DNA of 63,222 bases, filler included. It is 4 parts of 4 records of this genome, joined end to end, with 100 filler letters (N's around TTAATTAATTAA, not from the genome) between each part and the next. Parts side by side here need not be neighbours in the genome. Positions count along the whole stretch, not along the records: positions 22,765 to 44,904 come from SRR22947727_1163; 3 more parts are not named here. One strand, 5' to 3'. Both the position numbers and the translations under genes were made by a program. This document shows positions 1 through 63,222 of the stretch, one piece after another. Numbering within the stretch: the first letter of the stretch is position 1; each line of letters opens with the position of its first letter. The notes beneath the pieces were generated by a model. The model saw nothing but the letters and a program-made list of their open reading frames with translations, was not told where the DNA came from and made no database searches.

Positions 1-367
1 ACATAAATGTTTTGTAATAAAATCCAGCTGAAATAAATGGGTGAATGTAATCGTTTAATGCAAGAATATCAAACTTAACACTGCCTATGTAATTCTGTGA
101 ATTAGCCTTAAGTCCATCATACAATTTAATAGATGTAGCCCTCCTATTTGGCTCATGTGTGTTCGAACCTTCAAGTTTTACAAGAGCATTTGGCTCCTCT
201 GAACCAGATCCGAAAATACCTCTAGGTCTGTGGTACTTAAAACTGCGGCCAACTATTTTTACATTTTTTCTCAGTAGCGCTGATGCTAGGGTGTCACCTT
301 CATAACCCTCATAATGTTTACCATTAAATTGAAACTTTAATATTTTATCATAATTAACAAGAATCAT
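1..367 (-). CDS. soxA: Sarcosine oxidase subunit alpha, N-terminal part (runs off window edge)
   Basis: Not in ORF track; translated by hand from ATG at 367 (ATGA overlap with soxD stop): MILVNYDKILKFQFNGKHYEGYEGDTLASALL...VGRSFKYHRPRGIFGSGSEEPNALV, the SoxA N-terminal signature. Confidence 0.93.
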   Translation of the reverse strand, partial: MILVNYDKILKFQFNGKHYEGYEGDTLASALLRKNVKIVGRSFKYHRPRGIFGSGSEEPNALVKLEGSNTHEPNRRATSIKLYDGLKANSQNYIGSVKFDILALNDYIHPFISAGFYYKTFM

Positions 368-642
368 TTATTTTCTCGTTTATATTCTGAAGCTAGTTCT
401 ACTCTAATTATTTCATGAGTTACGGTATTTCTTGTCAAAACAAGCCAAGATCTATCTCCTTGTTCATGAAACCAAAGTTCCTTCATAAAGCCATGGGTGT
501 TATCACGAATGTACTGGTACTCGTAATAATCCTCCAATAGCGATTCAGAGTTTGGATCTGGCCGATTAAATAATATTGCATCACCACGGTATGTGAATTC
601 TGACGAGTCTCTTGGTCCTAAAAGTGGGTGATTAATTATCAT
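364..642 (-). CDS. soxD: Sarcosine oxidase subunit delta
   Basis: GPRDSSEFTY, YIRDN, ELWFH..G.R.W, RNTVTHEI motifs; lies between soxB and soxA. Confidence 0.92.
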   Translation of the reverse strand: MIINHPLLGPRDSSEFTYRGDAILFNRPDPNSESLLEDYYEYQYIRDNTHGFMKELWFHEQGDRSWLVLTRNTVTHEIIRVELASEYKRENK

Positions 643-1892
643 TAGTGTAAGTTAGGCTGAGCGCCTTGTCCTTTTTCATCTATCGTAAGTCCAGATTTAA
701 ATCTATCTAGTGTATAGTTTTTTGCAACTTCGTGATGAGTATCAGTTGCTAGTAAATGTGCGAAGCTATATCCGCTTGCAGGGGTCGCTTTAAATCCACC
801 GTAGCACCAACCACCATTAAAATATAAACCAGATATATGTGTTTTATCTATAATTGGTGATCCATCCATGGACATGTCCATTATTCCTCCCCACATCCTT
901 AGTAGCCTAGCCTTTCCAATCATGGGCATAAGAGAAACTCCTCCCTCACACACATCTTCGACTACAGGTAAGTTTCCCCTTTGCGCATAACTATTATAAC
1001 CATCGATATCACCGCCAAAAACAAGCCCGCCTTTATCAGATTGACTTACGTAAAAATGTCCAGCGCCATATGTTATCACACCAGGTAGTATAGGCTTTAA
1101 TCCCTCACTAACAAATGCTTGAAGAACATGACTTTCAATTGGGAGCCTCATTCCAGCCATATTCATTACTTTGGAACTGTTTCCCGCTACTGCTACGCCT
1201 ATCTTATTTGCTTTTATGTTGCCTTTATTAGTTTTGACGCCGATACATTTGCCATTAACGATTTCAAAGCCGACTACTTCACAATTTTCTATAATATCAA
1301 CACCATATTTATCTGCTGCATGCGCGTAACCCCATGCAACAGCATCGTGCCGTACTGTTCCTCCACGTGGTTGCCATAACCCGCCTTTAATCGGAAATCT
1401 TGCATTTTCATAATTAAGGAAAGGATATTTCTTTTTCACTTCGTCTTGGTTCAGCAAAATAGCATCTGTTCCATGAATTCTCATAGTATTTCCTCGACGA
1501 ATGTAGGAGTCCCTTTGTACATCTGAATGAAATAAATTAATAATACCTCTCTGGCTTACCATTGCATTATAATTTATGTCTTTTTCAATACGTTCCCATA
1601 ATTTTAATGAAAATTCATAAAAAGCCTGGTTATTATTTAACATGTAGTTAGATCTTATAATTGTGGTGTTTCGGCCAACATTACCTCCGCCGATCCACCC
1701 TTTTTCTAATACGGCAATTTTTGTTTGTTTATATTTTTTGGCTAAATAGTAAGCAGTAGCCAACCCATGTCCACCACCACCAATTATAATTATGTCATAG
1801 CTTTTTTTTGGTTCGGATTTTTGCCATACTGGTTTCCACCCCCTATGACCGGTTAAAGCTTCCTTAATTATTTTTAGTGCCGAATAAGTCAT
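642..1892 (-). CDS. soxB: Sarcosine oxidase subunit beta
   Basis: GGGGHGLATAYYLAK FAD motif, GRNTTIIRSNY, GGFKATP. Confidence 0.96.
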   Translation of the reverse strand: MTYSALKIIKEALTGHRGWKPVWQKSEPKKSYDIIIIGGGGHGLATAYYLAKKYKQTKIAVLEKGWIGGGNVGRNTTIIRSNYMLNNNQAFYEFSLKLWERIEKDINYNAMVSQRGIINLFHSDVQRDSYIRRGNTMRIHGTDAILLNQDEVKKKYPFLNYENARFPIKGGLWQPRGGTVRHDAVAWGYAHAADKYGVDIIENCEVVGFEIVNGKCIGVKTNKGNIKANKIGVAVAGNSSKVMNMAGMRLPIESHVLQAFVSEGLKPILPGVITYGAGHFYVSQSDKGGLVFGGDIDGYNSYAQRGNLPVVEDVCEGGVSLMPMIGKARLLRMWGGIMDMSMDGSPIIDKTHISGLYFNGGWCYGGFKATPASGYSFAHLLATDTHHEVAKNYTLDRFKSGLTIDEKGQGAQPNLH

Positions 1893-2068
1893 TCATTTAT
1901 CTCTTTATTATATATTTAAACTAAAAAGACACAGTCTCAATCGTTGATATATCTGATTAGTAAGATTTAAATGAAACAATTAGTATTAAGAATAGTTTAT
2001 ATAATTATTATGTAACTATTTAATATTTATAATTTGAGCTATGTTAAAATATAAAAATTAAATTTTAA

Positions 2069-2446
2069 ATGAAGAGTAATTATATGATTGGATATGTAAC
2101 TTTAGGGGTTCGAGATCTAGAGGTCTCAAAAAAATTCTATACAGCATTATTAAATTCGAAAGTTTTAGTGGATGTGGGACGTTTAGTTATGATTGGAAAA
2201 GATATGGCACAGCCAAAGATAGCAGTATGCCTTCCATTTAATGATAATGACCCAAGCCCCGGTAATGGTGTGATGGTTGCATTTCCTGGGGGTTCAAAAG
2301 AAGGAGTGGTCGAGTTTTATAATAAAGCTATAGAACTTGGTGCTTTGTGTGATGGAGAGCCAGGACAGCGAATAGATGGTGTATTTTATGGTGCCTACGT
2401 TAAAGACCCAGATGGAAATAAGCTTTGTTTCTTTGATTTCAGTTAA
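2069..2446 (+). CDS. VOC/glyoxalase family protein
   Basis: IGYVTLGV.D, GNG.MVAF, FYGAYVKDPDGNKL. Confidence 0.88.
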   Translation: MKSNYMIGYVTLGVRDLEVSKKFYTALLNSKVLVDVGRLVMIGKDMAQPKIAVCLPFNDNDPSPGNGVMVAFPGGSKEGVVEFYNKAIELGALCDGEPGQRIDGVFYGAYVKDPDGNKLCFFDFS

Positions 2447-2496
2447 TATGATTTAAGGATTTATGATTAGGTATCATATCATTTATTTTTAATTAA

Positions 2497-2572
<76 letters not shown>

Positions 2573-2687
2573 ATTCTTACGATTAATATATCGAGAATAA
2601 ACGGCGTTATAGTGAAAGCAATTGCACCTGTCTATCCTGTTTTTCTATCTAATTTATATTTTAGCAAGGAAATATAGTCTTTGCCTT

Positions 2688-2702
2688 TGAGAATTATTCG
2701 CA
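2688..2702 (+). promoter_or_regulatory. Putative Fur-type iron-regulator box (7-1-7 inverted repeat) upstream of feoA
   Basis: TGAGAAT-T-ATTCGCA, one mismatch from a perfect palindrome, between a TTGCCT -35-like hexamer and the feoA start. Confidence 0.7.
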
Positions 2703-2715
2703 TTAAGTATATCTA

Positions 2716-2946
2716 ATGACCTTAGATCAATTATCATGTAATCAAAAAGCTAAAATAACGGGATTTGATCCTCTTTTTTTAGAACTGGAGACCAGATTAA
2801 GGGAAATAGGGTTTTCTGAAGGCGATGAAGTAACTGTACTTCATTTTGGACCAATTGGTAAGAATCCTATGTCAATTAAATTGAATGGTGCTCTCATTGC
2901 ACTTAGAAAAAATGAAGCTAAATATATTTTTGTTAAGTTATTATAG
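2716..2946 (+). CDS. feoA: Ferrous iron transport protein A
   Basis: RLREIGF.EG..V, P, IALRK.EA FeoA pattern; directly upstream of feoB. Confidence 0.92.
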   Translation: MTLDQLSCNQKAKITGFDPLFLELETRLREIGFSEGDEVTVLHFGPIGKNPMSIKLNGALIALRKNEAKYIFVKLL

Positions 2947-4793
2947 TGTCGAATATTAAAGAAAAAAATATCCGATTAGCACTTCTAGGTGCTCCTAATT
3001 GTGGAAAAACCTCTCTTTTTAATGCTCTAACAGGAGGCCGTGCAAAAGTGGCTAACTATCCAGGAGTTACTGTGGAGTATAGAAAGGGCGAATTCTCTTT
3101 ACCTAATAATAATCCAGTTGAGCTATTGGATTTGCCAGGTGTGTATGGTGATTGTGGACATTCTATGGATGAAAAAGTAGCTATAGATGCTGTCCGGGGG
3201 AATTTAGTCGGAGAGAGATCCCCTGATGGATTGATATTTATGATGGATGCTTCACATATTAATACGCATTTGCATAATCTGCTTCAGGCAAAAAGTTATG
3301 GGTTACCAATAATCTTAGTATTGAATATGATGGATATTGCAGCCCGCGATGGGATTGAAATAAACATTCCAAAACTTGAATCACTTCTAGGTATACCTAT
3401 CATTAGTTGCGTTGCTGTTCGAAATAAGGGTAGAGTACATTTATTAGAATTTCTAAACGAATGGACTGCTAAATTATTCGATGGTTCAGCTTCAATACCT
3501 AATAAAGAAAATAATAGTCTCAAAGACTTACAGTTAAAATCTCGACAAATAACTAATACTACAGTTAGACAGCTAGAGATTGCTCCAACTATCACTCAAA
3601 AAATAGATAATATAGTTTTGCATCCATTATTGGGAATTATTTTTTTATCTGGTTTGTTAATATTTATGTTTCAAGCTGTTTATTGGTGGGCCGCACCTTT
3701 TATGGATGGAATTGACCTTATTTTTTCAAAACTTCAATTTATAGTAGATTCGAATCTTCCTAATACTTGGCTTAAGTCGCTCATATCTGATGGAATTATT
3801 GCTGGGGTAGGAAGTGTAATTATTTTCTTACCTCAAATTATTATATTATTTGCTTTTATTTTATTATTGGAAGCATCTGGTTACATGACACGTGCTGCAT
3901 TTTTAGTAGACTCATTAATGGCTAAAGTAGGTTTGAATGGACGAGCATTCATTCCACTGCTTTCTAGTTTTGCCTGTGCTATACCTGGAATTATGGCATC
4001 AAGAACCATTGAACAAGAAAAGGATAGACTCACAACCATACTTATAGCGCCCTTAATGACATGTTCAGCACGGTGGCCTGTGTATATAATGATCATTGGT
4101 GCTTTTATACCAGATATTAATATTGGTTTTTTAGGTCTACAAGGGTTGGTGGCTTTTAGTTTAGTTCTTGGTGGTATTGTATTTGCCATGATAATGGCTT
4201 TTATTTTTAAAAGAACCTTAATGAATAATGCAAAATCAATTTTATTAATCGAACTGCCTAGTTATAAATTACCAGTAATAAAAGATTACTTTATAGGGTT
4301 ATGGGATCGAGCATTAATATTCATTAACCGTGCTGGCCGAATAATATTACCTGCGTCAATAATAATTTGGTTCCTTGCTAGCTATCCAACAAAATCTAAC
4401 GGAATAGTTGGTACATTTGCAGGTAAAATTGGGAGTTTAATTGAGCCTATTCTAAGGCCAATTGGCTTTAATTTAGAAATTGCCATTAGTTTAATACCCG
4501 GGATGGCAGCTCGTGAGGTTGTTGTAGGTGCACTGGCAACAATTTATTCGCTTGATAGTGAAGCTTTAGATGGGCCACTCAAAGAAACACTGCAAAATAG
4601 CTGGTCATTACCTACCGCATTGTCGTTTTTAGTATGGTTTGTTTTTGCACCTCAGTGTCTCTCAACATTAGCGATTATGAGAAAAGAAACAAATAGTTGG
4701 AAATGGCCTCTTTTTGCCTTTTTCTATTTATTTACTCTAGCATATCTAATGGCTGGTATCACATATCAAATAGCAGTTCATTTAGGCTTATAA
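2946..4793 (+). CDS. feoB: Ferrous iron transport protein B
   Basis: GAPNCGKT G1, VANYPGVTVE, DLPG, NMMD, then membrane domain with SSFACAIPGIM and PLMTCSAR. Confidence 0.96.
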   Translation: MSNIKEKNIRLALLGAPNCGKTSLFNALTGGRAKVANYPGVTVEYRKGEFSLPNNNPVELLDLPGVYGDCGHSMDEKVAIDAVRGNLVGERSPDGLIFMMDASHINTHLHNLLQAKSYGLPIILVLNMMDIAARDGIEINIPKLESLLGIPIISCVAVRNKGRVHLLEFLNEWTAKLFDGSASIPNKENNSLKDLQLKSRQITNTTVRQLEIAPTITQKIDNIVLHPLLGIIFLSGLLIFMFQAVYWWAAPFMDGIDLIFSKLQFIVDSNLPNTWLKSLISDGIIAGVGSVIIFLPQIIILFAFILLLEASGYMTRAAFLVDSLMAKVGLNGRAFIPLLSSFACAIPGIMASRTIEQEKDRLTTILIAPLMTCSARWPVYIMIIGAFIPDINIGFLGLQGLVAFSLVLGGIVFAMIMAFIFKRTLMNNAKSILLIELPSYKLPVIKDYFIGLWDRALIFINRAGRIILPASIIIWFLASYPTKSNGIVGTFAGKIGSLIEPILRPIGFNLEIAISLIPGMAAREVVVGALATIYSLDSEALDGPLKETLQNSWSLPTALSFLVWFVFAPQCLSTLAIMRKETNSWKWPLFAFFYLFTLAYLMAGITYQIAVHLGL

Positions 4794-4893
4794 TTTTTGT
4801 CTAATCCACAAATTCTAGTTTCTTAATACTGGTTTTACTTCGGCTATTATGTAATCCTTAAATTATAGAATCAGTAATTTTGTGGATGAATTT

Positions 4894-6888
4894 ATGACTG
4901 AAATATCAAAATCTGAATTTGAACACAAATTAATGAGTAATGCGATTACAGCGTTATCTATGGATGCAGTTCAGGCAGCAAATTCAGGTCATCCGGGTAT
5001 GCCGATGGGAATGGCTGACGCTGCAACTGTGCTTTTTGCAAAATTCCTTAAATTTAACCCTAAAGATCCGAATTGGCCGGATCGTGACCGTTTTATTCTT
5101 TCGGCAGGCCATGGATCTATGCTCATTTACAGTTTACTTCACTTAACAGGATACAAGGCTGTTAATATGGAGCAAATCAAGAACTTCAGACAACTAGGTT
5201 CTATTACTGCGGGACACCCAGAATATGGACATGTCCCCGGAGTTGAAACTACTACTGGACCCTTGGGGCAGGGTATATCGAATGCAGTAGGTTTTGCTAT
5301 TGCAGAAAGACAAATGAATGCGCGTTTTGGTGATGATCTAGTTGATCATTATACTTATGTAATAGCAGGAGATGGTTGTTTAATGGAGGGTATCTCGCAG
5401 GAGGCTATTTCATTAGCTGGGCATCTGAAATTAAATAAACTAATTGTGTTATGGGATGATAATAACATAACAATAGATGGAGCTGTAGGCATATCTGATA
5501 GTACAGATCAAAAAAAGAGATTTGAGGCCTGTAACTGGGATGTAATAAAAGTTGATGGTCATAATGCAAAAAAGGTCAGTAATGCAATTCGGAGAGCTAG
5601 AAAATCATTAAAGCCTACTTTGATTGCTTGCAAAACCATCATAGGAAAGGGGTCGCCAACAAAGTCCGGAACTTCCAAGGTTCACGGTGCTCCTTTAGGT
5701 GCTGAAGAAATAATTGAAACGAGAAAGGCTATTGGTTGGAGTCATGATTCATTTATTATTCCTGATGAGGTCTACAGGCTTTGGAAAAAACCAGGAAGAA
5801 AAGGTCGTTCAGAACAGAAATCATGGGAAAAAAGACTTAAAGAATCTTCAGTTATGACGGAATTTAATAGAGCTATTAATGGTATCTTAAATGAAGGCTG
5901 GAAGAAAAATATGCTGGAATACAAGAAAGATCTAGTTAAGACTTCGCCTACATTAGCAACTAGAGCTTCTTCAGGTAACGCATTGAAAGTACTTACTTCT
6001 TCATTAACAGACATGATTTCTGGATCTGCTGACCTTGAAGGGTCTAATAAAACAAAAACACCATCTACAGAATCAGAAATTCAATTTAATAACTATGGTG
6101 GTAGATACATTAACTATGGGATCAGGGAACATGTGATGGGTGCAGCTATGAATGGAATGGCACTCCATGGCGGCATAATACCTTATTCCGGAACTTTTCT
6201 TGTTTTTGCAGATTATTGCCGACCTGCAATCAGACTATCAGCAATAATGGGCATTAGAGTGATTTATGTTATGACTCATGATTCCATTGGTGTGGGTGAA
6301 GATGGCCCTACTCATCAACCGGTTGAACATGTTGCCTCTCTAAGGGCCATACCTAACCTATATGTCTTTCGTCCTGCAGACGCTATAGAAACAGCCGAGT
6401 GTTGGGAAATTTCAGTTGAGAGAACATCTGGTCCATCTTTACATGCATTAACGCGGCAAAATCTTCCTTCAGTTCGAGATTCTGTTGATAAAAATGAGTC
6501 TAAATTAGGAGCATATGTGCTCAGAAAGAGTAGCAGAAAATGTCAGATTACTTTATTGGCTAGTGGCTCGGAGGTTCATCTAGCTGTTGCGGCTTATGAT
6601 AAGCTTAACTCACTGGGAATTTCATCAAAAGTGGTATCTGTTCCCTGTCTTGACTTATTTTTAGAGCAAGATGATGATTATATTAACGAAGTTATAGGTG
6701 AAAATTTACCTAAAATAGTTATTGAAGCAGGTATAAGACAAGGTTGGGAAGGAATAATTAATCGAAAAGATGGCTTTGTAGGTATGAGTAGTTTTGGGGC
6801 TTCAGCTCCAGGGAATGAATTGTTCAATCATTTTGGTATAACGACTGAAGCCATTGTTAACAAAGCTAAGAAAATGTTAGATTTATAA
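4894..6888 (+). CDS. tkt: Transketolase
   Basis: SGHPGMPMG, DRDRFILSAGHGS, GDGCLMEG, THDSIGVGEDGPTHQP; ATG at 4894 preferred to GTG at 4882. Confidence 0.97.
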   Translation: MTEISKSEFEHKLMSNAITALSMDAVQAANSGHPGMPMGMADAATVLFAKFLKFNPKDPNWPDRDRFILSAGHGSMLIYSLLHLTGYKAVNMEQIKNFRQLGSITAGHPEYGHVPGVETTTGPLGQGISNAVGFAIAERQMNARFGDDLVDHYTYVIAGDGCLMEGISQEAISLAGHLKLNKLIVLWDDNNITIDGAVGISDSTDQKKRFEACNWDVIKVDGHNAKKVSNAIRRARKSLKPTLIACKTIIGKGSPTKSGTSKVHGAPLGAEEIIETRKAIGWSHDSFIIPDEVYRLWKKPGRKGRSEQKSWEKRLKESSVMTEFNRAINGILNEGWKKNMLEYKKDLVKTSPTLATRASSGNALKVLTSSLTDMISGSADLEGSNKTKTPSTESEIQFNNYGGRYINYGIREHVMGAAMNGMALHGGIIPYSGTFLVFADYCRPAIRLSAIMGIRVIYVMTHDSIGVGEDGPTHQPVEHVASLRAIPNLYVFRPADAIETAECWEISVERTSGPSLHALTRQNLPSVRDSVDKNESKLGAYVLRKSSRKCQITLLASGSEVHLAVAAYDKLNSLGISSKVVSVPCLDLFLEQDDDYINEVIGENLPKIVIEAGIRQGWEGIINRKDGFVGMSSFGASAPGNELFNHFGITTEAIVNKAKKMLDL

Positions 6889-7304
6889 TGAAAGAGCTAC
6901 CTGGAGATGTTTTTGTAACTGGTCAGCTTTTAGCAACGCAAATGTCAGCTTTAATAGATCAGGGAGTTATGACATTCATAAATAATAGACCTGATATGGA
7001 AGTTTCATTACAACCAACATCTGAAGAATTAGAAAAAATAGCAAGGGACAGGGGGGTTGATTATCATCATATACCTATGACCGGCGGAGTAACACAAGGT
7101 TTAATAGAGGCATCTAAAACAGTATTCTCGGATTTGCCTAGGCCTATAGTAGCATTCTGTGCCAGTGGCATGAGAAGCTCTGTTTTATGGGCATTTGCTA
7201 ATGTCCAAGTTTTAGGTGTTGATGAGGTAATGAATGCTTTGACTAAAACAGGTTTTAATTTGGAACAAATTAGAGTTCCTTTGGCGCAGTCTTTAAAAAA
7301 ATAG
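6888..7304 (+). CDS. TIGR01244/DUF442 family sulfurtransferase/phosphatase-like protein
   Basis: FINNRPD.E and AFCASG.RS motifs. Confidence 0.85.
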   Translation: MKELPGDVFVTGQLLATQMSALIDQGVMTFINNRPDMEVSLQPTSEELEKIARDRGVDYHHIPMTGGVTQGLIEASKTVFSDLPRPIVAFCASGMRSSVLWAFANVQVLGVDEVMNALTKTGFNLEQIRVPLAQSLKK

Positions 7305-7411
7305 ATTTTAGGCTCTTTTATGGCTAATATTAATCTTTGCTTTATCCATATATGCTACATTATCGGTAATTTTTTGGTTCTCATAGTAATATATGAATTA
7401 GGTTAGATTAA

Positions 7412-9661
7412 ATGGTTGATAATATAACTAGTGATAAATCGATAATTATCGATGAGCATATTGATGATGCGCTTTCTTCACGATATCTTGCATATGCATT
7501 ATCAACTATTACTCAAAGGGCTCTACCCGATGTCAGGGATGGCTTAAAGCCGGTTCACAGGCGAATTTTGTATGCGATGCGTCAATTAAAACTTAATCCC
7601 GAAAATGCTTATAAAAAATCAGCAAGAATAGTTGGTGATGTGATGGGGCAATATCACCCGCATGGTGATGCATCAATATATGATGCTCTTGTGAAATTAA
7701 GTCAAAGTTTTTCAACACGATACCCATTAGTCGATGGACAAGGCAATTTTGGTAACATTGATGGTGATAGCCCTGCTGCAATGAGGTATACAGAAGCTAA
7801 AATGACTTCTGCTGGAGTTGCTTTATTAGACGGGCTTGATGAAAACTCAGTTGATTTCTCATCAACCTATAATGAAGAGGATGAAGAACCTGATGTTTTG
7901 CCAGCTGGATTTCCAAACCTTTTAGCTAATGGTTCCCATGGGATTGCTGTAGGGATGGCAACTTCAATTCCTCCGCATAACGTATCAGAAATTTGTTCTG
8001 CTGCATTACATTTAATTAAAACACCCAATGCACGGGTATCTACATTAATGGAATATATTAAGGGGCCTGATCTACCTACAGGAGGTATTATTGTAGAAAC
8101 AAAAGAATCTATGCTGGAAGCCTATAAAACAGGAAAAGGAGGGTTTAAAGTAAGGTCAAAATGGTCAACCGAAGACCTAGGCCGCGGTATGTATCAAATA
8201 ATTATTACTGAGATACCCTACCAGGTTCAAAAATCTCGTTTAATTGAAAAATTAGCAGAAGTTATAGAGTCTAAAAAGGCACCATGGCTCGAAGATGTAA
8301 GAGACGAATCTACTGAAGACGTTCGTATTGTTCTTGAACCTAAAAGTAAAAATATTGACCCTCACTTATTAATGGAGAGCTTATTCAAAATTACTGAATT
8401 AGAAAGCCGAGCTTCACTTAATATGAATGTTTTAGATGCAACTCGAACACCTCGTGTCATGAACCTCAAAGAAGTTATTCAAAGTTATTTAGATCACTTG
8501 CGTGAAGTTTTACTTAGAAGATCAAAACAGCGTCTTGAAAAAATTAATTATAGGCTAGAGGTCTTAGATGGCTATATGAAGGCGTTCCTTAACTTAGATG
8601 AAGTTATAAGAATTATACGATATGAAGATAAACCTAAAATAGAGCTAATAAGTCATTTCCAACTTACTGAAAGACAAGCTGATGCAATTTTAAATATGCG
8701 TTTGCGTGCTTTAAATAAATTGCAAGAAATTGAAATTAGTAACGAGAATAATCTTCTACTTGCGGAGAAAAATAATATTGAGACATTACTTGAATCGCCA
8801 GGTGAACAATGGAGTAGGATATCTGATCAAGTTAAGGCAATTAAAAATGAGTACAATTTAAAAACTGTTTTAGGTGCTAGAAGGACATCATTTTCTAATC
8901 TTCCAGAGATTGATATAGATTTAAGCAGAGCTTTCATACAAAAAGAACCAATAACTGTTGTTATGTCGGAAAAAGGCTGGATCAGAGCAATGAAAGGTCA
9001 TAGCTCTGATAAAAGTGTTATTAAATACAAAGATGATGACAAAGAAAGATTTTTTCTACAATGTTTAACTACAGATAAATTAATTATTTTTGCTTCAAAC
9101 GGTAAGTTTTATACAATTGGAGCTGACAAATTGCCCGGAGGTAGGGGTAATGGAGAACCAATAAGACTTCTCATCGATTTAGAAAATGATCATGAGCCTG
9201 TTGGAATGTTTGTTTATAATTCCGATAGAAATCTTTTAGTTGCCAGTTCTGACGGGTATGGTTTTCGGGTTAAAGAATCTGATATCGTTGCATCAACTAA
9301 AGGGGGAAGAAAGACTTTAAATGTAAAAGGTGATGCAGAAGCAATTCGATGTATTGAGATAGTAGGAGAGAAAATTGCTTCTATTGGAGAAAACCGTAAA
9401 ATATTAGTTTTCAATATCGATGAGCTCCCTGAAATGACTAGAGGGAAAGGGGTTAGGCTTCAAAAATATAAAGATGGTGGCCTTGCTGATGTGACTACAT
9501 TTAAAGAGGATGAAGGGCTTAGTTTTATTGATAGCTCTGGGAGGTCAAATACAGTACAAGACTGGAAGATTCTCCAAGGAAGACGGGCTGGAGCCGGTCG
9601 CTTAGCACCACGAGGTTTTTCTCGACAAGGTCTTTTTTCTCCGGATAAAAGGCTTAATTAG
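7412..9661 (+). CDS. parC: DNA topoisomerase IV subunit A
   Basis: [29 protein letters not shown]; about 750 aa with short CTD and [14 protein letters not shown] as in alphaproteobacterial ParC. Confidence 0.95.
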
Positions 9662-9662
9662 G

Positions 9663-12539
9663 TCAATTAGTCTTATGACTATTAATCATTACTCCATCTG
9701 CATTAATTTCTATTACCGAATAACCTAGGTCTTTAATTTCACTCATATATTTATTTTTATCCCCAACAATGACGGTAATCATATCATCAGTATTAAGATA
9801 TTTTTTTGCTAAGGCATTTATTTCACTAATATCAATTTTTTTAAGTGTTTTGGCTTGATCATCAACAAAAGAAGTTTCTAAATCATAAGTCATCATTCTA
9901 CTTAAGAAACTCAATTTCTGGCTGGGAGTTTCATATGCACGAGCATCACTCTGACCTATCGCAGACTTAGTGAACTTTAATTCATTGTCTGATATTCCTT
10001 TATCTCGATATTCATTTATTTCTTTCATGAACTCAACAACTGATTCAGCAGTTGAATCTGCTCTTACCCCTGCGCTAGCTCTGTAATATCCATAGAATTC
10101 ATTTCCGTTAAAAAATGAACGAGCACCATAAGTATAACCTTTATCTTCTCTTAGGTTTAAGTTTATTCGAGAGTTAAAAGCTCCTCCTAACATATAATTC
10201 ATTATACCAGCTTTGAAGTACTCACCGTTAGCATCATATGCTAAGGCACGATTACCTATACGAATTTCTGATTGTGGTGCTTCAGGTTGATCAATAAAGT
10301 AAATAGTATTTCCTTTAATTGGAGGAAATGGTTGAATTTCAGGTTTAGGTACATCACCCCCAACCCATTTATTAAGTGGGGATAATAGTTTAGTGAGTTC
10401 TGTCTCTTTTAGATCACTTACCGCAACTATGCTTGCTATTTTTGGTGAATAGTTTGTAGCGTAAAAATTTACTACATCGTCTAATGTTAAGTTTTTAAGT
10501 GTATTCTCGGTACCAGAAGTACTATATGCAAAGCTGTTATTACTACCATATAATAATTTGTTAAATACTTCACTAGCGGTTCTGCTAGGTTGTTTTTTAG
10601 ACTGCTTCAAGTTTTGTAAAACATTATTCTTAACTCTTAGGAAGTCCTCTCGATCAAACTTAGGTTCAAGAAGTGAATTAATCGCTAGCTTTATGGTTTG
10701 ATCAACATTTTTTGACAAGCTTCGTATATTAAGAACTGTATAAGTGTCACCAGCCGACCAACTATAGCTAGCACCTAATTTTGCTAATTGATTAGATATA
10801 TCTTCAATACTTTCATTGTTTGTAGATTCATTCATCATAGAAGCTGTAAGTGATGCAAGGCCAAGTTTTTCTAAACTTTCATTAGACTGACCAGACTTAA
10901 TTCTAAGTCTAATAGTAGTTGTTGGAACCTCGCTGTTGATTGACCCTAGAAGCGGTATCCCATTTACCACACTTTTATATATTAATGGTGTCTTTATTAT
11001 TGGGTTTGGGCCGGCATTTGGTATAATAGACCTATCAAAACTATCTTCAGGTGGAGACCAATTAAACTTTTCATCCTTTTTGTCCTCCGGGATAATTCTC
11101 TCATAGCGTTTCCATGTATCATTATTTGCAATTTTATCTTTTTGTCCTTCGGGAACTATAGACATAATTACGGAAGGCTTACCTTTTATGTATTCATTGT
11201 AGACTCTTAAAACGTCTTTTTTTGTGACACTTTCATATCGTTTTATATCTGCAGATATGCCGTTAGGATCAGAACGATAAGTCTGATATGCTGCTAACTG
11301 TGTAACTTTACCTCTAACGCTTTCTAATCCATATATCATTCCAGCAACTATACTAGACTTAACACGTATTAAGTCATCTTCATTTACCCCACGTGATTCA
11401 AATTCTTCTAATGTATCACGAATATTTTCTTCTATATTTTGTAAACTTAAGTCTCTTTGAGGGTTTGCGAGTGCAAAGATTTCGAATGTGCATGATATTT
11501 CCCCGCATGGGTGACCAGCAGATGCCTGAAGTGCAATACCAGGTTTTTGTAAGTTCTTGTACAATAATGATGTTTCTCCCCCTCCCATGATATTTTGTAA
11601 TACATCAAGAGGTGCTTCATCAGAGTGATTGCCATGTACGGTTGGCCATGACATAAATATTAACGGAATTCGCGCATTCTTGTCTTCCAGAGAAATATAT
11701 CTGTTTTCATCAATCGTAACTTGCTCATAAACTGGTTTGGTAACTGCAGGGCCACTTGGGATTGGACTGAAATACTTATTAATCCATTTCAAAGTTTGAA
11801 CCTCATCAATGTCACCACCTATGGTTAAAGTGGCGTTATTAGGTCCATACCATTTTAAAAAAAATCTTTTTAAGTCATCTATTTGAGCGCGGTCTAAGTC
11901 TTCTAAATAACCTATTGTAGACCAGCTATATGGGTGACCCTCCGGATATATTGCTTCACCCATTCTTTCACTTAAAAGTCCGTAAGGCTGGTTGTCAACA
12001 CGTTGACCGCGTTCATTTTTAACTGTTTCCCTTTGAACTTCGAATGCCTCGTTTGTTACAGCAGGTCCATTGAGTAAGAAGCCCATTCTATCTGATTCAA
12101 GCCACAAAATTTTCTCAAGTTGATTTGCTGGAACTGTCTCATAATAGTTAGTTCTATCAGAATTGGTAGTGCCGTTTAAAGTGCCACCAGACTCAGTAAT
12201 TAAAGAAAAATGCTGTTCATCTTTAACGTTCTTAGATCCTTGAAATAACATATGTTCAAAAAAATGTGCAAATCCTGACTTGCCAATTTCTTCTCTGCCA
12301 GAGCCAACATGATAGGTAACATCAACATGTACTAGCGGATCAGAATTATCTTTATGTAAGACTACAGTTAAGCCATTATCTAATTTGTACTTTTTAAAAG
12401 GTATTACTACTTCATTATTTTTTGATGTCACACTATCAATAAACTTAATACCTTCTGGTAAGCTATTGATTAAATTAGTATTACCATTCTGACATGCTAT
12501 AAGTAATGTAGGGATTAGTAATTTAAATAAAGTTCGCAT
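9663..12539 (-). CDS. M16 family zinc protease (PqqL-like), probable lipoprotein
   Basis: HFFEH inverted zinc motif, NGTTNSDRTNYYE, LREDKGYTYG; LIAC lipobox. Confidence 0.92.
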   Translation of the reverse strand: MRTLFKLLIPTLLIACQNGNTNLINSLPEGIKFIDSVTSKNNEVVIPFKKYKLDNGLTVVLHKDNSDPLVHVDVTYHVGSGREEIGKSGFAHFFEHMLFQGSKNVKDEQHFSLITESGGTLNGTTNSDRTNYYETVPANQLEKILWLESDRMGFLLNGPAVTNEAFEVQRETVKNERGQRVDNQPYGLLSERMGEAIYPEGHPYSWSTIGYLEDLDRAQIDDLKRFFLKWYGPNNATLTIGGDIDEVQTLKWINKYFSPIPSGPAVTKPVYEQVTIDENRYISLEDKNARIPLIFMSWPTVHGNHSDEAPLDVLQNIMGGGETSLLYKNLQKPGIALQASAGHPCGEISCTFEIFALANPQRDLSLQNIEENIRDTLEEFESRGVNEDDLIRVKSSIVAGMIYGLESVRGKVTQLAAYQTYRSDPNGISADIKRYESVTKKDVLRVYNEYIKGKPSVIMSIVPEGQKDKIANNDTWKRYERIIPEDKKDEKFNWSPPEDSFDRSIIPNAGPNPIIKTPLIYKSVVNGIPLLGSINSEVPTTTIRLRIKSGQSNESLEKLGLASLTASMMNESTNNESIEDISNQLAKLGASYSWSAGDTYTVLNIRSLSKNVDQTIKLAINSLLEPKFDREDFLRVKNNVLQNLKQSKKQPSRTASEVFNKLLYGSNNSFAYSTSGTENTLKNLTLDDVVNFYATNYSPKIASIVAVSDLKETELTKLLSPLNKWVGGDVPKPEIQPFPPIKGNTIYFIDQPEAPQSEIRIGNRALAYDANGEYFKAGIMNYMLGGAFNSRINLNLREDKGYTYGARSFFNGNEFYGYYRASAGVRADSTAESVVEFMKEINEYRDKGISDNELKFTKSAIGQSDARAYETPSQKLSFLSRMMTYDLETSFVDDQAKTLKKIDISEINALAKKYLNTDDMITVIVGDKNKYMSEIKDLGYSVIEINADGVMINSHKTN

Positions 12540-12621
12540 ATTCTATCATTTCACAAGTTAAAAAGGTGGTTTTAAAGTATTACTTTTAATTTAAATTACT
12601 ACACATTGAGTTTGTAAATGT

Positions 12622-14196
12622 CTACTTTAATATAGCTGATGGAAGCCATGTTGCAACGCTGGGAACACTTATCACAAGTAATATAACAATGATTTGAATA
12701 AATATAAATGGAATTACCCCATTATAAATATCTCCCGTGCGCACTTCTTTTGGTGCTACCCCTCTTAGATAAAATAAGGCAAAACCAAAAGGTGGGGTAA
12801 GAAAGCTAGTTTGCAGATTTAATGCCATAAGAACACCTAACCATATTGGGTCCATGCCTGTTGCTAATAATGGAGGTGCTACAAGAGGAACAACTACAAA
12901 TGTTATTTCTATAAAATCAAGAAAGAAGCCTAATACAAACATAACTAGCATTACTAAACTTAAAGCACCCCACTTTCCAAATGGAGCTGACTCTAAAAGC
13001 TCTTTAACAAGTTCATCGCCGCCAAATCCACGAAAGACAAGACTAAATACTGTTGCGCCAATTAATATAACAAATACCATACTTGTTATTTGCATAGTAG
13101 ACTCTGATACCTCAGCCAAATGCTGTCTTTTTATTAATGACAAAATTGAGAAAAATGTTGTTATCATTGCAATAAATGCTAGGAAAAGGCCAATAACAAA
13201 AGTAAATTTTTCATAGTTATTCCAAATTGTTTGGTTAAACCTAATATCTATTCCAGTTAAATCTATAATTACCAATAGAATTAAACTTGTAGCCGCACAT
13301 ACAGAAGAACGTTTATACATTTTTGAATCTGATGTTTTATAGGATGCAAGATATATAGCCCCGAGAGCTCCCAGAGCAGCTCCGCGAGTGGGAGTTGCAT
13401 ACCCTGAGAGAATTGAACCTAAAACTGCTATAATGAGTAGTATTGGAGGAAGCATTGCTATGATTGTTCTTCTAATAAACTCCCATGGGGATGGACCATC
13501 AGGCCATGATTGTGAAGGTGCTAAAGTAGGTTTAAAATATGCTACTAAAAAAATATATATAGCGTAGAACAGAACTAATATAAGACCGGGTATTAGGGCT
13601 CCAGCAAATAAATCTCCAACTGAAATAACCCCTGATCCTTCAAGTCCTAAAGAGCGTTGGGCTTCTTGATATGCATTACTCATTTGATCACCAAGTATTA
13701 CGAGTACTATGGACGGTGGTATTATTTGCCCTAATGTCCCAGAAGCTGCTATAGCCCCTGAGGAAAGTGCTGGAGAGTAATTTCTGTTTAGCATTGTAGG
13801 TAAGGATAAAAGACCCATAGTGACAACAGTTGCTCCCACAATACCAGTTGAGGCTGCTAATAATGCTCCTACAAAAACGACCGATACACCTAAACCGCCA
13901 TGTAATGGTCCAAAAAGATTACCCATAGCCTCAAGTAAGTCTTCGGCAATTCTGGATTTCTCTAGCATTACTCCCATGAATACAAATAATGGTACTGCCA
14001 TAAGTATTTCTTTTGTAATAAGAGGGTAAATTCTTCCAGGCAAAGATAGTAAAAACTCAACTTCAAATGTGCCTGTAATCACTCCTGCCGAAGCAAATAT
14101 TAGTGATATGCCACTTAAAGTAAAAGCAACATTGTAACCACCCATTAGAGCGATACAAGTAAAAGCAAACATAGATATAGCTAAGATATCAGCCAT
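12622..14196 (-). CDS. TRAP transporter large permease (DctM family)
   Basis: GTLGQIIPPS, QTSFLTPPFGFALFYLRGVAP. Confidence 0.94.
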   Translation of the reverse strand: MADILAISMFAFTCIALMGGYNVAFTLSGISLIFASAGVITGTFEVEFLLSLPGRIYPLITKEILMAVPLFVFMGVMLEKSRIAEDLLEAMGNLFGPLHGGLGVSVVFVGALLAASTGIVGATVVTMGLLSLPTMLNRNYSPALSSGAIAASGTLGQIIPPSIVLVILGDQMSNAYQEAQRSLGLEGSGVISVGDLFAGALIPGLILVLFYAIYIFLVAYFKPTLAPSQSWPDGPSPWEFIRRTIIAMLPPILLIIAVLGSILSGYATPTRGAALGALGAIYLASYKTSDSKMYKRSSVCAATSLILLVIIDLTGIDIRFNQTIWNNYEKFTFVIGLFLAFIAMITTFFSILSLIKRQHLAEVSESTMQITSMVFVILIGATVFSLVFRGFGGDELVKELLESAPFGKWGALSLVMLVMFVLGFFLDFIEITFVVVPLVAPPLLATGMDPIWLGVLMALNLQTSFLTPPFGFALFYLRGVAPKEVRTGDIYNGVIPFIFIQIIVILLVISVPSVATWLPSAILK

Positions 14197-14894
14197 TATG
14201 TATTTTTATCTTCATAGGTAAAGAGATTGTCAAAATTATCTGGTAGTTTTGGTTTTTCATGACGGTAAATATGCATAACCGCTCTCAATGCTATTGATAG
14301 ACCCTGAATAATCATTAGTAAAGAGAAGGCGGGAATTAACGTTTTGAGAATAAATTCCCCTTTAATGCCGTCAACTTCAGAGGATCCCTCTAGAAATCTC
14401 CAAGATGTACTAACGAATGATTGGGAATTCCATAATATAATAATACATACGGGGAGTAAGAAAGCATAAAAACCAATAATTTCAACGCATGATCTGGTTA
14501 TGCTATTCATTTTACTATAGAAAATATCAACTCGAACATGCTTGCTAGCTAATAAAGTGGAAGCGGCACCTAGCATGATAACTGAGGCATGGATGTACTC
14601 ACTTGTTTCGAAAAGTTTTGTCCAGCTTTTACCAAATATTGACAATGCAAATATTGAAAAAGATATTGTTAAAACCATTAGAGGTAGCAGCCATTTAATG
14701 ATTTTACCTATAAAATAATTAAAGCTGTCTATGGTGCTTACTATACCATAGGACATTTTTCTTAAGATCAGATTGTTAAAAAATATAATGTATATAATTG
14801 GTAGAATTATTAAAGGAAAAAAAGTCCACCCAATTGCCTGTAATACGATTGATAAAGTATCGATTAAATCAGTATTCTTTGTAAGATCATTCAT
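14196..14894 (-). CDS. TRAP transporter small permease (DctQ family)
   Basis: HVRVDIFY motif, several TM helices; start placed at ATG 14894 overlapping the end of the binding-protein gene. Confidence 0.9.
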   Translation of the reverse strand: MNDLTKNTDLIDTLSIVLQAIGWTFFPLIILPIIYIIFFNNLILRKMSYGIVSTIDSFNYFIGKIIKWLLPLMVLTISFSIFALSIFGKSWTKLFETSEYIHASVIMLGAASTLLASKHVRVDIFYSKMNSITRSCVEIIGFYAFLLPVCIIILWNSQSFVSTSWRFLEGSSEVDGIKGEFILKTLIPAFSLLMIIQGLSIALRAVMHIYRHEKPKLPDNFDNLFTYEDKNT

Positions 14895-16026
14895 CTGAAA
14901 TTTTTCTTGCATTTATATAAAGTCCATCGCTCATTTCAGTCCACTTGCTATAAGAATTTCTTGCTTTTATATAAGATTGATAAATTGTAGCTGTTCGTTT
15001 ATCTGCATTTCCTAATTCATAAACAACATCTTTACTTATCTTGCCTATTTCTTTCATTATTTCATTTGAAAAATAACGTGGAGAAATATTGTGGTCTTTT
15101 TTCAGAATACTCAATGCTTTTGCATTTTCATGAGTGTATTCTCCAAGACTTGCATCGTTGGCTGATTTACATGCATATTTAATAATGGATTGTTCAGACG
15201 TTGATAAGGTATTCCATACATCAAGATTTATACCTACTGCCAAAGAGGCACCAGGTTCATGAAATCCAGGTGCATAATAATAAGGCGCTTCACGGTAGAA
15301 ACCAAATGCATAATCATTCCAGGGGCCAACCCATTCTGTTGCATCTATGGAGCCTGATTGTAATGCCTGATAAATTTCCCCACCTGATAGCTGAACGGCA
15401 GCGCCACCAAGACGTCTTATAACCTCTCCACCTAAACCAGGCATTCGCATTTTAAGCCCTTTAAAGTCTTCAAGTGAGTTAATTTTTTTCTTAAACCATC
15501 CACCGGTCTGATGACCAGTATTTCCCGCTTGGAATGGTTTAATATTGAAATCTGCTGATAAATCATCCCATAGTTTTTGACCTCCCCCATGATCTATCCA
15601 GCCCATGATCTCTGCAGCTGTCATTCCCATGGGAACAGACGTAAAGAACGAAAAACCTTTTGACTTACCTTGCCAATAGTATTCGGCTCCATGATACAAG
15701 TCTGCAGCGCCAGAAGCTGTAGCATCAAAACTTTCCATAGCACCTACAAGTTCTCCAGCTGCGTAAACTTTGACCTCCATAGCACCTGAAGTCATTTCGC
15801 TTAATGCGCTGGCAAACCGGTTGGGCATTTGACCTAAACCTGGAAAGTCCTTGGGCCAAGTTGTGACCATTCTAAAGCGTTTAATTCCTTTTGCTATATT
15901 TGGTGTTGATATTGCAGATTCTTTATTAATAGATTGTTTATTATTGTCTTTATTACCCAATATAGCTGTAACACCTGTCCCCGTTGCTACAGCGGCTACT
16001 GCTCCTAGTATTTGGCGTCTTTTCAT
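14887..16026 (-). CDS. TRAP substrate-binding protein (DctP/TakP-like), Tat signal
   Basis: MKRRQIL Tat-like leader, MVTTWPK, GLKMRMPGLGG, IDATEWVGP. Confidence 0.93.
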   Translation of the reverse strand: MKRRQILGAVAAVATGTGVTAILGNKDNNKQSINKESAISTPNIAKGIKRFRMVTTWPKDFPGLGQMPNRFASALSEMTSGAMEVKVYAAGELVGAMESFDATASGAADLYHGAEYYWQGKSKGFSFFTSVPMGMTAAEIMGWIDHGGGQKLWDDLSADFNIKPFQAGNTGHQTGGWFKKKINSLEDFKGLKMRMPGLGGEVIRRLGGAAVQLSGGEIYQALQSGSIDATEWVGPWNDYAFGFYREAPYYYAPGFHEPGASLAVGINLDVWNTLSTSEQSIIKYACKSANDASLGEYTHENAKALSILKKDHNISPRYFSNEIMKEIGKISKDVVYELGNADKRTATIYQSYIKARNSYSKWTEMSDGLYINARKISDE

Positions 16027-16752
16027 TTAAGATTTCCTTATTGTATGCCAACCATTTTCACTCAGTAATTCATAAGGCTGAAAACGTGATTTATATTCCA
16101 TTTTCTTACTACCCTTAACCCAGTAGCCAAGATATAGGTACGGGAAATCATTTTTTTTACAACGGTTTATTTGGTTTAGTATCATAAAGGTTCCCAAACT
16201 TTTTGTTTTAAAAGTTGTGTCAAAAAAACTATAAACCATCGAATAGCCATCAGAAAGGTTGTCGATTAATGAGACTCCTAAAAGATTATTTTTTTTATTT
16301 CTAAACTCAATGATATCAGTTTCTGATGCACATTCTTCAACCATCATTTGATAGCGTGAAAAATCTATTTCTGACATCCCACCTCCATCATGTCGTGATT
16401 TTAAGTAATGTTGAAGTAATTCAAATTGTTCATTTGTCGCAATAGGTGGTTTTATTGATACGTTAAGATCAGAATTTATTTTTAGAACCCTTCTGAAGCT
16501 TTTTTTATATTTAAAATCATCAATTTTTATTCGCAAAGATTCACATGAATTACAGTTTTCACATGCCGGTCTATATATTACATTCTGAGACCTTCGAAAG
16601 CCAAAATGAGTTAAGTGATTGTTTAGTAATGGTCCATTTATAGGATCTAATTGAGTGAATACCTTTCTTTCCATTAAGTGCGGTAAATAGGGACATGGGG
16701 CAGGCACAGTCAGGTAAAATTGAATTTTATTTGTGTTAAAAGGCTGGGTCAC
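16027..16752 (-). CDS. Arginyl-tRNA-protein transferase family (ATE/Bpt)
   Basis: PCPYLP, GFRRSQN..YRP.C..C..C, SMVYSFFD, YLYLGYWV. Confidence 0.92.
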   Translation of the reverse strand: MTQPFNTNKIQFYLTVPAPCPYLPHLMERKVFTQLDPINGPLLNNHLTHFGFRRSQNVIYRPACENCNSCESLRIKIDDFKYKKSFRRVLKINSDLNVSIKPPIATNEQFELLQHYLKSRHDGGGMSEIDFSRYQMMVEECASETDIIEFRNKKNNLLGVSLIDNLSDGYSMVYSFFDTTFKTKSLGTFMILNQINRCKKNDFPYLYLGYWVKGSKKMEYKSRFQPYELLSENGWHTIRKS

Positions 16753-16764
16753 ATTAATGTCTGT

Positions 16765-18603
16765 TTATAAATTTAAGAAATATGGAGATAAAACACTAAA
16801 ACTGATCCAAAGTATTAATATTAATGGGATACCAAAAAGAGCGAAATCCGAAAACTTATAATGACCAGGTCCCATTACTAGTAAATTTGTCTGATAAGCA
16901 ATTGGCGTTGCAAAAGAACAATTTGTGGCAAATATAACAGTTAAAACAATTGAAATGGGGTCAATTCCTGTTTGTTGACTAATTGCTAGTCCAATTGGAG
17001 CAAATAATAATGCAGCAGCACTATTAGAAATAATATTTGTTAAAATAGCTATAATTAAGAAAATGGAACTTAATAGAATTTGATCTCCATATGGTTGAAA
17101 TGTGTTTATGACAGTAAGGCCTATATATTCTGCTCCTCCTGTTTTATCTAGTGCAAGACCCATTGCGAATGCAGCGCCAATTAATAGAAATATTTTCATA
17201 TCCAGAGCTCTAATAGCCTGTCGTATATTTAAACACCCTGAAGCTATCATAAATATTGCACCTGTTAATGCTGCTATTTCAATGGGTAAAAGACTTGTAG
17301 CAGCACTAGCCACTGTACCAATAAAAATTAATTGAGCTATAATAGACTTCCTTACATCGGGCAATTCTTTGGTTGACCAATCTAATAAAAGTAAATCTCT
17401 GTTTTCACGGAGTTCGTTTATTTCTGATTCATATCCAAATAGCAGCAATATATCTCCTGCTTCCAGTCTAATATCAAGCATCCTCTTTCTGATCATCCTT
17501 GAACGTCTTTGTATGCCTAAAACTAAACATCCAGTTTGACGGCGGAAACCTATCTGTTCTATATTTCTACCAATCATTCTAGAGCTAGGAGTAATAACTG
17601 CCTCGCTAATTACTATAGATTGATTGTGTTCATTATCTTTTTGCTTCTTTTGAAAGCCCGTTATATTCAGCATCCCTTTTAGGTATTCTGGACTGGATGT
17701 TAGTAAATTTGATAGTGATTTTCTTGTAGCGGCAACAATCAATATATCATCTTCTAAAAGTGCATGTTCAAAAGGAGGTAAGAATATATCATCTCCTCGT
17801 TGCACCATTCGAACAGTTACGTCTTTTAGCTTTGGATATAAACCAGCTACCGGTATGGCTTCAGTCAATGGATGGTATTTAGTAATTCTTATTTGTGCTA
17901 TATATTGATGACCCGAAGTTTTACTATTATTTTTTTGTTTACTTTTATTTGGCAATAAAATTGGGGCAGCTATTATAATATAAATTGCTCCAATCATTGC
18001 TAAGACTATACCAAATGGAAATTGAGTAAAAAACTTTAGAGATAAATCTGAAGATCTTATTAAAACATCGTTGACCAGCATGTTTGTTGATGACCCTATG
18101 AGGGTGGTCATTCCAGCTAGTATGCAAATAAAACTTAAAGGCATCATGTAGATAGATGTTGAGCGCCTTAAACGGAGAGACATCGATGCTATGATTGGAA
18201 TAAACATAACAACAACCGGAGTATTATTCATGAACATTGATACTGAAAATGCTATTATAAAGACAATTGATAAGGTTCGTCTTGGAGTATTATCTAATGC
18301 ACTATTTATACTATGTATCGGTCCTTCAAATGCACCTGTTTGAAATAAACCTTGTCCAACCACTAATAATGCCATTATTGTAATTAATGCTGGGGCGGCA
18401 AACCCTGACAATAAAGATGTGCTGTCAAAATTGGGGCTATTTTCGGGCGTAAAGAAATGAAAAAATATCATCAAGCTTGTAATAACTCCAACTGATATTA
18501 CCTCTATTGAGTACTTTTCCCTTATATAGAAATAAACAGCCACAAGCACCATGAACATAGTTGCCCACATTTGCCAGTTGGGAGATATCAAACCTAATTC
18601 CAT
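16765..18603 (-). CDS. SLC13 family permease with TrkA-C domains
   Basis: SMFMNNTPVV, TLIGSSTN, SFATPIAYQTN; central soluble TrkA-C region. Confidence 0.9.
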   Translation of the reverse strand: MELGLISPNWQMWATMFMVLVAVYFYIREKYSIEVISVGVITSLMIFFHFFTPENSPNFDSTSLLSGFAAPALITIMALLVVGQGLFQTGAFEGPIHSINSALDNTPRRTLSIVFIIAFSVSMFMNNTPVVVMFIPIIASMSLRLRRSTSIYMMPLSFICILAGMTTLIGSSTNMLVNDVLIRSSDLSLKFFTQFPFGIVLAMIGAIYIIIAAPILLPNKSKQKNNSKTSGHQYIAQIRITKYHPLTEAIPVAGLYPKLKDVTVRMVQRGDDIFLPPFEHALLEDDILIVAATRKSLSNLLTSSPEYLKGMLNITGFQKKQKDNEHNQSIVISEAVITPSSRMIGRNIEQIGFRRQTGCLVLGIQRRSRMIRKRMLDIRLEAGDILLLFGYESEINELRENRDLLLLDWSTKELPDVRKSIIAQLIFIGTVASAATSLLPIEIAALTGAIFMIASGCLNIRQAIRALDMKIFLLIGAAFAMGLALDKTGGAEYIGLTVINTFQPYGDQILLSSIFLIIAILTNIISNSAAALLFAPIGLAISQQTGIDPISIVLTVIFATNCSFATPIAYQTNLLVMGPGHYKFSDFALFGIPLILILWISFSVLSPYFLNL

Positions 18604-18693
18604 AATTATTTAATTATCTTTTCGAATAATTCTTTCATATTTCTATTTGATTGAATAGATGATTATAAATCAAGAGTTTTCTGGAGATTATAT

Positions 18694-19548
18694 ATGTCGA
18701 TATGTGCTTTTTTAGGATTAGGAGTTATGGGTTACCCCATGGCAGGCCATCTAGAATATGCTTTTAACGAATTGAGGGTTTGGAATAGAACTCCTGAAAA
18801 AAGCCATGAATGGGGAAAGGAGTATAAGGGTACTGTATCATCAACTATCCAAAAGGCAGTTGCTGGAGCTGACTTTGTTATTATGTGTGTGGGAAATGAT
18901 GATGATGTTTTTTCTGTATTTGATGAGGTTATATTACACCTTAAGCCTGGCTCAATAATTATTGATCATACCACAACTTCTGAGAATTGTGCAAAATATT
19001 GTTATAATAAAGCCTTAAAAAACTCATGTGGGTTTATTGATGCCCCTGTATCAGGAGGTGAGTCAGGTGCAATTAAGGGAATGCTAACAGCAATGTGTGG
19101 GGGCGACGAGGTTATTTTTCATAGATCAATTGATGTAATTTCTAATTATAGCAAGTCAGTGAAACTCATGGGTGGTGCAGGAACTGGACAATTAACAAAA
19201 ATGGTAAATCAAATCTGTATAGCTGGTATATTACAAGGGTTAGCGGAGGGTATATATTTTGCTCAGAAAGCCGGCTTGGATATAGAAAAAGTTATTAACG
19301 CAATAGGCAAGGGTGCGGCACAAAGTTGGCAAATGGATAATAGGGCGCTTACGATGAGTAAAGGCGAGTATGACTTTGGATTTGCTGTTGATCACATGCG
19401 TAAAGACCTTGGAATAGTTCTGAATACATCAAAAAAATTAGATATAAATTTATCAGTCGTAGAAATGGTTGATGAATACTATGCGGAAATTCAGAACAGT
19501 GGAGGTAATCGCTTGGACACTTCTAGTCTTCTTAAGAGGCTTATATAA
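18694..19548 (+). CDS. NAD(P)-dependent oxidoreductase, 3-hydroxyisobutyrate dehydrogenase family
   Basis: GLGVMGYPMA, DAPVSGG, GQLTKMVNQ. Confidence 0.92.
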   Translation: MSICAFLGLGVMGYPMAGHLEYAFNELRVWNRTPEKSHEWGKEYKGTVSSTIQKAVAGADFVIMCVGNDDDVFSVFDEVILHLKPGSIIIDHTTTSENCAKYCYNKALKNSCGFIDAPVSGGESGAIKGMLTAMCGGDEVIFHRSIDVISNYSKSVKLMGGAGTGQLTKMVNQICIAGILQGLAEGIYFAQKAGLDIEKVINAIGKGAAQSWQMDNRALTMSKGEYDFGFAVDHMRKDLGIVLNTSKKLDINLSVVEMVDEYYAEIQNSGGNRLDTSSLLKRLI

Positions 19549-19560
19549 TTGTTATTAATA

Positions 19561-20547
19561 CTAATTTTTTAACCATTTTGCAGCCTCTGGCGCAAAATAA
19601 GTAAATATACCATCACATCCAGCTCGTTTAAAACTTAGTAAGCTTTCCATCACAATCTTTTTCTCATCTAACCACCCATTTTGTGATACGGCTTTTAACA
19701 TGGAATATTCTCCGCTAACTTGAAAGGCATATGTTGGCATTCTGAATTCATCCTTTATTCTTTTAATTATATCTAAATAAGGCATTCCTGGTTTAATCAT
19801 TATCATATCTGCACCCTCAAGAATATCTTGTTCAACTTCCCGTAAAGCCTCATCACTATTAGCGGGATCCATTTGATAGGTCCTTTTGTCACCAACTAAG
19901 CTTAATGATGTTCCTATTGCATCTCTGTAAGGTCCATAAAATGATGAAGCATATTTGGCAGCATAAGACATTATCATTACATCACAAAGATGCGCCTTCT
20001 CTAATGAATCTCTTATAGCCACTACTCGTCCATCCATCATGTCCGATGGAGCGACAATATCTGCACCTGCATTTCCAAGAATGTTTGCACTTTCTGCTAA
20101 TATCTCTATTGAAGCATCATTTAGAATTTTATTTCCTTCCATTAAACCGTCGTGACCATGACTTGTGTATGGATCAAGGGCAACATCAACTATGATTCCT
20201 AGATTGGGTGTAGATGCTTTTATAGCCTGTATTGCTTGCGGTATGAGGCCATTTGGATTTAATGCTTCCGAAGCACATTCAGTTTTATTTTTTGGGTTAA
20301 TATTTGGAAATAGTGCAATTGCTGGAATGCCTAGATCGGTTGCTTTTTTTGCCTCAGAAACGATTTCATCAAGATTTACTCGATCAATTCCGGGCATTGA
20401 TGGTATTGAGGTCCGTTTCGCTTTTGAGTCAGATACTATGATAGTCCAAATTAGGTCTTTTCGCAGCACTTCATTTTCATTAACTAAGCTGCGTGACCAG
20501 CTAGAGCCTCTTGTTCTTCGTAATCTTGTAAATGGATATGTTGACAA
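19561..20547 (-). CDS. hemB: Porphobilinogen synthase
   Basis: DVALDPYTSHGHDG, APSDMMDGR, SYAAKYASSFYGPYRDA, YQMDPAN. Confidence 0.97.
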   Translation of the reverse strand: MSTYPFTRLRRTRGSSWSRSLVNENEVLRKDLIWTIIVSDSKAKRTSIPSMPGIDRVNLDEIVSEAKKATDLGIPAIALFPNINPKNKTECASEALNPNGLIPQAIQAIKASTPNLGIIVDVALDPYTSHGHDGLMEGNKILNDASIEILAESANILGNAGADIVAPSDMMDGRVVAIRDSLEKAHLCDVMIMSYAAKYASSFYGPYRDAIGTSLSLVGDKRTYQMDPANSDEALREVEQDILEGADMIMIKPGMPYLDIIKRIKDEFRMPTYAFQVSGEYSMLKAVSQNGWLDEKKIVMESLLSFKRAGCDGIFTYFAPEAAKWLKN

Positions 20548-20596
20548 TACAAAGTCCTCTTTTTTTTTATTATATCATTTTACCTGACTGTTCATA

Positions 20597-20642
20597 TGCG
20601 ACGATTTTGCATTTAAATAGGGATGATTGCGACGATTGTGCA
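20597..20642. promoter_or_regulatory. Tandem 15-bp direct repeat in the hemB/hemA divergent promoter (putative regulator sites)
   Basis: TGCGACGATTTTGCA (20597-20611) and TGCGACGATTGTGCA (20628-20642): 14/15 identical, 31-bp period. Confidence 0.55.
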
Positions 20643-20712
20643 GTAGCAATATTTAGGTTAATATATATACAAGAGACATTGGTATCAACATATTCTCATT
20701 GAAGGCGAGAAA

Positions 20713-21939
20713 TTGACATATAAAAAATTTAGAAATGAATTCGAGTTCGCTGTAAATTCTGTCCGTGAAGAGGGTAGATACCGTATATTTAGAGATATAC
20801 GTCGTAAATCAGGTTCTTTCCCTCATGCTACATGGTTTAGGGCTGACAGTGAAAAGGATATAGTAGTTTGGTGCTCAAATGATTATCTTGGCATGGGACA
20901 GAATGAATGCGTAATTGAGGCAGTTAAGTCTGCAGTTGATAGTGCAGGTACTGGCTCGGGAGGTACTCGGAATATTTCAGGAACCACTAGGTACCATGTT
21001 CAATTAGAGAAGGAGTTAGCTGATTTGCATAACAAAGATAGGTCATTAGTAATGACTTCAGGTTATGTTGCTAACGAAGCAACATTAGGAGTCATGAGCA
21101 AGATACTGCCTGGATTGGTTATTCTTTCTGATGAAAAAAATCATGCATCGATGATTTCTGGTATTCAAAGAGCTAGATGTAAAAAAATTATTTTTAACCA
21201 TAATGACCTTACGGACCTTGAGATTAAATTAAAATCACTTCCCTTGAAAACACCTAAAATAATTGCTTTCGAATCTGTTTATTCTATGGACGCTGATATA
21301 GCTCCAATTAAGGAAATATGTGATTTAGCAGATAAATACAATGCATTAACATATATAGATGAGGTCCATGCAGTAGGAATGTATGGTCAAACCGGCGGTG
21401 GAGTTTGCGAAGAATTAGGTCTATCGAATAGAATCGATATTATCCAAGGAACTTTAGCAAAAGCTTATGGTATGGTTGGTGGCTATATAGCAGCAGATGA
21501 GGTTATTATTGATGCTGTCCGATCAATGGCTTCTGGATTTATTTTTACTACATCGATACCGCCAAGTACGGCAGCTGGGGCCTTAAGGTCTGTTAAGATT
21601 TTAAAAGTAACACCAGAAAAACGTGTTAAACATCAAGAGAGAGCAGAAGCGCTAAAAGATCGTTTTAGGTTGGCTGGTTATGATTTTATTGATGGTAAAA
21701 CACACATAGTCCCAATTATGGTTGGAGATCCAGTTAAATGCCAGGCAATATCTGATCGTTTAATAGAAAAATTTGGCATTTATGCTCAACCAATCAATTT
21801 TCCAACAGTACCACGTGGGACTGAAAGACTCAGGTTTACTCCTAGTCCTTTTCATGATGATGTTATGATGGATAACTTAATGATTGCACTTGATTCAGTT
21901 TGGAAAGAGTTTGGTTTAGATAAGAAAAAGGTAGCATAG
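20713..21939 (+). CDS. hemA: 5-aminolevulinate synthase
   Basis: [42 protein letters not shown] start. Confidence 0.97.
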
Positions 21940-22005
21940 TAACCTTTTTTATTGAATTAAGTTATTAATATTTTTAAATAATTCTCTTTTTATTGGAGTC
22001 GCAAA

Positions 22006-22664
22006 ATGAGCGGTCAGAGAAATACATATCCTGAAAAATACTTTACTGAAAAATTAAATATCCGAGACCCGGAAGTCTACGCCTCTATGTTTGATGAGTT
22101 AGAGAGACAAAAACATGAAATTGAATTAATAGCTTCTGAAAATATCGTCTCTCAGGCTGTTTTAGAGGCGCAAGGTTCCGTCTTAACAAACAAATACGCT
22201 GAAGGTTACCCTGGAAAGCGTTATTATGGTGGTTGTCATCATGTCGATGTGACAGAGCAATTAGCTATCGATCGTGTCTGTCAATTATTTAATTGTGGAT
22301 ATGCAAATGTTCAACCAAACTCAGGTTCGCAAGCAAATCAAGGAGTTTTCTTAGCTCTTTTAAAGCCTGGCGATACAATACTTGGCATGGATCTTGCATC
22401 AGGTGGGCATCTTACACACGGAGCACCACCTAATCTATCAGGAAAATGGTTCAATGCTGTTTCTTATGGAGTAACAGAGGATACTAATTTAATTGATTAT
22501 AATCAGGTCGAGGCTTTAGCAATTGAACATAGACCTAAAATTATAATTTGTGGTGGTTCCGCTTATTCGCGTCATATTGATTTTAAGAGATTTCGTGATA
22601 TTGCCAATCAAGTTGGTGCATATCTTCATGTAGATATGGCTCATTTTTCTGGATTAGTTGCTGG
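22006..22664 (+). CDS. glyA: Serine hydroxymethyltransferase, truncated at contig end
   Basis: [34 protein letters not shown]. Confidence 0.96.
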
Positions 22665-22764
22665 NNNNNNNNNNNNNNNNNNNNNNNNNNNNNNNNNNNN
22701 NNNNNNNNTTAATTAATTAANNNNNNNNNNNNNNNNNNNNNNNNNNNNNNNNNNNNNNNNNNNN
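22665..22764. other. Artificial contig linker
   Basis: N-run + TTAATTAATTAA (stops in all six frames) + N-run, 100 nt. Confidence 0.98.
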
Positions 22765-22870
22765 ATATTTTTTTAATTATTAATATTATTCCAACCCCTA
22801 ATACAATGTGTACAATATTTGGGTGCCAATGATCACCACAAATTCCTAATAAATGTTCTAAATATTTCAT
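22765..22870 (-). CDS. Small His/Cys-rich membrane protein, partial (not in ORF track)
   Basis: ATG overlaps the queE stop (ATGA); MKYLEHLLGICGDHWHPNIVHIVLGVGIILIIKKI, open to the contig end. Confidence 0.6.
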
Positions 22871-23598
22871 ACTCCAGTTTTTTTATTCCAAATTTCTATA
22901 TGTAATCTTGTAGTAAAATTAATATGATTATTTTTTGCTAATTCAACCACAAATAATTTGTTTTCATTTAATAATTCTTGATTTTCACCTGCTGGCATTA
23001 AATAAATTTTATTTCTATCTATATGCTCCATATATACATCAATAATTTCTTCCCATTCTTTAAGTTTATTAATAACAAATTTAAATATAGTGTTGTATTT
23101 ATTTAATTCAATAATAACATCTTTTTTAAATGTCATTGATCTGTCGTTACCACTATTTAATAATTTAGGACTACAATTCCATAGGTCAATATTTAATAAT
23201 AAATATTCATTAGGCATTATAGTACCATTTGTTTCAACTTCAAAATATGCGTGTGGATTAATTTCTTTGTAAATGTATTTCATAAATTCTTCTAATCCCT
23301 TTTGTTGCATAGTTGGTTCTCCGCCAGTCAAAATAACGTGAGCTCCTAGTTTTATTGCTTTTATACATTCTTCATCTAATATTTCATTTACTGGTTTTGA
23401 GGTAGCTTTCATCCATACCTCTACTGTATCACATCTAAATTCTGCACCATTATGTAATTCTCCATCGAATTGAGTTCCCATACCGCCACACATAAGATTA
23501 CAACCTCCTAATCTAACAAATACACTTGGAATACCAACTGTTTTACCTTCTCCTTGAATTGAATAAAATACCTCGCTAATTGCTAATTTCTGATCCAT
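22867..23598 (-). CDS. queE: 7-carboxy-7-deazaguanine synthase (radical SAM)
   Basis: SEVFYSIQGEG, VFVRLGGCNLMC...CDT, ILTGGEP, EVETNGT, SPKL, RLH. Confidence 0.93.
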   Translation of the reverse strand: MDQKLAISEVFYSIQGEGKTVGIPSVFVRLGGCNLMCGGMGTQFDGELHNGAEFRCDTVEVWMKATSKPVNEILDEECIKAIKLGAHVILTGGEPTMQQKGLEEFMKYIYKEINPHAYFEVETNGTIMPNEYLLLNIDLWNCSPKLLNSGNDRSMTFKKDVIIELNKYNTIFKFVINKLKEWEEIIDVYMEHIDRNKIYLMPAGENQELLNENKLFVVELAKNNHINFTTRLHIEIWNKKTGV

Positions 23599-23989
23599 TA
23601 TATATAATAGTTGATGATTTTGTTTCTGCTAATTGTATTTCACAAATAGGTAGTTTTGCTTCATTTTTAATTCTTGTAAATAACCAAATAGCCATATTTT
23701 CAGCACTAGATTCAAAAGGTAATTTTCTGTATGGCTCATTAGCTAAATCAAGCACATCACATAAAGAATCTTTATCCCATAATAAAAAATAGTGATCATA
23801 ATATTTTATTATTGGCTCTACAAGAGCATCTATATCACTAAACAAAACAGTTAATCCATTTTTTATATTAGTAAATTCAAACTTACAAATAACATCGTAA
23901 GTATGTCCGTGTAATCTTCCACACTTTTCTCCTGCGGATTTATTTCTATGACCTGCATAAAAATAATATTTTTTTTGAATTTTTATCAT
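23576..23989 (-). CDS. queD: 6-carboxy-5,6,7,8-tetrahydropterin synthase
   Basis: F.AGHR, CGRLHGHTY, DH..L, SAENMA, ET. Confidence 0.92.
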   Translation of the reverse strand: MIKIQKKYYFYAGHRNKSAGEKCGRLHGHTYDVICKFEFTNIKNGLTVLFSDIDALVEPIIKYYDHYFLLWDKDSLCDVLDLANEPYRKLPFESSAENMAIWLFTRIKNEAKLPICEIQLAETKSSTIIYNGSEISN

Positions 23990-24867
23990 GATTGAGTTCC
24001 TGCTAGTTTCGCATATTTAATTTTTAATATTTCGCATTGATGAATCAACACACTATAATTTAACTGTGCTTTTTCAGTCAAATTAAGATTATATTTTTCT
24101 ACAAAGTTATTAATTTTGTTTTTATAATTTGAAATTATTTCTTCATTATTAAGATTTTTCATTAATTTCTTATCTCCTAATGAATCTAAAACACCATATC
24201 TAACTGGAGTAAGCCAACTGGTTGAATCACTCGTAGAACAAAAGTTACAATCTCTCAAAAGTTTCATTTCGGTACATCCAAGTAGGTGTATATCTATTTC
24301 TGGTTTTTTATTTTTAATGTAATTAGCTAATTGATATACATATTCTTTTTTCTTAATAATTCTTAATTCTGGTATGCTTAAAGCTATGTAATCACTATAC
24401 TCTATCATCTTATCTAATCCCTTTCTACCATCTTCAAAATGAAAAACATTAATTTGTCTATTTGGAAGATTTTCTTTCATATATTCTCTAAACTCCCAAG
24501 CTGCATCTACACCTAATATTTTTTGACAATCAACTTCAACATAAGTGCCTTTAAAATTATTTACTTTTATAAATTCTATAATAAGATTTACCCATTCAAA
24601 TAAGAATTTTTTATCTTTTTTACCTTTTGCAGCACCAAACATTAAAGTAAATAAACCACTATCCATTATTGTATGTCTAGAATGTTTATCAATAATTTTA
24701 GGTACTTCACTTATTGAAGTATTTTTATTGCCAATTTTATTCACTATAAAAGGATATACTGTAAAAAGAGAATAATTTACTTTAGCTGCATTTACACATA
24801 AAAAATGTGGTAAAGTTTCACAACCAGCAAAATGAACTTTTAAATTTTCTTGATTAGGAATAATCAT
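23986..24867 (-). CDS. dpdA: DpdA-like DNA 7-deazaguanine transglycosylase (TGT fold)
   Basis: DSGLFT (TGT DSGxF), IHLLG (TGT H.LG), SDSTSW motifs; no TGT C-terminal zinc site; coupled to queD/queE in a phage. Confidence 0.75.
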   Translation of the reverse strand: MIIPNQENLKVHFAGCETLPHFLCVNAAKVNYSLFTVYPFIVNKIGNKNTSISEVPKIIDKHSRHTIMDSGLFTLMFGAAKGKKDKKFLFEWVNLIIEFIKVNNFKGTYVEVDCQKILGVDAAWEFREYMKENLPNRQINVFHFEDGRKGLDKMIEYSDYIALSIPELRIIKKKEYVYQLANYIKNKKPEIDIHLLGCTEMKLLRDCNFCSTSDSTSWLTPVRYGVLDSLGDKKLMKNLNNEEIISNYKNKINNFVEKYNLNLTEKAQLNYSVLIHQCEILKIKYAKLAGTQS

Positions 24868-25214
24868 ATATCTACTCTTGCACCACCTCTATTATCTTCA
24901 AAAACTTCTACCCATATACAACCCTCATCTTGAAAATGTTGTAATATATCTTCTGCTATCATTTCACAACTCATACTATCAAATTCCAATATTGATCCAT
25001 AACATTCAGTTAAATAGTATTGAACTATTTCTTCTTCCATAAATATTTCTATTTGTCTGTCAGGATCAATAACTTTATAACCTAATCTAAATCTAAAATT
25101 ATGTCTGTGTTTGTGAGATAAAAATTTAACTTGTTCTGGAGCATTCACCCATTTGTGAAATCCAACCATTTCAAAATCTAATATTACTGTTCGTTTAACT
25201 TGAGAATTTTCCAT
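24864..25214 (-). CDS. dpdL: QueD-like T-fold protein, putative CDG decarboxylase (DpdL-like)
   Basis: GFH.W..AP, LSHKHRHNF (LxxxHRHxF), SCEMIA, VEVFED..GGA; second QueD-like gene in the cluster. Confidence 0.7.
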   Translation of the reverse strand: MENSQVKRTVILDFEMVGFHKWVNAPEQVKFLSHKHRHNFRFRLGYKVIDPDRQIEIFMEEEIVQYYLTECYGSILEFDSMSCEMIAEDILQHFQDEGCIWVEVFEDNRGGARVDI

Positions 25215-25735
25215 AATGCTTTTTCTAGTTTTTCGTCAATTTTTAATAATGCCTCTTGAACTTTTAATCCATCTTCTTGACTAAATTCAAAAGATATTTT
25301 AAATTTACTACTTTCTACATTGGAATCCGAATTTTCTGAAAAAAAATTTTCAATTTCTGTATCATCATAATCATATTTAACAACATTAACTCCCCAATCA
25401 TTTAAAGGTAAATCTGACCATTCATTACCTAAAATATCCCAATCCCATTCTCCAAAACTTGAGTTATCTTTAATTATAAACTCTTTTTTTTGTTCTTCTG
25501 ACCAATCTAATACCTGATCAATATATACTTCAAATAAACCAGCAGATTTACATGCTTTTAATCTCATGTTACCGCCTAAAACTACCATATTTTCATCTAC
25601 TACAATAGGTCGTTTTTCAAGCATTTCAGGAAAACTTTTTATTGAATTAACTAATTTTTTAAACTTTGCTTTGTTTATATATCTAGGATTATTTTTATTT
25701 TCATTAACAGTTTTAATATTTACTAATTGTATCAT
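25184..25735 (-). CDS. ParB/Sulfiredoxin-like domain protein
   Basis: NPR.I, L..SI..F, PIVVDENMVVLGGNMRLKA, IKDN..FGEWD. Confidence 0.85.
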   Translation of the reverse strand: MIQLVNIKTVNENKNNPRYINKAKFKKLVNSIKSFPEMLEKRPIVVDENMVVLGGNMRLKACKSAGLFEVYIDQVLDWSEEQKKEFIIKDNSSFGEWDWDILGNEWSDLPLNDWGVNVVKYDYDDTEIENFFSENSDSNVESSKFKISFEFSQEDGLKVQEALLKIDEKLEKALWKILKLNEQ

Positions 25736-25944
25736 GTTTGCTTATTTTGATTATACAAATATAAATATAAATCCCATATTTTTTCACTTGCTATTTTTTG
25801 GTTTTTATATGTTTGTGGTGATCTAGTTATTAATCCATTGTCGTTTACTTCGATATAACATTCTTTTTTATATTGAACTGGTACTATATAAATTTTAATA
25901 TTTTTATCTAAACACCAACTTTGAGCTTTAAGGTATATATTCAT
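25732..25944 (-). CDS. Hypothetical phage protein
   Basis: 70-aa ORF; ATGA overlap with the ParB-like gene and short overlap with the upstream zinc-ribbon ORF. Confidence 0.7.
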   Translation of the reverse strand: MNIYLKAQSWCLDKNIKIYIVPVQYKKECYIEVNDNGLITRSPQTYKNQKIASEKIWDLYLYLYNQNKQT

Positions 25945-26089
25945 AATTGTATTTATTAATCATTTCTTTACATCCTATACAAGTTAAAGCTGACCAACTA
26001 AAATGATATACTTTAAAACATGCACTACAATTAGGACAAACAATAATTTTACCTAATCCAGCTCTTGTATGTTTATTTACTTTTTTCAA
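25928..26089 (-). CDS. Small zinc-ribbon protein, 53 aa (not in ORF track)
   Basis: TTG start overlaps the helicase stop (TTGA); MKKVNKHTRAGLGKIIVCPNCSACFKVYHFSWSALTCIGCKEMINKYNYEYIP, two CxxC pairs; fills the gap exactly. Confidence 0.8.
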   Translation of the reverse strand: MKKVNKHTRAGLGKIIVCPNCSACFKVYHFSWSALTCIGCKEMINKYNYEYIP

Positions 26090-27765
26090 TCCCACGGTAT
26101 ATTAGTTTTAATTTTTAAAGCTGGAGAATCATTATCTATACATCTATATACTCCACCATTTTTAAAATCAGGAGCAACATAAAAACTACCTAATTGACCA
26201 TTTTCTTTTCTTTTAACTTTTTCAATATAAACAGTAACTAAATCACTACTGAATTGAGTTTTTTGACCAATATTTCTAAATACTATCATACCATTGTAAC
26301 ACTTATTAAAAAAATCTGCTGATCCACTAATACTGTATAATGTTGGTTTTTTATATTGACCATTTTCACTTTCAATTTTTCTTGGGTGTGCTACTAAAAA
26401 TAAATGTGTATTTGTTTGTTGACAGAATTGAGTAATTTGGCTTAACTCTCTTCCTATATAACTAAAATCTCTTTGTGCGGAATGATCTAGCATATTCCAA
26501 GGATCAATAACACATACGTTTATTCCTTTTTGTAATACTAATTGTTTAAATAATTTTAAAATACCTTTTAGAGTTAAATTTTCTAAATCTATTTTAATCC
26601 AAAAAAAATGATCTTCTATAAAATCTTTAACTTGATTTAAATCGTCGTTATTACAATTTTTACCCATTAATTTATTTGCTATTCTTTTTATATGACCCTC
26701 GTATGGAAAACTTTCTGGAGAAAACATGGCACACCTAAAATCGTGATCAACAGCCATATTACATAACATTTGATCTAAAACGTCAGATTTTCCACTATTA
26801 GGAATTCCACTTACTACCGTCCATTCTCCCATTCCTATTTTTAAATAATCAGTACTATTTGGTAATCCTACATCATAATTTTTAACTCCATTCTCATTAT
26901 AATTTAAAACATTTTTCCATAAATTACCAATATTCAAAACACCCTCTAAAGGAAAGTTTTTAGCTTGATCTATAATATTTCTTAATACATCAACACCTTT
27001 TTTTACTAATACCTCATTAGCATCTTTAAATTCTCCAAACTCTACATATTTACATCTGTATCTTCCAAATCTTCTAGATAATTCATTTCTTAATTGTAAA
27101 CCAGCATCATCATTATCAGTACATAAAATAATTTGTTTTTTATTATCAAAATATTTCCAACAATTATCTAAATAATCTAATCTTTGATTCCCTTTACTAG
27201 CACCATTTGGAACACTACATACACTATACAAACCAGCTTCATGTAAACTTAAAGCATCCATTTCTCCTTCAACTATGTAACATTTTTCTGAACTTTTTAT
27301 ATTATTTAAACCATAAAAAATTAATTCAGCACCTGAAACTAATTTAAAATTCTTTTGTGAATCTCTAAATTTAACATTAATTATTTCTTCATTTCTGTAA
27401 TAATTGAAATTTATACATTTTCTTTTTGCTTGTACTTGAGGGATATATTCTAATGATTCTCCTACTTTCCAATGTATTAAAGTTGGCTCAGAAATTAATC
27501 TTTTATTAAACCATTTAATTACTCTTTCAGTAATATTAGAATTAATTTTTGGAGGTAAAATATATTCTTTTTTCTTTTGAAATTTAATATTACCACCCCA
27601 CCCACAATGATGACAATTATATAATCCATCATCAATATTAACACTTAAACAAGGATCATTTTTTTTTCTTCTAGTACTTGAACATTTAGGACATAACGTA
27701 TGAACTTGACCAGATGACTGTTTTAGTTTAATACCTAAATCTTGTAATGATGAGTAGTTGTTCAT
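26086..27765 (-). CDS. Twinkle/T7 gp4-like primase-helicase
   Basis: CPKC...CHHC zinc finger, TOPRIM VEGEMD and DNDDAG, Walker A GIPNSGKS, IDPWN, VAHPRK, ISGSADF. Confidence 0.92.
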   Translation of the reverse strand: MNNYSSLQDLGIKLKQSSGQVHTLCPKCSSTRRKKNDPCLSVNIDDGLYNCHHCGWGGNIKFQKKKEYILPPKINSNITERVIKWFNKRLISEPTLIHWKVGESLEYIPQVQAKRKCINFNYYRNEEIINVKFRDSQKNFKLVSGAELIFYGLNNIKSSEKCYIVEGEMDALSLHEAGLYSVCSVPNGASKGNQRLDYLDNCWKYFDNKKQIILCTDNDDAGLQLRNELSRRFGRYRCKYVEFGEFKDANEVLVKKGVDVLRNIIDQAKNFPLEGVLNIGNLWKNVLNYNENGVKNYDVGLPNSTDYLKIGMGEWTVVSGIPNSGKSDVLDQMLCNMAVDHDFRCAMFSPESFPYEGHIKRIANKLMGKNCNNDDLNQVKDFIEDHFFWIKIDLENLTLKGILKLFKQLVLQKGINVCVIDPWNMLDHSAQRDFSYIGRELSQITQFCQQTNTHLFLVAHPRKIESENGQYKKPTLYSISGSADFFNKCYNGMIVFRNIGQKTQFSSDLVTVYIEKVKRKENGQLGSFYVAPDFKNGGVYRCIDNDSPALKIKTNIPWD

Positions 27766-28262
27766 ATATCTAAATCCTGAATGTCTAACAATAATTTTTT
27801 TTCTACAACATAACTTTCAACTTTTGTCATTTTTATATTTTTTTCTTGAAAAACCATTTTATTAGTAGCAAATCCTTCAAACCTATATCTAGGATAAATA
27901 CAACTAAATAAAGCAAATAAATTACAGTTACTTTTTGCATATTTTGGTATCATTAATGGATTATTATAATTTCTATTAACCTTAACATCAACTGTATTAT
28001 TAATAAAAACAGCATCAAAATAATCTGATCCTAATTCTTTTGAAGTATTATGTATTTTAAAATCAGGATATAAATTTAATTCTCTACAAAAAATAAATTC
28101 AGCTCCAAAGCCAACAATATTTAGTTTTACATCACTTTTATCATTTACTGTCTTAAAACCATTCCAACCAGTTTTTATTTTATTATTGTGTCTTTGATTA
28201 GCTGCTAACTCAACTATTTGTTTTTCATAATTATCCAGTTTGTATATTTTGCCTTTTTTCAT
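27762..28262 (-). CDS. Hypothetical protein, possible PD-(D/E)XK nuclease fold
   Basis: G.GAE...D...VDVK arrangement; ATGA overlaps on both sides. Confidence 0.5.
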   Translation of the reverse strand: MKKGKIYKLDNYEKQIVELAANQRHNNKIKTGWNGFKTVNDKSDVKLNIVGFGAEFIFCRELNLYPDFKIHNTSKELGSDYFDAVFINNTVDVKVNRNYNNPLMIPKYAKSNCNLFALFSCIYPRYRFEGFATNKMVFQEKNIKMTKVESYVVEKKLLLDIQDLDI

Positions 28263-28942
28263 TGTTTGTTTTTTCTGTTTTTATATAATTCCATAAATCT
28301 GTCTATAAATTTCATTCCATATTTATCAAGGTGCCTTAATTTTATTAATGTTAAAAAATTAGTTTTCCAAAAATCATCTAACCTTATAAACTGACAAGCT
28401 AAATAAACGTCTTTAAGATCGTACTTATCGATCCTTTCTATTTTATCTAAACACTCTATCCATTTTTTTAATTGTGTTTCTGAATTAGGTTTATATCGTT
28501 CTGGAAACAATTCTATAAAGTGTAAATAACTCTTTAAAATAGTTTCACTAATATTACTTTTATATATATATATATTATTATATATAATATTACTTTGTGG
28601 CGATTTTTCCAGCGCTGGTTTTTCCATGCGTGGTTTTTTCGTGTCTGGTTTTTCATTTAGATAATAATTAGTGCCAACATATTTACCTTTTTCAGAAATA
28701 CGTTCTCTAATTAAATAGCCGTTATCAATTAATTCTTTTAATCTTTTTCTAATTGTATCTCTCCCTTGTTTAAAATGGCCGCAAATAAATTCTGTAGTAA
28801 TTACTTGTTTTGAGGTATGACTAAACATCCAACAATATAAACCAGTAGCACCAATACTTATATTTTTATGTCTAAATATATTACTTGGTACAATAGTAAA
28901 ATTGTCAAACTTTTTAGGTTTGTAAATTCGATTATATTCCAT
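28259..28942 (-). CDS. Phage replication initiator (N-terminal winged HTH)
   Basis: NFTIVPSNIF, ISIGATGLY, GRDTIRKRLKELIDNGYL; central iteron-encoded KP repeats; C-terminal DDFWK..LT..KLR. Confidence 0.78.
   Translation of the reverse strand: MEYNRIYKPKKFDNFTIVPSNIFRHKNISIGATGLYCWMFSHTSKQVITTEFICGHFKQGRDTIRKRLKELIDNGYLIRERISEKGKYVGTNYYLNEKPDTKKPRMEKPALEKSPQSNIIYNNIYIYKSNISETILKSYLHFIELFPERYKPNSETQLKKWIECLDKIERIDKYDLKDVYLACQFIRLDDFWKTNFLTLIKLRHLDKYGMKFIDRFMELYKNRKNKQ
28549..28654. repeat. Putative phage replication origin: four 15-bp-period iterons plus AT-rich tract
   Basis: Minus strand GAAAAACCAG/AAAAAACCAC/GAAAAACCAG/GAAAAATCGC at 28645, 28630, 28615, 28600, followed by a (TA)n-rich stretch at 28549-28594. 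Confidence 0.7.
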
Positions 28943-28957
28943 AATTGATTTTATAAA

Positions 28958-29209
28958 CTAACTTTCGTCAATTAATCCTTTTATACTATCACAAAAACTT
29001 CTTAATTTTTTATACATTGATTTATATTCTTCATAGGTAATATCTTTTTCTTCATATAAAAAAAACAACAATTCACTTAATAATACATATTCAGTTTCTG
29101 TTGAATAACCTACATATTTATAATCATATTTAAAACCATCAGTTGAGTCAACAGTCCATCTACATTTTTGAGTTAATTCATCAAAGTAGATTGATTTATG
29201 TTTTGCCAT
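28958..29209 (-). CDS. Hypothetical phage protein
   Basis: 83-aa ORF within the co-oriented operon. Confidence 0.7.
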   Translation of the reverse strand: MAKHKSIYFDELTQKCRWTVDSTDGFKYDYKYVGYSTETEYVLLSELLFFLYEEKDITYEEYKSMYKKLRSFCDSIKGLIDES

Positions 29210-29573
29210 CTTTTAAATAATTATTAATTTCATTTATTACATTCTCATAATTGTTATGCCAACAAGATTTCCAATTGTTTTTTTCTAATTTATCTAACCA
29301 ATATTTTTGATTATTTGTAGGTTTATTATAACCTACTTTTAATTCAATTGCTAATCCATTATAATTATTATTTGGTGTAAAAATCATTATATCAGGTAAA
29401 CCAGCTTTTGATCCTAAAAATTTCATTTTAAATTGTTCAAATGGTGTTCTTTTACCCTCGTTTGATACATGAGTGTAAAGTACATTCGGATAATTATATT
29501 TAATATAATTCATTATTTTGTTTTGTAAAATATCTTCTTTACCTAAATATTTTAAATAAGGATTTCTTTTCAT
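29196..29573 (-). CDS. VRR-NUC domain nuclease
   Basis: E..LQ, HVSNEGKR, G.KAGLPD, IELK, PT.NQ..W. Confidence 0.88.
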   Translation of the reverse strand: MKRNPYLKYLGKEDILQNKIMNYIKYNYPNVLYTHVSNEGKRTPFEQFKMKFLGSKAGLPDIMIFTPNNNYNGLAIELKVGYNKPTNNQKYWLDKLEKNNWKSCWHNNYENVINEINNYLKDGKT

Positions 29574-29593
29574 ATAACAAAATTATATAAAAA

Positions 29594-29995
29594 TTACTCT
29601 ATTTCAGACAATTTATATATAAGTTCATTTAATTCATCAATCTCACCTCTTAATAACTCAGTTTCAAATAATAAATTATTATATTTTAAAACTAACTTTT
29701 TTGCTGATAATTCCTCATTATGGAAACAAAAAAACTTGAGTTTTGTCATTACCAATTCATAATCTCTTTGTAATTGTTTATTATATTTTAATAAATCTGG
29801 CAAACTTTTTAAACTCCATAAAACAGTTGCGTGATTTTTATTTAAAGAATCAGAAATTTGGTGATATGGTATATTTAAATAATCTCTACATGCTTTATAA
29901 TAACAAGCTCTAGCAAATACATATCTTTCTTTTCTAGTATTATTATTTATATCTAAATTAAAATGTCTGTTAACTATTTTTTTTAACTCTTCCAT
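29594..29995 (-). CDS. DnaA C-terminal (domain IV)-like HTH protein with coiled-coil tail
   Basis: TRKERYVFAR..YY, YHQIS..LNKNHATVLW resembles DnaA DHTTV. Confidence 0.72.
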   Translation of the reverse strand: MEELKKIVNRHFNLDINNNTRKERYVFARACYYKACRDYLNIPYHQISDSLNKNHATVLWSLKSLPDLLKYNKQLQRDYELVMTKLKFFCFHNEELSAKKLVLKYNNLLFETELLRGEIDELNELIYKLSEIE

Positions 29996-30753
29996 TTTCT
30001 TCTTATTAAGTAACTTCCATCATCACATTGTTCACCATCATATAGAGTTATATTACCATCTTTTATATATTTTTTCCATTGCTCTAATGCTTTTTTATAA
30101 AGTACTCTACCTTCTTCGATAAACTCATCATCTAATGTGTGTACCACAGTAGTATAAGGATGATTAGTTTCTACACAAATAAATTTAAAATTATCTATTT
30201 CTAACATATCCATATAAAATGCCGCTTGTATATGATAAGAATATTTTAAAACGTCTAATTTAAATTGTTTAGGTGTATTTCTTTGGCAAGTTTTTACATC
30301 AGAAATATAATTACCAATATTATTAACTACATCAGGACGTATTCTAACGTCTATTCCGTCGTGTTTCTTATAATGTGATAATTCTTTTTCACCTTTAGTA
30401 TATTTTGTTGCCAAAACATTTTTTTTATAATTCTGTTTAATGTTTTTTATTATATCGTAAGTATCTTGATCTAATATAATTTTACCATCAGCACTTTTTA
30501 TTGCATCTTGATATGCTTCTTTTCCAGCTTTAGTTCTTTTATCTATTTTTTGAATAACATAATATAAATCAAAAAAATTATCTGGCTCAAGTATTGCTTG
30601 ATGAACAGCAGTTCCTAAAGCCATAGCAGGTGTTTCTTTAAATTTTTCATTTAAAAAATGATAAACTGATGAACTATGTATTTTTTTTAAACCACTAGCA
30701 CTTATACTATTTTTTGAGTGGTACTCATCGTTAGTGTCTTTTACTATTAACAT
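29983..30753 (-). CDS. RecE/exonuclease VIII-like PD-(D/E)XK nuclease (DUF3799-like)
   Basis: EYH, ISASGLK, AM.LGTAVH..ILEP, RPD, DVKT, YHIQAAFY. Confidence 0.88.
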   Translation of the reverse strand: MLIVKDTNDEYHSKNSISASGLKKIHSSSVYHFLNEKFKETPAMALGTAVHQAILEPDNFFDLYYVIQKIDKRTKAGKEAYQDAIKSADGKIILDQDTYDIIKNIKQNYKKNVLATKYTKGEKELSHYKKHDGIDVRIRPDVVNNIGNYISDVKTCQRNTPKQFKLDVLKYSYHIQAAFYMDMLEIDNFKFICVETNHPYTTVVHTLDDEFIEEGRVLYKKALEQWKKYIKDGNITLYDGEQCDDGSYLIRRKWKS

Positions 30754-30887
30754 CCTGATAGTTTTAAAGTTAATAAACTAAACGATAACATTAAAGCAAT
30801 AATTAAACATACTTTTATTACCGTCATTGATTGATGCTCTTTAAAGGGTGATCTACCTTGATTTGATCTATATTGTCTTTTTTTCAT
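30747..30887 (-). CDS. Small membrane protein, 46 aa (not in ORF track)
   Basis: MKKRQYRSNQGRSPFKEHQSMTVIKVCLIIALMLSFSLLTLKLSGC; fills the gap exactly and overlaps the next start. Confidence 0.7.
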   Translation of the reverse strand: MKKRQYRSNQGRSPFKEHQSMTVIKVCLIIALMLSFSLLTLKLSGC

Positions 30888-30888
30888 A

Positions 30889-31218
30889 TTATATATGTTT
30901 TTTTAATCTATTAATAATCTCATCTCCATTATAAACATCTCTTTCGTTTTTTAATCTAAATGCAACTCTAAAATGAAAATCCTTATTATCTTTTAAAATT
31001 TCATCATATTTTTTAGGATCAGTTAAGTTTATTAAACTTATATCGTACTTGTCTTTTTTTAATTTTCCATTATTGCCACAAAAACTAATTTGATCTTTAT
31101 CAATTAAATCTTGTAATAAAAAATTAATATCAAATATATTTAACTTGTCAATTTTTCTTTTGTAAGAATTTAACATTCTCATATATTTTTTTTGTAGTTT
31201 ACTTTTTGTATTTACCAT
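30889..31218 (-). CDS. Hypothetical phage protein
   Basis: 109-aa basic ORF, first gene after a terminator. Confidence 0.65.
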   Translation of the reverse strand: MVNTKSKLQKKYMRMLNSYKRKIDKLNIFDINFLLQDLIDKDQISFCGNNGKLKKDKYDISLINLTDPKKYDEILKDNKDFHFRVAFRLKNERDVYNGDEIINRLKKHI

Positions 31219-31274
31219 AGATTATAAATTTTCTTTTAAATTAAAAATAATTTTTAAATAAAACAAATTAAAAT

Positions 31275-31301
31275 AAAAAAAAGGCAACCTTTCGATTGCC
31301 T
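31275..31301 (-). terminator. Intrinsic terminator after the SSB-like gene
   Basis: AGGCAATC-GAAA-GGTTGCCT followed by a T-run. Confidence 0.85.
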
Positions 31302-31323
31302 ATTCTCCTATTGCTGCTAATAT

Positions 31324-31608
31324 TTAGAAAGGAAGATCATTTGATGGCTCTTCTTTTTTATCATTAGTTTGAGGCGGTTGATATTCATTTTTAGTAATAG
31401 AAGCCGATCCATCTTGATTAACCCATAAACTAAATTTAAACTGTGTATTACCTTGATATTCGGTTTTACACTTATCTGCTTTACCAGATTTTAAATACTC
31501 AATTAATTGATTAGGTGTGATAACACCATTCCAACATGGAGCACTCTCATTTTTATTGAAGATTCTTATTCCTTCAATGTAGTTAGGTTCTTTTTTTGAT
31601 TCACTCAT
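31324..31608 (-). CDS. Putative single-stranded DNA-binding protein
   Basis: Small protein ending in the acidic tail EEPSNDLPF, next to ERF. Confidence 0.65.
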   Translation of the reverse strand: MSESKKEPNYIEGIRIFNKNESAPCWNGVITPNQLIEYLKSGKADKCKTEYQGNTQFKFSLWVNQDGSASITKNEYQPPQTNDKKEEPSNDLPF

Positions 31609-31611
31609 AAT

Positions 31612-32001
31612 TTAAAATTTATATTGATTTTTATTGTTAACTTTTCTGTTTGATGCAATATTGCCATCATCATCCTCACATTCTAATCCTAATAAAGAAA
31701 TAATATTATATCTTCTAAAATATGTAATAGCACCTCCTATTTTTTGCGGATCATTTGTGTCAGGTAGTTTAATAGAACTATATATTCTTTCTTTTGATCC
31801 TACATCTTGTATAATTGCATTTACTTCATTATTTAATATTGGCTGTATTAGTAACAACTTATATTTTTTTAATAAAGGTTTTAAATGTTTTAATAACTGA
31901 TTTATATCAGCATAATTTGATTTAAAGAAAGGATTTTTTGAATCCTTAGATATTGCTTCAATTTCTTGTTGCAACGAAAATAATTTTTGATAAAATTCCA
32001 T
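31612..32001 (-). CDS. ERF family single-strand annealing protein
   Basis: NPFFKSNYAD, Q.IGGAITYFRRY, EDDDGN. Confidence 0.9.
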   Translation of the reverse strand: MEFYQKLFSLQQEIEAISKDSKNPFFKSNYADINQLLKHLKPLLKKYKLLLIQPILNNEVNAIIQDVGSKERIYSSIKLPDTNDPQKIGGAITYFRRYNIISLLGLECEDDDGNIASNRKVNNKNQYKF

Positions 32002-32013
32002 AATTTTGTTTTT

Positions 32014-32205
32014 TTAAATTAAACGATTCATACTTTTAAATCCCATTTCTTTTAATGTTAATATTTCGTCTAACGTAAATCTGCCGGGATTATTAATTCT
32101 GTTAGCTAATGTTGGACGAGTGCAATCTAAAATTTTACAAACTTTATGTTTGTTTAATTTTAAGTTTTTAATGTCTTCTTCAAAATATAATTTAAAGTAA
32201 TTCAT
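32014..32205 (-). CDS. Small HTH (Cro-like) protein
   Basis: KHKVCKILDCTRPTL..RINNPGRFTLDEI; first gene of the early block. Confidence 0.7.
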   Translation of the reverse strand: MNYFKLYFEEDIKNLKLNKHKVCKILDCTRPTLANRINNPGRFTLDEILTLKEMGFKSMNRLI

Positions 32206-32261
32206 ATAATAATTTTTGTTAAAGATAATAAAATTTATTTTAAAATTAAAAAAAAACTTTT

Positions 32262-32300
32262 AAAAAAGTACCCCCCAAAGTAAAGAACAATGAGGGGCAC
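32262..32300 (-). terminator. Intrinsic terminator ending the tail operon
   Basis: GTGCCCCTCA-13 nt-TGGGGGGTAC followed by T6. Confidence 0.75.
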
Positions 32301-32323
32301 AGCAGCAAACAGAAAAAGAAAGT

Positions 32324-34294
32324 TTAAAATTTTATAACAAAATCAGTCGATAAATCATCATCTTGATTAGGTATATGCATAACAGTTTTATATGTATTTT
32401 TTTTAATATTATAGTTTATAGAATCGATATAACAGCTTACTGGTTCTTGTAATACACTAGAGCCAAAGTTAATCCATATTTTATTATGTAATCCTAAAGG
32501 CAATACATTATTATTGTATAAATCTCCCTCGTATCTAATTACAAAATCTCTATAATCATTTATCACTTGTTGTGATGTAATTTGTTCAATTGATTTTAAA
32601 TAATTTGTTTTATCTCTTGATCTATAAAATTCACCACTTATTTTTGAATATTCTTCGTTAGTTAATATCAATTTATCTAATTCTAATAATCCAGTAAAAT
32701 TTCCACTTCGTTTTCTTATAAATTGTAATAAATCAAACTTTTCAAAAAACTCTGATCTTTGACCATCTGCATTTATATATACCTTGTCAAATATTATAGA
32801 ATCCCAATGAGTATCAGTAAATCCAGATGTACTACTTGTTTGAAATGGGTCATATAAATAAAAATATAATCTCCAAGAATTATTAGGTAAATTTGGTGCT
32901 GTAAAATCATAACTTTTCCATCTTCTGTTATTTATAACATTAACCTCATTAATTGTAGCAGTTGTAGTCCAAGTATCGCCATTCCAATATCTAGTCGCAA
33001 TTGGTGGATCGCCTGGTATAACAAAAGCAACAGCTTTTACTTGCCATCTAAAACCTCTGGTTTGACCAGATGTTGAATTAAAAAAATTATTTATTTTTAA
33101 TTTGTAACCAACAAAATCTGATCCAGCTTCATCAATATAATTCACTAGAGTAGCTGTAACATTAGTTCCACTAGCAGTAGTTTGTATATTAGTTGATTTA
33201 AGAGAGGCATCACCTTGATAGCTAAAACCCGAATCAATACTACTGTTTGTAAGTGTCCATCCAGATGATCCAAATTCAAAACCAGAATTACCTATAATAT
33301 TTGTGCTAAAAAAACCTTTCATATCTACACTTTGTGTGTATTGTTTTAAGGGTCGTAAATATTCTTTTGTTAAGCTATTACTAATTGGTTGTAAATCACT
33401 TGGTACAATAGATAAAACATCAACAGTACTAGTGGATATATATACACCAGCTGAATTATAAATGTGATATTTTATACCCTCATCATTATTAGTTTGTAAA
33501 CTTGTAGTTTCAGCAGATCGAATACCAGTAGGAATAGTTCCGCTATTAGCAGAAGTAGCACTACTATCTTTTACTGATTGTTCGCTATAACTAGAATTAT
33601 TTATAATATACCATCTGCCATAGCTTTGAAAAATTCTACTATTTGTAAATTTTAAAATTTGTTCTAAAACCTCTTTACAATTTTTTGGATCAACACCATC
33701 TGTAAAAAAACTTGTAGCACCACAAGAAGCTTGATCAAATATATTATATCCAGTACTAGAACCATCTTTTTGTATATCATTCGAAACATAAATATCTAAA
33801 CCTAAATTTATATTCTCTAATATCTCATGTATAAAAACCATAAAAACTCCAGCTAACTGACTACCATTAGATGTTATTAATGGCTGTGTAAAACCATCTA
33901 AACTACCTAAACCATCATATCCTTTTAGAATTATAGGATAAGGAGTAGAAGTAACAGCTTCTTGAAATTGATCCACTAATAACCATCCTTGCCAATATGT
34001 TTGATAATTGTTACTCCCATCTTTATAAGATATTTTAATTTTATACTCTCTCTCATCTGCGATAAAAAAATCATCATAATTTGTTAAATCTGTAACAAAA
34101 AGATTTATTTGACAAGTTGACCCAATAATTGGATCGTAAAAATTATCATCTTGATCCCAAGAAATTTCAATAGGATCATCTGTGCAAACTAAATCATATA
34201 TAGTTCCAGTATAATTATCTTTTAATATTTCAATTTTTTTTCCGTTACCTAAAACGTCATCAAATTCTAATTTAAATTTTACTCCGTATGCCAT
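32324..34294 (-). CDS. Minor tail / tail-tip protein
   Basis: 656-aa beta-rich ORF coupled to the tape measure; central NSGFE carbohydrate-binding-like insert. Confidence 0.65.
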   Translation of the reverse strand: MAYGVKFKLEFDDVLGNGKKIEILKDNYTGTIYDLVCTDDPIEISWDQDDNFYDPIIGSTCQINLFVTDLTNYDDFFIADEREYKIKISYKDGSNNYQTYWQGWLLVDQFQEAVTSTPYPIILKGYDGLGSLDGFTQPLITSNGSQLAGVFMVFIHEILENINLGLDIYVSNDIQKDGSSTGYNIFDQASCGATSFFTDGVDPKNCKEVLEQILKFTNSRIFQSYGRWYIINNSSYSEQSVKDSSATSANSGTIPTGIRSAETTSLQTNNDEGIKYHIYNSAGVYISTSTVDVLSIVPSDLQPISNSLTKEYLRPLKQYTQSVDMKGFFSTNIIGNSGFEFGSSGWTLTNSSIDSGFSYQGDASLKSTNIQTTASGTNVTATLVNYIDEAGSDFVGYKLKINNFFNSTSGQTRGFRWQVKAVAFVIPGDPPIATRYWNGDTWTTTATINEVNVINNRRWKSYDFTAPNLPNNSWRLYFYLYDPFQTSSTSGFTDTHWDSIIFDKVYINADGQRSEFFEKFDLLQFIRKRSGNFTGLLELDKLILTNEEYSKISGEFYRSRDKTNYLKSIEQITSQQVINDYRDFVIRYEGDLYNNNVLPLGLHNKIWINFGSSVLQEPVSCYIDSINYNIKKNTYKTVMHIPNQDDDLSTDFVIKF

Positions 34295-36546
34295 TATTTA
34301 ATTCTATTTCTATTACGATCTGCTCTTTGTAAAGCAACCACTAAATCTTGTCCTTTTAAAGTAAATTGACCGCCAACTTGAACACTTGATCCACCGCCAT
34401 CGCCAATCATATTTTTTAATTTATCTAAAGGTGCTACTACCTCAGGATTTGATCTAGCACCCGGATATTCTCCAAAGAGTCCAAGAGTTGGAGTGCTTAC
34501 TATTCCACCTTTTGCAAATTTCTTTGTATCTCCACCCTTTACTATTGATGCAGCACTTTGTATCATTTTACCAACTGCAATTAATGCAATACCAGCTGCA
34601 ATAGCTGTAAATGGATTACTAAACGACATTTTGATAGCTTCCATAGTTAATCCAATTTTTATTGCTAATTGACCAAGTTGTATTGCCATTGATCCAATTG
34701 CTCCTAATAAAACACTAGCTAAACTTTGAGCTAAATTACCACCATTAGTAATTGCATCAGCTAAAGCCATTCCAACACCCTCAGCCATTTGTTGAAATCC
34801 ACCAGTAACAATACTACCGGCTTGATTCATTATTTCAGTCATCTTTTGTATTTCTTCTTGTGTTTTAATATTAAACTGAGCTATACTTGAATTTGTAGTT
34901 TCGAAAGGTTTTTTAGCACTTTCTACAAGTTTATCCATTCCCTCGTTTAATGCTTTACCACCTTCGGTAGTTACAGCAAACATATCGTTTAAGAAATTAC
35001 GTCTATTCATTACAGCTTTTTCTTGCTGTATTTGTTCTTCTTGATTAAATACTGATAAACCACTTTTTAATGGAGTTATACCACCACTACTATCACCGCT
35101 ATCTGTATCAGTTTTTTTACTTACTATCTCAGCTTCTATTTTAATTTTTGGTTTTGTATTAGAAATATTTGCTATTCCATTTGCAATTACATCAAGTGCT
35201 TCTCTTGTTGCAATATCTGTTTCAGATTTAACATCTTTAACAATATTATCAAAACCACCTTTTAATGATTTAGTGATTTCTGATACACCTATTTTTATTA
35301 AATCTGTATCTAACGAAAAAGCACCTTTTATAATTGTACCAAAATTACCAACTACATCTGATATTGATTTAAATACACCAGTAACAACGGTATATATTAA
35401 TTTCATTTGTAATTTTATTTTTATAAAAGCTAATTTAAAAACTGCACTTATTGATTCAATTAAAACTCTAAAACCATAAGATTCATTATATAAATCAATA
35501 AAATAATTAGTAACATCTATTATTGCTTTTTTAATTGGTTTCCAATTTTTAGTTATTACAACAGCTATTGCAGCTAAACCAGCTATAACTAATCCAACTG
35601 GACCCATCATTACTGTTAATGCTGATCCTATTGCTGGTGCTAATGTTAACAAAGTTCCAATAGCAATTAATATTGGACCAAGTGCAACACCAAAGCCAAC
35701 CATTATAACTGTAAATTTTTTAGTTTCTGGTGTTAATGATTTAAATCTTTTAGTTAGTTCGCCAATAAATCTCGTGATTTTAGGTATGTTTTCTGATAGA
35801 TTAAATGCTTTGCTTATCTCTTGTCCCAATTCTGCAAAAGCTATGTTTAAATTGTCTCTTAGTGTGCTAAATAAACCATTTAAAGTTTTACTTAATGTAT
35901 TCATTCCACCATGGAATTTTCCTCCCTCTTGTGTTGCCTTTGCGAATGCAGCTTGTAAAACATCAAAAGTTATTTTACCCTCAGTTGCTAATTCTCTAAC
36001 TTCACTAGCACTTTTACCAGTAACGTCAGCCAATAAATCGTACATTGGAACACCATTATTAATAAACTGTAAAATATCTCTAGACATTACTCTACCCTCT
36101 GCTGCCGATTGACCAAAAGCTATTGCTATCCTTTGTAAATCACCACCAGCAACTGCGGCAATATCTCCTAGTTGTGCCATTGAATTATATGCTTGATCAG
36201 CACTCAATCCGAATCCCATTAAAGTATTATTAGCTTTAACTATCTGATCTAATTGAAAAGGTGTTTTTGATGAAAATTCTACTAATCTTTCAAATGCTTT
36301 AGCACCCTCTTCAACTGATCCAGTCAATACATTTAATGTAGTTTGTAATTTCTCAAAATTTGCAGCTTGTTTTAAAGCTATACCACCTGCTATTGCTAAT
36401 GGTGCAGAAATGTATTTTGATATTTCTTTACCAACCTTTTGAGTTTTTTTTCCGAATTGTCCGATACTAGAACTCGCATTTTTTAAAGCCGCTTTTAATT
36501 GAGCTATATCAGCAATAAAATTAATTCTAACATTCTTATCTGCCAT
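34294..36546 (-). CDS. Tape measure protein
   Basis: KTPFQL, AFGQ..A.GR, NNGVP tape-measure domain; Ala/Gly-rich helical repeats; C-terminal FAKGGIV..PT, NPEVVAPL. Confidence 0.92.
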   Translation of the reverse strand: MADKNVRINFIADIAQLKAALKNASSSIGQFGKKTQKVGKEISKYISAPLAIAGGIALKQAANFEKLQTTLNVLTGSVEEGAKAFERLVEFSSKTPFQLDQIVKANNTLMGFGLSADQAYNSMAQLGDIAAVAGGDLQRIAIAFGQSAAEGRVMSRDILQFINNGVPMYDLLADVTGKSASEVRELATEGKITFDVLQAAFAKATQEGGKFHGGMNTLSKTLNGLFSTLRDNLNIAFAELGQEISKAFNLSENIPKITRFIGELTKRFKSLTPETKKFTVIMVGFGVALGPILIAIGTLLTLAPAIGSALTVMMGPVGLVIAGLAAIAVVITKNWKPIKKAIIDVTNYFIDLYNESYGFRVLIESISAVFKLAFIKIKLQMKLIYTVVTGVFKSISDVVGNFGTIIKGAFSLDTDLIKIGVSEITKSLKGGFDNIVKDVKSETDIATREALDVIANGIANISNTKPKIKIEAEIVSKKTDTDSGDSSGGITPLKSGLSVFNQEEQIQQEKAVMNRRNFLNDMFAVTTEGGKALNEGMDKLVESAKKPFETTNSSIAQFNIKTQEEIQKMTEIMNQAGSIVTGGFQQMAEGVGMALADAITNGGNLAQSLASVLLGAIGSMAIQLGQLAIKIGLTMEAIKMSFSNPFTAIAAGIALIAVGKMIQSAASIVKGGDTKKFAKGGIVSTPTLGLFGEYPGARSNPEVVAPLDKLKNMIGDGGGSSVQVGGQFTLKGQDLVVALQRADRNRNRIK

Positions 36547-36574
36547 AGTAAATTTTTATACAAAAATAACAAAT

Positions 36575-36916
36575 TTATAACTGTACTGTTTTACCCTTTA
36601 AATTTTCTAGTTTTTCTTTAAATTTAATATATTCTTCTTTAGTAGATTTAGGTTTACCTTTCTCTAAATAAACATCTTGTGGTAGTGGAAAAAGTTTATC
36701 AGGAGAGATCATTTGATTTCTTTTAGTACAATTTACATTGAATATCATAGCAGAATTATATCTTACTCTTTCCCAATGTAAATTTTGTTGAATTAAATAA
36801 GATTCTCCAAGTAAGTGATTCTCTTTCCACGTGTGTAACCAAAAATCATTTGGTGGTATGCCAACTTGACCAATGTAAAAATCTAAAAGAGAATCCCAAT
36901 CAAGCTGGCTAGTTAC
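36575..36916 (-). CDS. Tail assembly chaperone frameshift extension (gpT-like), 113 codons
   Basis: Open -1 frame starting at slippery GGGAAAG (36916-36922): VTSQLDWDSLLDFYIGQVGIPPNDFWLHTWKE...FPLPQD...TVQL*. Confidence 0.85.
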   Translation of the reverse strand, partial: VTSQLDWDSLLDFYIGQVGIPPNDFWLHTWKENHLLGESYLIQQNLHWERVRYNSAMIFNVNCTKRNQMISPDKLFPLPQDVYLEKGKPKSTKEEYIKFKEKLENLKGKTVQL

Positions 36917-37287
36917 TTTCCCTTAGTAGATTTTTTTACGTTTCTTTCTAAACCAGAATTTAAATTGTTACCTAATATTCTAGATTGCATCATAACATTT
37001 ACAATATCATTTAATTTTTCACTATCTACATCCTCAAGCCATACACCAACTTTAAATTGATTATAAGTTATTTCGTTGCCTTGTTCTTGATCATTAGCTA
37101 ACAAACCAGAGTATATAATTGATCTTATAGTGCTAATATTAACACCTTTTTCAAATACATTACCTAATTCTTCTAATGATACTCCTAAAATGTCTGTAAA
37201 GTTTGCCCAGAAATTCATTGAAAAATGCATAGTACGCATCTTTCCACCTATTTTTAAGGTATAGTAACCTCTCTTTTTGTTTGCCAT
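36913..37287 (-). CDS. Tail assembly chaperone (gpG-like)
   Basis: Between tail tube and tape measure; ends GK-stop on GGGAAAG; start placed at MANKKRGYY. Confidence 0.82.
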   Translation of the reverse strand: MANKKRGYYTLKIGGKMRTMHFSMNFWANFTDILGVSLEELGNVFEKGVNISTIRSIIYSGLLANDQEQGNEITYNQFKVGVWLEDVDSEKLNDIVNVMMQSRILGNNLNSGLERNVKKSTKGK

Positions 37288-37303
37288 TATGTTAAAATTA
37301 TAA

Positions 37304-37327
37304 GGCACACAGAACTAACTATGTGCC
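37304..37327 (-). terminator. Hairpin after the major tail-tube gene (weak terminator or RNA stabiliser)
   Basis: GGCACATAG-TTAGTT-CTGTGTGCC followed by TTATAATTTT. Confidence 0.55.
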
Positions 37328-37339
37328 AGATTTATTTTA

Positions 37340-37762
37340 TTAGTTTGTAGTTTTAGTAATCGCACCAGTAACAGTTATTGATCCACTAAAAGATACTGGA
37401 GATTCCATTTCTGCACTCATTTCAAGGTTATTAATAAAACCAGCACCATTGTAAACTGCATCACCAGTTTCAGCAGTACCAAATGTCCAAAATACTTTTG
37501 TTCTTCCTAGTAAATAATCTGCGGTTTCAATAGCATTGTTAGAGTCGTTGTAAGCAACTAAACCTTCAAATGAAATCTCACCAGATATAACACCAGCAAT
37601 ATGTTCAGCAAAACCAGCTGACGTTTTTGTAGTTGCTTCTGGTAAATCATTACTTAATGATAACGATGCACTTGTACTGTGCCCTACTGCAACTTCTTGT
37701 CCATCTGTTGAGTGAAACTTTAAAATTAAATCTGTTCCGTTAAATACTCCACTTGTAGCCAT
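37340..37762 (-). CDS. Major tail tube protein
   Basis: VFNGTDL, VGHSTSASLSLS, E.TTK.S.GF.E.I.G, Y.G.GFI..LE, SFSGSITVTG. Confidence 0.85.
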   Translation of the reverse strand: MATSGVFNGTDLILKFHSTDGQEVAVGHSTSASLSLSNDLPEATTKTSAGFAEHIAGVISGEISFEGLVAYNDSNNAIETADYLLGRTKVFWTFGTAETGDAVYNGAGFINNLEMSAEMESPVSFSGSITVTGAITKTTN

Positions 37763-37790
37763 AAGAATTATTTTTTTTAATTATTTAAAG

Positions 37791-37798
37791 CAAATATA
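37791..37798 (-). promoter_or_regulatory. Bacteroidota-type -7 promoter element TATATTTG upstream of the tail-tube gene
   Basis: Matches TAnnTTTG; similar elements at 29578-29585, 36561-36568 and 38938-38945, each just upstream of a gene start. Confidence 0.65.
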
Positions 37799-37810
37799 CA
37801 AATAAAAAAT

Positions 37811-38278
37811 TTATACATTTTCCCATTGATCCGCTATTGTTTGCCATTGAGCAAATACATTTTCCCAAGTCAAACCCTCTGTTGGATCGGTAACAGTTAT
37901 TATATGTTGTAAGGTAATTTCTAAATCAAATTCAGTTACAGAATTATCATCACCAACTTCATTTACATTATTTACATAACCCTCTGCTCTAAAAACTAAC
38001 TCAGGATTTGTTAATTGTTTAAAATAAAATACTTGTTTTGATTTTGTAATAACGTAATCTGCAAATTGATTAAAATTTAAAGAATCATTATAAGCTGTTA
38101 ATCCATCACATTTTATACTACCACCTTTTATTAAAGGTAAATATTCAGCAAAACCTAAACTTTCTTTATTAGTTATATCAGTTAGATTTAACTCTAATGT
38201 TATTGATGTGTTTCTAGAATGACCAATAGCTGTTGTATCTTTAACAAGTAAAAAGCTACTGGCATTTATAACTGGCAT
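37811..38278 (-). CDS. Tail tube protein paralogue
   Basis: IGHSRNTSITL, DITNKES.GFAEYLP, GLTAYNDS align with the downstream tube gene; extra Trp-rich C-terminal tail. Confidence 0.75.
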   Translation of the reverse strand: MPVINASSFLLVKDTTAIGHSRNTSITLELNLTDITNKESLGFAEYLPLIKGGSIKCDGLTAYNDSLNFNQFADYVITKSKQVFYFKQLTNPELVFRAEGYVNNVNEVGDDNSVTEFDLEITLQHIITVTDPTEGLTWENVFAQWQTIADQWENV

Positions 38279-38544
38279 TATTTCACTATTTCAGCTTCCT
38301 CAGGGATTGTTTCAAATTCGCCAGATTCTAAATTAACTGAGATTTTTCCATACTTTTCCTCAAGTTCTTTTTTAAGATCATTTTGCTCAGCTTCTATTTT
38401 TTTTAATTCACCTAGTAAAGATTCTTTTGATTTTTCTAAGTTAATTTTTTGAATAGATATTGCACCCATATTAGATACAATATTATTAATTTTTCCTTGA
38501 TTTTCTTGTAAAGATTTTAATTCTTTTTCCTCTAGTTTGCTCAT
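38278..38544 (-). CDS. Coiled-coil phage protein (tail region)
   Basis: Heptad-rich, ends LEEKYGKISVNLESGEF. Confidence 0.7.
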   Translation of the reverse strand: MSKLEEKELKSLQENQGKINNIVSNMGAISIQKINLEKSKESLLGELKKIEAEQNDLKKELEEKYGKISVNLESGEFETIPEEAEIVK

Positions 38545-38575
38545 TATTATTTATTTATAATTATTAATTTTTATT

Positions 38576-38923
38576 TTATGCTGGTGGTGGAATTGGTGGA
38601 TCCCATGGTGGCGACAAAAATTCATCAACTGGGTTTTTTATTAACTCAATTTGTTTATCTAAATTTAACTTCATTTTATCAACATCTAGTTCTGATTCTA
38701 ACCAGCCAACAACTTCGTCTTTTGTTAAATCTGGATAAGGTATAAATGGATTTTCTGGATCATAAATAACCCCGCAAACTCCTATTGATTCAGCAAAAAT
38801 TGGCGGTTCTGAATCGTCATTTGCTATATAGGTCCAGTGTATAGCATATATAACATTATCAAGATTATTTTCGTGTATTTTAGCATCAAGTTGATTTATT
38901 TTCCAATCATAAGTGTTCGCCAT
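38576..38923 (-). CDS. Small tail-fibre-associated protein
   Basis: Y.W.I..LD, NVIY.IHW, FIPY.DLT...V.GW pattern typical of genes next to marine phage fibres. Confidence 0.65.
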   Translation of the reverse strand: MANTYDWKINQLDAKIHENNLDNVIYAIHWTYIANDDSEPPIFAESIGVCGVIYDPENPFIPYPDLTKDEVVGWLESELDVDKMKLNLDKQIELIKNPVDEFLSPPWDPPIPPPA

Positions 38924-38955
38924 AATTTAATTTTTTACAAATTTAGTTATTTTTT

Positions 38956-39519
38956 TTAACAACTAGAAATTCCAATTATAGTTCCAGCAAAGCCACCACC
39001 ACCACCAAGAACTTCGGCATAAGTTCCCTCGCTAATTCCAGTGCTTGGATCAAACAATTGATAAAAACCACCAGGTGCCGCTGTAAATCCATCATAAGTA
39101 GTGTACATTCTATCACCATCAACTGGAATTGTATTACTTCCATCATGCCAATATATAGTTGATTGCATTGTAAAATTACATGCTGTTGTGCTACTTGATG
39201 AGCTATATGCAAACCTAACTTCTCTCCTTGTCAATGTTTGATTATACCCAAAAAACTCGCCCATGCCAAGTGGATTTGATCCGTCTGGTCGTCTATTTCT
39301 AAAAAAGTTAGCTGATTGTATATTTAACATATTAATAGCTGGAAAACTCTTTTCAGAACCGCCAGCATTTCCACCGCTTAAATTACTTAAATCTTTTAAA
39401 GATATTGGTTCGCCACCATCATAAGTATTTGAATCATATCCACCGCCTAATCGTTCTCTAGCTAATCTAAGCATTGACATTCCTGGATCGGGCATTTCAT
39501 CAAAAGTAGGTACTGGCAT
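38956..39519 (-). CDS. Hypothetical virion-associated protein
   Basis: 187-aa Gly/Ser-rich ORF directly after the tail fibre. Confidence 0.65.
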   Translation of the reverse strand: MPVPTFDEMPDPGMSMLRLARERLGGGYDSNTYDGGEPISLKDLSNLSGGNAGGSEKSFPAINMLNIQSANFFRNRRPDGSNPLGMGEFFGYNQTLTRREVRFAYSSSSSTTACNFTMQSTIYWHDGSNTIPVDGDRMYTTYDGFTAAPGGFYQLFDPSTGISEGTYAEVLGGGGGFAGTIIGISSC

Positions 39520-39521
39520 AA

Positions 39522-42500
39522 TTATTTACATTTACAGTTACACGATTTATTTTTTAACTCATCAACCTCTGCTTTAAGTTCTTTTATAGCTTCAATAAGC
39601 AATCCAGATATTTTACCATAATCAACACCATATTTGTCAACATCTTCAGCATAAGTTACAACCTCTGGCAAAACTTCATTAATTTCTTGAGCAATAACAC
39701 CAACCTTTCTTGATTTATCTTTACCCTTTTTTTGCGTATAATAAACACCTCTTAATTTATTTACCTTTTGAATTGCGTTATCTACTGTAACTATATTTTC
39801 TTTTGACCTTTTATCTGAATAAGCTACAATATCATTTGATGCAATAATTTTACCAGTAACGTACAAGGAATAAGCTGACGATGTTGTTGTACCACCAACT
39901 GCTAAACAAATGTTTGCCCTATGATAATAATAATGCCATCCAGTTGAACTATTATATTCACCACCATTTCCGCCACTGTCATACATACCAATATTAACAT
40001 CGCCATAGGACATATTAATACCCGTATAAGAACCCCTTGAGCCATCTATTCGCCAAGTTCCATAAGTTCCAGTGTATGGGTAAAAATGTGCACTATTAGT
40101 AGAGGAAAATAATCCAGCACCGCCACCCAAATTAATCCAACTTGGCACATATAAATAACCATTTGAACCCTGAAATCTCCAATCTTTGCTACCATTACCA
40201 GCGTATATATGTGTATCTCCACTTGCACCTGGTACAGATCTAAAAACATTATAACCATCTTTGCTTAACATCCCCATTTGACTAGTATTGCCATAAAAAT
40301 ATCCTAAAACAGTGCCAGATGTATTTTGCAATTCAATACCAGAATCACTAGCCGAGCCAGATTGTATTCTCAAATATGATGAGCTATCACCTTTAATTCT
40401 CATGTTAGTTGTTGGAAACATAATTTGCCCTTTTAATGACAAATGTCCAGCATTACTAACACTGGCTACATTACCCACACCAAGAGTTCTAAATATCCAA
40501 CCTCTTCCAGAGCTACTATTCATGTTAAAATAAGTTGCCCAGTTACCATTCACTAACCCATAAGTTCCATAAGGTCCAGTGCCTTGAAACATTAAACCAT
40601 ACGTTGGATCGGCTGAAGCACCACCATATAAAGAGATACCATAACCATCGGTTCCATTAGTTCCGCTTACTCCAAAACTTCTAGCAGTTACTGATTCAGG
40701 TATTATAACATTTCCGTTTTCTATAATAGTCAGTTTAGCATCGGCTAAAGTTGCACTCCCAGCACCAGTTTGAGGTCCATTTAATATATGCACTTTTCCT
40801 TGAGCATTACCAGATGTTAAATCCGTTCTCTCAAAAACTATTGCGGATTTTCTATAAGCAAGATTATTTTTTTCAAAATAACCAAAATGAATACCTTGAT
40901 AATATCCAGAGCCAAAGGATCCGCCAATTGATGCATATTTATTATTGCCAGTTCCTAGATAAACATCTAAAGGAGTTTGTGCAGTTGTTGAGGAAATTCC
41001 CACATTTCCATTGCCTAAAATTGTTATTCTATTAGAGTTATTAGTTGTAAAATTTAGAGGCAAATTATCTCTTAATCCTATATAGCCATTTGCGGTGTCT
41101 AATCCTATAACCATTCCTTGACTATCTAAAGTTTGATTTGCTCTAGCAATAGATATAAATGATTGTGCTGTCGTTCCTCTAACCCCTAGATTATACCCGT
41201 ATAAACTTGGACCATAAGCTGATGAGGTTGCATTTATAAGTAATTGACCATATTGATTAATCCGCATTCTTTCATTAGAGCCATCAGTATAAAATATGAA
41301 ATTACCAGCTTGACTATTATAAAAAAGTAAATCTGTAGCACTACTATAAATATATTGCTTTCCAGTTCCTGATGTTTGAAAAGCTATTTGCCCACCAGAA
41401 CTTCCACTTATACTTAAAGTATTATATCCACTTGAATTTGTGAGTGTAGTAGTTCCTATTCCTAAATCTGTTGTAAAATATGAATTACTTATTCCAGTTG
41501 ATAGCTTTATAACATCATTAACTCTAAATTCATTATCTATATCTCTCCTTATTCTTAATGCCCAATTACCATCAGAATCTAAAATTCCAATACCAGGGTT
41601 AGCAGTGGAACCGCTATCACCATAAATATAACCTAATAAATTGCCATCTGTTTCATATAATTGAATCCCGCTATAATTAGCGGCTCCTGCGGTTACCGAG
41701 AAATAACCTACTGAATTGATTTGAGCTTGACCAGTAGTTGTACCCCTGAATTGCCATGTGTTATTGCCACCAATATACAACTCATCACCAGCACCAGTTC
41801 CTATTCTAACAGCATTTGTTCCAGCATCTTCAATAAACAATTCAGAATCGTTAGTATAAAATTTAGAAGGTGTGCCGAATGTTGCCTGACCTTGATTATT
41901 AATACTAGCTTTATTACCATTGACTACATCTCTAAATATCCAACCTCTGTTGGATGAGTTATCCATAGTGAAATATGTTGCCCAGCTTCCAGTTACATAT
42001 CCCATTGTGCCATACGTACCAGTACCCATAAACATCATCCCGTATGTTGGCTGTCCACTATTTGCACCACCATATAATGAAATACCCTTGCCATCAGTTC
42101 CATTTGAACCAGATATACCGATTGCAGCGGCTGATAATGTATCGGATACAATAGAACCCCCAATTACTGCATTTCTTGAAATATTTAAATCTCTAAATCT
42201 ATGACCACTATAACCTAAATCAATCTCAGTATCAGTATAAGAACCTAAATAACCAGTATCAAATAAAAAATTCCCTTGATTTGTATTAAAATATAAGCCA
42301 CTAGCATTATTAATACTTTCAATATAACCATAACCATTATCGTTATAAGGACCAAATCTCATTAAATTATCACCCGAACCAGCTAAACTAATTTGACCCA
42401 CACCACCGCCTTGTGTAATAACAGTACCTTCAATTGTTAAATTTGTGGCTGTTGTTATACTTCCCTGGACATTTAAAGAACTTGCCGCAACCGCTGTCGC

Positions 42501-44904
42501 ATCATAAGTAGTTCCAATCGTCATTCCCCCGTCAACGTGTAATCTTTTATTAGCTACAGCAGAACCACCACCACCAAAAGCAAAAGTTCCATAAGTTCCA
42601 TTATAGTATAAAAATTCGTTTGCTGTGCCACCATCATTAAAACCAATTCCGCACCATGCGTCTGTACTGGTTAATTGTAATTGAAAGTCATTAGTGGTTG
42701 TCATTGTTGTTAATCCGTTAACATTTACGTTTCCAGAAAACGTTGAAACACCTGAACTGTCAATTCTAAAATGTGTTACACTATTGTCAGATTTATTAAA
42801 ATAATAACCATCAGAACCACCACTAAAAATCAAATTATTACTTTGTTGCCTTATTGATGCTGGATTGGTATATGCCGCTGCATTTGTAAATTGCAATGCT
42901 TTTTGTAAAGTAGTATTTCCATCACCACCAATAGTTAATCTTGCAGTTTCATCAGTTCCTAAAACTAAACTTCGACCTGAGCTATTGTGATAAATATGCA
43001 TAGCATTTTCGTCCAAAGCAATAGCACCTTGATAGCCATTCCCATCTATCATTAATTGACCATTAGACGATGCATCCATTGATATATTTGTGCCATCACC
43101 AACTTCAACATTGCCAGTAAAATGTGCAGATGTACCAGTTAATGCTCCAGTTAATGTACCACCAGTTAATGGTAAATATGGACCGCCAATATCACCAGAG
43201 GACATCGGAAAACAGTTTGTTAATGTATTATTTACAGTTGTTTGAGTAGTTACAACATTAATTTCCCAAGCTCCAAGATAGTTGTTAATATCGGCAGTAT
43301 AACCAGCAAAGAAATCCCTTACAATAACTTGTAAATGGTTCCATGTGCTAGTAGTATCACCTATCCAAACACAATGCTCCGTTCCATTATCACCAAATCT
43401 AACTGTATAATTTTGATTAGAACTCTGACCTAAAACAGTTGCTGAAGGATAAAACCAAGTTGTATTGCCAGAACCAACGTTTTGATATGTATAACCGCCT
43501 ACAAATACTGTAACACTTTCTTGTGTACGATAATCAAATATATCAACAACAAATTTAATCATGTCATCATGACCAGTTCCTCCAGTTGGCAAAGCAATTT
43601 CAATAGCACCAGTATAAGCATTTTGAGTAGTATAAAAATCACCACCATAAGGTTTATTTATATAACCGCCACCAGTAGCTGTTTGATATACGGATTTTGT
43701 AGTTTTTAGATTTTCACTTGTGTTAATATTACCAACAACATATAAGTCATTTAAAAACTTAGATTCGCCACTAATAAATAATTGTGTTGCTGTTGAATCA
43801 TATTTTATACTGGGTGATCCAGCACCTGAGCCAAATATTAATGGCACATTATCATTTAACTGAGTTGTTACAGTTATAACATTTCTGTTAATATTCCCAT
43901 CTATTCTAAAGTATTCTGTAATATCACCAATACCATTATCTGATTTAAATATTATCTTTTTATCGTTGCTGTTATTTTGAATTATAAGTTCACCATTTAT
44001 ATTATCAATATAGCCATCTGTGCCATCATGATATATTTCTAAGTCGGCTGATGAACCTAAACTCAATTGTACATTATCAAGGAATCGCATATTCCTATGA
44101 ATCTTGGTAAATCCAACAGAGCCATCTATTCTAAAATAAGGTGTTATGCCACCAGACATATCATCACCATAAAAAATTATATCTTTATCATCTGCAGTTT
44201 GTCTAATTTCTAAGTTACCAGTCAAATTTTGTATTAAAGATATTGTACCATTATGATATATTTTTAAATCTTGATCAGTACCTACACTTAATTGAGAATC
44301 ATCTGTAAAGTTCATGTCCCTATCAACTCTGTTAGGTACATCGTTTGCTCGACCAGCACCAAACACTTTTATTAATCCATTACTAGCATGAGATTTTATA
44401 ACTACTGCTATTTTTTGAACTTGACTTGTAAATGCAGTTGGTTTAGTTGCTGTAAATGCACCAGCAGTTTCAGATACATATAATTCATCACCTATACTAA
44501 AACTAGAGGTGTCAATGCCACTAACAGCTCCAAACATTACAGCTTCACCCTCTGCCTCATCTGCAATAGTTTCATTTAATACACCAATAGCTGGCATACT
44601 AGCTACAACATTAGCATCTGCTGCAACCACTTCAATAACATTGCCACTAGGTGGTGTTGCTGTTGGTGCTGCATGAACTACAACTCCTTTTGCAAGTGAA
44701 CCGCCACTAACATTTTTTACAGTAACTTCTATTCTTTTTGCAACCTCAGCATCACCCTCAGATGCAATAACACCATTTGTTATTGTAATGCCATCACCAG
44801 CAGTAAAACTAGCTCTTGCTCTAGTAGTTGTAAAATATAAGTTAGTTGTTCCCTCGCTTAAATCATCAGTATCCTTACTGCTTAAATCAAGATTTGCACC
44901 AGTT
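39522..44904 (-). CDS. Long tail fibre with C-terminal peptidase S74 intramolecular chaperone, 5' truncated
   Basis: Frame stays open past 44630 to the contig end (TDDLSEGTTNLYFT..RAR); Gly/Thr/Asn-rich repeats; C-terminal YSDKRSKENI, GVIAQEI..VLPEVV, VDYGK...LLIEAIKEL. Confidence 0.9.
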
Positions 44905-45004
44905 NNNNNNNNNNNNNNNNNNNNNNNNNNNNNNNNNNNNNNNNNNNNTTAATTAATTAANNNNNNNNNNNNNNNNNNNNNNNNNNNNNNNNNNNNNNNN
45001 NNNN
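44905..45004. other. Artificial contig linker
   Basis: N-run + TTAATTAATTAA + N-run. Confidence 0.98.
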
Positions 45005-45126
45005 CCATTTTTCTGGCCAATTTTTCCTCCAAGCGCTTCAAGTTTAGCTGCGATTGCTAAATCATCGGCGTGAGCAGGGATTCCCATGGCGACGAGAATG
45101 GAAAACGTAAATAACTTAAATTTCAT
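45005..45126 (-). CDS. Secreted protein N-terminus, truncated (not in ORF track)
   Basis: MKFKLFTFSILVAMGIPAHA-DDLAIAAKLEALGGKI: signal peptide with AHA cleavage site; open to the contig end. Confidence 0.55.
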
Positions 45127-45272
45127 GATTTGGATTGAACGATAAAACTCCGGATTTGAGCCTTAGTAAATGACGTGACCAAGGGGAGTGAAGTCGAAAA
45201 TTCATTCCGTAAACACGTTGGTTCGGGCCCTTTTCCATTGTATTTTGGCCAAAACGGGATTTCATCAACAGA

Positions 45273-46025
45273 ATGCCTGATTCTGAAAAATGCAGCGTAC
45301 TCGGCGCGATTCCAGCTCGTTGGGGATCAACCCGTTTTCCGGGAAAGCCTCTGGAATTGATTGCCGGAAAACCGTTGGTCCAGCACGTATGGGAGCGGTG
45401 TTCGGAGTGTTCGTCATTGACCGATGTGGTTGTGGCCACGGATGACGCGCGAATTTTCGAAGCGGTCGAAGCTTTTGGCGGGAAAGCAGTTATGACGCGT
45501 GATGATCATCCGAGCGGGACTGACCGGATGGCTGAAGTAGCGGAGGCGTTTCCGGATCATGATGTCTTGATCAATATTCAGGGTGATGAGCCATTGATTG
45601 ATCCCAAATTGATTGATCAACTTGCGGAGGCCTTGGTGGCAGATGCCAATTTACCGATGATCACGGCGGCAAATCCGATGGCCTCTGATGACCCGGCGAT
45701 TAACGACCCCAATGTGGTGAAGGTGGTCTTTGATGTGAATGGTTTGGCACTATATTTTTCGCGAAGTGCGCTGCCTTTTCAGCGGAATGTGGATGTGCCT
45801 GAATTAACCGTCTATCGGCACAAAGGAATTTACGGCTTTCGGCGTTCGTTTTTATTGGAGTTCGTTTCGTGGGAACCATCTGTTCTGGAACGAGTTGAAG
45901 GGCTTGAGCAGCTTCGGGCGATGGAGAACGGAGCCCGAATTCGAGTGATTTCTACAGATGATGAGTCGCCGGGGATTGACACACCCGAGCAGGCGGCTTT
46001 ACTGAACGAACAGTTGTTAGGATAA
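45273..46025 (+). CDS. kdsB: 3-deoxy-manno-octulosonate cytidylyltransferase
   Basis: [42 protein letters not shown]. Confidence 0.96.
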
Positions 46026-46035
46026 TTTAAATATA

Positions 46036-47637
46036 ATGAAGTATATCTTCGTCACAGGTGGTGTGGTCAGTTCTCTCGGAAAAGGTCTTGCAGCGGCGGC
46101 GCTGGGGACGCTTTTGGAGCATCGTGGGCTGAAGGTGTTGATTCAGAAATTTGACCCGTATCTCAATGTGGATCCGGGGACGATGAGTCCGCTCCAGCAT
46201 GGGGAAGTTTATGTTCTGGATGACGGGGCCGAAACGGACTTGGATTTGGGGCACTATGAGCGTTTCACAAACGGTAAGCTGTCGCAGCTGAACAATCTCA
46301 CGAGCGGACAGGTTTATGAAAATGTGATCCGCAATGAGCGGAAGGGAAAATATCTGGGCGCAACCGTTCAGGTAATCCCTCATGTGACAGATGAAATTAA
46401 GAACCGGATTCACGAGGTCGCGGAAAAGATGGATGCCGAAGTGATCATCACCGAAATTGGTGGGACAACCGGTGATATCGAAGGATTGCCGTTTTTAGAG
46501 GCACTCCGCCAATTTCAATTGGATGAAGGCCGTCAGAACGTGATTTTTATTCATGCAACGCTTGTGCCCTTCATTAAGGCGGCGCAGGAGCTGAAGACAA
46601 AGCCGACTCAGCAAAGTGTGGCTAAGTTGCGTGAGATCGGGATCGCGCCTGATGTGATTTTGTGTCGTTCCGAGCATGAAGTCGAAGAAGATCATCGCCG
46701 GAAGTTGTCGATGTTTTGCAACCTTCCTCAGGAGTCAGTTATCCAATTTCTAGATCTCGAAAATACGATTTATGAGGCGCCATTGAAGTTGCATGAAGAA
46801 GGACTCGATCGAATTGTTTGCCAGCTTCTCGGTCTGGATACTAAAGAACCGGATCTGACGAATTGGCGAAACATGGTGGATCGGATGGTGAATCCGACCC
46901 ATAAAGTGAAGATCGCAGTGGTTGGAAAGTACATCGAGTTACAGGATGCCTATAAATCGATCTACGAGGCTTTGACTCACGCGGGAGCAGCGAATGATTG
47001 CCGAGTCAAAATTATCCGGATTGATTCCGAAAAGCTGGAGGAAAAAGATGTCCCGACTTTGTTAGCGAAGGCTGATGCCATTCTCATTCCCGGAGGCTTT
47101 GGTGAGCGGGGAATTGAAGGTAAAGTTGCTGCGGCAAAGTTTGCCCGCGAAAATTCGATCCCCTATTTTGGGCTTTGCCTGGGAATGCAGATCGCGACAA
47201 TCGAATTTGCCCGCAATGTCTGTGGGCTCGAAGGTGCCAACAGTGTGGAATTTGATGAGAACGGGCCGCATCCGGTTATCTGCCTTTTAGAAGAACAGAA
47301 AGAGGTTGAAGACAAAGGAGCTTCGATGCGATTGGGGACTTGGGAGGCTAAATTGAAAAAAGGAAGCTTGGCCAACCGTCTCTACGGAACTTTGGAAGTC
47401 AGCGAGCGCCATCGTCATCGCTACGAATTCAATCAGGATTATCGTGAACAGATGGAAGGGGCGGGCTTTTCAATTTCAGGAAGTTCTCCCGACGGAACGC
47501 TATGCGAGATCGTTGAGATTCCTCATCACCCATTTTATCTGGCGGTGCAATTCCATCCGGAGTTTCAAAGCAAGCCAACTGCGCCCCACCCTTTGTTCAG
47601 CGGTTTTGTAAAGGCCGCCATGGACGCAAAGGGATGA
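46036..47637 (+). CDS. pyrG: CTP synthase
   Basis: [47 protein letters not shown]. Confidence 0.98.
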
Positions 47638-47667
47638 AGATTGGGGGCAATAATTTGAAGCGGGCAT

Positions 47668-47702
47668 AAAAAAACAGCACCGATTATCGGCACTGTTTTT
47701 TT
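47668..47702. terminator. Bidirectional intrinsic terminator between pyrG and the pilin gene
   Basis: A7-CAG-CA-CCGA-TTA-TCGG-CA-CTG-T7; pairs fully, with G-U, on the minus strand. Confidence 0.8.
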
Positions 47703-47729
47703 AAAAAAGTTTTACGAAAAGAAATGGTG

Positions 47730-48377
47730 TTAGTTAGATTGCCAATTCGTAATGAAGCGTGATTGAACTGCTGAATCTTCGGAATCTGCATCTGCACCAA
47801 CAGTTGACCAAAGATCATAGGTCGGATTGAATGTCGTCCTCTTTTTCCCATTTTGTTTACTGCTGGGAGGAAGTAAATTTGGAGGATCCGCAATATATCG
47901 GACAGGGCTGTTGAATGTATCGATCACATAGAACGGTGGGCCTGAACCAGAAGGGGAATAGGAGCGCTTCCGGTCTGATTTCCGATTGCTCCAATAGTCT
48001 AATTTCTGGACGTAGATTTTTTCTTCAGGACCGTCGCCAATGCCTTCCACGGCATCTGCTTTCCCTTCCGGATCAAGATTAAAATCCCCCGATAGGTGTT
48101 GGTAGAGAATCTCACTACCATTCAGTCCTCTCTCACTCCGACTTCCCGCTTCGGGGACCTGTGGAAAAATTCCATTGTCGATCTGATACTTTTCCAAGCC
48201 ACTGGTGATTTCAGCCAGAAATGCAGTGGTGTTTTTCCGATTAATTGTCGCCCGAATGCCGGGCATGGCTGCTGCCGTTATGCCAGCCAGAACAATAATG
48301 ATTGAAATGACGACCATCAACTCAATTAGACTGAATCCCGATATTTGTTCTCGCCGCTGAGTTCTCATAGGTAACAT
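47730..48377 (-). CDS. Type IV pilin / pseudopilin (GspG-like)
   Basis: G|FSLIELMVVISIIIVLAG prepilin motif; C-terminal YDLWS.GAD. Confidence 0.9.
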   Translation of the reverse strand: MLPMRTQRREQISGFSLIELMVVISIIIVLAGITAAAMPGIRATINRKNTTAFLAEITSGLEKYQIDNGIFPQVPEAGSRSERGLNGSEILYQHLSGDFNLDPEGKADAVEGIGDGPEEKIYVQKLDYWSNRKSDRKRSYSPSGSGPPFYVIDTFNSPVRYIADPPNLLPPSSKQNGKKRTTFNPTYDLWSTVGADADSEDSAVQSRFITNWQSN

Positions 48378-48439
48378 GTTACACCCATTTAATTTACATT
48401 GTCAATACAATTCAGGGCATTGCTACTCAAGGGAGATGC

Positions 48440-49711
48440 TTATCCCTGATTGTTCATCTCTGTGATGATGGAAATCATGGGCATGAACAATGCGATAACG
48501 ATTGTTCCGACAACAAGAGCCAGCAAAACGATCATGATCGGTTCCAGCATTGAAGTCATTGCGTCAACTGCCATGTCGACCTCGTCGTCATAAACGTCGG
48601 CGATTTTTAGAAGCATATCAGGCAATTGCCCAGTTTCTTCTCCAACGTCAACCATACTGATAACCATTGGTGGGAAAATTCGGCTGGCTTCGAGCGGTGC
48701 AACCACCGATTCACCTTCACGAACTGCTTCATGAACTTTATCGATGGCATTGGCAACGATCATATTTCCCGAGGTTTCCCGCGTAATGTTCAAGGCCTGC
48801 AAAATTGGAACACCTGACGTCACGAGAGTGCCGAGGGTTCTGGTGAATCGTGAAATCGCACTTTTGAGTTGAATCGGACCAAACAAAGGAATGTACAGCT
48901 TCCATCGGTCAATTGAGTTGCGGCCGGCAGCCGTCATTGCAAAAACCTTCCAGCCTACAAATGCGACGACCAGTACAATGAGAATGAGTAACCAGTTGTT
49001 AGTCAATCCGTCACTTATTGCGATGACAAAACGAGTAATTCCAGGTAGAGGGACGTCTCCGAGCATGTCCGCAAAAATTTGCTCAAATTTCGGGACAATA
49101 ACCGTCATCAGGAAAACCAGAATCAACATCGCGATCATAAGAACGATGATTGGATAGACCATCGCAGCGATGATTCGGTTTTTCAGTTTTTGAGCTTTTT
49201 CCTGGTACTCAGCGAGTCGATTGAGAACCAACTCCAATACCCCGCCAAGCTCACCGGCTTTAACCATGTTGACGTAAAGTTTGTCAAAGATTTTTGGGTG
49301 CTGACCGAGGCTTTCTGAGAATGTTCCACCCCCAGCTACTGAATCGGCCAAGTGAGTGACCGTTCCCGCCATGACCCGGTTTTTCTCCTGATTTCCCAGA
49401 ACGGAAAGTCCGCGAAGAAGTGGAAGTCCCGCATCAACCAGTGTCGCCAGCTGACGGGTGAAAATCATAAGGACTTTGCCTTTTACTCGTCCTCCCGCAG
49501 CATTTTTAGAACCTGATTTGCCTTTTTGTCCTTTTTTTGCACGACGTTTTGCAGTGCTTGAAACGCCTCCTTTTCCCGCAGGTGCGACCTGGGTTGGATA
49601 GAGTCCACTCTTGCGAAGCTGTGCGATTGCGTCCGCCTCGTCACCCGCAGTAACGGATCCAGTTGTTTCTTCGCCCCGAGCGTCGAGAGCAATGTATTCA
49701 AAGTTTGCCAT
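48440..49711 (-). CDS. pilC: PilC/GspF inner-membrane platform protein
   Basis: FTRQLATLVDAGLPL, AGELGGVLE, GEETGQL, LEP.MIV. Confidence 0.92.
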   Translation of the reverse strand: MANFEYIALDARGEETTGSVTAGDEADAIAQLRKSGLYPTQVAPAGKGGVSSTAKRRAKKGQKGKSGSKNAAGGRVKGKVLMIFTRQLATLVDAGLPLLRGLSVLGNQEKNRVMAGTVTHLADSVAGGGTFSESLGQHPKIFDKLYVNMVKAGELGGVLELVLNRLAEYQEKAQKLKNRIIAAMVYPIIVLMIAMLILVFLMTVIVPKFEQIFADMLGDVPLPGITRFVIAISDGLTNNWLLILIVLVVAFVGWKVFAMTAAGRNSIDRWKLYIPLFGPIQLKSAISRFTRTLGTLVTSGVPILQALNITRETSGNMIVANAIDKVHEAVREGESVVAPLEASRIFPPMVISMVDVGEETGQLPDMLLKIADVYDDEVDMAVDAMTSMLEPIMIVLLALVVGTIVIALFMPMISIITEMNNQG

Positions 49712-49824
49712 AATTGATTCTACTAACAGATTAAAATATTAAGAATCCCTCACCTGAAGCATATCAGAAAAAGAAATTCGATGTCACGCAAAAATATTAT
49801 TTTTTCGTGAAATTGTAAATTTTT

Positions 49825-51540
49825 TTAGGTGTATTTCAGAACTTCTTCAATGGTGGTAATACCTGAGAAAATGTTTCGTAATCCATCTTCGCGAAGAGTC
49901 CGCATTCCAAGTTCTTCAGCTTTTTGTTTAAGAACAACTGTCGAAGCCCTTTGGGTGATTAATTCGCGAAGCGGGTCCGTCATGTCCAACAACTCAAAGA
50001 GCCCCTGGCGTCCCTTATATCCAGTATCATTGCATGTGTCACAGCCCTGGCCCGTATAAAATTCTTTGCCTCCGATGTCGGTGGTCGTCAGGCCAATTTG
50101 ACTGAGAACAGCCTCGCTTGGCTTATATGCCACTTTGCAATCCGGGCAAATCTTCCGCAACAGTCGCTGTCCCAAAACACCTTCGAGCGTCGCGGCAACC
50201 AGGAATGGTTCACATCCCATATCAACCAGACGCGTCACCGCACCTGGAGAATCGTTTGTGTGAAGGGTGCTCAATACCAAGTGACCCGTCAGTGATGCCT
50301 GAATGGCAATCTGTGCAGTTTCAAGATCCCGCATCTCGCCCACTAGAATTCGGTCCGGATCTTGTCGAAGGAATGCTCGAAGCACCTTCTGGAAAGACAT
50401 TCCAATGGCATCGTTTACAGGGACCTGCATGATTCCGTCAATATCATACTCAACCGGGTCCTCCGCAGTCAGCAGCTTTGTATCAATTGTGTTGATCTTA
50501 CGAAGGCATGCGTAAAGCGTGGTCGTTTTTCCGGCTCCAGTTGGGCCCGTGCAGATGAAAATTCCGTTCGGCTTAGCGATCGTATCGTTGATATATTCGT
50601 AAAGCTCTGGATTCAGGTTCAGATTTTCGAGGTCGAGATTTACGTTCGAGCGATCCAAAACTCGCAACACAACACTTTCGCCATGAACCGTTGGAAGGGT
50701 CGACACCCGCATGTCGATCGGCTGTCCGTTCACCTCTTTAGTAATTCGTCCGTCCTGTGGAATCCGATTTTCCGCAATATTCAGGTCTGACATGACCTTC
50801 ACTCGCGAAATAATCGAGGCCTTCAAGTGCTGTGGAGGAGGCGCCATTTCATACAACGCACCATCAACCCGGTAGCGAATTTTAAAGTCGTCTTCAAAAG
50901 GCTCAAAGTGGATGTCTGAAGCCCCCTCTTTAATCGCTTGATACATCACCAAGTCGACATACCGGATGATCGGAGCTGAATTTGCTTCTTCCTCTGCAGT
51001 ACCATCTCCCATTGCAGAAACCTCATCCTGAAGTTGCTGGAGAACGCCGCTCAATTCTGGATCCACCGCCCCCGGGCCATCTTTGCCCTCTCCGGCTGGA
51101 GCACCACCGCCGCCACCATAGTAGCGATCAATGAGAGCCTGAATTTGTACGGCGGGAGCAACTGCCGGAACGATTTGAGTTCCGAGAGAAAATCCCAGCT
51201 CTTCAAGACCTTGCGGATCGAGCGGGTCGATCAGGGCAACTTGAAGCGTTCCATCTTCGAGAAATTGTATCGGAAACGCCTTGTGTTCTTTGGCCGTTCC
51301 TGCGGGAACCGCACGCCAGACCTGTTCGGCCGGCTCAAATTCCGCAAGATCGTAATACTCGCCGCCAATATCCTGAGCGACAAGTTGGTAAAGGGCATCC
51401 TTTTGGATGTAGCCGCTGTCTTCCAGGACTTGAGCTATCCCATCAGCTGAGTTGTTAGTTGCTTCGATCAAGTCATGTTTGGCTTCTTTTTCTGCCAAAC
51501 CCCTCGAAATGAGCAAATCAATGACGCTTTCTGCATTCAT
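49825..51540 (-). CDS. PilB/GspE assembly ATPase
   Basis: ASDIHFEP, PQDGR, GPTGAGKTTT, LRQDPD, STLHTND, four-Cys zinc motif. Confidence 0.94.
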   Translation of the reverse strand: MNAESVIDLLISRGLAEKEAKHDLIEATNNSADGIAQVLEDSGYIQKDALYQLVAQDIGGEYYDLAEFEPAEQVWRAVPAGTAKEHKAFPIQFLEDGTLQVALIDPLDPQGLEELGFSLGTQIVPAVAPAVQIQALIDRYYGGGGGAPAGEGKDGPGAVDPELSGVLQQLQDEVSAMGDGTAEEEANSAPIIRYVDLVMYQAIKEGASDIHFEPFEDDFKIRYRVDGALYEMAPPPQHLKASIISRVKVMSDLNIAENRIPQDGRITKEVNGQPIDMRVSTLPTVHGESVVLRVLDRSNVNLDLENLNLNPELYEYINDTIAKPNGIFICTGPTGAGKTTTLYACLRKINTIDTKLLTAEDPVEYDIDGIMQVPVNDAIGMSFQKVLRAFLRQDPDRILVGEMRDLETAQIAIQASLTGHLVLSTLHTNDSPGAVTRLVDMGCEPFLVAATLEGVLGQRLLRKICPDCKVAYKPSEAVLSQIGLTTTDIGGKEFYTGQGCDTCNDTGYKGRQGLFELLDMTDPLRELITQRASTVVLKQKAEELGMRTLREDGLRNIFSGITTIEEVLKYT

Positions 51541-51590
51541 AGAATCGTAAATCGCTTACCAAAATCAGTTTCTTGTTTCTTGAATCATTC

Positions 51591-53321
51591 TCAGTCTGAA
51601 TCCGACATTGTGACGCGGACTACTTCGCTGGCGGTGGTCAATCCTGATAACACCTTGCGGACTCCATCCTCGCGGAGTGTCCGCATCCCCAATTCCCGGG
51701 CTCGACGCCGCAGTTGAGGTGTGGATTCGTCTCCGTTAATCAGATGACTTACTTCTTCCGTAATGTTAAACACCTCAAATAGACCCATTCGGCCGCGGAA
51801 GCCGGTCATGCGACACGAGCGACAGCCAGATCCAGTAACAATCTTGGCTTTGCTGACTTGCTCCTCGGACAAGTTTAATGCACGCATTTCCTTGGGAGTT
51901 ATGTCGCCTTCCTGACCGCAATCAGCGCAGACTTTACGCACAAGACGCTGAGCCAGAATTGACCGGACCGCACTCGCAACGAGGAATTTCTTAACTCCAA
52001 TATCTGCCAATCGAGCAACTGCCGAAGGCGCATCATTCGTGTGCAAGGTTGAGAAAACCAAGTGACCCGTCAGTGACGCGTTGATCGCAATCGAGGCCGT
52101 CTCAAGATCTCGAATCTCACCGATCATGATGATGTTCGGCGCTTGTCGGAGAATCGATCGAAGGGCTGCGGCAAAGGTCATCCCGATAGATTCCTTCACT
52201 TGAACCTGATTGATACCTGAGAGTAAATACTCAACGGGATCCTCTACGGTAATGATTTTTCGATCTGATTTGTTAATCGCGTTCAAACACGCATATAGCG
52301 TTGTTGTCTTACCCGAACCGGTTGGACCGGTGACCAACAAAATACCATCTGGCAAACGAATCAGCTTATTGAAGTTCTCTTCATCATCAGTGAAGAACCC
52401 CAACTGCGGCAGGCCCAGTGTCAACGAACTCTTGTCGAGAATACGCATGACAACACTCTCCCCGCAACTTGTCGGAACCGTCGATACACGCAAGTCCAGG
52501 TCGCCATCGCCCATTTTGGCCTGAATCCGTCCATCTTGAGGAATCCGCTTCTCCGCGATCGACATCGATCCCGTCATGATTTTAATCCGTGAAATAACAG
52601 CCGATAGCAGACGCGAAGGATGCGATTGAACCTTGTGAAGAGCTCCGTCAATCCGGTATCGCACACGAAGTTCCTCTTCCAAAGGCTCGATGTGAATATC
52701 AGATGCCCGCGCCTGATAAGCCTCCTGCAAAATTTGGTGAACCAGTTTGATGATCGGGGCATCGCCGCCACCGCCGCCGCCTTCATCACCCACAACAACG
52801 GAAACAGCCGTAGAATCGAATTGCTTCCGCTGCTCGTCCGTCATGTCCGCGCTGTAAAACTGCAGCAAACATTCCTGGATTTGTCCCCGTGGCGCGCAAA
52901 CAAATTCAGGATCAACTTTCAACAAGTGCCGAACCGAATCAAGAGCATCAAAGTCCAATGGATCGGCAATAGCGACGACCAGCTGAGAGCCAGTGTAAAC
53001 CACCGGGACGATCTTAAATCTCAATGCAGTTGGGCCATCAACGGCTTCAATGGCATCCTGTGCGATATCGATTTTCCCGATATCCAGAAAATCCATTCCA
53101 CAATTCGTCGCCAAAGTTTTTGCCACATCTTCCTCCGTGACCTTTTTGAGCTTCAGAACCGTGTCTAGCATCGTGTCCTGAGACTTCTTCTTATGGCGTG
53201 CATCCTCAAGAGCGGCTGCGTCCAGCAGGCCGCTTTCAGTGAGCAACTCAATCAAATAATCTTCGTTTGAATACAAGGTTTTAAGGGGTTGGTAAAAGTA
53301 TCGAGCCGATTCCGAACTCAC
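51591..53321 (-). CDS. PilB/GspE assembly ATPase (second paralogue)
   Basis: ASDIHIEP, GPTGSGKTTT, LRQAPN, STLHTND, CADC/CRSC; true start may be TTG at 53276. Confidence 0.94.
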   Translation of the reverse strand: MSSESARYFYQPLKTLYSNEDYLIELLTESGLLDAAALEDARHKKKSQDTMLDTVLKLKKVTEEDVAKTLATNCGMDFLDIGKIDIAQDAIEAVDGPTALRFKIVPVVYTGSQLVVAIADPLDFDALDSVRHLLKVDPEFVCAPRGQIQECLLQFYSADMTDEQRKQFDSTAVSVVVGDEGGGGGGDAPIIKLVHQILQEAYQARASDIHIEPLEEELRVRYRIDGALHKVQSHPSRLLSAVISRIKIMTGSMSIAEKRIPQDGRIQAKMGDGDLDLRVSTVPTSCGESVVMRILDKSSLTLGLPQLGFFTDDEENFNKLIRLPDGILLVTGPTGSGKTTTLYACLNAINKSDRKIITVEDPVEYLLSGINQVQVKESIGMTFAAALRSILRQAPNIIMIGEIRDLETASIAINASLTGHLVFSTLHTNDAPSAVARLADIGVKKFLVASAVRSILAQRLVRKVCADCGQEGDITPKEMRALNLSEEQVSKAKIVTGSGCRSCRMTGFRGRMGLFEVFNITEEVSHLINGDESTPQLRRRARELGMRTLREDGVRKVLSGLTTASEVVRVTMSDSD

Positions 53322-53424
53322 GCTCGGATATGGTAAAAAGTAGTGTGAGTGCGCAAACTAAAAAGAATTGGCTCCGCACGCAATACAAAACGCAATCTAA
53401 TTGCAAAAATCGAGCAAAATCACT

Positions 53425-53778
53425 CTAACTTTTGCACAGATCACCCCATTCCACTTCTTTAAAGCCGACCGCTCCAGAACCTTTCGTCAGCAAAAAGGGG
53501 CGTTTCACTAAATTTCCGTTTTCGGAGAGCAGTTTTAGCGCCTCAGATTCGGACATTGCCAGGAGCGAATCTTTCAATCCCAACGCCCGATAATCCTGTC
53601 CCGACGTGTTGAAAAGCCGTTTCAGTTCCCCGTTCAGATGCCCAAGCATCGTTTTCAATTCAGCAACCGTAGGCGGAGTCTCGCGAATAGGGATTTCTTC
53701 GAACCCAATTTCCCGGGCCTGCAGCCATTTCGTTGCCTTTCTGCAGCTATCGCAGTTTTTGTAAGTGTAAATTTTCAT
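53425..53778 (-). CDS. ArsC/Spx/YffB family protein
   Basis: MKIYTYKNCDSCRKA..WL, FNTSG..YR, LVKRP; start set at 53778 because the longer ORF spans a terminator. Confidence 0.88.
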   Translation of the reverse strand: MKIYTYKNCDSCRKATKWLQAREIGFEEIPIRETPPTVAELKTMLGHLNGELKRLFNTSGQDYRALGLKDSLLAMSESEALKLLSENGNLVKRPFLLTKGSGAVGFKEVEWGDLCKS

Positions 53779-53788
53779 CAGCGGATAC

Positions 53789-53820
53789 AAAAAGGGGCAC
53801 TGCGTTTCCGAGTGCCCCTT
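53789..53820 (-). terminator. Intrinsic terminator after the MFS gene
   Basis: AAGGGGCACT...AGTGCCCCTT stem with a T-run on the minus strand. Confidence 0.8.
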
Positions 53821-53847
53821 TATTTTATTAAGAAAGTGAAATCTCAA

Positions 53848-55500
53848 TCAAAGTTCAGTCGCTCCTTCAGTTCCACCACCGAACTTTTCACCGTCATCTG
53901 TATGTCCGGTGAGTTCCTGGGCCTTATATCCGCCCTTGGATTTGAAGTAAACGAACAAACCGATGTACGCAATCAGCATGCAGCCAGGGAAAATCGCAAT
54001 TTTTGAAAGCGACCACTTCGGTGAAAGTTTTGCAATCGTCTCAGCTTCAGCTTTCGCTTCGCCGGTCAGAGCGGCACCCACAGCCGCCTCATCGACGGTG
54101 CTGTAATTTCCGAACAACCCGGGAACTTCGGTCACTGCCGCCAGCGTCTTCACGCCGTCAACGGTTTGGATCAGTGCGGGTGCCTGTGCCGCAATCAATT
54201 CGCTCTCAATAAGCTTTTCCTTATGCGTATTGATCTGGAAGAGACCGAGGAGCGGGAAGCCGATTGCTCCACAAGCCAGCATTCCGATTCCGGAAATCGC
54301 ATTCAAAGTCAAAGCGCCACCTCGTGGGGTTTGCTCCGATACAACTCCGAGAGTCGTTGGCCAGAAGAACGTTTTTCCGAGACCATAAAGAGTTGCTGCA
54401 ACAATCAAGACCCCAGCTTCAGCAACGCTGAGCCAGACCAGACCTGCGACAGCGAGGACAGCCGAAGCAATAAGTAAACCCAGTGGCGTCAACGCCTTCA
54501 CGATTGGTCCAGCGAAGAAACGTAACACCAACATGATGACAGACGTGTAAATCAAGACGGCGATCGCGGGGAAGTTGTTTTGTGCCGCGAAGTCTGCCAT
54601 CACGGAAGTAATCCAACCGTCTGTGCCAATCTCAGTGATTGCCAAAGGCATCATGATTAGAACAAGGATGGCCATCAAGCCACGACCAAGAGATTTCGTG
54701 AAGGCGAACATTGCGACGGCAGAGATGACTCCAGCGATGATTCCGATGATCCATGACGTTTTGTAAGTCACATCGATCAATCCGGCTTCTTTGCAGAAAA
54801 TCGAGATCTGAAGTCCGATCAAAGTTCCGGTTACAAGTGCTCCAAATGCACCAAACTCAGCCAGCATCTCTTTGTAAGTGACACCAGATGAAACACGCTC
54901 ACTCACAGGGAATTTCTGACCGATCAACATGATTCCGTAAATGAGAGCCGGAACCGCAATGATTCCAACGTTTACAGCCCAAGGCGCTGCTTCGAACATT
55001 TTGTCAAGAATGATAACGATGACACCCATCAGCACCAAGCCACCAGGCCAAGCCGCGTGGAGGATGTTGAGCCACTTCGTTTTCTCCTTGCTGAAAAGCG
55101 TTGCGACAACCGGGTTGATGAATGCTTCAACCGAACCATTACCAAGCGCTGCGATCAAGCTACCAACCACAAGAAGGTTGTATGCAGTTTTTGTATCACC
55201 ACTCTTAGAGATGAAGTAAGCTGCAACGCCCATGCCTGCCCAAATCAGGTGACTACCACAGGCAAAAATCATTGCCGTTTTGTAGCCCACCTTATCAATG
55301 AAAAGGCTGAAGAGGATGATGCTGACCGCGAATGGCCAGATGCCGATCCCAGCCAAAATTCCCAACTGCTGCTTGTCGAGGCCAAATTCCTCTCCCCAAA
55401 CACCCAGAAGTTCGAGACGTCCCACAAAGGCAAAGCCCGTCGTGATCAGTGCAATAAAACAGCCCCAAAAAAGGGCCTTAGAAGGTTTTCCGTCACTCAT
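53848..55500 (-). CDS. MFS transporter
   Basis: About 12 TM helices; GNG.VEA.INP, LHA.WPGG, GKTFFWPT.LG. Confidence 0.9.
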   Translation of the reverse strand: MSDGKPSKALFWGCFIALITTGFAFVGRLELLGVWGEEFGLDKQQLGILAGIGIWPFAVSIILFSLFIDKVGYKTAMIFACGSHLIWAGMGVAAYFISKSGDTKTAYNLLVVGSLIAALGNGSVEAFINPVVATLFSKEKTKWLNILHAAWPGGLVLMGVIVIILDKMFEAAPWAVNVGIIAVPALIYGIMLIGQKFPVSERVSSGVTYKEMLAEFGAFGALVTGTLIGLQISIFCKEAGLIDVTYKTSWIIGIIAGVISAVAMFAFTKSLGRGLMAILVLIMMPLAITEIGTDGWITSVMADFAAQNNFPAIAVLIYTSVIMLVLRFFAGPIVKALTPLGLLIASAVLAVAGLVWLSVAEAGVLIVAATLYGLGKTFFWPTTLGVVSEQTPRGGALTLNAISGIGMLACGAIGFPLLGLFQINTHKEKLIESELIAAQAPALIQTVDGVKTLAAVTEVPGLFGNYSTVDEAAVGAALTGEAKAEAETIAKLSPKWSLSKIAIFPGCMLIAYIGLFVYFKSKGGYKAQELTGHTDDGEKFGGGTEGATEL

Positions 55501-55664
55501 ATTATTTTATCGTATCTTTTGCAATTTTTTGAAACCCACGCCCTTATTTTGACGCGTAGGGGCCTTTCATAACAAACCAGCCACGTTCCACAAGAACAAA
55601 TCGCCCCAAAGTTTGGCGTAAAAATGTTGCTCCCTACGATCCAACAGGGTTGGTTCATCGAATC

Positions 55665-55764
55665 NNNNNNNNNNNNNNNNNNNNNNNNNNNNNNNNNNNN
55701 NNNNNNNNTTAATTAATTAANNNNNNNNNNNNNNNNNNNNNNNNNNNNNNNNNNNNNNNNNNNN
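55665..55764. other. Artificial contig linker
   Basis: N-run + TTAATTAATTAA + N-run. Confidence 0.98.
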
Positions 55765-55832
55765 TCATCAATAGTCTAAGTTGTTGTTTATAAACAATAT
55801 TTAAAATAATAAAAGTTATATAAGCCTAACTT

Positions 55833-56768
55833 TTATGATTTGAGGTGCCTTGTGTTCAAGGTTTTTTTTAATTCTTTTTCGCTTATTTGTGGGATAAATA
55901 ACTGGATAAAGTCTGAGGTAAATTTTCTTAAAAAATTATCTCTTCTAATCCCTATATAAGTCGTACTTAAGGGAAATAAATGGCTAACATCTCTACTGAC
56001 TAATGGTAGGTCATTAGCTGGATCGTAGGCCATCTCAGCAATTAACCCGATACCCATATTAAGGCTTACATATGTTTTGATAACATCTGCATCAATGGCG
56101 GTCAACATTACCTTTGGCTCTATATTTGCATTTTTAAAGACCTCAGACACTATTGTACTTCCCGTGAAGGCATAGTCATAGGTTATCATCGGGAAAGATG
56201 CTAATGTCTCCAGAGATATATGCTTAATTCTAGTTAGCGGATGATCTTTTGGCATGACCACACATCGATTCCAATGGTAGCAAGGAATAGTAAATATATT
56301 TTCATTCAGACTTATAGATTCTGTTGCAATACCTACATCTGCTTCACCTTTAATAATCTGATCGGTAACTTGCGATGGATTTCCTTGGTGAATATTTAAA
56401 TTAATTTTTGGATATTTTTTAACAAACTCTTCTACGACTTTTGGTAATTTATATCTTGCTTGGGTATGTGTTGTAGCAATAGTAAAAGTGCCTTCATCTT
56501 TTTCTGCATACTCCTCTGAAACGACTTTTATATTTTTAGTCTCTTGAAGTATAGCTTCTATAGAGGCTAACACTGTTTCTCCTGGCTCAGTTAGACCTGT
56601 AAGCCTTTTACCATTTCTTCGAAAAATTTTAATACCAATCTCCCTCTCGAGGAGTTTAATCTGCTTACTTACCCCAGGTTGGGATGTGTTTAAAGTCTCT
56701 GATGCTTTTGAGATATTAAAATTAGATTGAACAATTTGAAAAATACATCTAAGCTGCTGTAATTTCAT
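55833..56768 (-). CDS. cysB: CysB/Cbl family LysR regulator
   Basis: MKLQQLR, TSQPGVSKQI, IATTHTQARY.LP, DADVIKTYV; divergent from the cys operon. Confidence 0.92.
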   Translation of the reverse strand: MKLQQLRCIFQIVQSNFNISKASETLNTSQPGVSKQIKLLEREIGIKIFRRNGKRLTGLTEPGETVLASIEAILQETKNIKVVSEEYAEKDEGTFTIATTHTQARYKLPKVVEEFVKKYPKINLNIHQGNPSQVTDQIIKGEADVGIATESISLNENIFTIPCYHWNRCVVMPKDHPLTRIKHISLETLASFPMITYDYAFTGSTIVSEVFKNANIEPKVMLTAIDADVIKTYVSLNMGIGLIAEMAYDPANDLPLVSRDVSHLFPLSTTYIGIRRDNFLRKFTSDFIQLFIPQISEKELKKTLNTRHLKS

Positions 56769-56870
56769 ATAATTAAAAGTTATATTATTAGAATTTTATA
56801 TTATTTAATAATATATTAAAAACTGTTATATTGCATGAAAATTTTTAAATTTCTGTAAGTTAAATTTATC

Positions 56871-57653
56871 GTGCTTTTTGAATATATCATTTCTGGTTTT
56901 TTAGTTGGAACACTTGTAGGATTAACTGGTGTTGGTGGTGGCTCACTTATGACGCCATTGCTTGTATTATTTTTTAAATTCCCAACCGCTGTCGCCGTTG
57001 GGACAGACCTATTGTACGCAGCCATTACTAAATCTGCAGGAGCGATTTCTCACCATAAATTAGGTAATGTTGATTGGAAGATTGTAAAAAATCTCTTGCT
57101 CGGTAGCTTACCCGCATCATACCTTGTCACCCATCACCTAAAGGAAATTGACCTTTACTCACTTCAAAATGTGGAAATAATAAATACATCTCTTGGTATA
57201 GCCCTATTCTTAACTTCAATAGCCGTTTTATTTCAGCCTATTATTGTAAAAAAATCGGTTAAACAAAAATTAAAAACAAATTTAAATATAAGTATTCTTA
57301 CCATTATATTAGGCTTTTTTTTAGGAGTTGTTGTTACATTGACCTCGGTAGGTGCAGGAGCAATTGGAGTAACTGCTCTGCTGTTACTCTATCCAAAACT
57401 ACAAATTAAAAAAATTATTGGCACTGATATCGCACATGCTGTTCCATTAACACTTTTTGCAGGAATTGGTCACTTCAATTTAGGAACAGTCGATATAAAT
57501 TTATTAATAGCTTTACTTATTGGGTCTGTTCCTGGTGTCTTAATTGGAAGTAAGCTCAGCTCAAGAATAGATGAAAAATTTTTACGACTGATATTGGTTA
57601 TAATTCTACTTATAGTGGGCATGCAATTAATTTTTAAAGGTAATTATGTATAA
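56871..57653 (+). CDS. Sulfite exporter TauE/SafE family protein
   Basis: GLTGVGGGSLMTP, AVGTDL, TSVGAGA, GTDIAHAVPL. Confidence 0.92.
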   Translation: MLFEYIISGFLVGTLVGLTGVGGGSLMTPLLVLFFKFPTAVAVGTDLLYAAITKSAGAISHHKLGNVDWKIVKNLLLGSLPASYLVTHHLKEIDLYSLQNVEIINTSLGIALFLTSIAVLFQPIIVKKSVKQKLKTNLNISILTIILGFFLGVVVTLTSVGAGAIGVTALLLLYPKLQIKKIIGTDIAHAVPLTLFAGIGHFNLGTVDINLLIALLIGSVPGVLIGSKLSSRIDEKFLRLILVIILLIVGMQLIFKGNYV

Positions 57654-59301
57654 GTACGATACATTAGATCAAACTCTAGTAAATGAGCGAGTTGCACAAT
57701 ATGAGGGTCAACTCACCCGTTTTTTGAACAAAGAATTGACGGAAGAGGAATTTAGGCCGCTTAGGCTTCAAAATGGTCTTTATATTCAAAGACACTCACC
57801 GATGCTGAGAGTAGCAATACCTTATGGTTTGTTATCCTCCTCACAACTAATAAAACTCGCTGATATTGCAGATAAATTTGATCGAGGTTATGGACATTTT
57901 AGTACACGACAAAATATTCAATTTAATTGGCCTAAGTTAGAGGATACCCCCAAGATTTTGAAAGAACTTGCCAAAGTTGAAATGCATGCCATTCAAACGT
58001 CAGGCAACTGCATAAGAAATATTACAACCGATCAATTTGCAGGGGTTGCACCGGATGAAATCATTGACCCAAGATATTTAGCCGAAATTATTAGGCAGTG
58101 GAGTACTTTTCACCCAGAATTTGCTCTCCTTCCTAGAAAATTTAAAATTGCAATTACTGGTTCATCAAAAGACCGCGCAATTGTTCAAGCTCATGATATA
58201 GGACTTGAGATCTTTGCTAACAATAAAAAAGAAATGACAGTTAAGGTTTGGGTAGGCGGCGGCCTTGGAAGAACACCAATTTTAGGCTCTGTTATTAAAG
58301 AAAGTTTATCCTGGAAGCATATGCTTACCTATTGCGAGGCGATACTCAGAATCTATAACCTTTACGGCCGAAGAGATAATATGTACAAAGCTAGAATTAA
58401 GATTTTAGTTAAATCGCTAGGAATTGAGAAATTTAAGCAATTAGTTGACAAGGAATGGGAGACAATAAAAGATGGTCCAAATACATTAGATGAATTAGAA
58501 ATTAATCGGGTTAAAGCATTCTTTTCAGAACCAAACTACAAGTCTCGAGGCAGTGATGAGCTCAGTAAATATACCGATAATAAACAATTTTCACAGTGGT
58601 TGCTTAGATGTACTCATAAGCATAAAAAATTGGGCTATAGGTCAGTCACTCTATCTCTAAAGAGCAATGAACAGGCACCTGGTGATGCGACATCAGACCA
58701 AATGAGGTCGGTAGCAGAACTTGCGGAGCAATACAGCTTTGGTGAAATTCGAGTTTCTCACGAACAAAATTTAATTTTAGCTGACGTATTAGAAGGCGAT
58801 CTCTTCGAGCTTTGGGAGAAAGCAAAGGTACAAATGCTAACCACGCCAAACATTGGTTTACTGACTGACATTATATGTTGCCCAGGTGGGGATTTTTGTT
58901 CTTTAGCTAATGCAAAGAGCATACCTATTGCAAAATCTATTCAAGATATTTTTGATGATATGGATTATCTCCATGATATTGGGGAAATAAATTTAAATAT
59001 TTCTGGTTGTATGAACGCTTGCGGACATCATCATGTTGGGCATATAGGCATATTAGGAGTCGATAAAGATGGGAGTGAGTGGTATCAAGTAACTTTAGGG
59101 GGTAATCAAGGAAACTTTGCCAGTATTGGAAAAGTAATTGGGCCATCATTTTCCGAAGAAGAGATGCCTGAAGTAATTAAAAAAATTATTGGCACTTATA
59201 TTCGCAATCGACATCCTGATGAAAATTTCATCGACTGTGTTTCAAGAATTGGTATTGATCCTTTTAAAAAAGAAGTTTACGAAGAGAAGGGAAAAAAATA
59301 A
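57646..59301 (+). CDS. cysI: Sulfite reductase hemoprotein (ferredoxin-dependent type)
   Basis: RLQNGLY, STRQNIQ, SGNCIRN, LPRKFK, CPGGDFC...SGCMNAC siroheme/4Fe-4S ligands. Confidence 0.93.
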   Translation: MYKYDTLDQTLVNERVAQYEGQLTRFLNKELTEEEFRPLRLQNGLYIQRHSPMLRVAIPYGLLSSSQLIKLADIADKFDRGYGHFSTRQNIQFNWPKLEDTPKILKELAKVEMHAIQTSGNCIRNITTDQFAGVAPDEIIDPRYLAEIIRQWSTFHPEFALLPRKFKIAITGSSKDRAIVQAHDIGLEIFANNKKEMTVKVWVGGGLGRTPILGSVIKESLSWKHMLTYCEAILRIYNLYGRRDNMYKARIKILVKSLGIEKFKQLVDKEWETIKDGPNTLDELEINRVKAFFSEPNYKSRGSDELSKYTDNKQFSQWLLRCTHKHKKLGYRSVTLSLKSNEQAPGDATSDQMRSVAELAEQYSFGEIRVSHEQNLILADVLEGDLFELWEKAKVQMLTTPNIGLLTDIICCPGGDFCSLANAKSIPIAKSIQDIFDDMDYLHDIGEINLNISGCMNACGHHHVGHIGILGVDKDGSEWYQVTLGGNQGNFASIGKVIGPSFSEEEMPEVIKKIIGTYIRNRHPDENFIDCVSRIGIDPFKKEVYEEKGKK

Positions 59302-59904
59302 ATGGGTTCTCAGTTAATTTTAAATAACCATATTACAAATGACGAATGGCAATTGATAGAGCCACCTAAGGCTCAAGAAGAAGTAAAAAAACAAGCAGGT
59401 AAGGTTGTTATTTTTAAAATAACAGGTGAGGCTTCATTAAATCAAGACCAGATAGAAAAAACTACCTTTCCCAAAAGTGGAAAAATTATACTTCCTATCC
59501 AAGTGCTTTTACATCATCAAAAGGCTTTGATGGATAGAATAGCAAAAAAAGAAATAGGAATTTGGATTGAAACACATGAAGAAATCAATAGTTTCATTGA
59601 TAAGATAAATGATATTAACAAATTTTCTTTAATTTCAGTAAACGTTAGAAAATTTGCTGACGGTAGAATTTTTTCAATTGGTAATATGCTAAGGATAAAA
59701 TATAAATTTAAAAATGAGCTCAGAGCTATTGGTGACGTGTTAAGGGATCAACTTTTTTTCTTAAAAAGGTCAGGCTTCAACAGCTTTCTTATCAGAAAAG
59801 ACAGAGATGCTAACGATGCCATATTGGGACTCACTGATTTTTCAACGCCCTATCAAGGTGCTGTTGATCAACAAAAACCCGCATGGAAAATAATTAAAAG
59901 ATGA
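59302..59904 (+). CDS. DUF934 family protein
   Basis: F.DGR.FS, ELRAIGDVLRDQL.FL.RSGF; usual partner of cysI. Confidence 0.88.
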   Translation: MGSQLILNNHITNDEWQLIEPPKAQEEVKKQAGKVVIFKITGEASLNQDQIEKTTFPKSGKIILPIQVLLHHQKALMDRIAKKEIGIWIETHEEINSFIDKINDINKFSLISVNVRKFADGRIFSIGNMLRIKYKFKNELRAIGDVLRDQLFFLKRSGFNSFLIRKDRDANDAILGLTDFSTPYQGAVDQQKPAWKIIKR

Positions 59905-60527
59905 CTGATTTAGAAAAACTAAATAAAGAATTTAGAAAAAAAAATCCAGACGAAACGATAAGTTGGGCCCTAAAAAACTCAAAGAACCCTATTCTTACAA
60001 CAAACTTTAGACCTTATGAGATTGCAATTATTCATTTATGTACACAACTCATGCCTAACCTGAAGATTGTTTGGTGTGATTCAGGCTACAACACAAAAGC
60101 TACTTATGTATACGCTGAAAAAGCTATCAAAGAATATAATTTAAATATTAAGTTATATATACCAAAACATACTTCTGCCTTTAGAGAAGCTACTATGGGC
60201 AAAATGCCGGAAATTAACGACCCAAGACATGAGCAATTCACTGAAGAAGTAAAGCTTGAACCATTCAGAAGAGCAATGAAAGAAATTGAACCAGATTTAT
60301 GGATTACAAATTTAAGGACAGGTCAAACTAGCTTTCGAGATGAATTAAATATCTTTAATAGGACTGAAGCTAACTTATTAAAAATAAGCCCTTTTTACTA
60401 TTGGGCAGATAAAGACCTTGATGATTATATGGAAAAATATAATTTAACAAATGAATATGATTATTATGACCCAACAAAGGTTGATGAAAAACGTGAGTGT
60501 GGGCTTCATAATAGAGAGGGAAAATAA
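59901..60527 (+). CDS. cysH: PAPS/APS reductase family protein without Fe-S cysteines
   Basis: TTNFRPYE, DSGY, VKLEPF.RA, C-terminal RECGLH; no CC or CxxC. Confidence 0.85.
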   Translation: MTDLEKLNKEFRKKNPDETISWALKNSKNPILTTNFRPYEIAIIHLCTQLMPNLKIVWCDSGYNTKATYVYAEKAIKEYNLNIKLYIPKHTSAFREATMGKMPEINDPRHEQFTEEVKLEPFRRAMKEIEPDLWITNLRTGQTSFRDELNIFNRTEANLLKISPFYYWADKDLDDYMEKYNLTNEYDYYDPTKVDEKRECGLHNREGK

Positions 60528-61429
60528 TGAAAGGCAAACTAAGTCACCTAGATTGGCTCGAGTCAGAAGCAATACATATTATGAGAGAGGTTGCAGGTCA
60601 GTGTGCTAACCCAGTTTTACTTTTTTCTGGAGGAAAAGATTCTCTTTGTCTTCTTAGGATTGCAGAAAAAGCTTTTCGGCCTGGTCGCTTTCCTTTTCCC
60701 TTAATGCATATTGACACGGGTCATAACTACCCTGAGGTAATAAACTTTAGGGATAATAAAACTAAGGAGCTTAGAGAGAGATTGATTGTTGCTTCTCTTG
60801 AAGAATCCATGGCTAAAGGATCGATTGTATTAAAATCTGCAGATGAACCAAGAAATAAATATCAATCTATTACGTTACTTGAAGCTATTGAAGAAAATGG
60901 ATTCGATTGTTGCATAGGTGGTGCAAGAAGAGATGAAGAAAAGGCAAGGGCAAAAGAAAGAATCATGAGCTTTCGCGATGAATTTGGGCAGTGGGATCCA
61001 AAAAATCAAAGACCAGAGTTATGGAATTTGTACAATGCAAAGGTTCACAAGGGTGAGAATATTAGAGCCTTCCCTATTTCAAACTGGACTGAAATGGATG
61101 TATGGCAGTACATTGAGAAGGAAAAATTAGAACTTCCTAGCATTTACTTTGCCCACAAAAGAGATGTCGTGAAAAGAAATGGCGCTATTGTTCCTATAAC
61201 TGAGGTTACACCGGCAGCTACCGATGAAGAAGTTGAAAACATCATGGTTAGATTTAGAACGGTTGGTGATATTACATGCACCGCACCCGTTGTAAGTAAT
61301 GCAGATTCTGTTGAAAAAATAATTATAGAAACTGCTTCAACGTTAATTACTGAAAGAGGTGAAACTCGATTAGATGATCAAGTTTCGGAAGCCTCAATGG
61401 AGCAGAGAAAAAAAGAAGGTTACTTTTAA
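60527..61429 (+). CDS. cysD: Sulfate adenylyltransferase subunit 2
   Basis: LFSGGKDS, GGARRDEEKARAKER, QRPELW, RFRTVGD. Confidence 0.97.
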   Translation: MKGKLSHLDWLESEAIHIMREVAGQCANPVLLFSGGKDSLCLLRIAEKAFRPGRFPFPLMHIDTGHNYPEVINFRDNKTKELRERLIVASLEESMAKGSIVLKSADEPRNKYQSITLLEAIEENGFDCCIGGARRDEEKARAKERIMSFRDEFGQWDPKNQRPELWNLYNAKVHKGENIRAFPISNWTEMDVWQYIEKEKLELPSIYFAHKRDVVKRNGAIVPITEVTPAATDEEVENIMVRFRTVGDITCTAPVVSNADSVEKIIIETASTLITERGETRLDDQVSEASMEQRKKEGYF

Positions 61430-62718
61430 TGAATGATACAAATCAAAACAATACAGTTCTTAGGTTCATGACATGTGGAAGTGTAGATGATGGAAAAAGC
61501 ACTCTGATTGGAAGACTTCTTTATGATACCAAGACCATACTTACAGATACCTTGAGTCAAATTGAAAAAACTTCAAAGAAAAAAGGTATGTCAGCACTTG
61601 ATTTATCTTTAATCACTGATGGACTTCAAGCCGAAAGAGAGCAAGGAATCACGATTGATGTTGCTTATCGATATTTTAGCACAGGAACTAGAAAATACAT
61701 TATTGCCGATGCACCTGGACATGAGCAATACACACGAAATATGGTGACTGCAGCTTCAACTGCTCAACTTGCAATTATTCTAGTTGATGCTCGCAAAGGA
61801 ATGCTCACTCAAACCCGAAGGCATTCTTACCTCACAAAGTTAGTTGGGATTAAACATATCATTGTTGCAATTAATAAAATGGATTTAGTAGATTACAGCG
61901 AGGAAGAATATAAAAATATTTGTAATGAATATAAATCATTTGCATCAGCTATTAAATTAGAAGAGCCAAATGTTGATATTAAGTTTGTTCCAATGTCAGC
62001 ATTGAATGGAGACATGATTGTCGATAGAGGTAGATCACTAAGTTGGTATAAAGGGCCCACACTTTTACAAATTCTTGAAAAAATTGATACGACTGAAAAA
62101 ACAAATAGTTCATTTTTAAGATTTCCTGTTCAATTTGTTTGTCGGCCCAGAGATTCATCCAATGAAAAACTTCATGATTTTAGGGCCTTTATGGGGCGAG
62201 TTGAATCGGGGCTGATGAAGATTAACGATAAAATAAAAGTACTTCCATCTAATCATGAATCTAGTATTAAAGAAATAAGAATTGGAGATAAAATAATTAC
62301 TGAAGCACATGCCGAACAATCCGTAACCGTCTCTCTCAATGATGAAATTGATATTTCGAGAGGTGATATGCTTATTCATGAGGATGATACTTTAGAAGGA
62401 TCTAAAAGCTTTACTGCGAACGTTTGTTGGCTATCTGAAACAAATCTTACTCCAAATAGGACTTATTTAATTATGCATACCTCACGCTCATCTAAAGCAA
62501 GAATTTCAAGTATTAACAATAAAATAAACATTAATACATTAGAAACAGAGCAAGCAGTTGAGCTTAAAACCAATGATATTGCAAATATCAAATTTAAATT
62601 AGCGCAACCACTTGTCCTTGATAAGTATTCTCAAAATAGAAATACAGGTTCATTCATCATAGTTGATGAAACAACCTTTCATACGGTTGGTGCAGGCATG
62701 ATTGAAACCATAGAATAA
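61429..62718 (+). CDS. cysN: Sulfate adenylyltransferase subunit 1 (no CysC domain)
   Basis: GSVDDGKSTLIGRLL, EREQGITIDVAY, DAPGHEQYTRNM, ends TVGAGMI. Confidence 0.97.
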   Translation: MNDTNQNNTVLRFMTCGSVDDGKSTLIGRLLYDTKTILTDTLSQIEKTSKKKGMSALDLSLITDGLQAEREQGITIDVAYRYFSTGTRKYIIADAPGHEQYTRNMVTAASTAQLAIILVDARKGMLTQTRRHSYLTKLVGIKHIIVAINKMDLVDYSEEEYKNICNEYKSFASAIKLEEPNVDIKFVPMSALNGDMIVDRGRSLSWYKGPTLLQILEKIDTTEKTNSSFLRFPVQFVCRPRDSSNEKLHDFRAFMGRVESGLMKINDKIKVLPSNHESSIKEIRIGDKIITEAHAEQSVTVSLNDEIDISRGDMLIHEDDTLEGSKSFTANVCWLSETNLTPNRTYLIMHTSRSSKARISSINNKININTLETEQAVELKTNDIANIKFKLAQPLVLDKYSQNRNTGSFIIVDETTFHTVGAGMIETIE

Positions 62719-62764
62719 TTTATAAAATTAATTTAAAATTCAACATTAATTTAAGGAATATAAA

Positions 62765-63097
62765 ATGACGTATGTAGTTACTCAAAGTTGTATCAAATGT
62801 AAATATACAGACTGTGTAGATGTCTGTCCTGTGGACTGCTTTGTTGAAGGACCTAATTTTTTAGCAATAGACCCTGAAGAGTGTATTGACTGTACATTAT
62901 GCGTGGCTGAGTGCCCAGTTGAAGCCATTTATGCAGATGATGATGTTCCAGAAGATCAACAAGAATTTATTGAAATCAATGAAAGATTGTCCAAAGTCTG
63001 GCCAATCATAACATCAAGAAAAGATCCATTACCTGAAGCCGAACAGTTTTCAACTAAAACAGATAAACGATCATTACTGATTGAAGAAATAAAATAA
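62765..63097 (+). CDS. fdxA: 7Fe ferredoxin (FdxA type)
   Basis: [30 protein letters not shown]. Confidence 0.93.
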
Positions 63098-63222
63098 AGA
63101 TTACATATTTAAAAAAAAAATTTATTATTTATATATTATAATATTACGTGTATATACACTTATTTAGAACTTTTATTTAGAGGATTAATAAATTTTAATT
63201 TTTAATTTTTAATTTTTAATTT

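Follow-up and report, generated by a model that had tools for sequence, protein, structure and literature searches.

A marine phage fragment carrying a known type of gene set for the probable replacement of guanine in its own DNA

The gene cluster at one end of a marine phage contig raises the question of whether this phage replaces guanine in its own DNA and, if so, with which base. The window, the whole stretch of 63,222 nucleotides that was analysed, consists of four contigs joined by spacers of the form N-TTAATTAATTAA-N at 22665-22764, 44905-45004 and 55665-55764, and the phage contig occupies 22765-44904. The contig break placed after a small membrane ORF in the original prediction is real and corresponds to the spacer between joined contigs. 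The fragment belongs to a marine phage and carries a known type of gene set, probably for guanine replacement in its own DNA; its assignment to a siphovirus is plausible, because a tail tube and a tape measure are present and a sheath was not found. With a probability of roughly 0.6, the module modifies the phage DNA with a 7-deazaguanine base, the most likely product being 2'-deoxy-7-deazaguanine (dDG), for which the chemistry of DpdL is predicted.

In the proposed pathway, GTP would be turned into 7-carboxy-7-deazaguanine (CDG) by QueD, QueE and FolE, the last presumably encoded just past the contig end. DpdL, in which the catalytic Cys of QueD is replaced (LxxxHRHxF), would take CDG in place of QueC and decarboxylate it to 7-deazaguanine. 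DpdA would then swap guanine, perhaps some or all of it, for 7-deazaguanine in double-stranded phage DNA to yield dDG, and DpdA is probably helped on the DNA by the ParB-like protein, whose gene lies immediately upstream. The resulting dDG would blunt restriction and host nucleases.

Table 1. Features of the module and its surroundings (positions count along the window)
Feature	Position	Strand	Evidence or remark
Artificial spacer, N runs around TTAATTAATTAA	22665..22764	.	Contig junction; folE start predicted here in the real genome
Small hydrophobic ORF, 35 codons readable before the spacer	22765..22870	-	Near-identical 43-aa ORF in L011
QueE-like radical SAM enzyme, 7-carboxy-7-deazaguanine synthase	22867..23598	-	phrog_2076 2.3e-53
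QueD, 6-carboxytetrahydropterin synthase	23576..23989	-	PF01242 1.1e-22, 80.7 bits vs cut-off 22.4
Cassette swapped relative to sister L006	23981..25417	-	ParB-like C-terminus, DpdL and DpdA here; ParB-like C-terminus, DpdA and QueC there
DpdA, TGT-fold DNA 7-deazaguanine transglycosylase, DpdA1-like, 293 aa	23986..24867	-	phrog_887 4e-24
DpdL, QueD paralogue, proposed CDG decarboxylase, 116 aa	24864..25214	-	phiST DpdL homology, motif, fold
ParB-like protein, GxxRxxA box G54-A61, 183 aa	25184..25735	-	phrog_620 1e-24, phrog_498 2e-26
Small ORF, 70 aa	25732..25944	-	Weak PHROG match only
Small Cys-rich ORF, 55 aa	25928..26095	-	phrog_5602 1e-8
Primase-helicase, upstream of the module, given as context	26086..27765	-	Toprim_2 3.4e-13, AAA_25, DnaB_C

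Every gene claimed for 22765-25735 was found where predicted, on the minus strand, and the genes do overlap, adjacent ones sharing 4 to 31 nt; nothing resembling a terminator was found in 22765-28400. The module lies in the same neighbourhood as a primase-helicase, as proposed, but not directly downstream of it, two small ORFs intervening before the ParB-like gene (Table 1). The translation of QueD contains the CxxxHGH motif (C23-x3-H27-G28-H29), and its score against the NCBIfam equivalog TIGR03367 is 60.3, under the cut-off of 89.25. QueE, 93% identical to QueE of the relative L006, is matched by five NCBIfam QueE models (1e-11 to 6e-19), all far under their equivalog cut-offs; in Pfam, Fer4_12 is over the cut-off and Radical_SAM under it. 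A Pfam scan of the 28 phage-contig ORFs with 55 aa or more detected no QueC, QueF or FolE domain, consistent with the claim that queC, queF and gat-queC are missing from the visible part.

Both folE and any queC had been suggested to lie beyond the contig break, and the relatives separate the two. The folE gene follows queE in 103 of the 105 distinct relatives, the remaining two ending right after queE; Pfam verified its identity in L006, L099 and L052. In L011, the small ORF is situated between queE and folE, which begins 106 nt past the small-ORF start, equivalent to window position 22764. Judged from these gene orders, folE very likely lies just past the contig end. A queC there is very unlikely, since QueC accompanies DpdL in none of the 46 marine and 30 genome loci of the DpdL type.

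The second T-fold protein is confirmed as DpdL. It shares 31% identity with phiST gp040 (CGPG_00067; BLASTP, E 1e-14); tblastn matches the DpdL genes of phiST, phi13:1, phi19:2 and ACP17, and phrog_17812 is common to the window protein (3.5e-17) and ACP17 DpdL. According to PMC10516641, DpdL is defined by the signature LxxxHRHxF, replacing CxxxHGH of QueD; the corresponding residues L32-x3-H36-R37-H38-x-F40 are invariant in 44 sequences. The AlphaFold2 model (pLDDT 91.9) retrieves QueD/PTPS chains as the top 11 rows of a Foldseek search, the best being E. coli QueD 4ntk (TM 0.71-0.75, E 1e-6). Pfam and NCBIfam yielded no match to DpdL, nor did a search of PDB sequences with its HMMER profile. 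DpdA, QueD and QueE are adjacent to it, and FolE is expected from the relatives.

The TGT fold, on which the original prediction hinged, is present in DpdA. Its model (pLDDT 87.6) matches Z. mobilis TGT by Foldseek (E 4e-7) and by VIA (Z 17.7, rmsd 3.7 Å, 263 of 293 residues), the alignment of the 293-aa protein being confined to the TGT catalytic barrel, and its BFVD matches are phage 'queuine tRNA-ribosyltransferases', the nt-1 protein among them. The active site of Salmonella DpdA comprises Asp95, Asp130 and Asp256 (PMC10164549). In the window protein, D69-x3-F73, D113 and L196-x17-D214 fit Asp95/Phe99, Asp130 and Leu236/Asp256, matched by motif and approximate spacing, and D69 (with F73 at +4), D113 and D214 are invariant across 51 sequences of three DpdA types. 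For subfamily comparison, references were taken from DpdA1 and DpdA3, and PF20314 (DUF6610, archaeal viruses) represented DpdA4. The hhalign comparison of the DpdA profile places it near phiSM DpdA1 (91.8%, E 7e-7) and a 9g-like DpdA (76%, E 2e-5), so that among these references it is DpdA1-like and may belong to that subfamily. No Pfam family matches at E<=0.01, so PF20314 is unmatched. Membership of DpdA3 was rejected: the BLASTP E value to phiST gp042 (CGPG_00065) is 1.3, hhalign gives 0.5% and 1.2%, and the PHROGs differ. The phages with measured dDG all use DpdA3, to which the window DpdA is unrelated by sequence, a counterpoint to dDG; complete guanine replacement is likewise linked to the DpdA3 type (phiST, CP220) in PMC10516641.

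The relation between DpdL and QueC is revealed by the sister phages. Blastn against L006 gives 89.7% identity over 33405-25418, which includes the primase-helicase, and 88.2% over 23980-22866, with nothing matched between, a clean cassette swap that takes in the C-terminal ~77 residues of the ParB-like protein and leaves L006 with the classical preQ0 type of module. Among the 78 marine loci spanning the ParB-to-QueE interval, DpdL occurs in 46, QueC in 29, both in 0 and neither in 3; among 37 genome loci with the window DpdA type, the corresponding numbers are 30 for DpdL, 2 for QueC and 0 for both. A QueE tree with 105 rows requires no fewer than 26 changes of cassette type, so QueD and QueE appear interchangeable between the DpdL and QueC routes, and from this gene distribution DpdL and QueC are predicted to occupy one and the same step following QueE. 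Two of the genome loci (L197 and L198) combine the window DpdA type with QueC; thus, the DpdA clade alone has no predictive value for the base. DpdL and DpdA, whose genes share 4 nt, are constant companions in this lineage. A third cassette type, with a glycosyltransferase-like gene beside DpdL, exists in 20 of the 78 marine loci, the gene matching Pfam Glycos_transf_1 at 1e-5 at best, under the cut-off. Such a pairing sits uneasily with a base that lacks a side chain.

The identity of the final base is the point at which the proposed pathway meets its most serious competitor. With the same genes and the same DNA target, DpdA could insert CDG itself to give dCDG, DpdL could act afterwards on the DNA, or DpdL could make an undescribed 7-substituted or altered deazapurine. 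DpdL chemistry is unproven: the authors naming DpdL expressed phiST or ACP17 dpdL with its own dpdA in E. coli and found no dDG (PMC10516641), and a literature search for a later demonstration of CDG decarboxylation by DpdL returned none. CDG is inserted at low efficiency by VH7D DpdA2, dCDG exists in STSV-2, and the glycosyltransferase-like partner of DpdL points in the same direction. However, phiST, phi19:2 and phi13:1, three related Cellulophaga phages in which dDG has been measured, all encode FolE, QueD, QueE, DpdL and DpdA3 without QueC, and dDG was the sole non-canonical nucleoside of the phiST-type phages, dCDG having been sought and not found (PMC10516641). The window cassette, moreover, contains neither a glycosyltransferase nor a further tailoring gene, and another final base is considered unlikely.

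Fusions of DpdL raise a different route, in which the base would be converted to a nucleotide by a phosphoribosyltransferase and kinases and incorporated at replication, leaving DpdA a minor or different role. In phiST, the P-loop protein gp041 is encoded directly after DpdL, and a homologous C-terminal domain exists in 15 of the best 150 DpdL representatives; of 18 long forms scanned, AAA_18/33/17 was detected in 8 and PF00156 in one. With a P-loop kinase-like domain thus attached to many DpdL proteins elsewhere, and a phosphoribosyltransferase to one of them, the family may act on nucleotides in some systems. Furthermore, FolE of this phage lineage bears an N-terminal XGPRT-like domain, and an XGPRT-like gene is located within the DpdL cluster of cyanophage BUCT-ZZ01. 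Yet the gp041-like domain is absent from the window phage contig and from 160 marine loci, the XGPRT-like domain of FolE also occurs in QueC-type sisters and is therefore not DpdL-specific, and the overlap and constant co-travel of DpdL and DpdA count against it, making this route decidedly improbable for the window phage. Finally, it is most improbable that a queC or other preQ0-route gene in the unseen genome part yields dPreQ0 or dG+, or that the module serves queuosine- or archaeosine-type modification of tRNA instead of DNA, for although ~15 kb of a ~37-kb genome is missing, as gauged by the L006 contig of 37,350 bases, and sister phages use QueC or Gat-QueC, the search of relatives proposed at the outset recovered folE and placed QueC beside DpdL in 0 of 78 marine and 0 of 37 genome loci, Pfam scans found no QueC in two long DpdL-type sisters, PF06508 is missing from the whole records of 5 of 5 cultured DpdL phages (13 of 14 control genomes being positive), the sisters' queC occupies the slot held here by DpdL, and the DpdA of the window covers the TGT catalytic barrel only.

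Returning to the dDG pathway, the ParB-like protein belongs to the ParB/Srx N-terminal domain superfamily; against Pfam ParB_N it scores 18.7 (E 0.0019; cut-off 26.3), and the L099 homologue reaches 33.4, over the cut-off. GGNMR..A is invariant in 50 sequences, and the gene is situated directly upstream of the DpdA/DpdL genes in all 72 marine loci whose upstream DNA extends far enough. The PADLOC matches of this protein were confined to the N-domain of type II methyltransferases, and NCBIfam gave only a weak Noc match. Bacterial DpdB was rejected as its identity, the motif being GGNMRLKA, of the GxxRxxA type, instead of DGQQR. Tentatively, the ParB-like protein, DpdL and DpdA might form a self-contained cassette that moves horizontally. 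The small ParB-like NTPase would then be the phage counterpart of DpdB, an obligatory partner that loads DpdA onto DNA or drives it there and whose variable C-terminal tail is fitted to the DpdA type. If so, omission of the ParB-like protein would explain the absence of dDG from E. coli expressing DpdL and DpdA, and the near-isogenic sisters (DpdL and DpdA versus DpdA and QueC) would offer a ready-made natural comparison in which to examine the still unproven reaction of DpdL.

The window locus adds nothing new in kind. Of the eight deazaguanine bases known from DNA, dDG is the one least understood. The route had been thought rare, which does not hold: the DpdL profile matches 2528 representative clusters at E<=1e-10, and DpdL is common, being present in more than half of the loci (46 of 78) of one abundant marine siphovirus lineage and in many gut phages and prophages. 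The exchange of DpdL for QueC in phages otherwise about 90% identical is the strongest comparative evidence to date for CDG as the substrate of DpdL. A different DpdA and ParB-like tail come with every swap, a hint at parts that may have been missing from the unsuccessful reconstitution. The chemistry could be tested in cultured carriers: Faecalibacterium phage Roos, and the strains F. prausnitzii UT1 and Veillonella montpellierensis DSM 17217 with their cassettes.

In the phiST dDG system, one of the closest known (Cui, Hutinet et al., NAR 2023, PMC10516641), DpdL has the same signature, QueD and QueE are present, QueC is not, and a TGT-superfamily transglycosylase lies in the cluster; however, that transglycosylase is DpdA3 (phrog_20335, as against phrog_887 here), MazG-like and gp041 P-loop genes, neither of them present here, adjoin phiST DpdL, the window cassette is headed by a ParB-like gene, and host and phage type differ. 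L006 (an IMG/VR and JGI metagenome record) encodes ParB-like, DpdA, QueC, QueD, QueE and XGPRT-like-FolE proteins in the same order and the same slot, and is 88-90% identical in DNA across the replication genes, QueD and QueE, but its 242-aa DpdA, 23% identical in alignment to that of the window, is accompanied by QueC (PF06508 3e-53) in place of DpdL. Faecalibacterium phage Roos (PP479939) and the prophage-like loci of UT1 and DSM 17217, for which nucleoside data were sought and none found, possess the ParB-like, DpdL and DpdA genes in the same order, with 46% identity in DpdA and 36% in DpdL. Unlike the window phage, Roos is a sheath-bearing gut phage, its three cassette genes are annotated as hypothetical, and in Roos and the UT1 locus QueD, QueE and FolE were not seen next to the trio. 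The DpdA1 systems (Cellulophaga phage phiSM and the 9g-like Seuratvirus phages; dPreQ1-derived, dPreQ0 and dG+) share the DpdA profile match, and phiSM DpdA1 adjoins a ParB-like gene, but they utilize QueC or Gat-QueC, with or without QueF, instead of DpdL. PADLOC and NCBIfam models of DpdA and DpdB find no match in the window module; nevertheless, the Salmonella Montevideo Dpd system (DpdA and the ParB-fold ATPase DpdB, PMC10164549), whose inserted base is preQ0 and whose DpdB carries DGQQR where the 183-aa phage protein has GxxRxxA, likewise places a TGT-fold DNA transglycosylase with a conserved active-site Asp pattern beside a ParB-superfamily protein.

The genes with the lowest coordinates on the window's second contig (22765-44904) constitute a DpdL-type, QueC-less 7-deazaguanine DNA-modification module, the product of which is most likely 2'-deoxy-7-deazaguanine (dDG). 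Adjacent genes overlap by 4-31 nt. No terminator-like site is present within 22765-28400, and a promoter scan remains at chance level (37 against 44.5 +/- 8.3). The gene set and coordinates of the original prediction hold, but the module is not directly downstream of the primase-helicase, as two small ORFs intervene before the ParB-like gene. A Cys-rich ORF located between the primase-helicase and the module is kept in the sister contig L006.

Features of the module, its surroundings and the slot variants of related loci
Feature	Location	Strand	Basis or remark
ParB-like	25184-25735	-	phrog_620 1e-24
T-fold protein (DpdL), 116 aa	24864-25214	-	phrog_17812 3.5e-17; no Pfam/NCBIfam match
TGT-like protein (DpdA), 293 aa	23986-24867	-	phrog_887 4e-24; no Pfam match
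QueD	23576-23989	-	PF01242 1e-22; CxxxHGH present
QueE-like	22867-23598	-	phrog_2076 2e-53
Hydrophobic ORF	from 22870	-	35 codons left before spacer
Cys-rich ORF, 55 aa	25928-26095; L006 7375-7542		phrog_5602 1e-8
Protein with C-terminal S74 intramolecular chaperone domain, 1702 aa	39522-44630	-	PF13884 3e-13; probably tail fibre
tRNA-Phe	2497-2572
FolE N-terminal XGPRT-like domain	L006 10729-11031
Slot variant 1: DpdA + QueC
Slot variant 2: DpdA + Gat-QueC	L076 7120-8304; L051 2698-3882		395-aa GATase-QueC fusion
Slot variant 3: DpdL + DpdA (window's type)			26 loci
Slot variant 4: DpdA + DpdL + glycosyltransferase-like gene, often plus a 133-141-aa ORF	L011 1945-4123; also L030, L037, L053, L060, L113, L156		20/78 distinct marine loci

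In the DpdL part of Cui, Hutinet et al. (2023, PMC10516641), DpdL is defined as a QueD paralogue of the Cellulophaga phage phiST (CGPG_00067) in which CxxxHGH becomes LxxxHRHxF, and is found in phages with DpdA, FolE, QueD and QueE but without QueC. The second T-fold protein of the window is DpdL. It bears the signature L32-x3-H36-R37-H38-x-F40, invariant in 44 homologues, and shares 31% identity with phiST gp040 (E 1e-14). Its AlphaFold2 model (pLDDT 91.9) finds the closest fold in E. coli QueD (4ntk; TM 0.71-0.75); profile searches of PDB sequences with DpdL and DpdA returned chance matches only, and the fold searches alone were informative. Using the window DpdL, tblastn recovers 17 of 50,697 phage records, including phiST, phi13:1, phi19:2 and ACP17, the phages treated in PMC10516641. 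Furthermore, when 1.84 billion representatives are searched with a DpdL profile, 3061 clusters match at E<=1e-3 and, of the stricter kind, 2528 at E<=1e-10; the route, originally called rare, is therefore not rare. The first reading of the locus is confirmed in its observation and largely right in its interpretation.

The TGT-like protein is a DpdA of another kind than that of phiST. The TGT fold expected for 23986-24867 is borne out by the model (pLDDT 87.6), which superposes on the Z. mobilis TGT with a VIA Z of 17.7 over 263/293 residues, and the matches in a viral structure library are phage 'queuine tRNA-ribosyltransferases'. An alignment of 51 sequences covering three DpdA types shows D69-S-G-x-F73, D113, H194-x-L196-G197 and D214-S-x-x-W218 to be invariant, a pattern that, matched by motif and approximate spacing, fits the catalytic residues Asp95/Phe99, Asp130, Leu236 and Asp256 listed for Salmonella DpdA in the relevant part of PMC10164549. 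Similarity between the window DpdA and the phiST DpdA3 is undetectable, whereas the window-type DpdA profile gives 91.8% (E 7e-7) against the DpdA1 of the Cellulophaga phage phiSM and 76% (E 2e-5) against a 9g-like DpdA. By these profile comparisons the window transglycosylase appears DpdA1-like rather than DpdA3. Complete replacement of G is linked to DpdA3 and replacement of 0.1-30% to DpdA1, as stated in the DpdA part of PMC10516641, so the extent of modification in the window phage is not predictable. The only residue separating DpdL-linked from QueC-linked DpdAs is V/I at position 193, common to both DpdL-linked types and too little for reading a pocket.

The DNA of the closest relative, L006 (a 37-kb contig), matches window 33405-25418 at 89.7% identity and window 23980-22866 at 88.2%, with no alignment between 25418 and 23980. 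In L006 this gap holds the coding sequence for the C-terminal part of its ParB-like protein, a 242-aa DpdA and QueC (PF06508 3e-53); in the window it holds that for another ParB-like tail, DpdL and the 293-aa DpdA. The same alternative is repeated in the 78 distinct marine loci spanning ParB to QueE: DpdL is present in 46, QueC in 29, both in none and neither in 3, the last comprising two loci with a short QueC-like gene and one with a methyltransferase-like gene. Scanning genome contigs for the window-type DpdA yields 37 loci, hosted by gut Bacteroidia, Oscillospiraceae, Faecalibacterium, Veillonella, Thermoguttaceae and Flavobacteriales, where DpdL lies directly upstream of DpdA in 30, QueC takes its place in 2, and both never occur together. 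The QueC pair, L197 (a Prevotella MAG) and L198 (Cruoricaptor ignavus DSM 25479), carries a window-type DpdA (42-49% identity) followed by QueC without DpdL upstream, and the DpdA clade is thus not strictly tied to DpdL. Tested on whole records, PF06508 is absent from phiST, ACP17, Roos, MA9V-3 and BUCT-ZZ01, with control genomes positive in 13/14; neither QueC nor a true QueF is found by Pfam in the long DpdL-type sisters L099 and L052 or in the window's contig. A queC beyond the contig break, which would turn the module to preQ0/G+ products, is rejected as very unlikely, DpdL and QueC coexisting in 0/78 marine and 0/37 genome loci. tRNA modification as the purpose of the module is likewise rejected.

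At least four variants of the slot exist in the lineage. The GATase-QueC fusion of L076 and L051 is of the Gat-QueC type, as in phage 9g, so the slot also hosts a variant whose product, by this analogy, is probably dG+. In the fourth variant, a DpdA of about 298 aa is followed by a signature-bearing DpdL, a protein of 320-384 aa that resembles glycosyltransferases (best Glycos_transf_1 match 1e-5, under the cut-off), often a 133-141-aa familyless ORF, and then QueD. For a base without a side chain, it is odd to find a sugar transferase next to DpdL. The QueE tree of 105 rows requires at least 26 changes of slot variant and joins the window to L006 as a pair (SH-aLRT 95). QueD and QueE are thus exchanged freely among the variants, from which we infer, rather than measure, that the routes diverge after QueE and that DpdL and QueC share 7-carboxy-7-deazaguanine (CDG) as their starting point.

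The folE gene almost certainly begins where the phage contig stops, to judge from the relatives. QueE protein scans of viral and metagenome collections provide 160 loci, mostly marine, with 105 distinct QueE DNA sequences; FolE follows QueE in 103/105, and both exceptions end right after queE. In the relative L011, queE and folE are separated by a 43-aa ORF that is nearly the same as the truncated ORF of the window, and folE starts 106 nt after the start of this ORF, the window equivalent being 22764, the spacer base adjoining the contig. The IMG/VR contig L005 (7485 bases), with a DpdA identical to that of the window, ends inside queE. Viral contigs contain no exact copy of a 29-base pattern taken from the small ORF, and the nearest genome, G001, has no match. 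The FolE of the lineage carries an N-terminal XGPRT-like domain of about 100 residues (L006, with the same in L011, L099 and L052), recognized by its PRPP motif, PDB XPRT (E 0.009) and phrog_8995 (1.4e-4). It is common to QueC-type and DpdL-type sisters, and might recycle the guanine released by DpdA.

In 72/72 marine loci with enough upstream DNA, a ParB-like gene immediately precedes the first of the DpdL/DpdA genes. It is present in 28/37 genome loci with the window-type DpdA, and also in phage Roos and beside the phiSM DpdA1. The protein keeps the nucleotide-binding GxxRxxA box. Bacterial DpdA requires the ParB-fold ATPase DpdB, according to the DpdB part of PMC10164549; the phage ParB-like protein is unlike bacterial DpdB by sequence, and the DpdA/DpdB models of PADLOC and NCBIfam match none of the module proteins. 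Identity at the ParB-like C-terminus is 0.45 within a cassette type versus 0.28 between types, compared with 0.68 versus 0.66 at the N-terminus, and cassette labels change 8 times on the C-terminal tree and 17 times on the N-terminal one. The window's own tail shows 0.30-0.33 identity to other loci of its cassette type. The tail thus follows the cassette type more closely than the N-terminus does, which plain physical linkage could explain equally well. The ParB-like/DpdL/DpdA trio with a window-type DpdA is also carried by two cultured gut bacteria, Faecalibacterium prausnitzii UT1 (L183, chromosome) and Veillonella montpellierensis DSM 17217 (L189), and by the cultured Faecalibacterium phage Roos (L001), in which all three genes are annotated as hypothetical. 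As these carriers can be grown, the base could be measured in them.

Four contigs make up the window, joined by three N-TTAATTAATTAA-N spacers (22665-22764, 44905-45004 and 55665-55764). The phage contig has 23-36% G+C with every gene on the minus strand; in a comparison of the four, it has 25-31%, against about 35% for 1-22664, 45-51% for 45005-55664 and about 35% for 55765-63222. Contigs so unlike in composition make the bin no reliable guide to the host. Host assignment from the bin is rejected, since contigs of 35% and 45-51% G+C are mixed and Flavobacteriia (Riemerella, Tenacibaculum, Flavobacterium and Cellulophaga) are the hosts of the nearest cultured phages; the phage contig was probably binned by chance. 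These cultured phages are distant, with 32-36% identity in the primase-helicase and about 31% in the capsid of a sister contig. Pfam scans identify the contig as part of a tailed phage, encoding, besides the S74 protein, a tail tube, tape measure, ERF recombinase, PDDEXK nuclease, VRR-NUC protein, HTH replication protein and primase-helicase. No sheath gene is seen in these scans of the phage contig, so its proposed siphovirus nature is plausible. Rfam and tRNA scans find no RNA gene in the phage contig; the sole one found in the window is a tRNA-Phe.

In the best-supported route, FolE, QueD and QueE would convert GTP to CDG, DpdL would convert CDG to 7-deazaguanine, and DpdA would exchange this base into DNA. 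The measurements set out in the DpdL part of PMC10516641 detect dDG only in phiST-type phages; dpdL and dpdA of phiST or ACP17 gave no dDG in E. coli, for which the authors suggest that other enzymes may be needed. The literature naming DpdL consists of this paper and its preprint, and no later demonstration of DpdL activity was found there or, as judged from listing entries, in the literature on 7-carboxy-7-deazaguanine decarboxylase from 2023 on. Among the best 150 DpdL matches, 38 are >=180 aa, and 36/38 keep the signature. DpdL is fused to a C-terminal P-loop kinase-like domain homologous to gp041 in 15 of these best 150 representatives (for example P0018, P0025, P0036, P0053, P0128 and P0149), gp041 being the P-loop protein encoded directly after DpdL in phiST (L002 6302-6799). 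AAA_18/33/17 domains occur in 8/18 long forms scanned, and one form (P0091) has an N-terminal phosphoribosyltransferase domain. In the passage of the 2023 paper that treats it, gp041 (CGPG_00066) is set aside as not conserved (PMC10516641). The gp041-like domain is absent from the window and its marine relatives. In other systems, the fusions would be compatible with a route that works on nucleotides.

The main added value is comparative, namely a strict DpdL-or-QueC alternative in one slot of near-identical phages, together with a constant ParB-like companion. The kind of system is already known, and here DpdL is paired with an apparently DpdA1-like transglycosylase, not with DpdA3.
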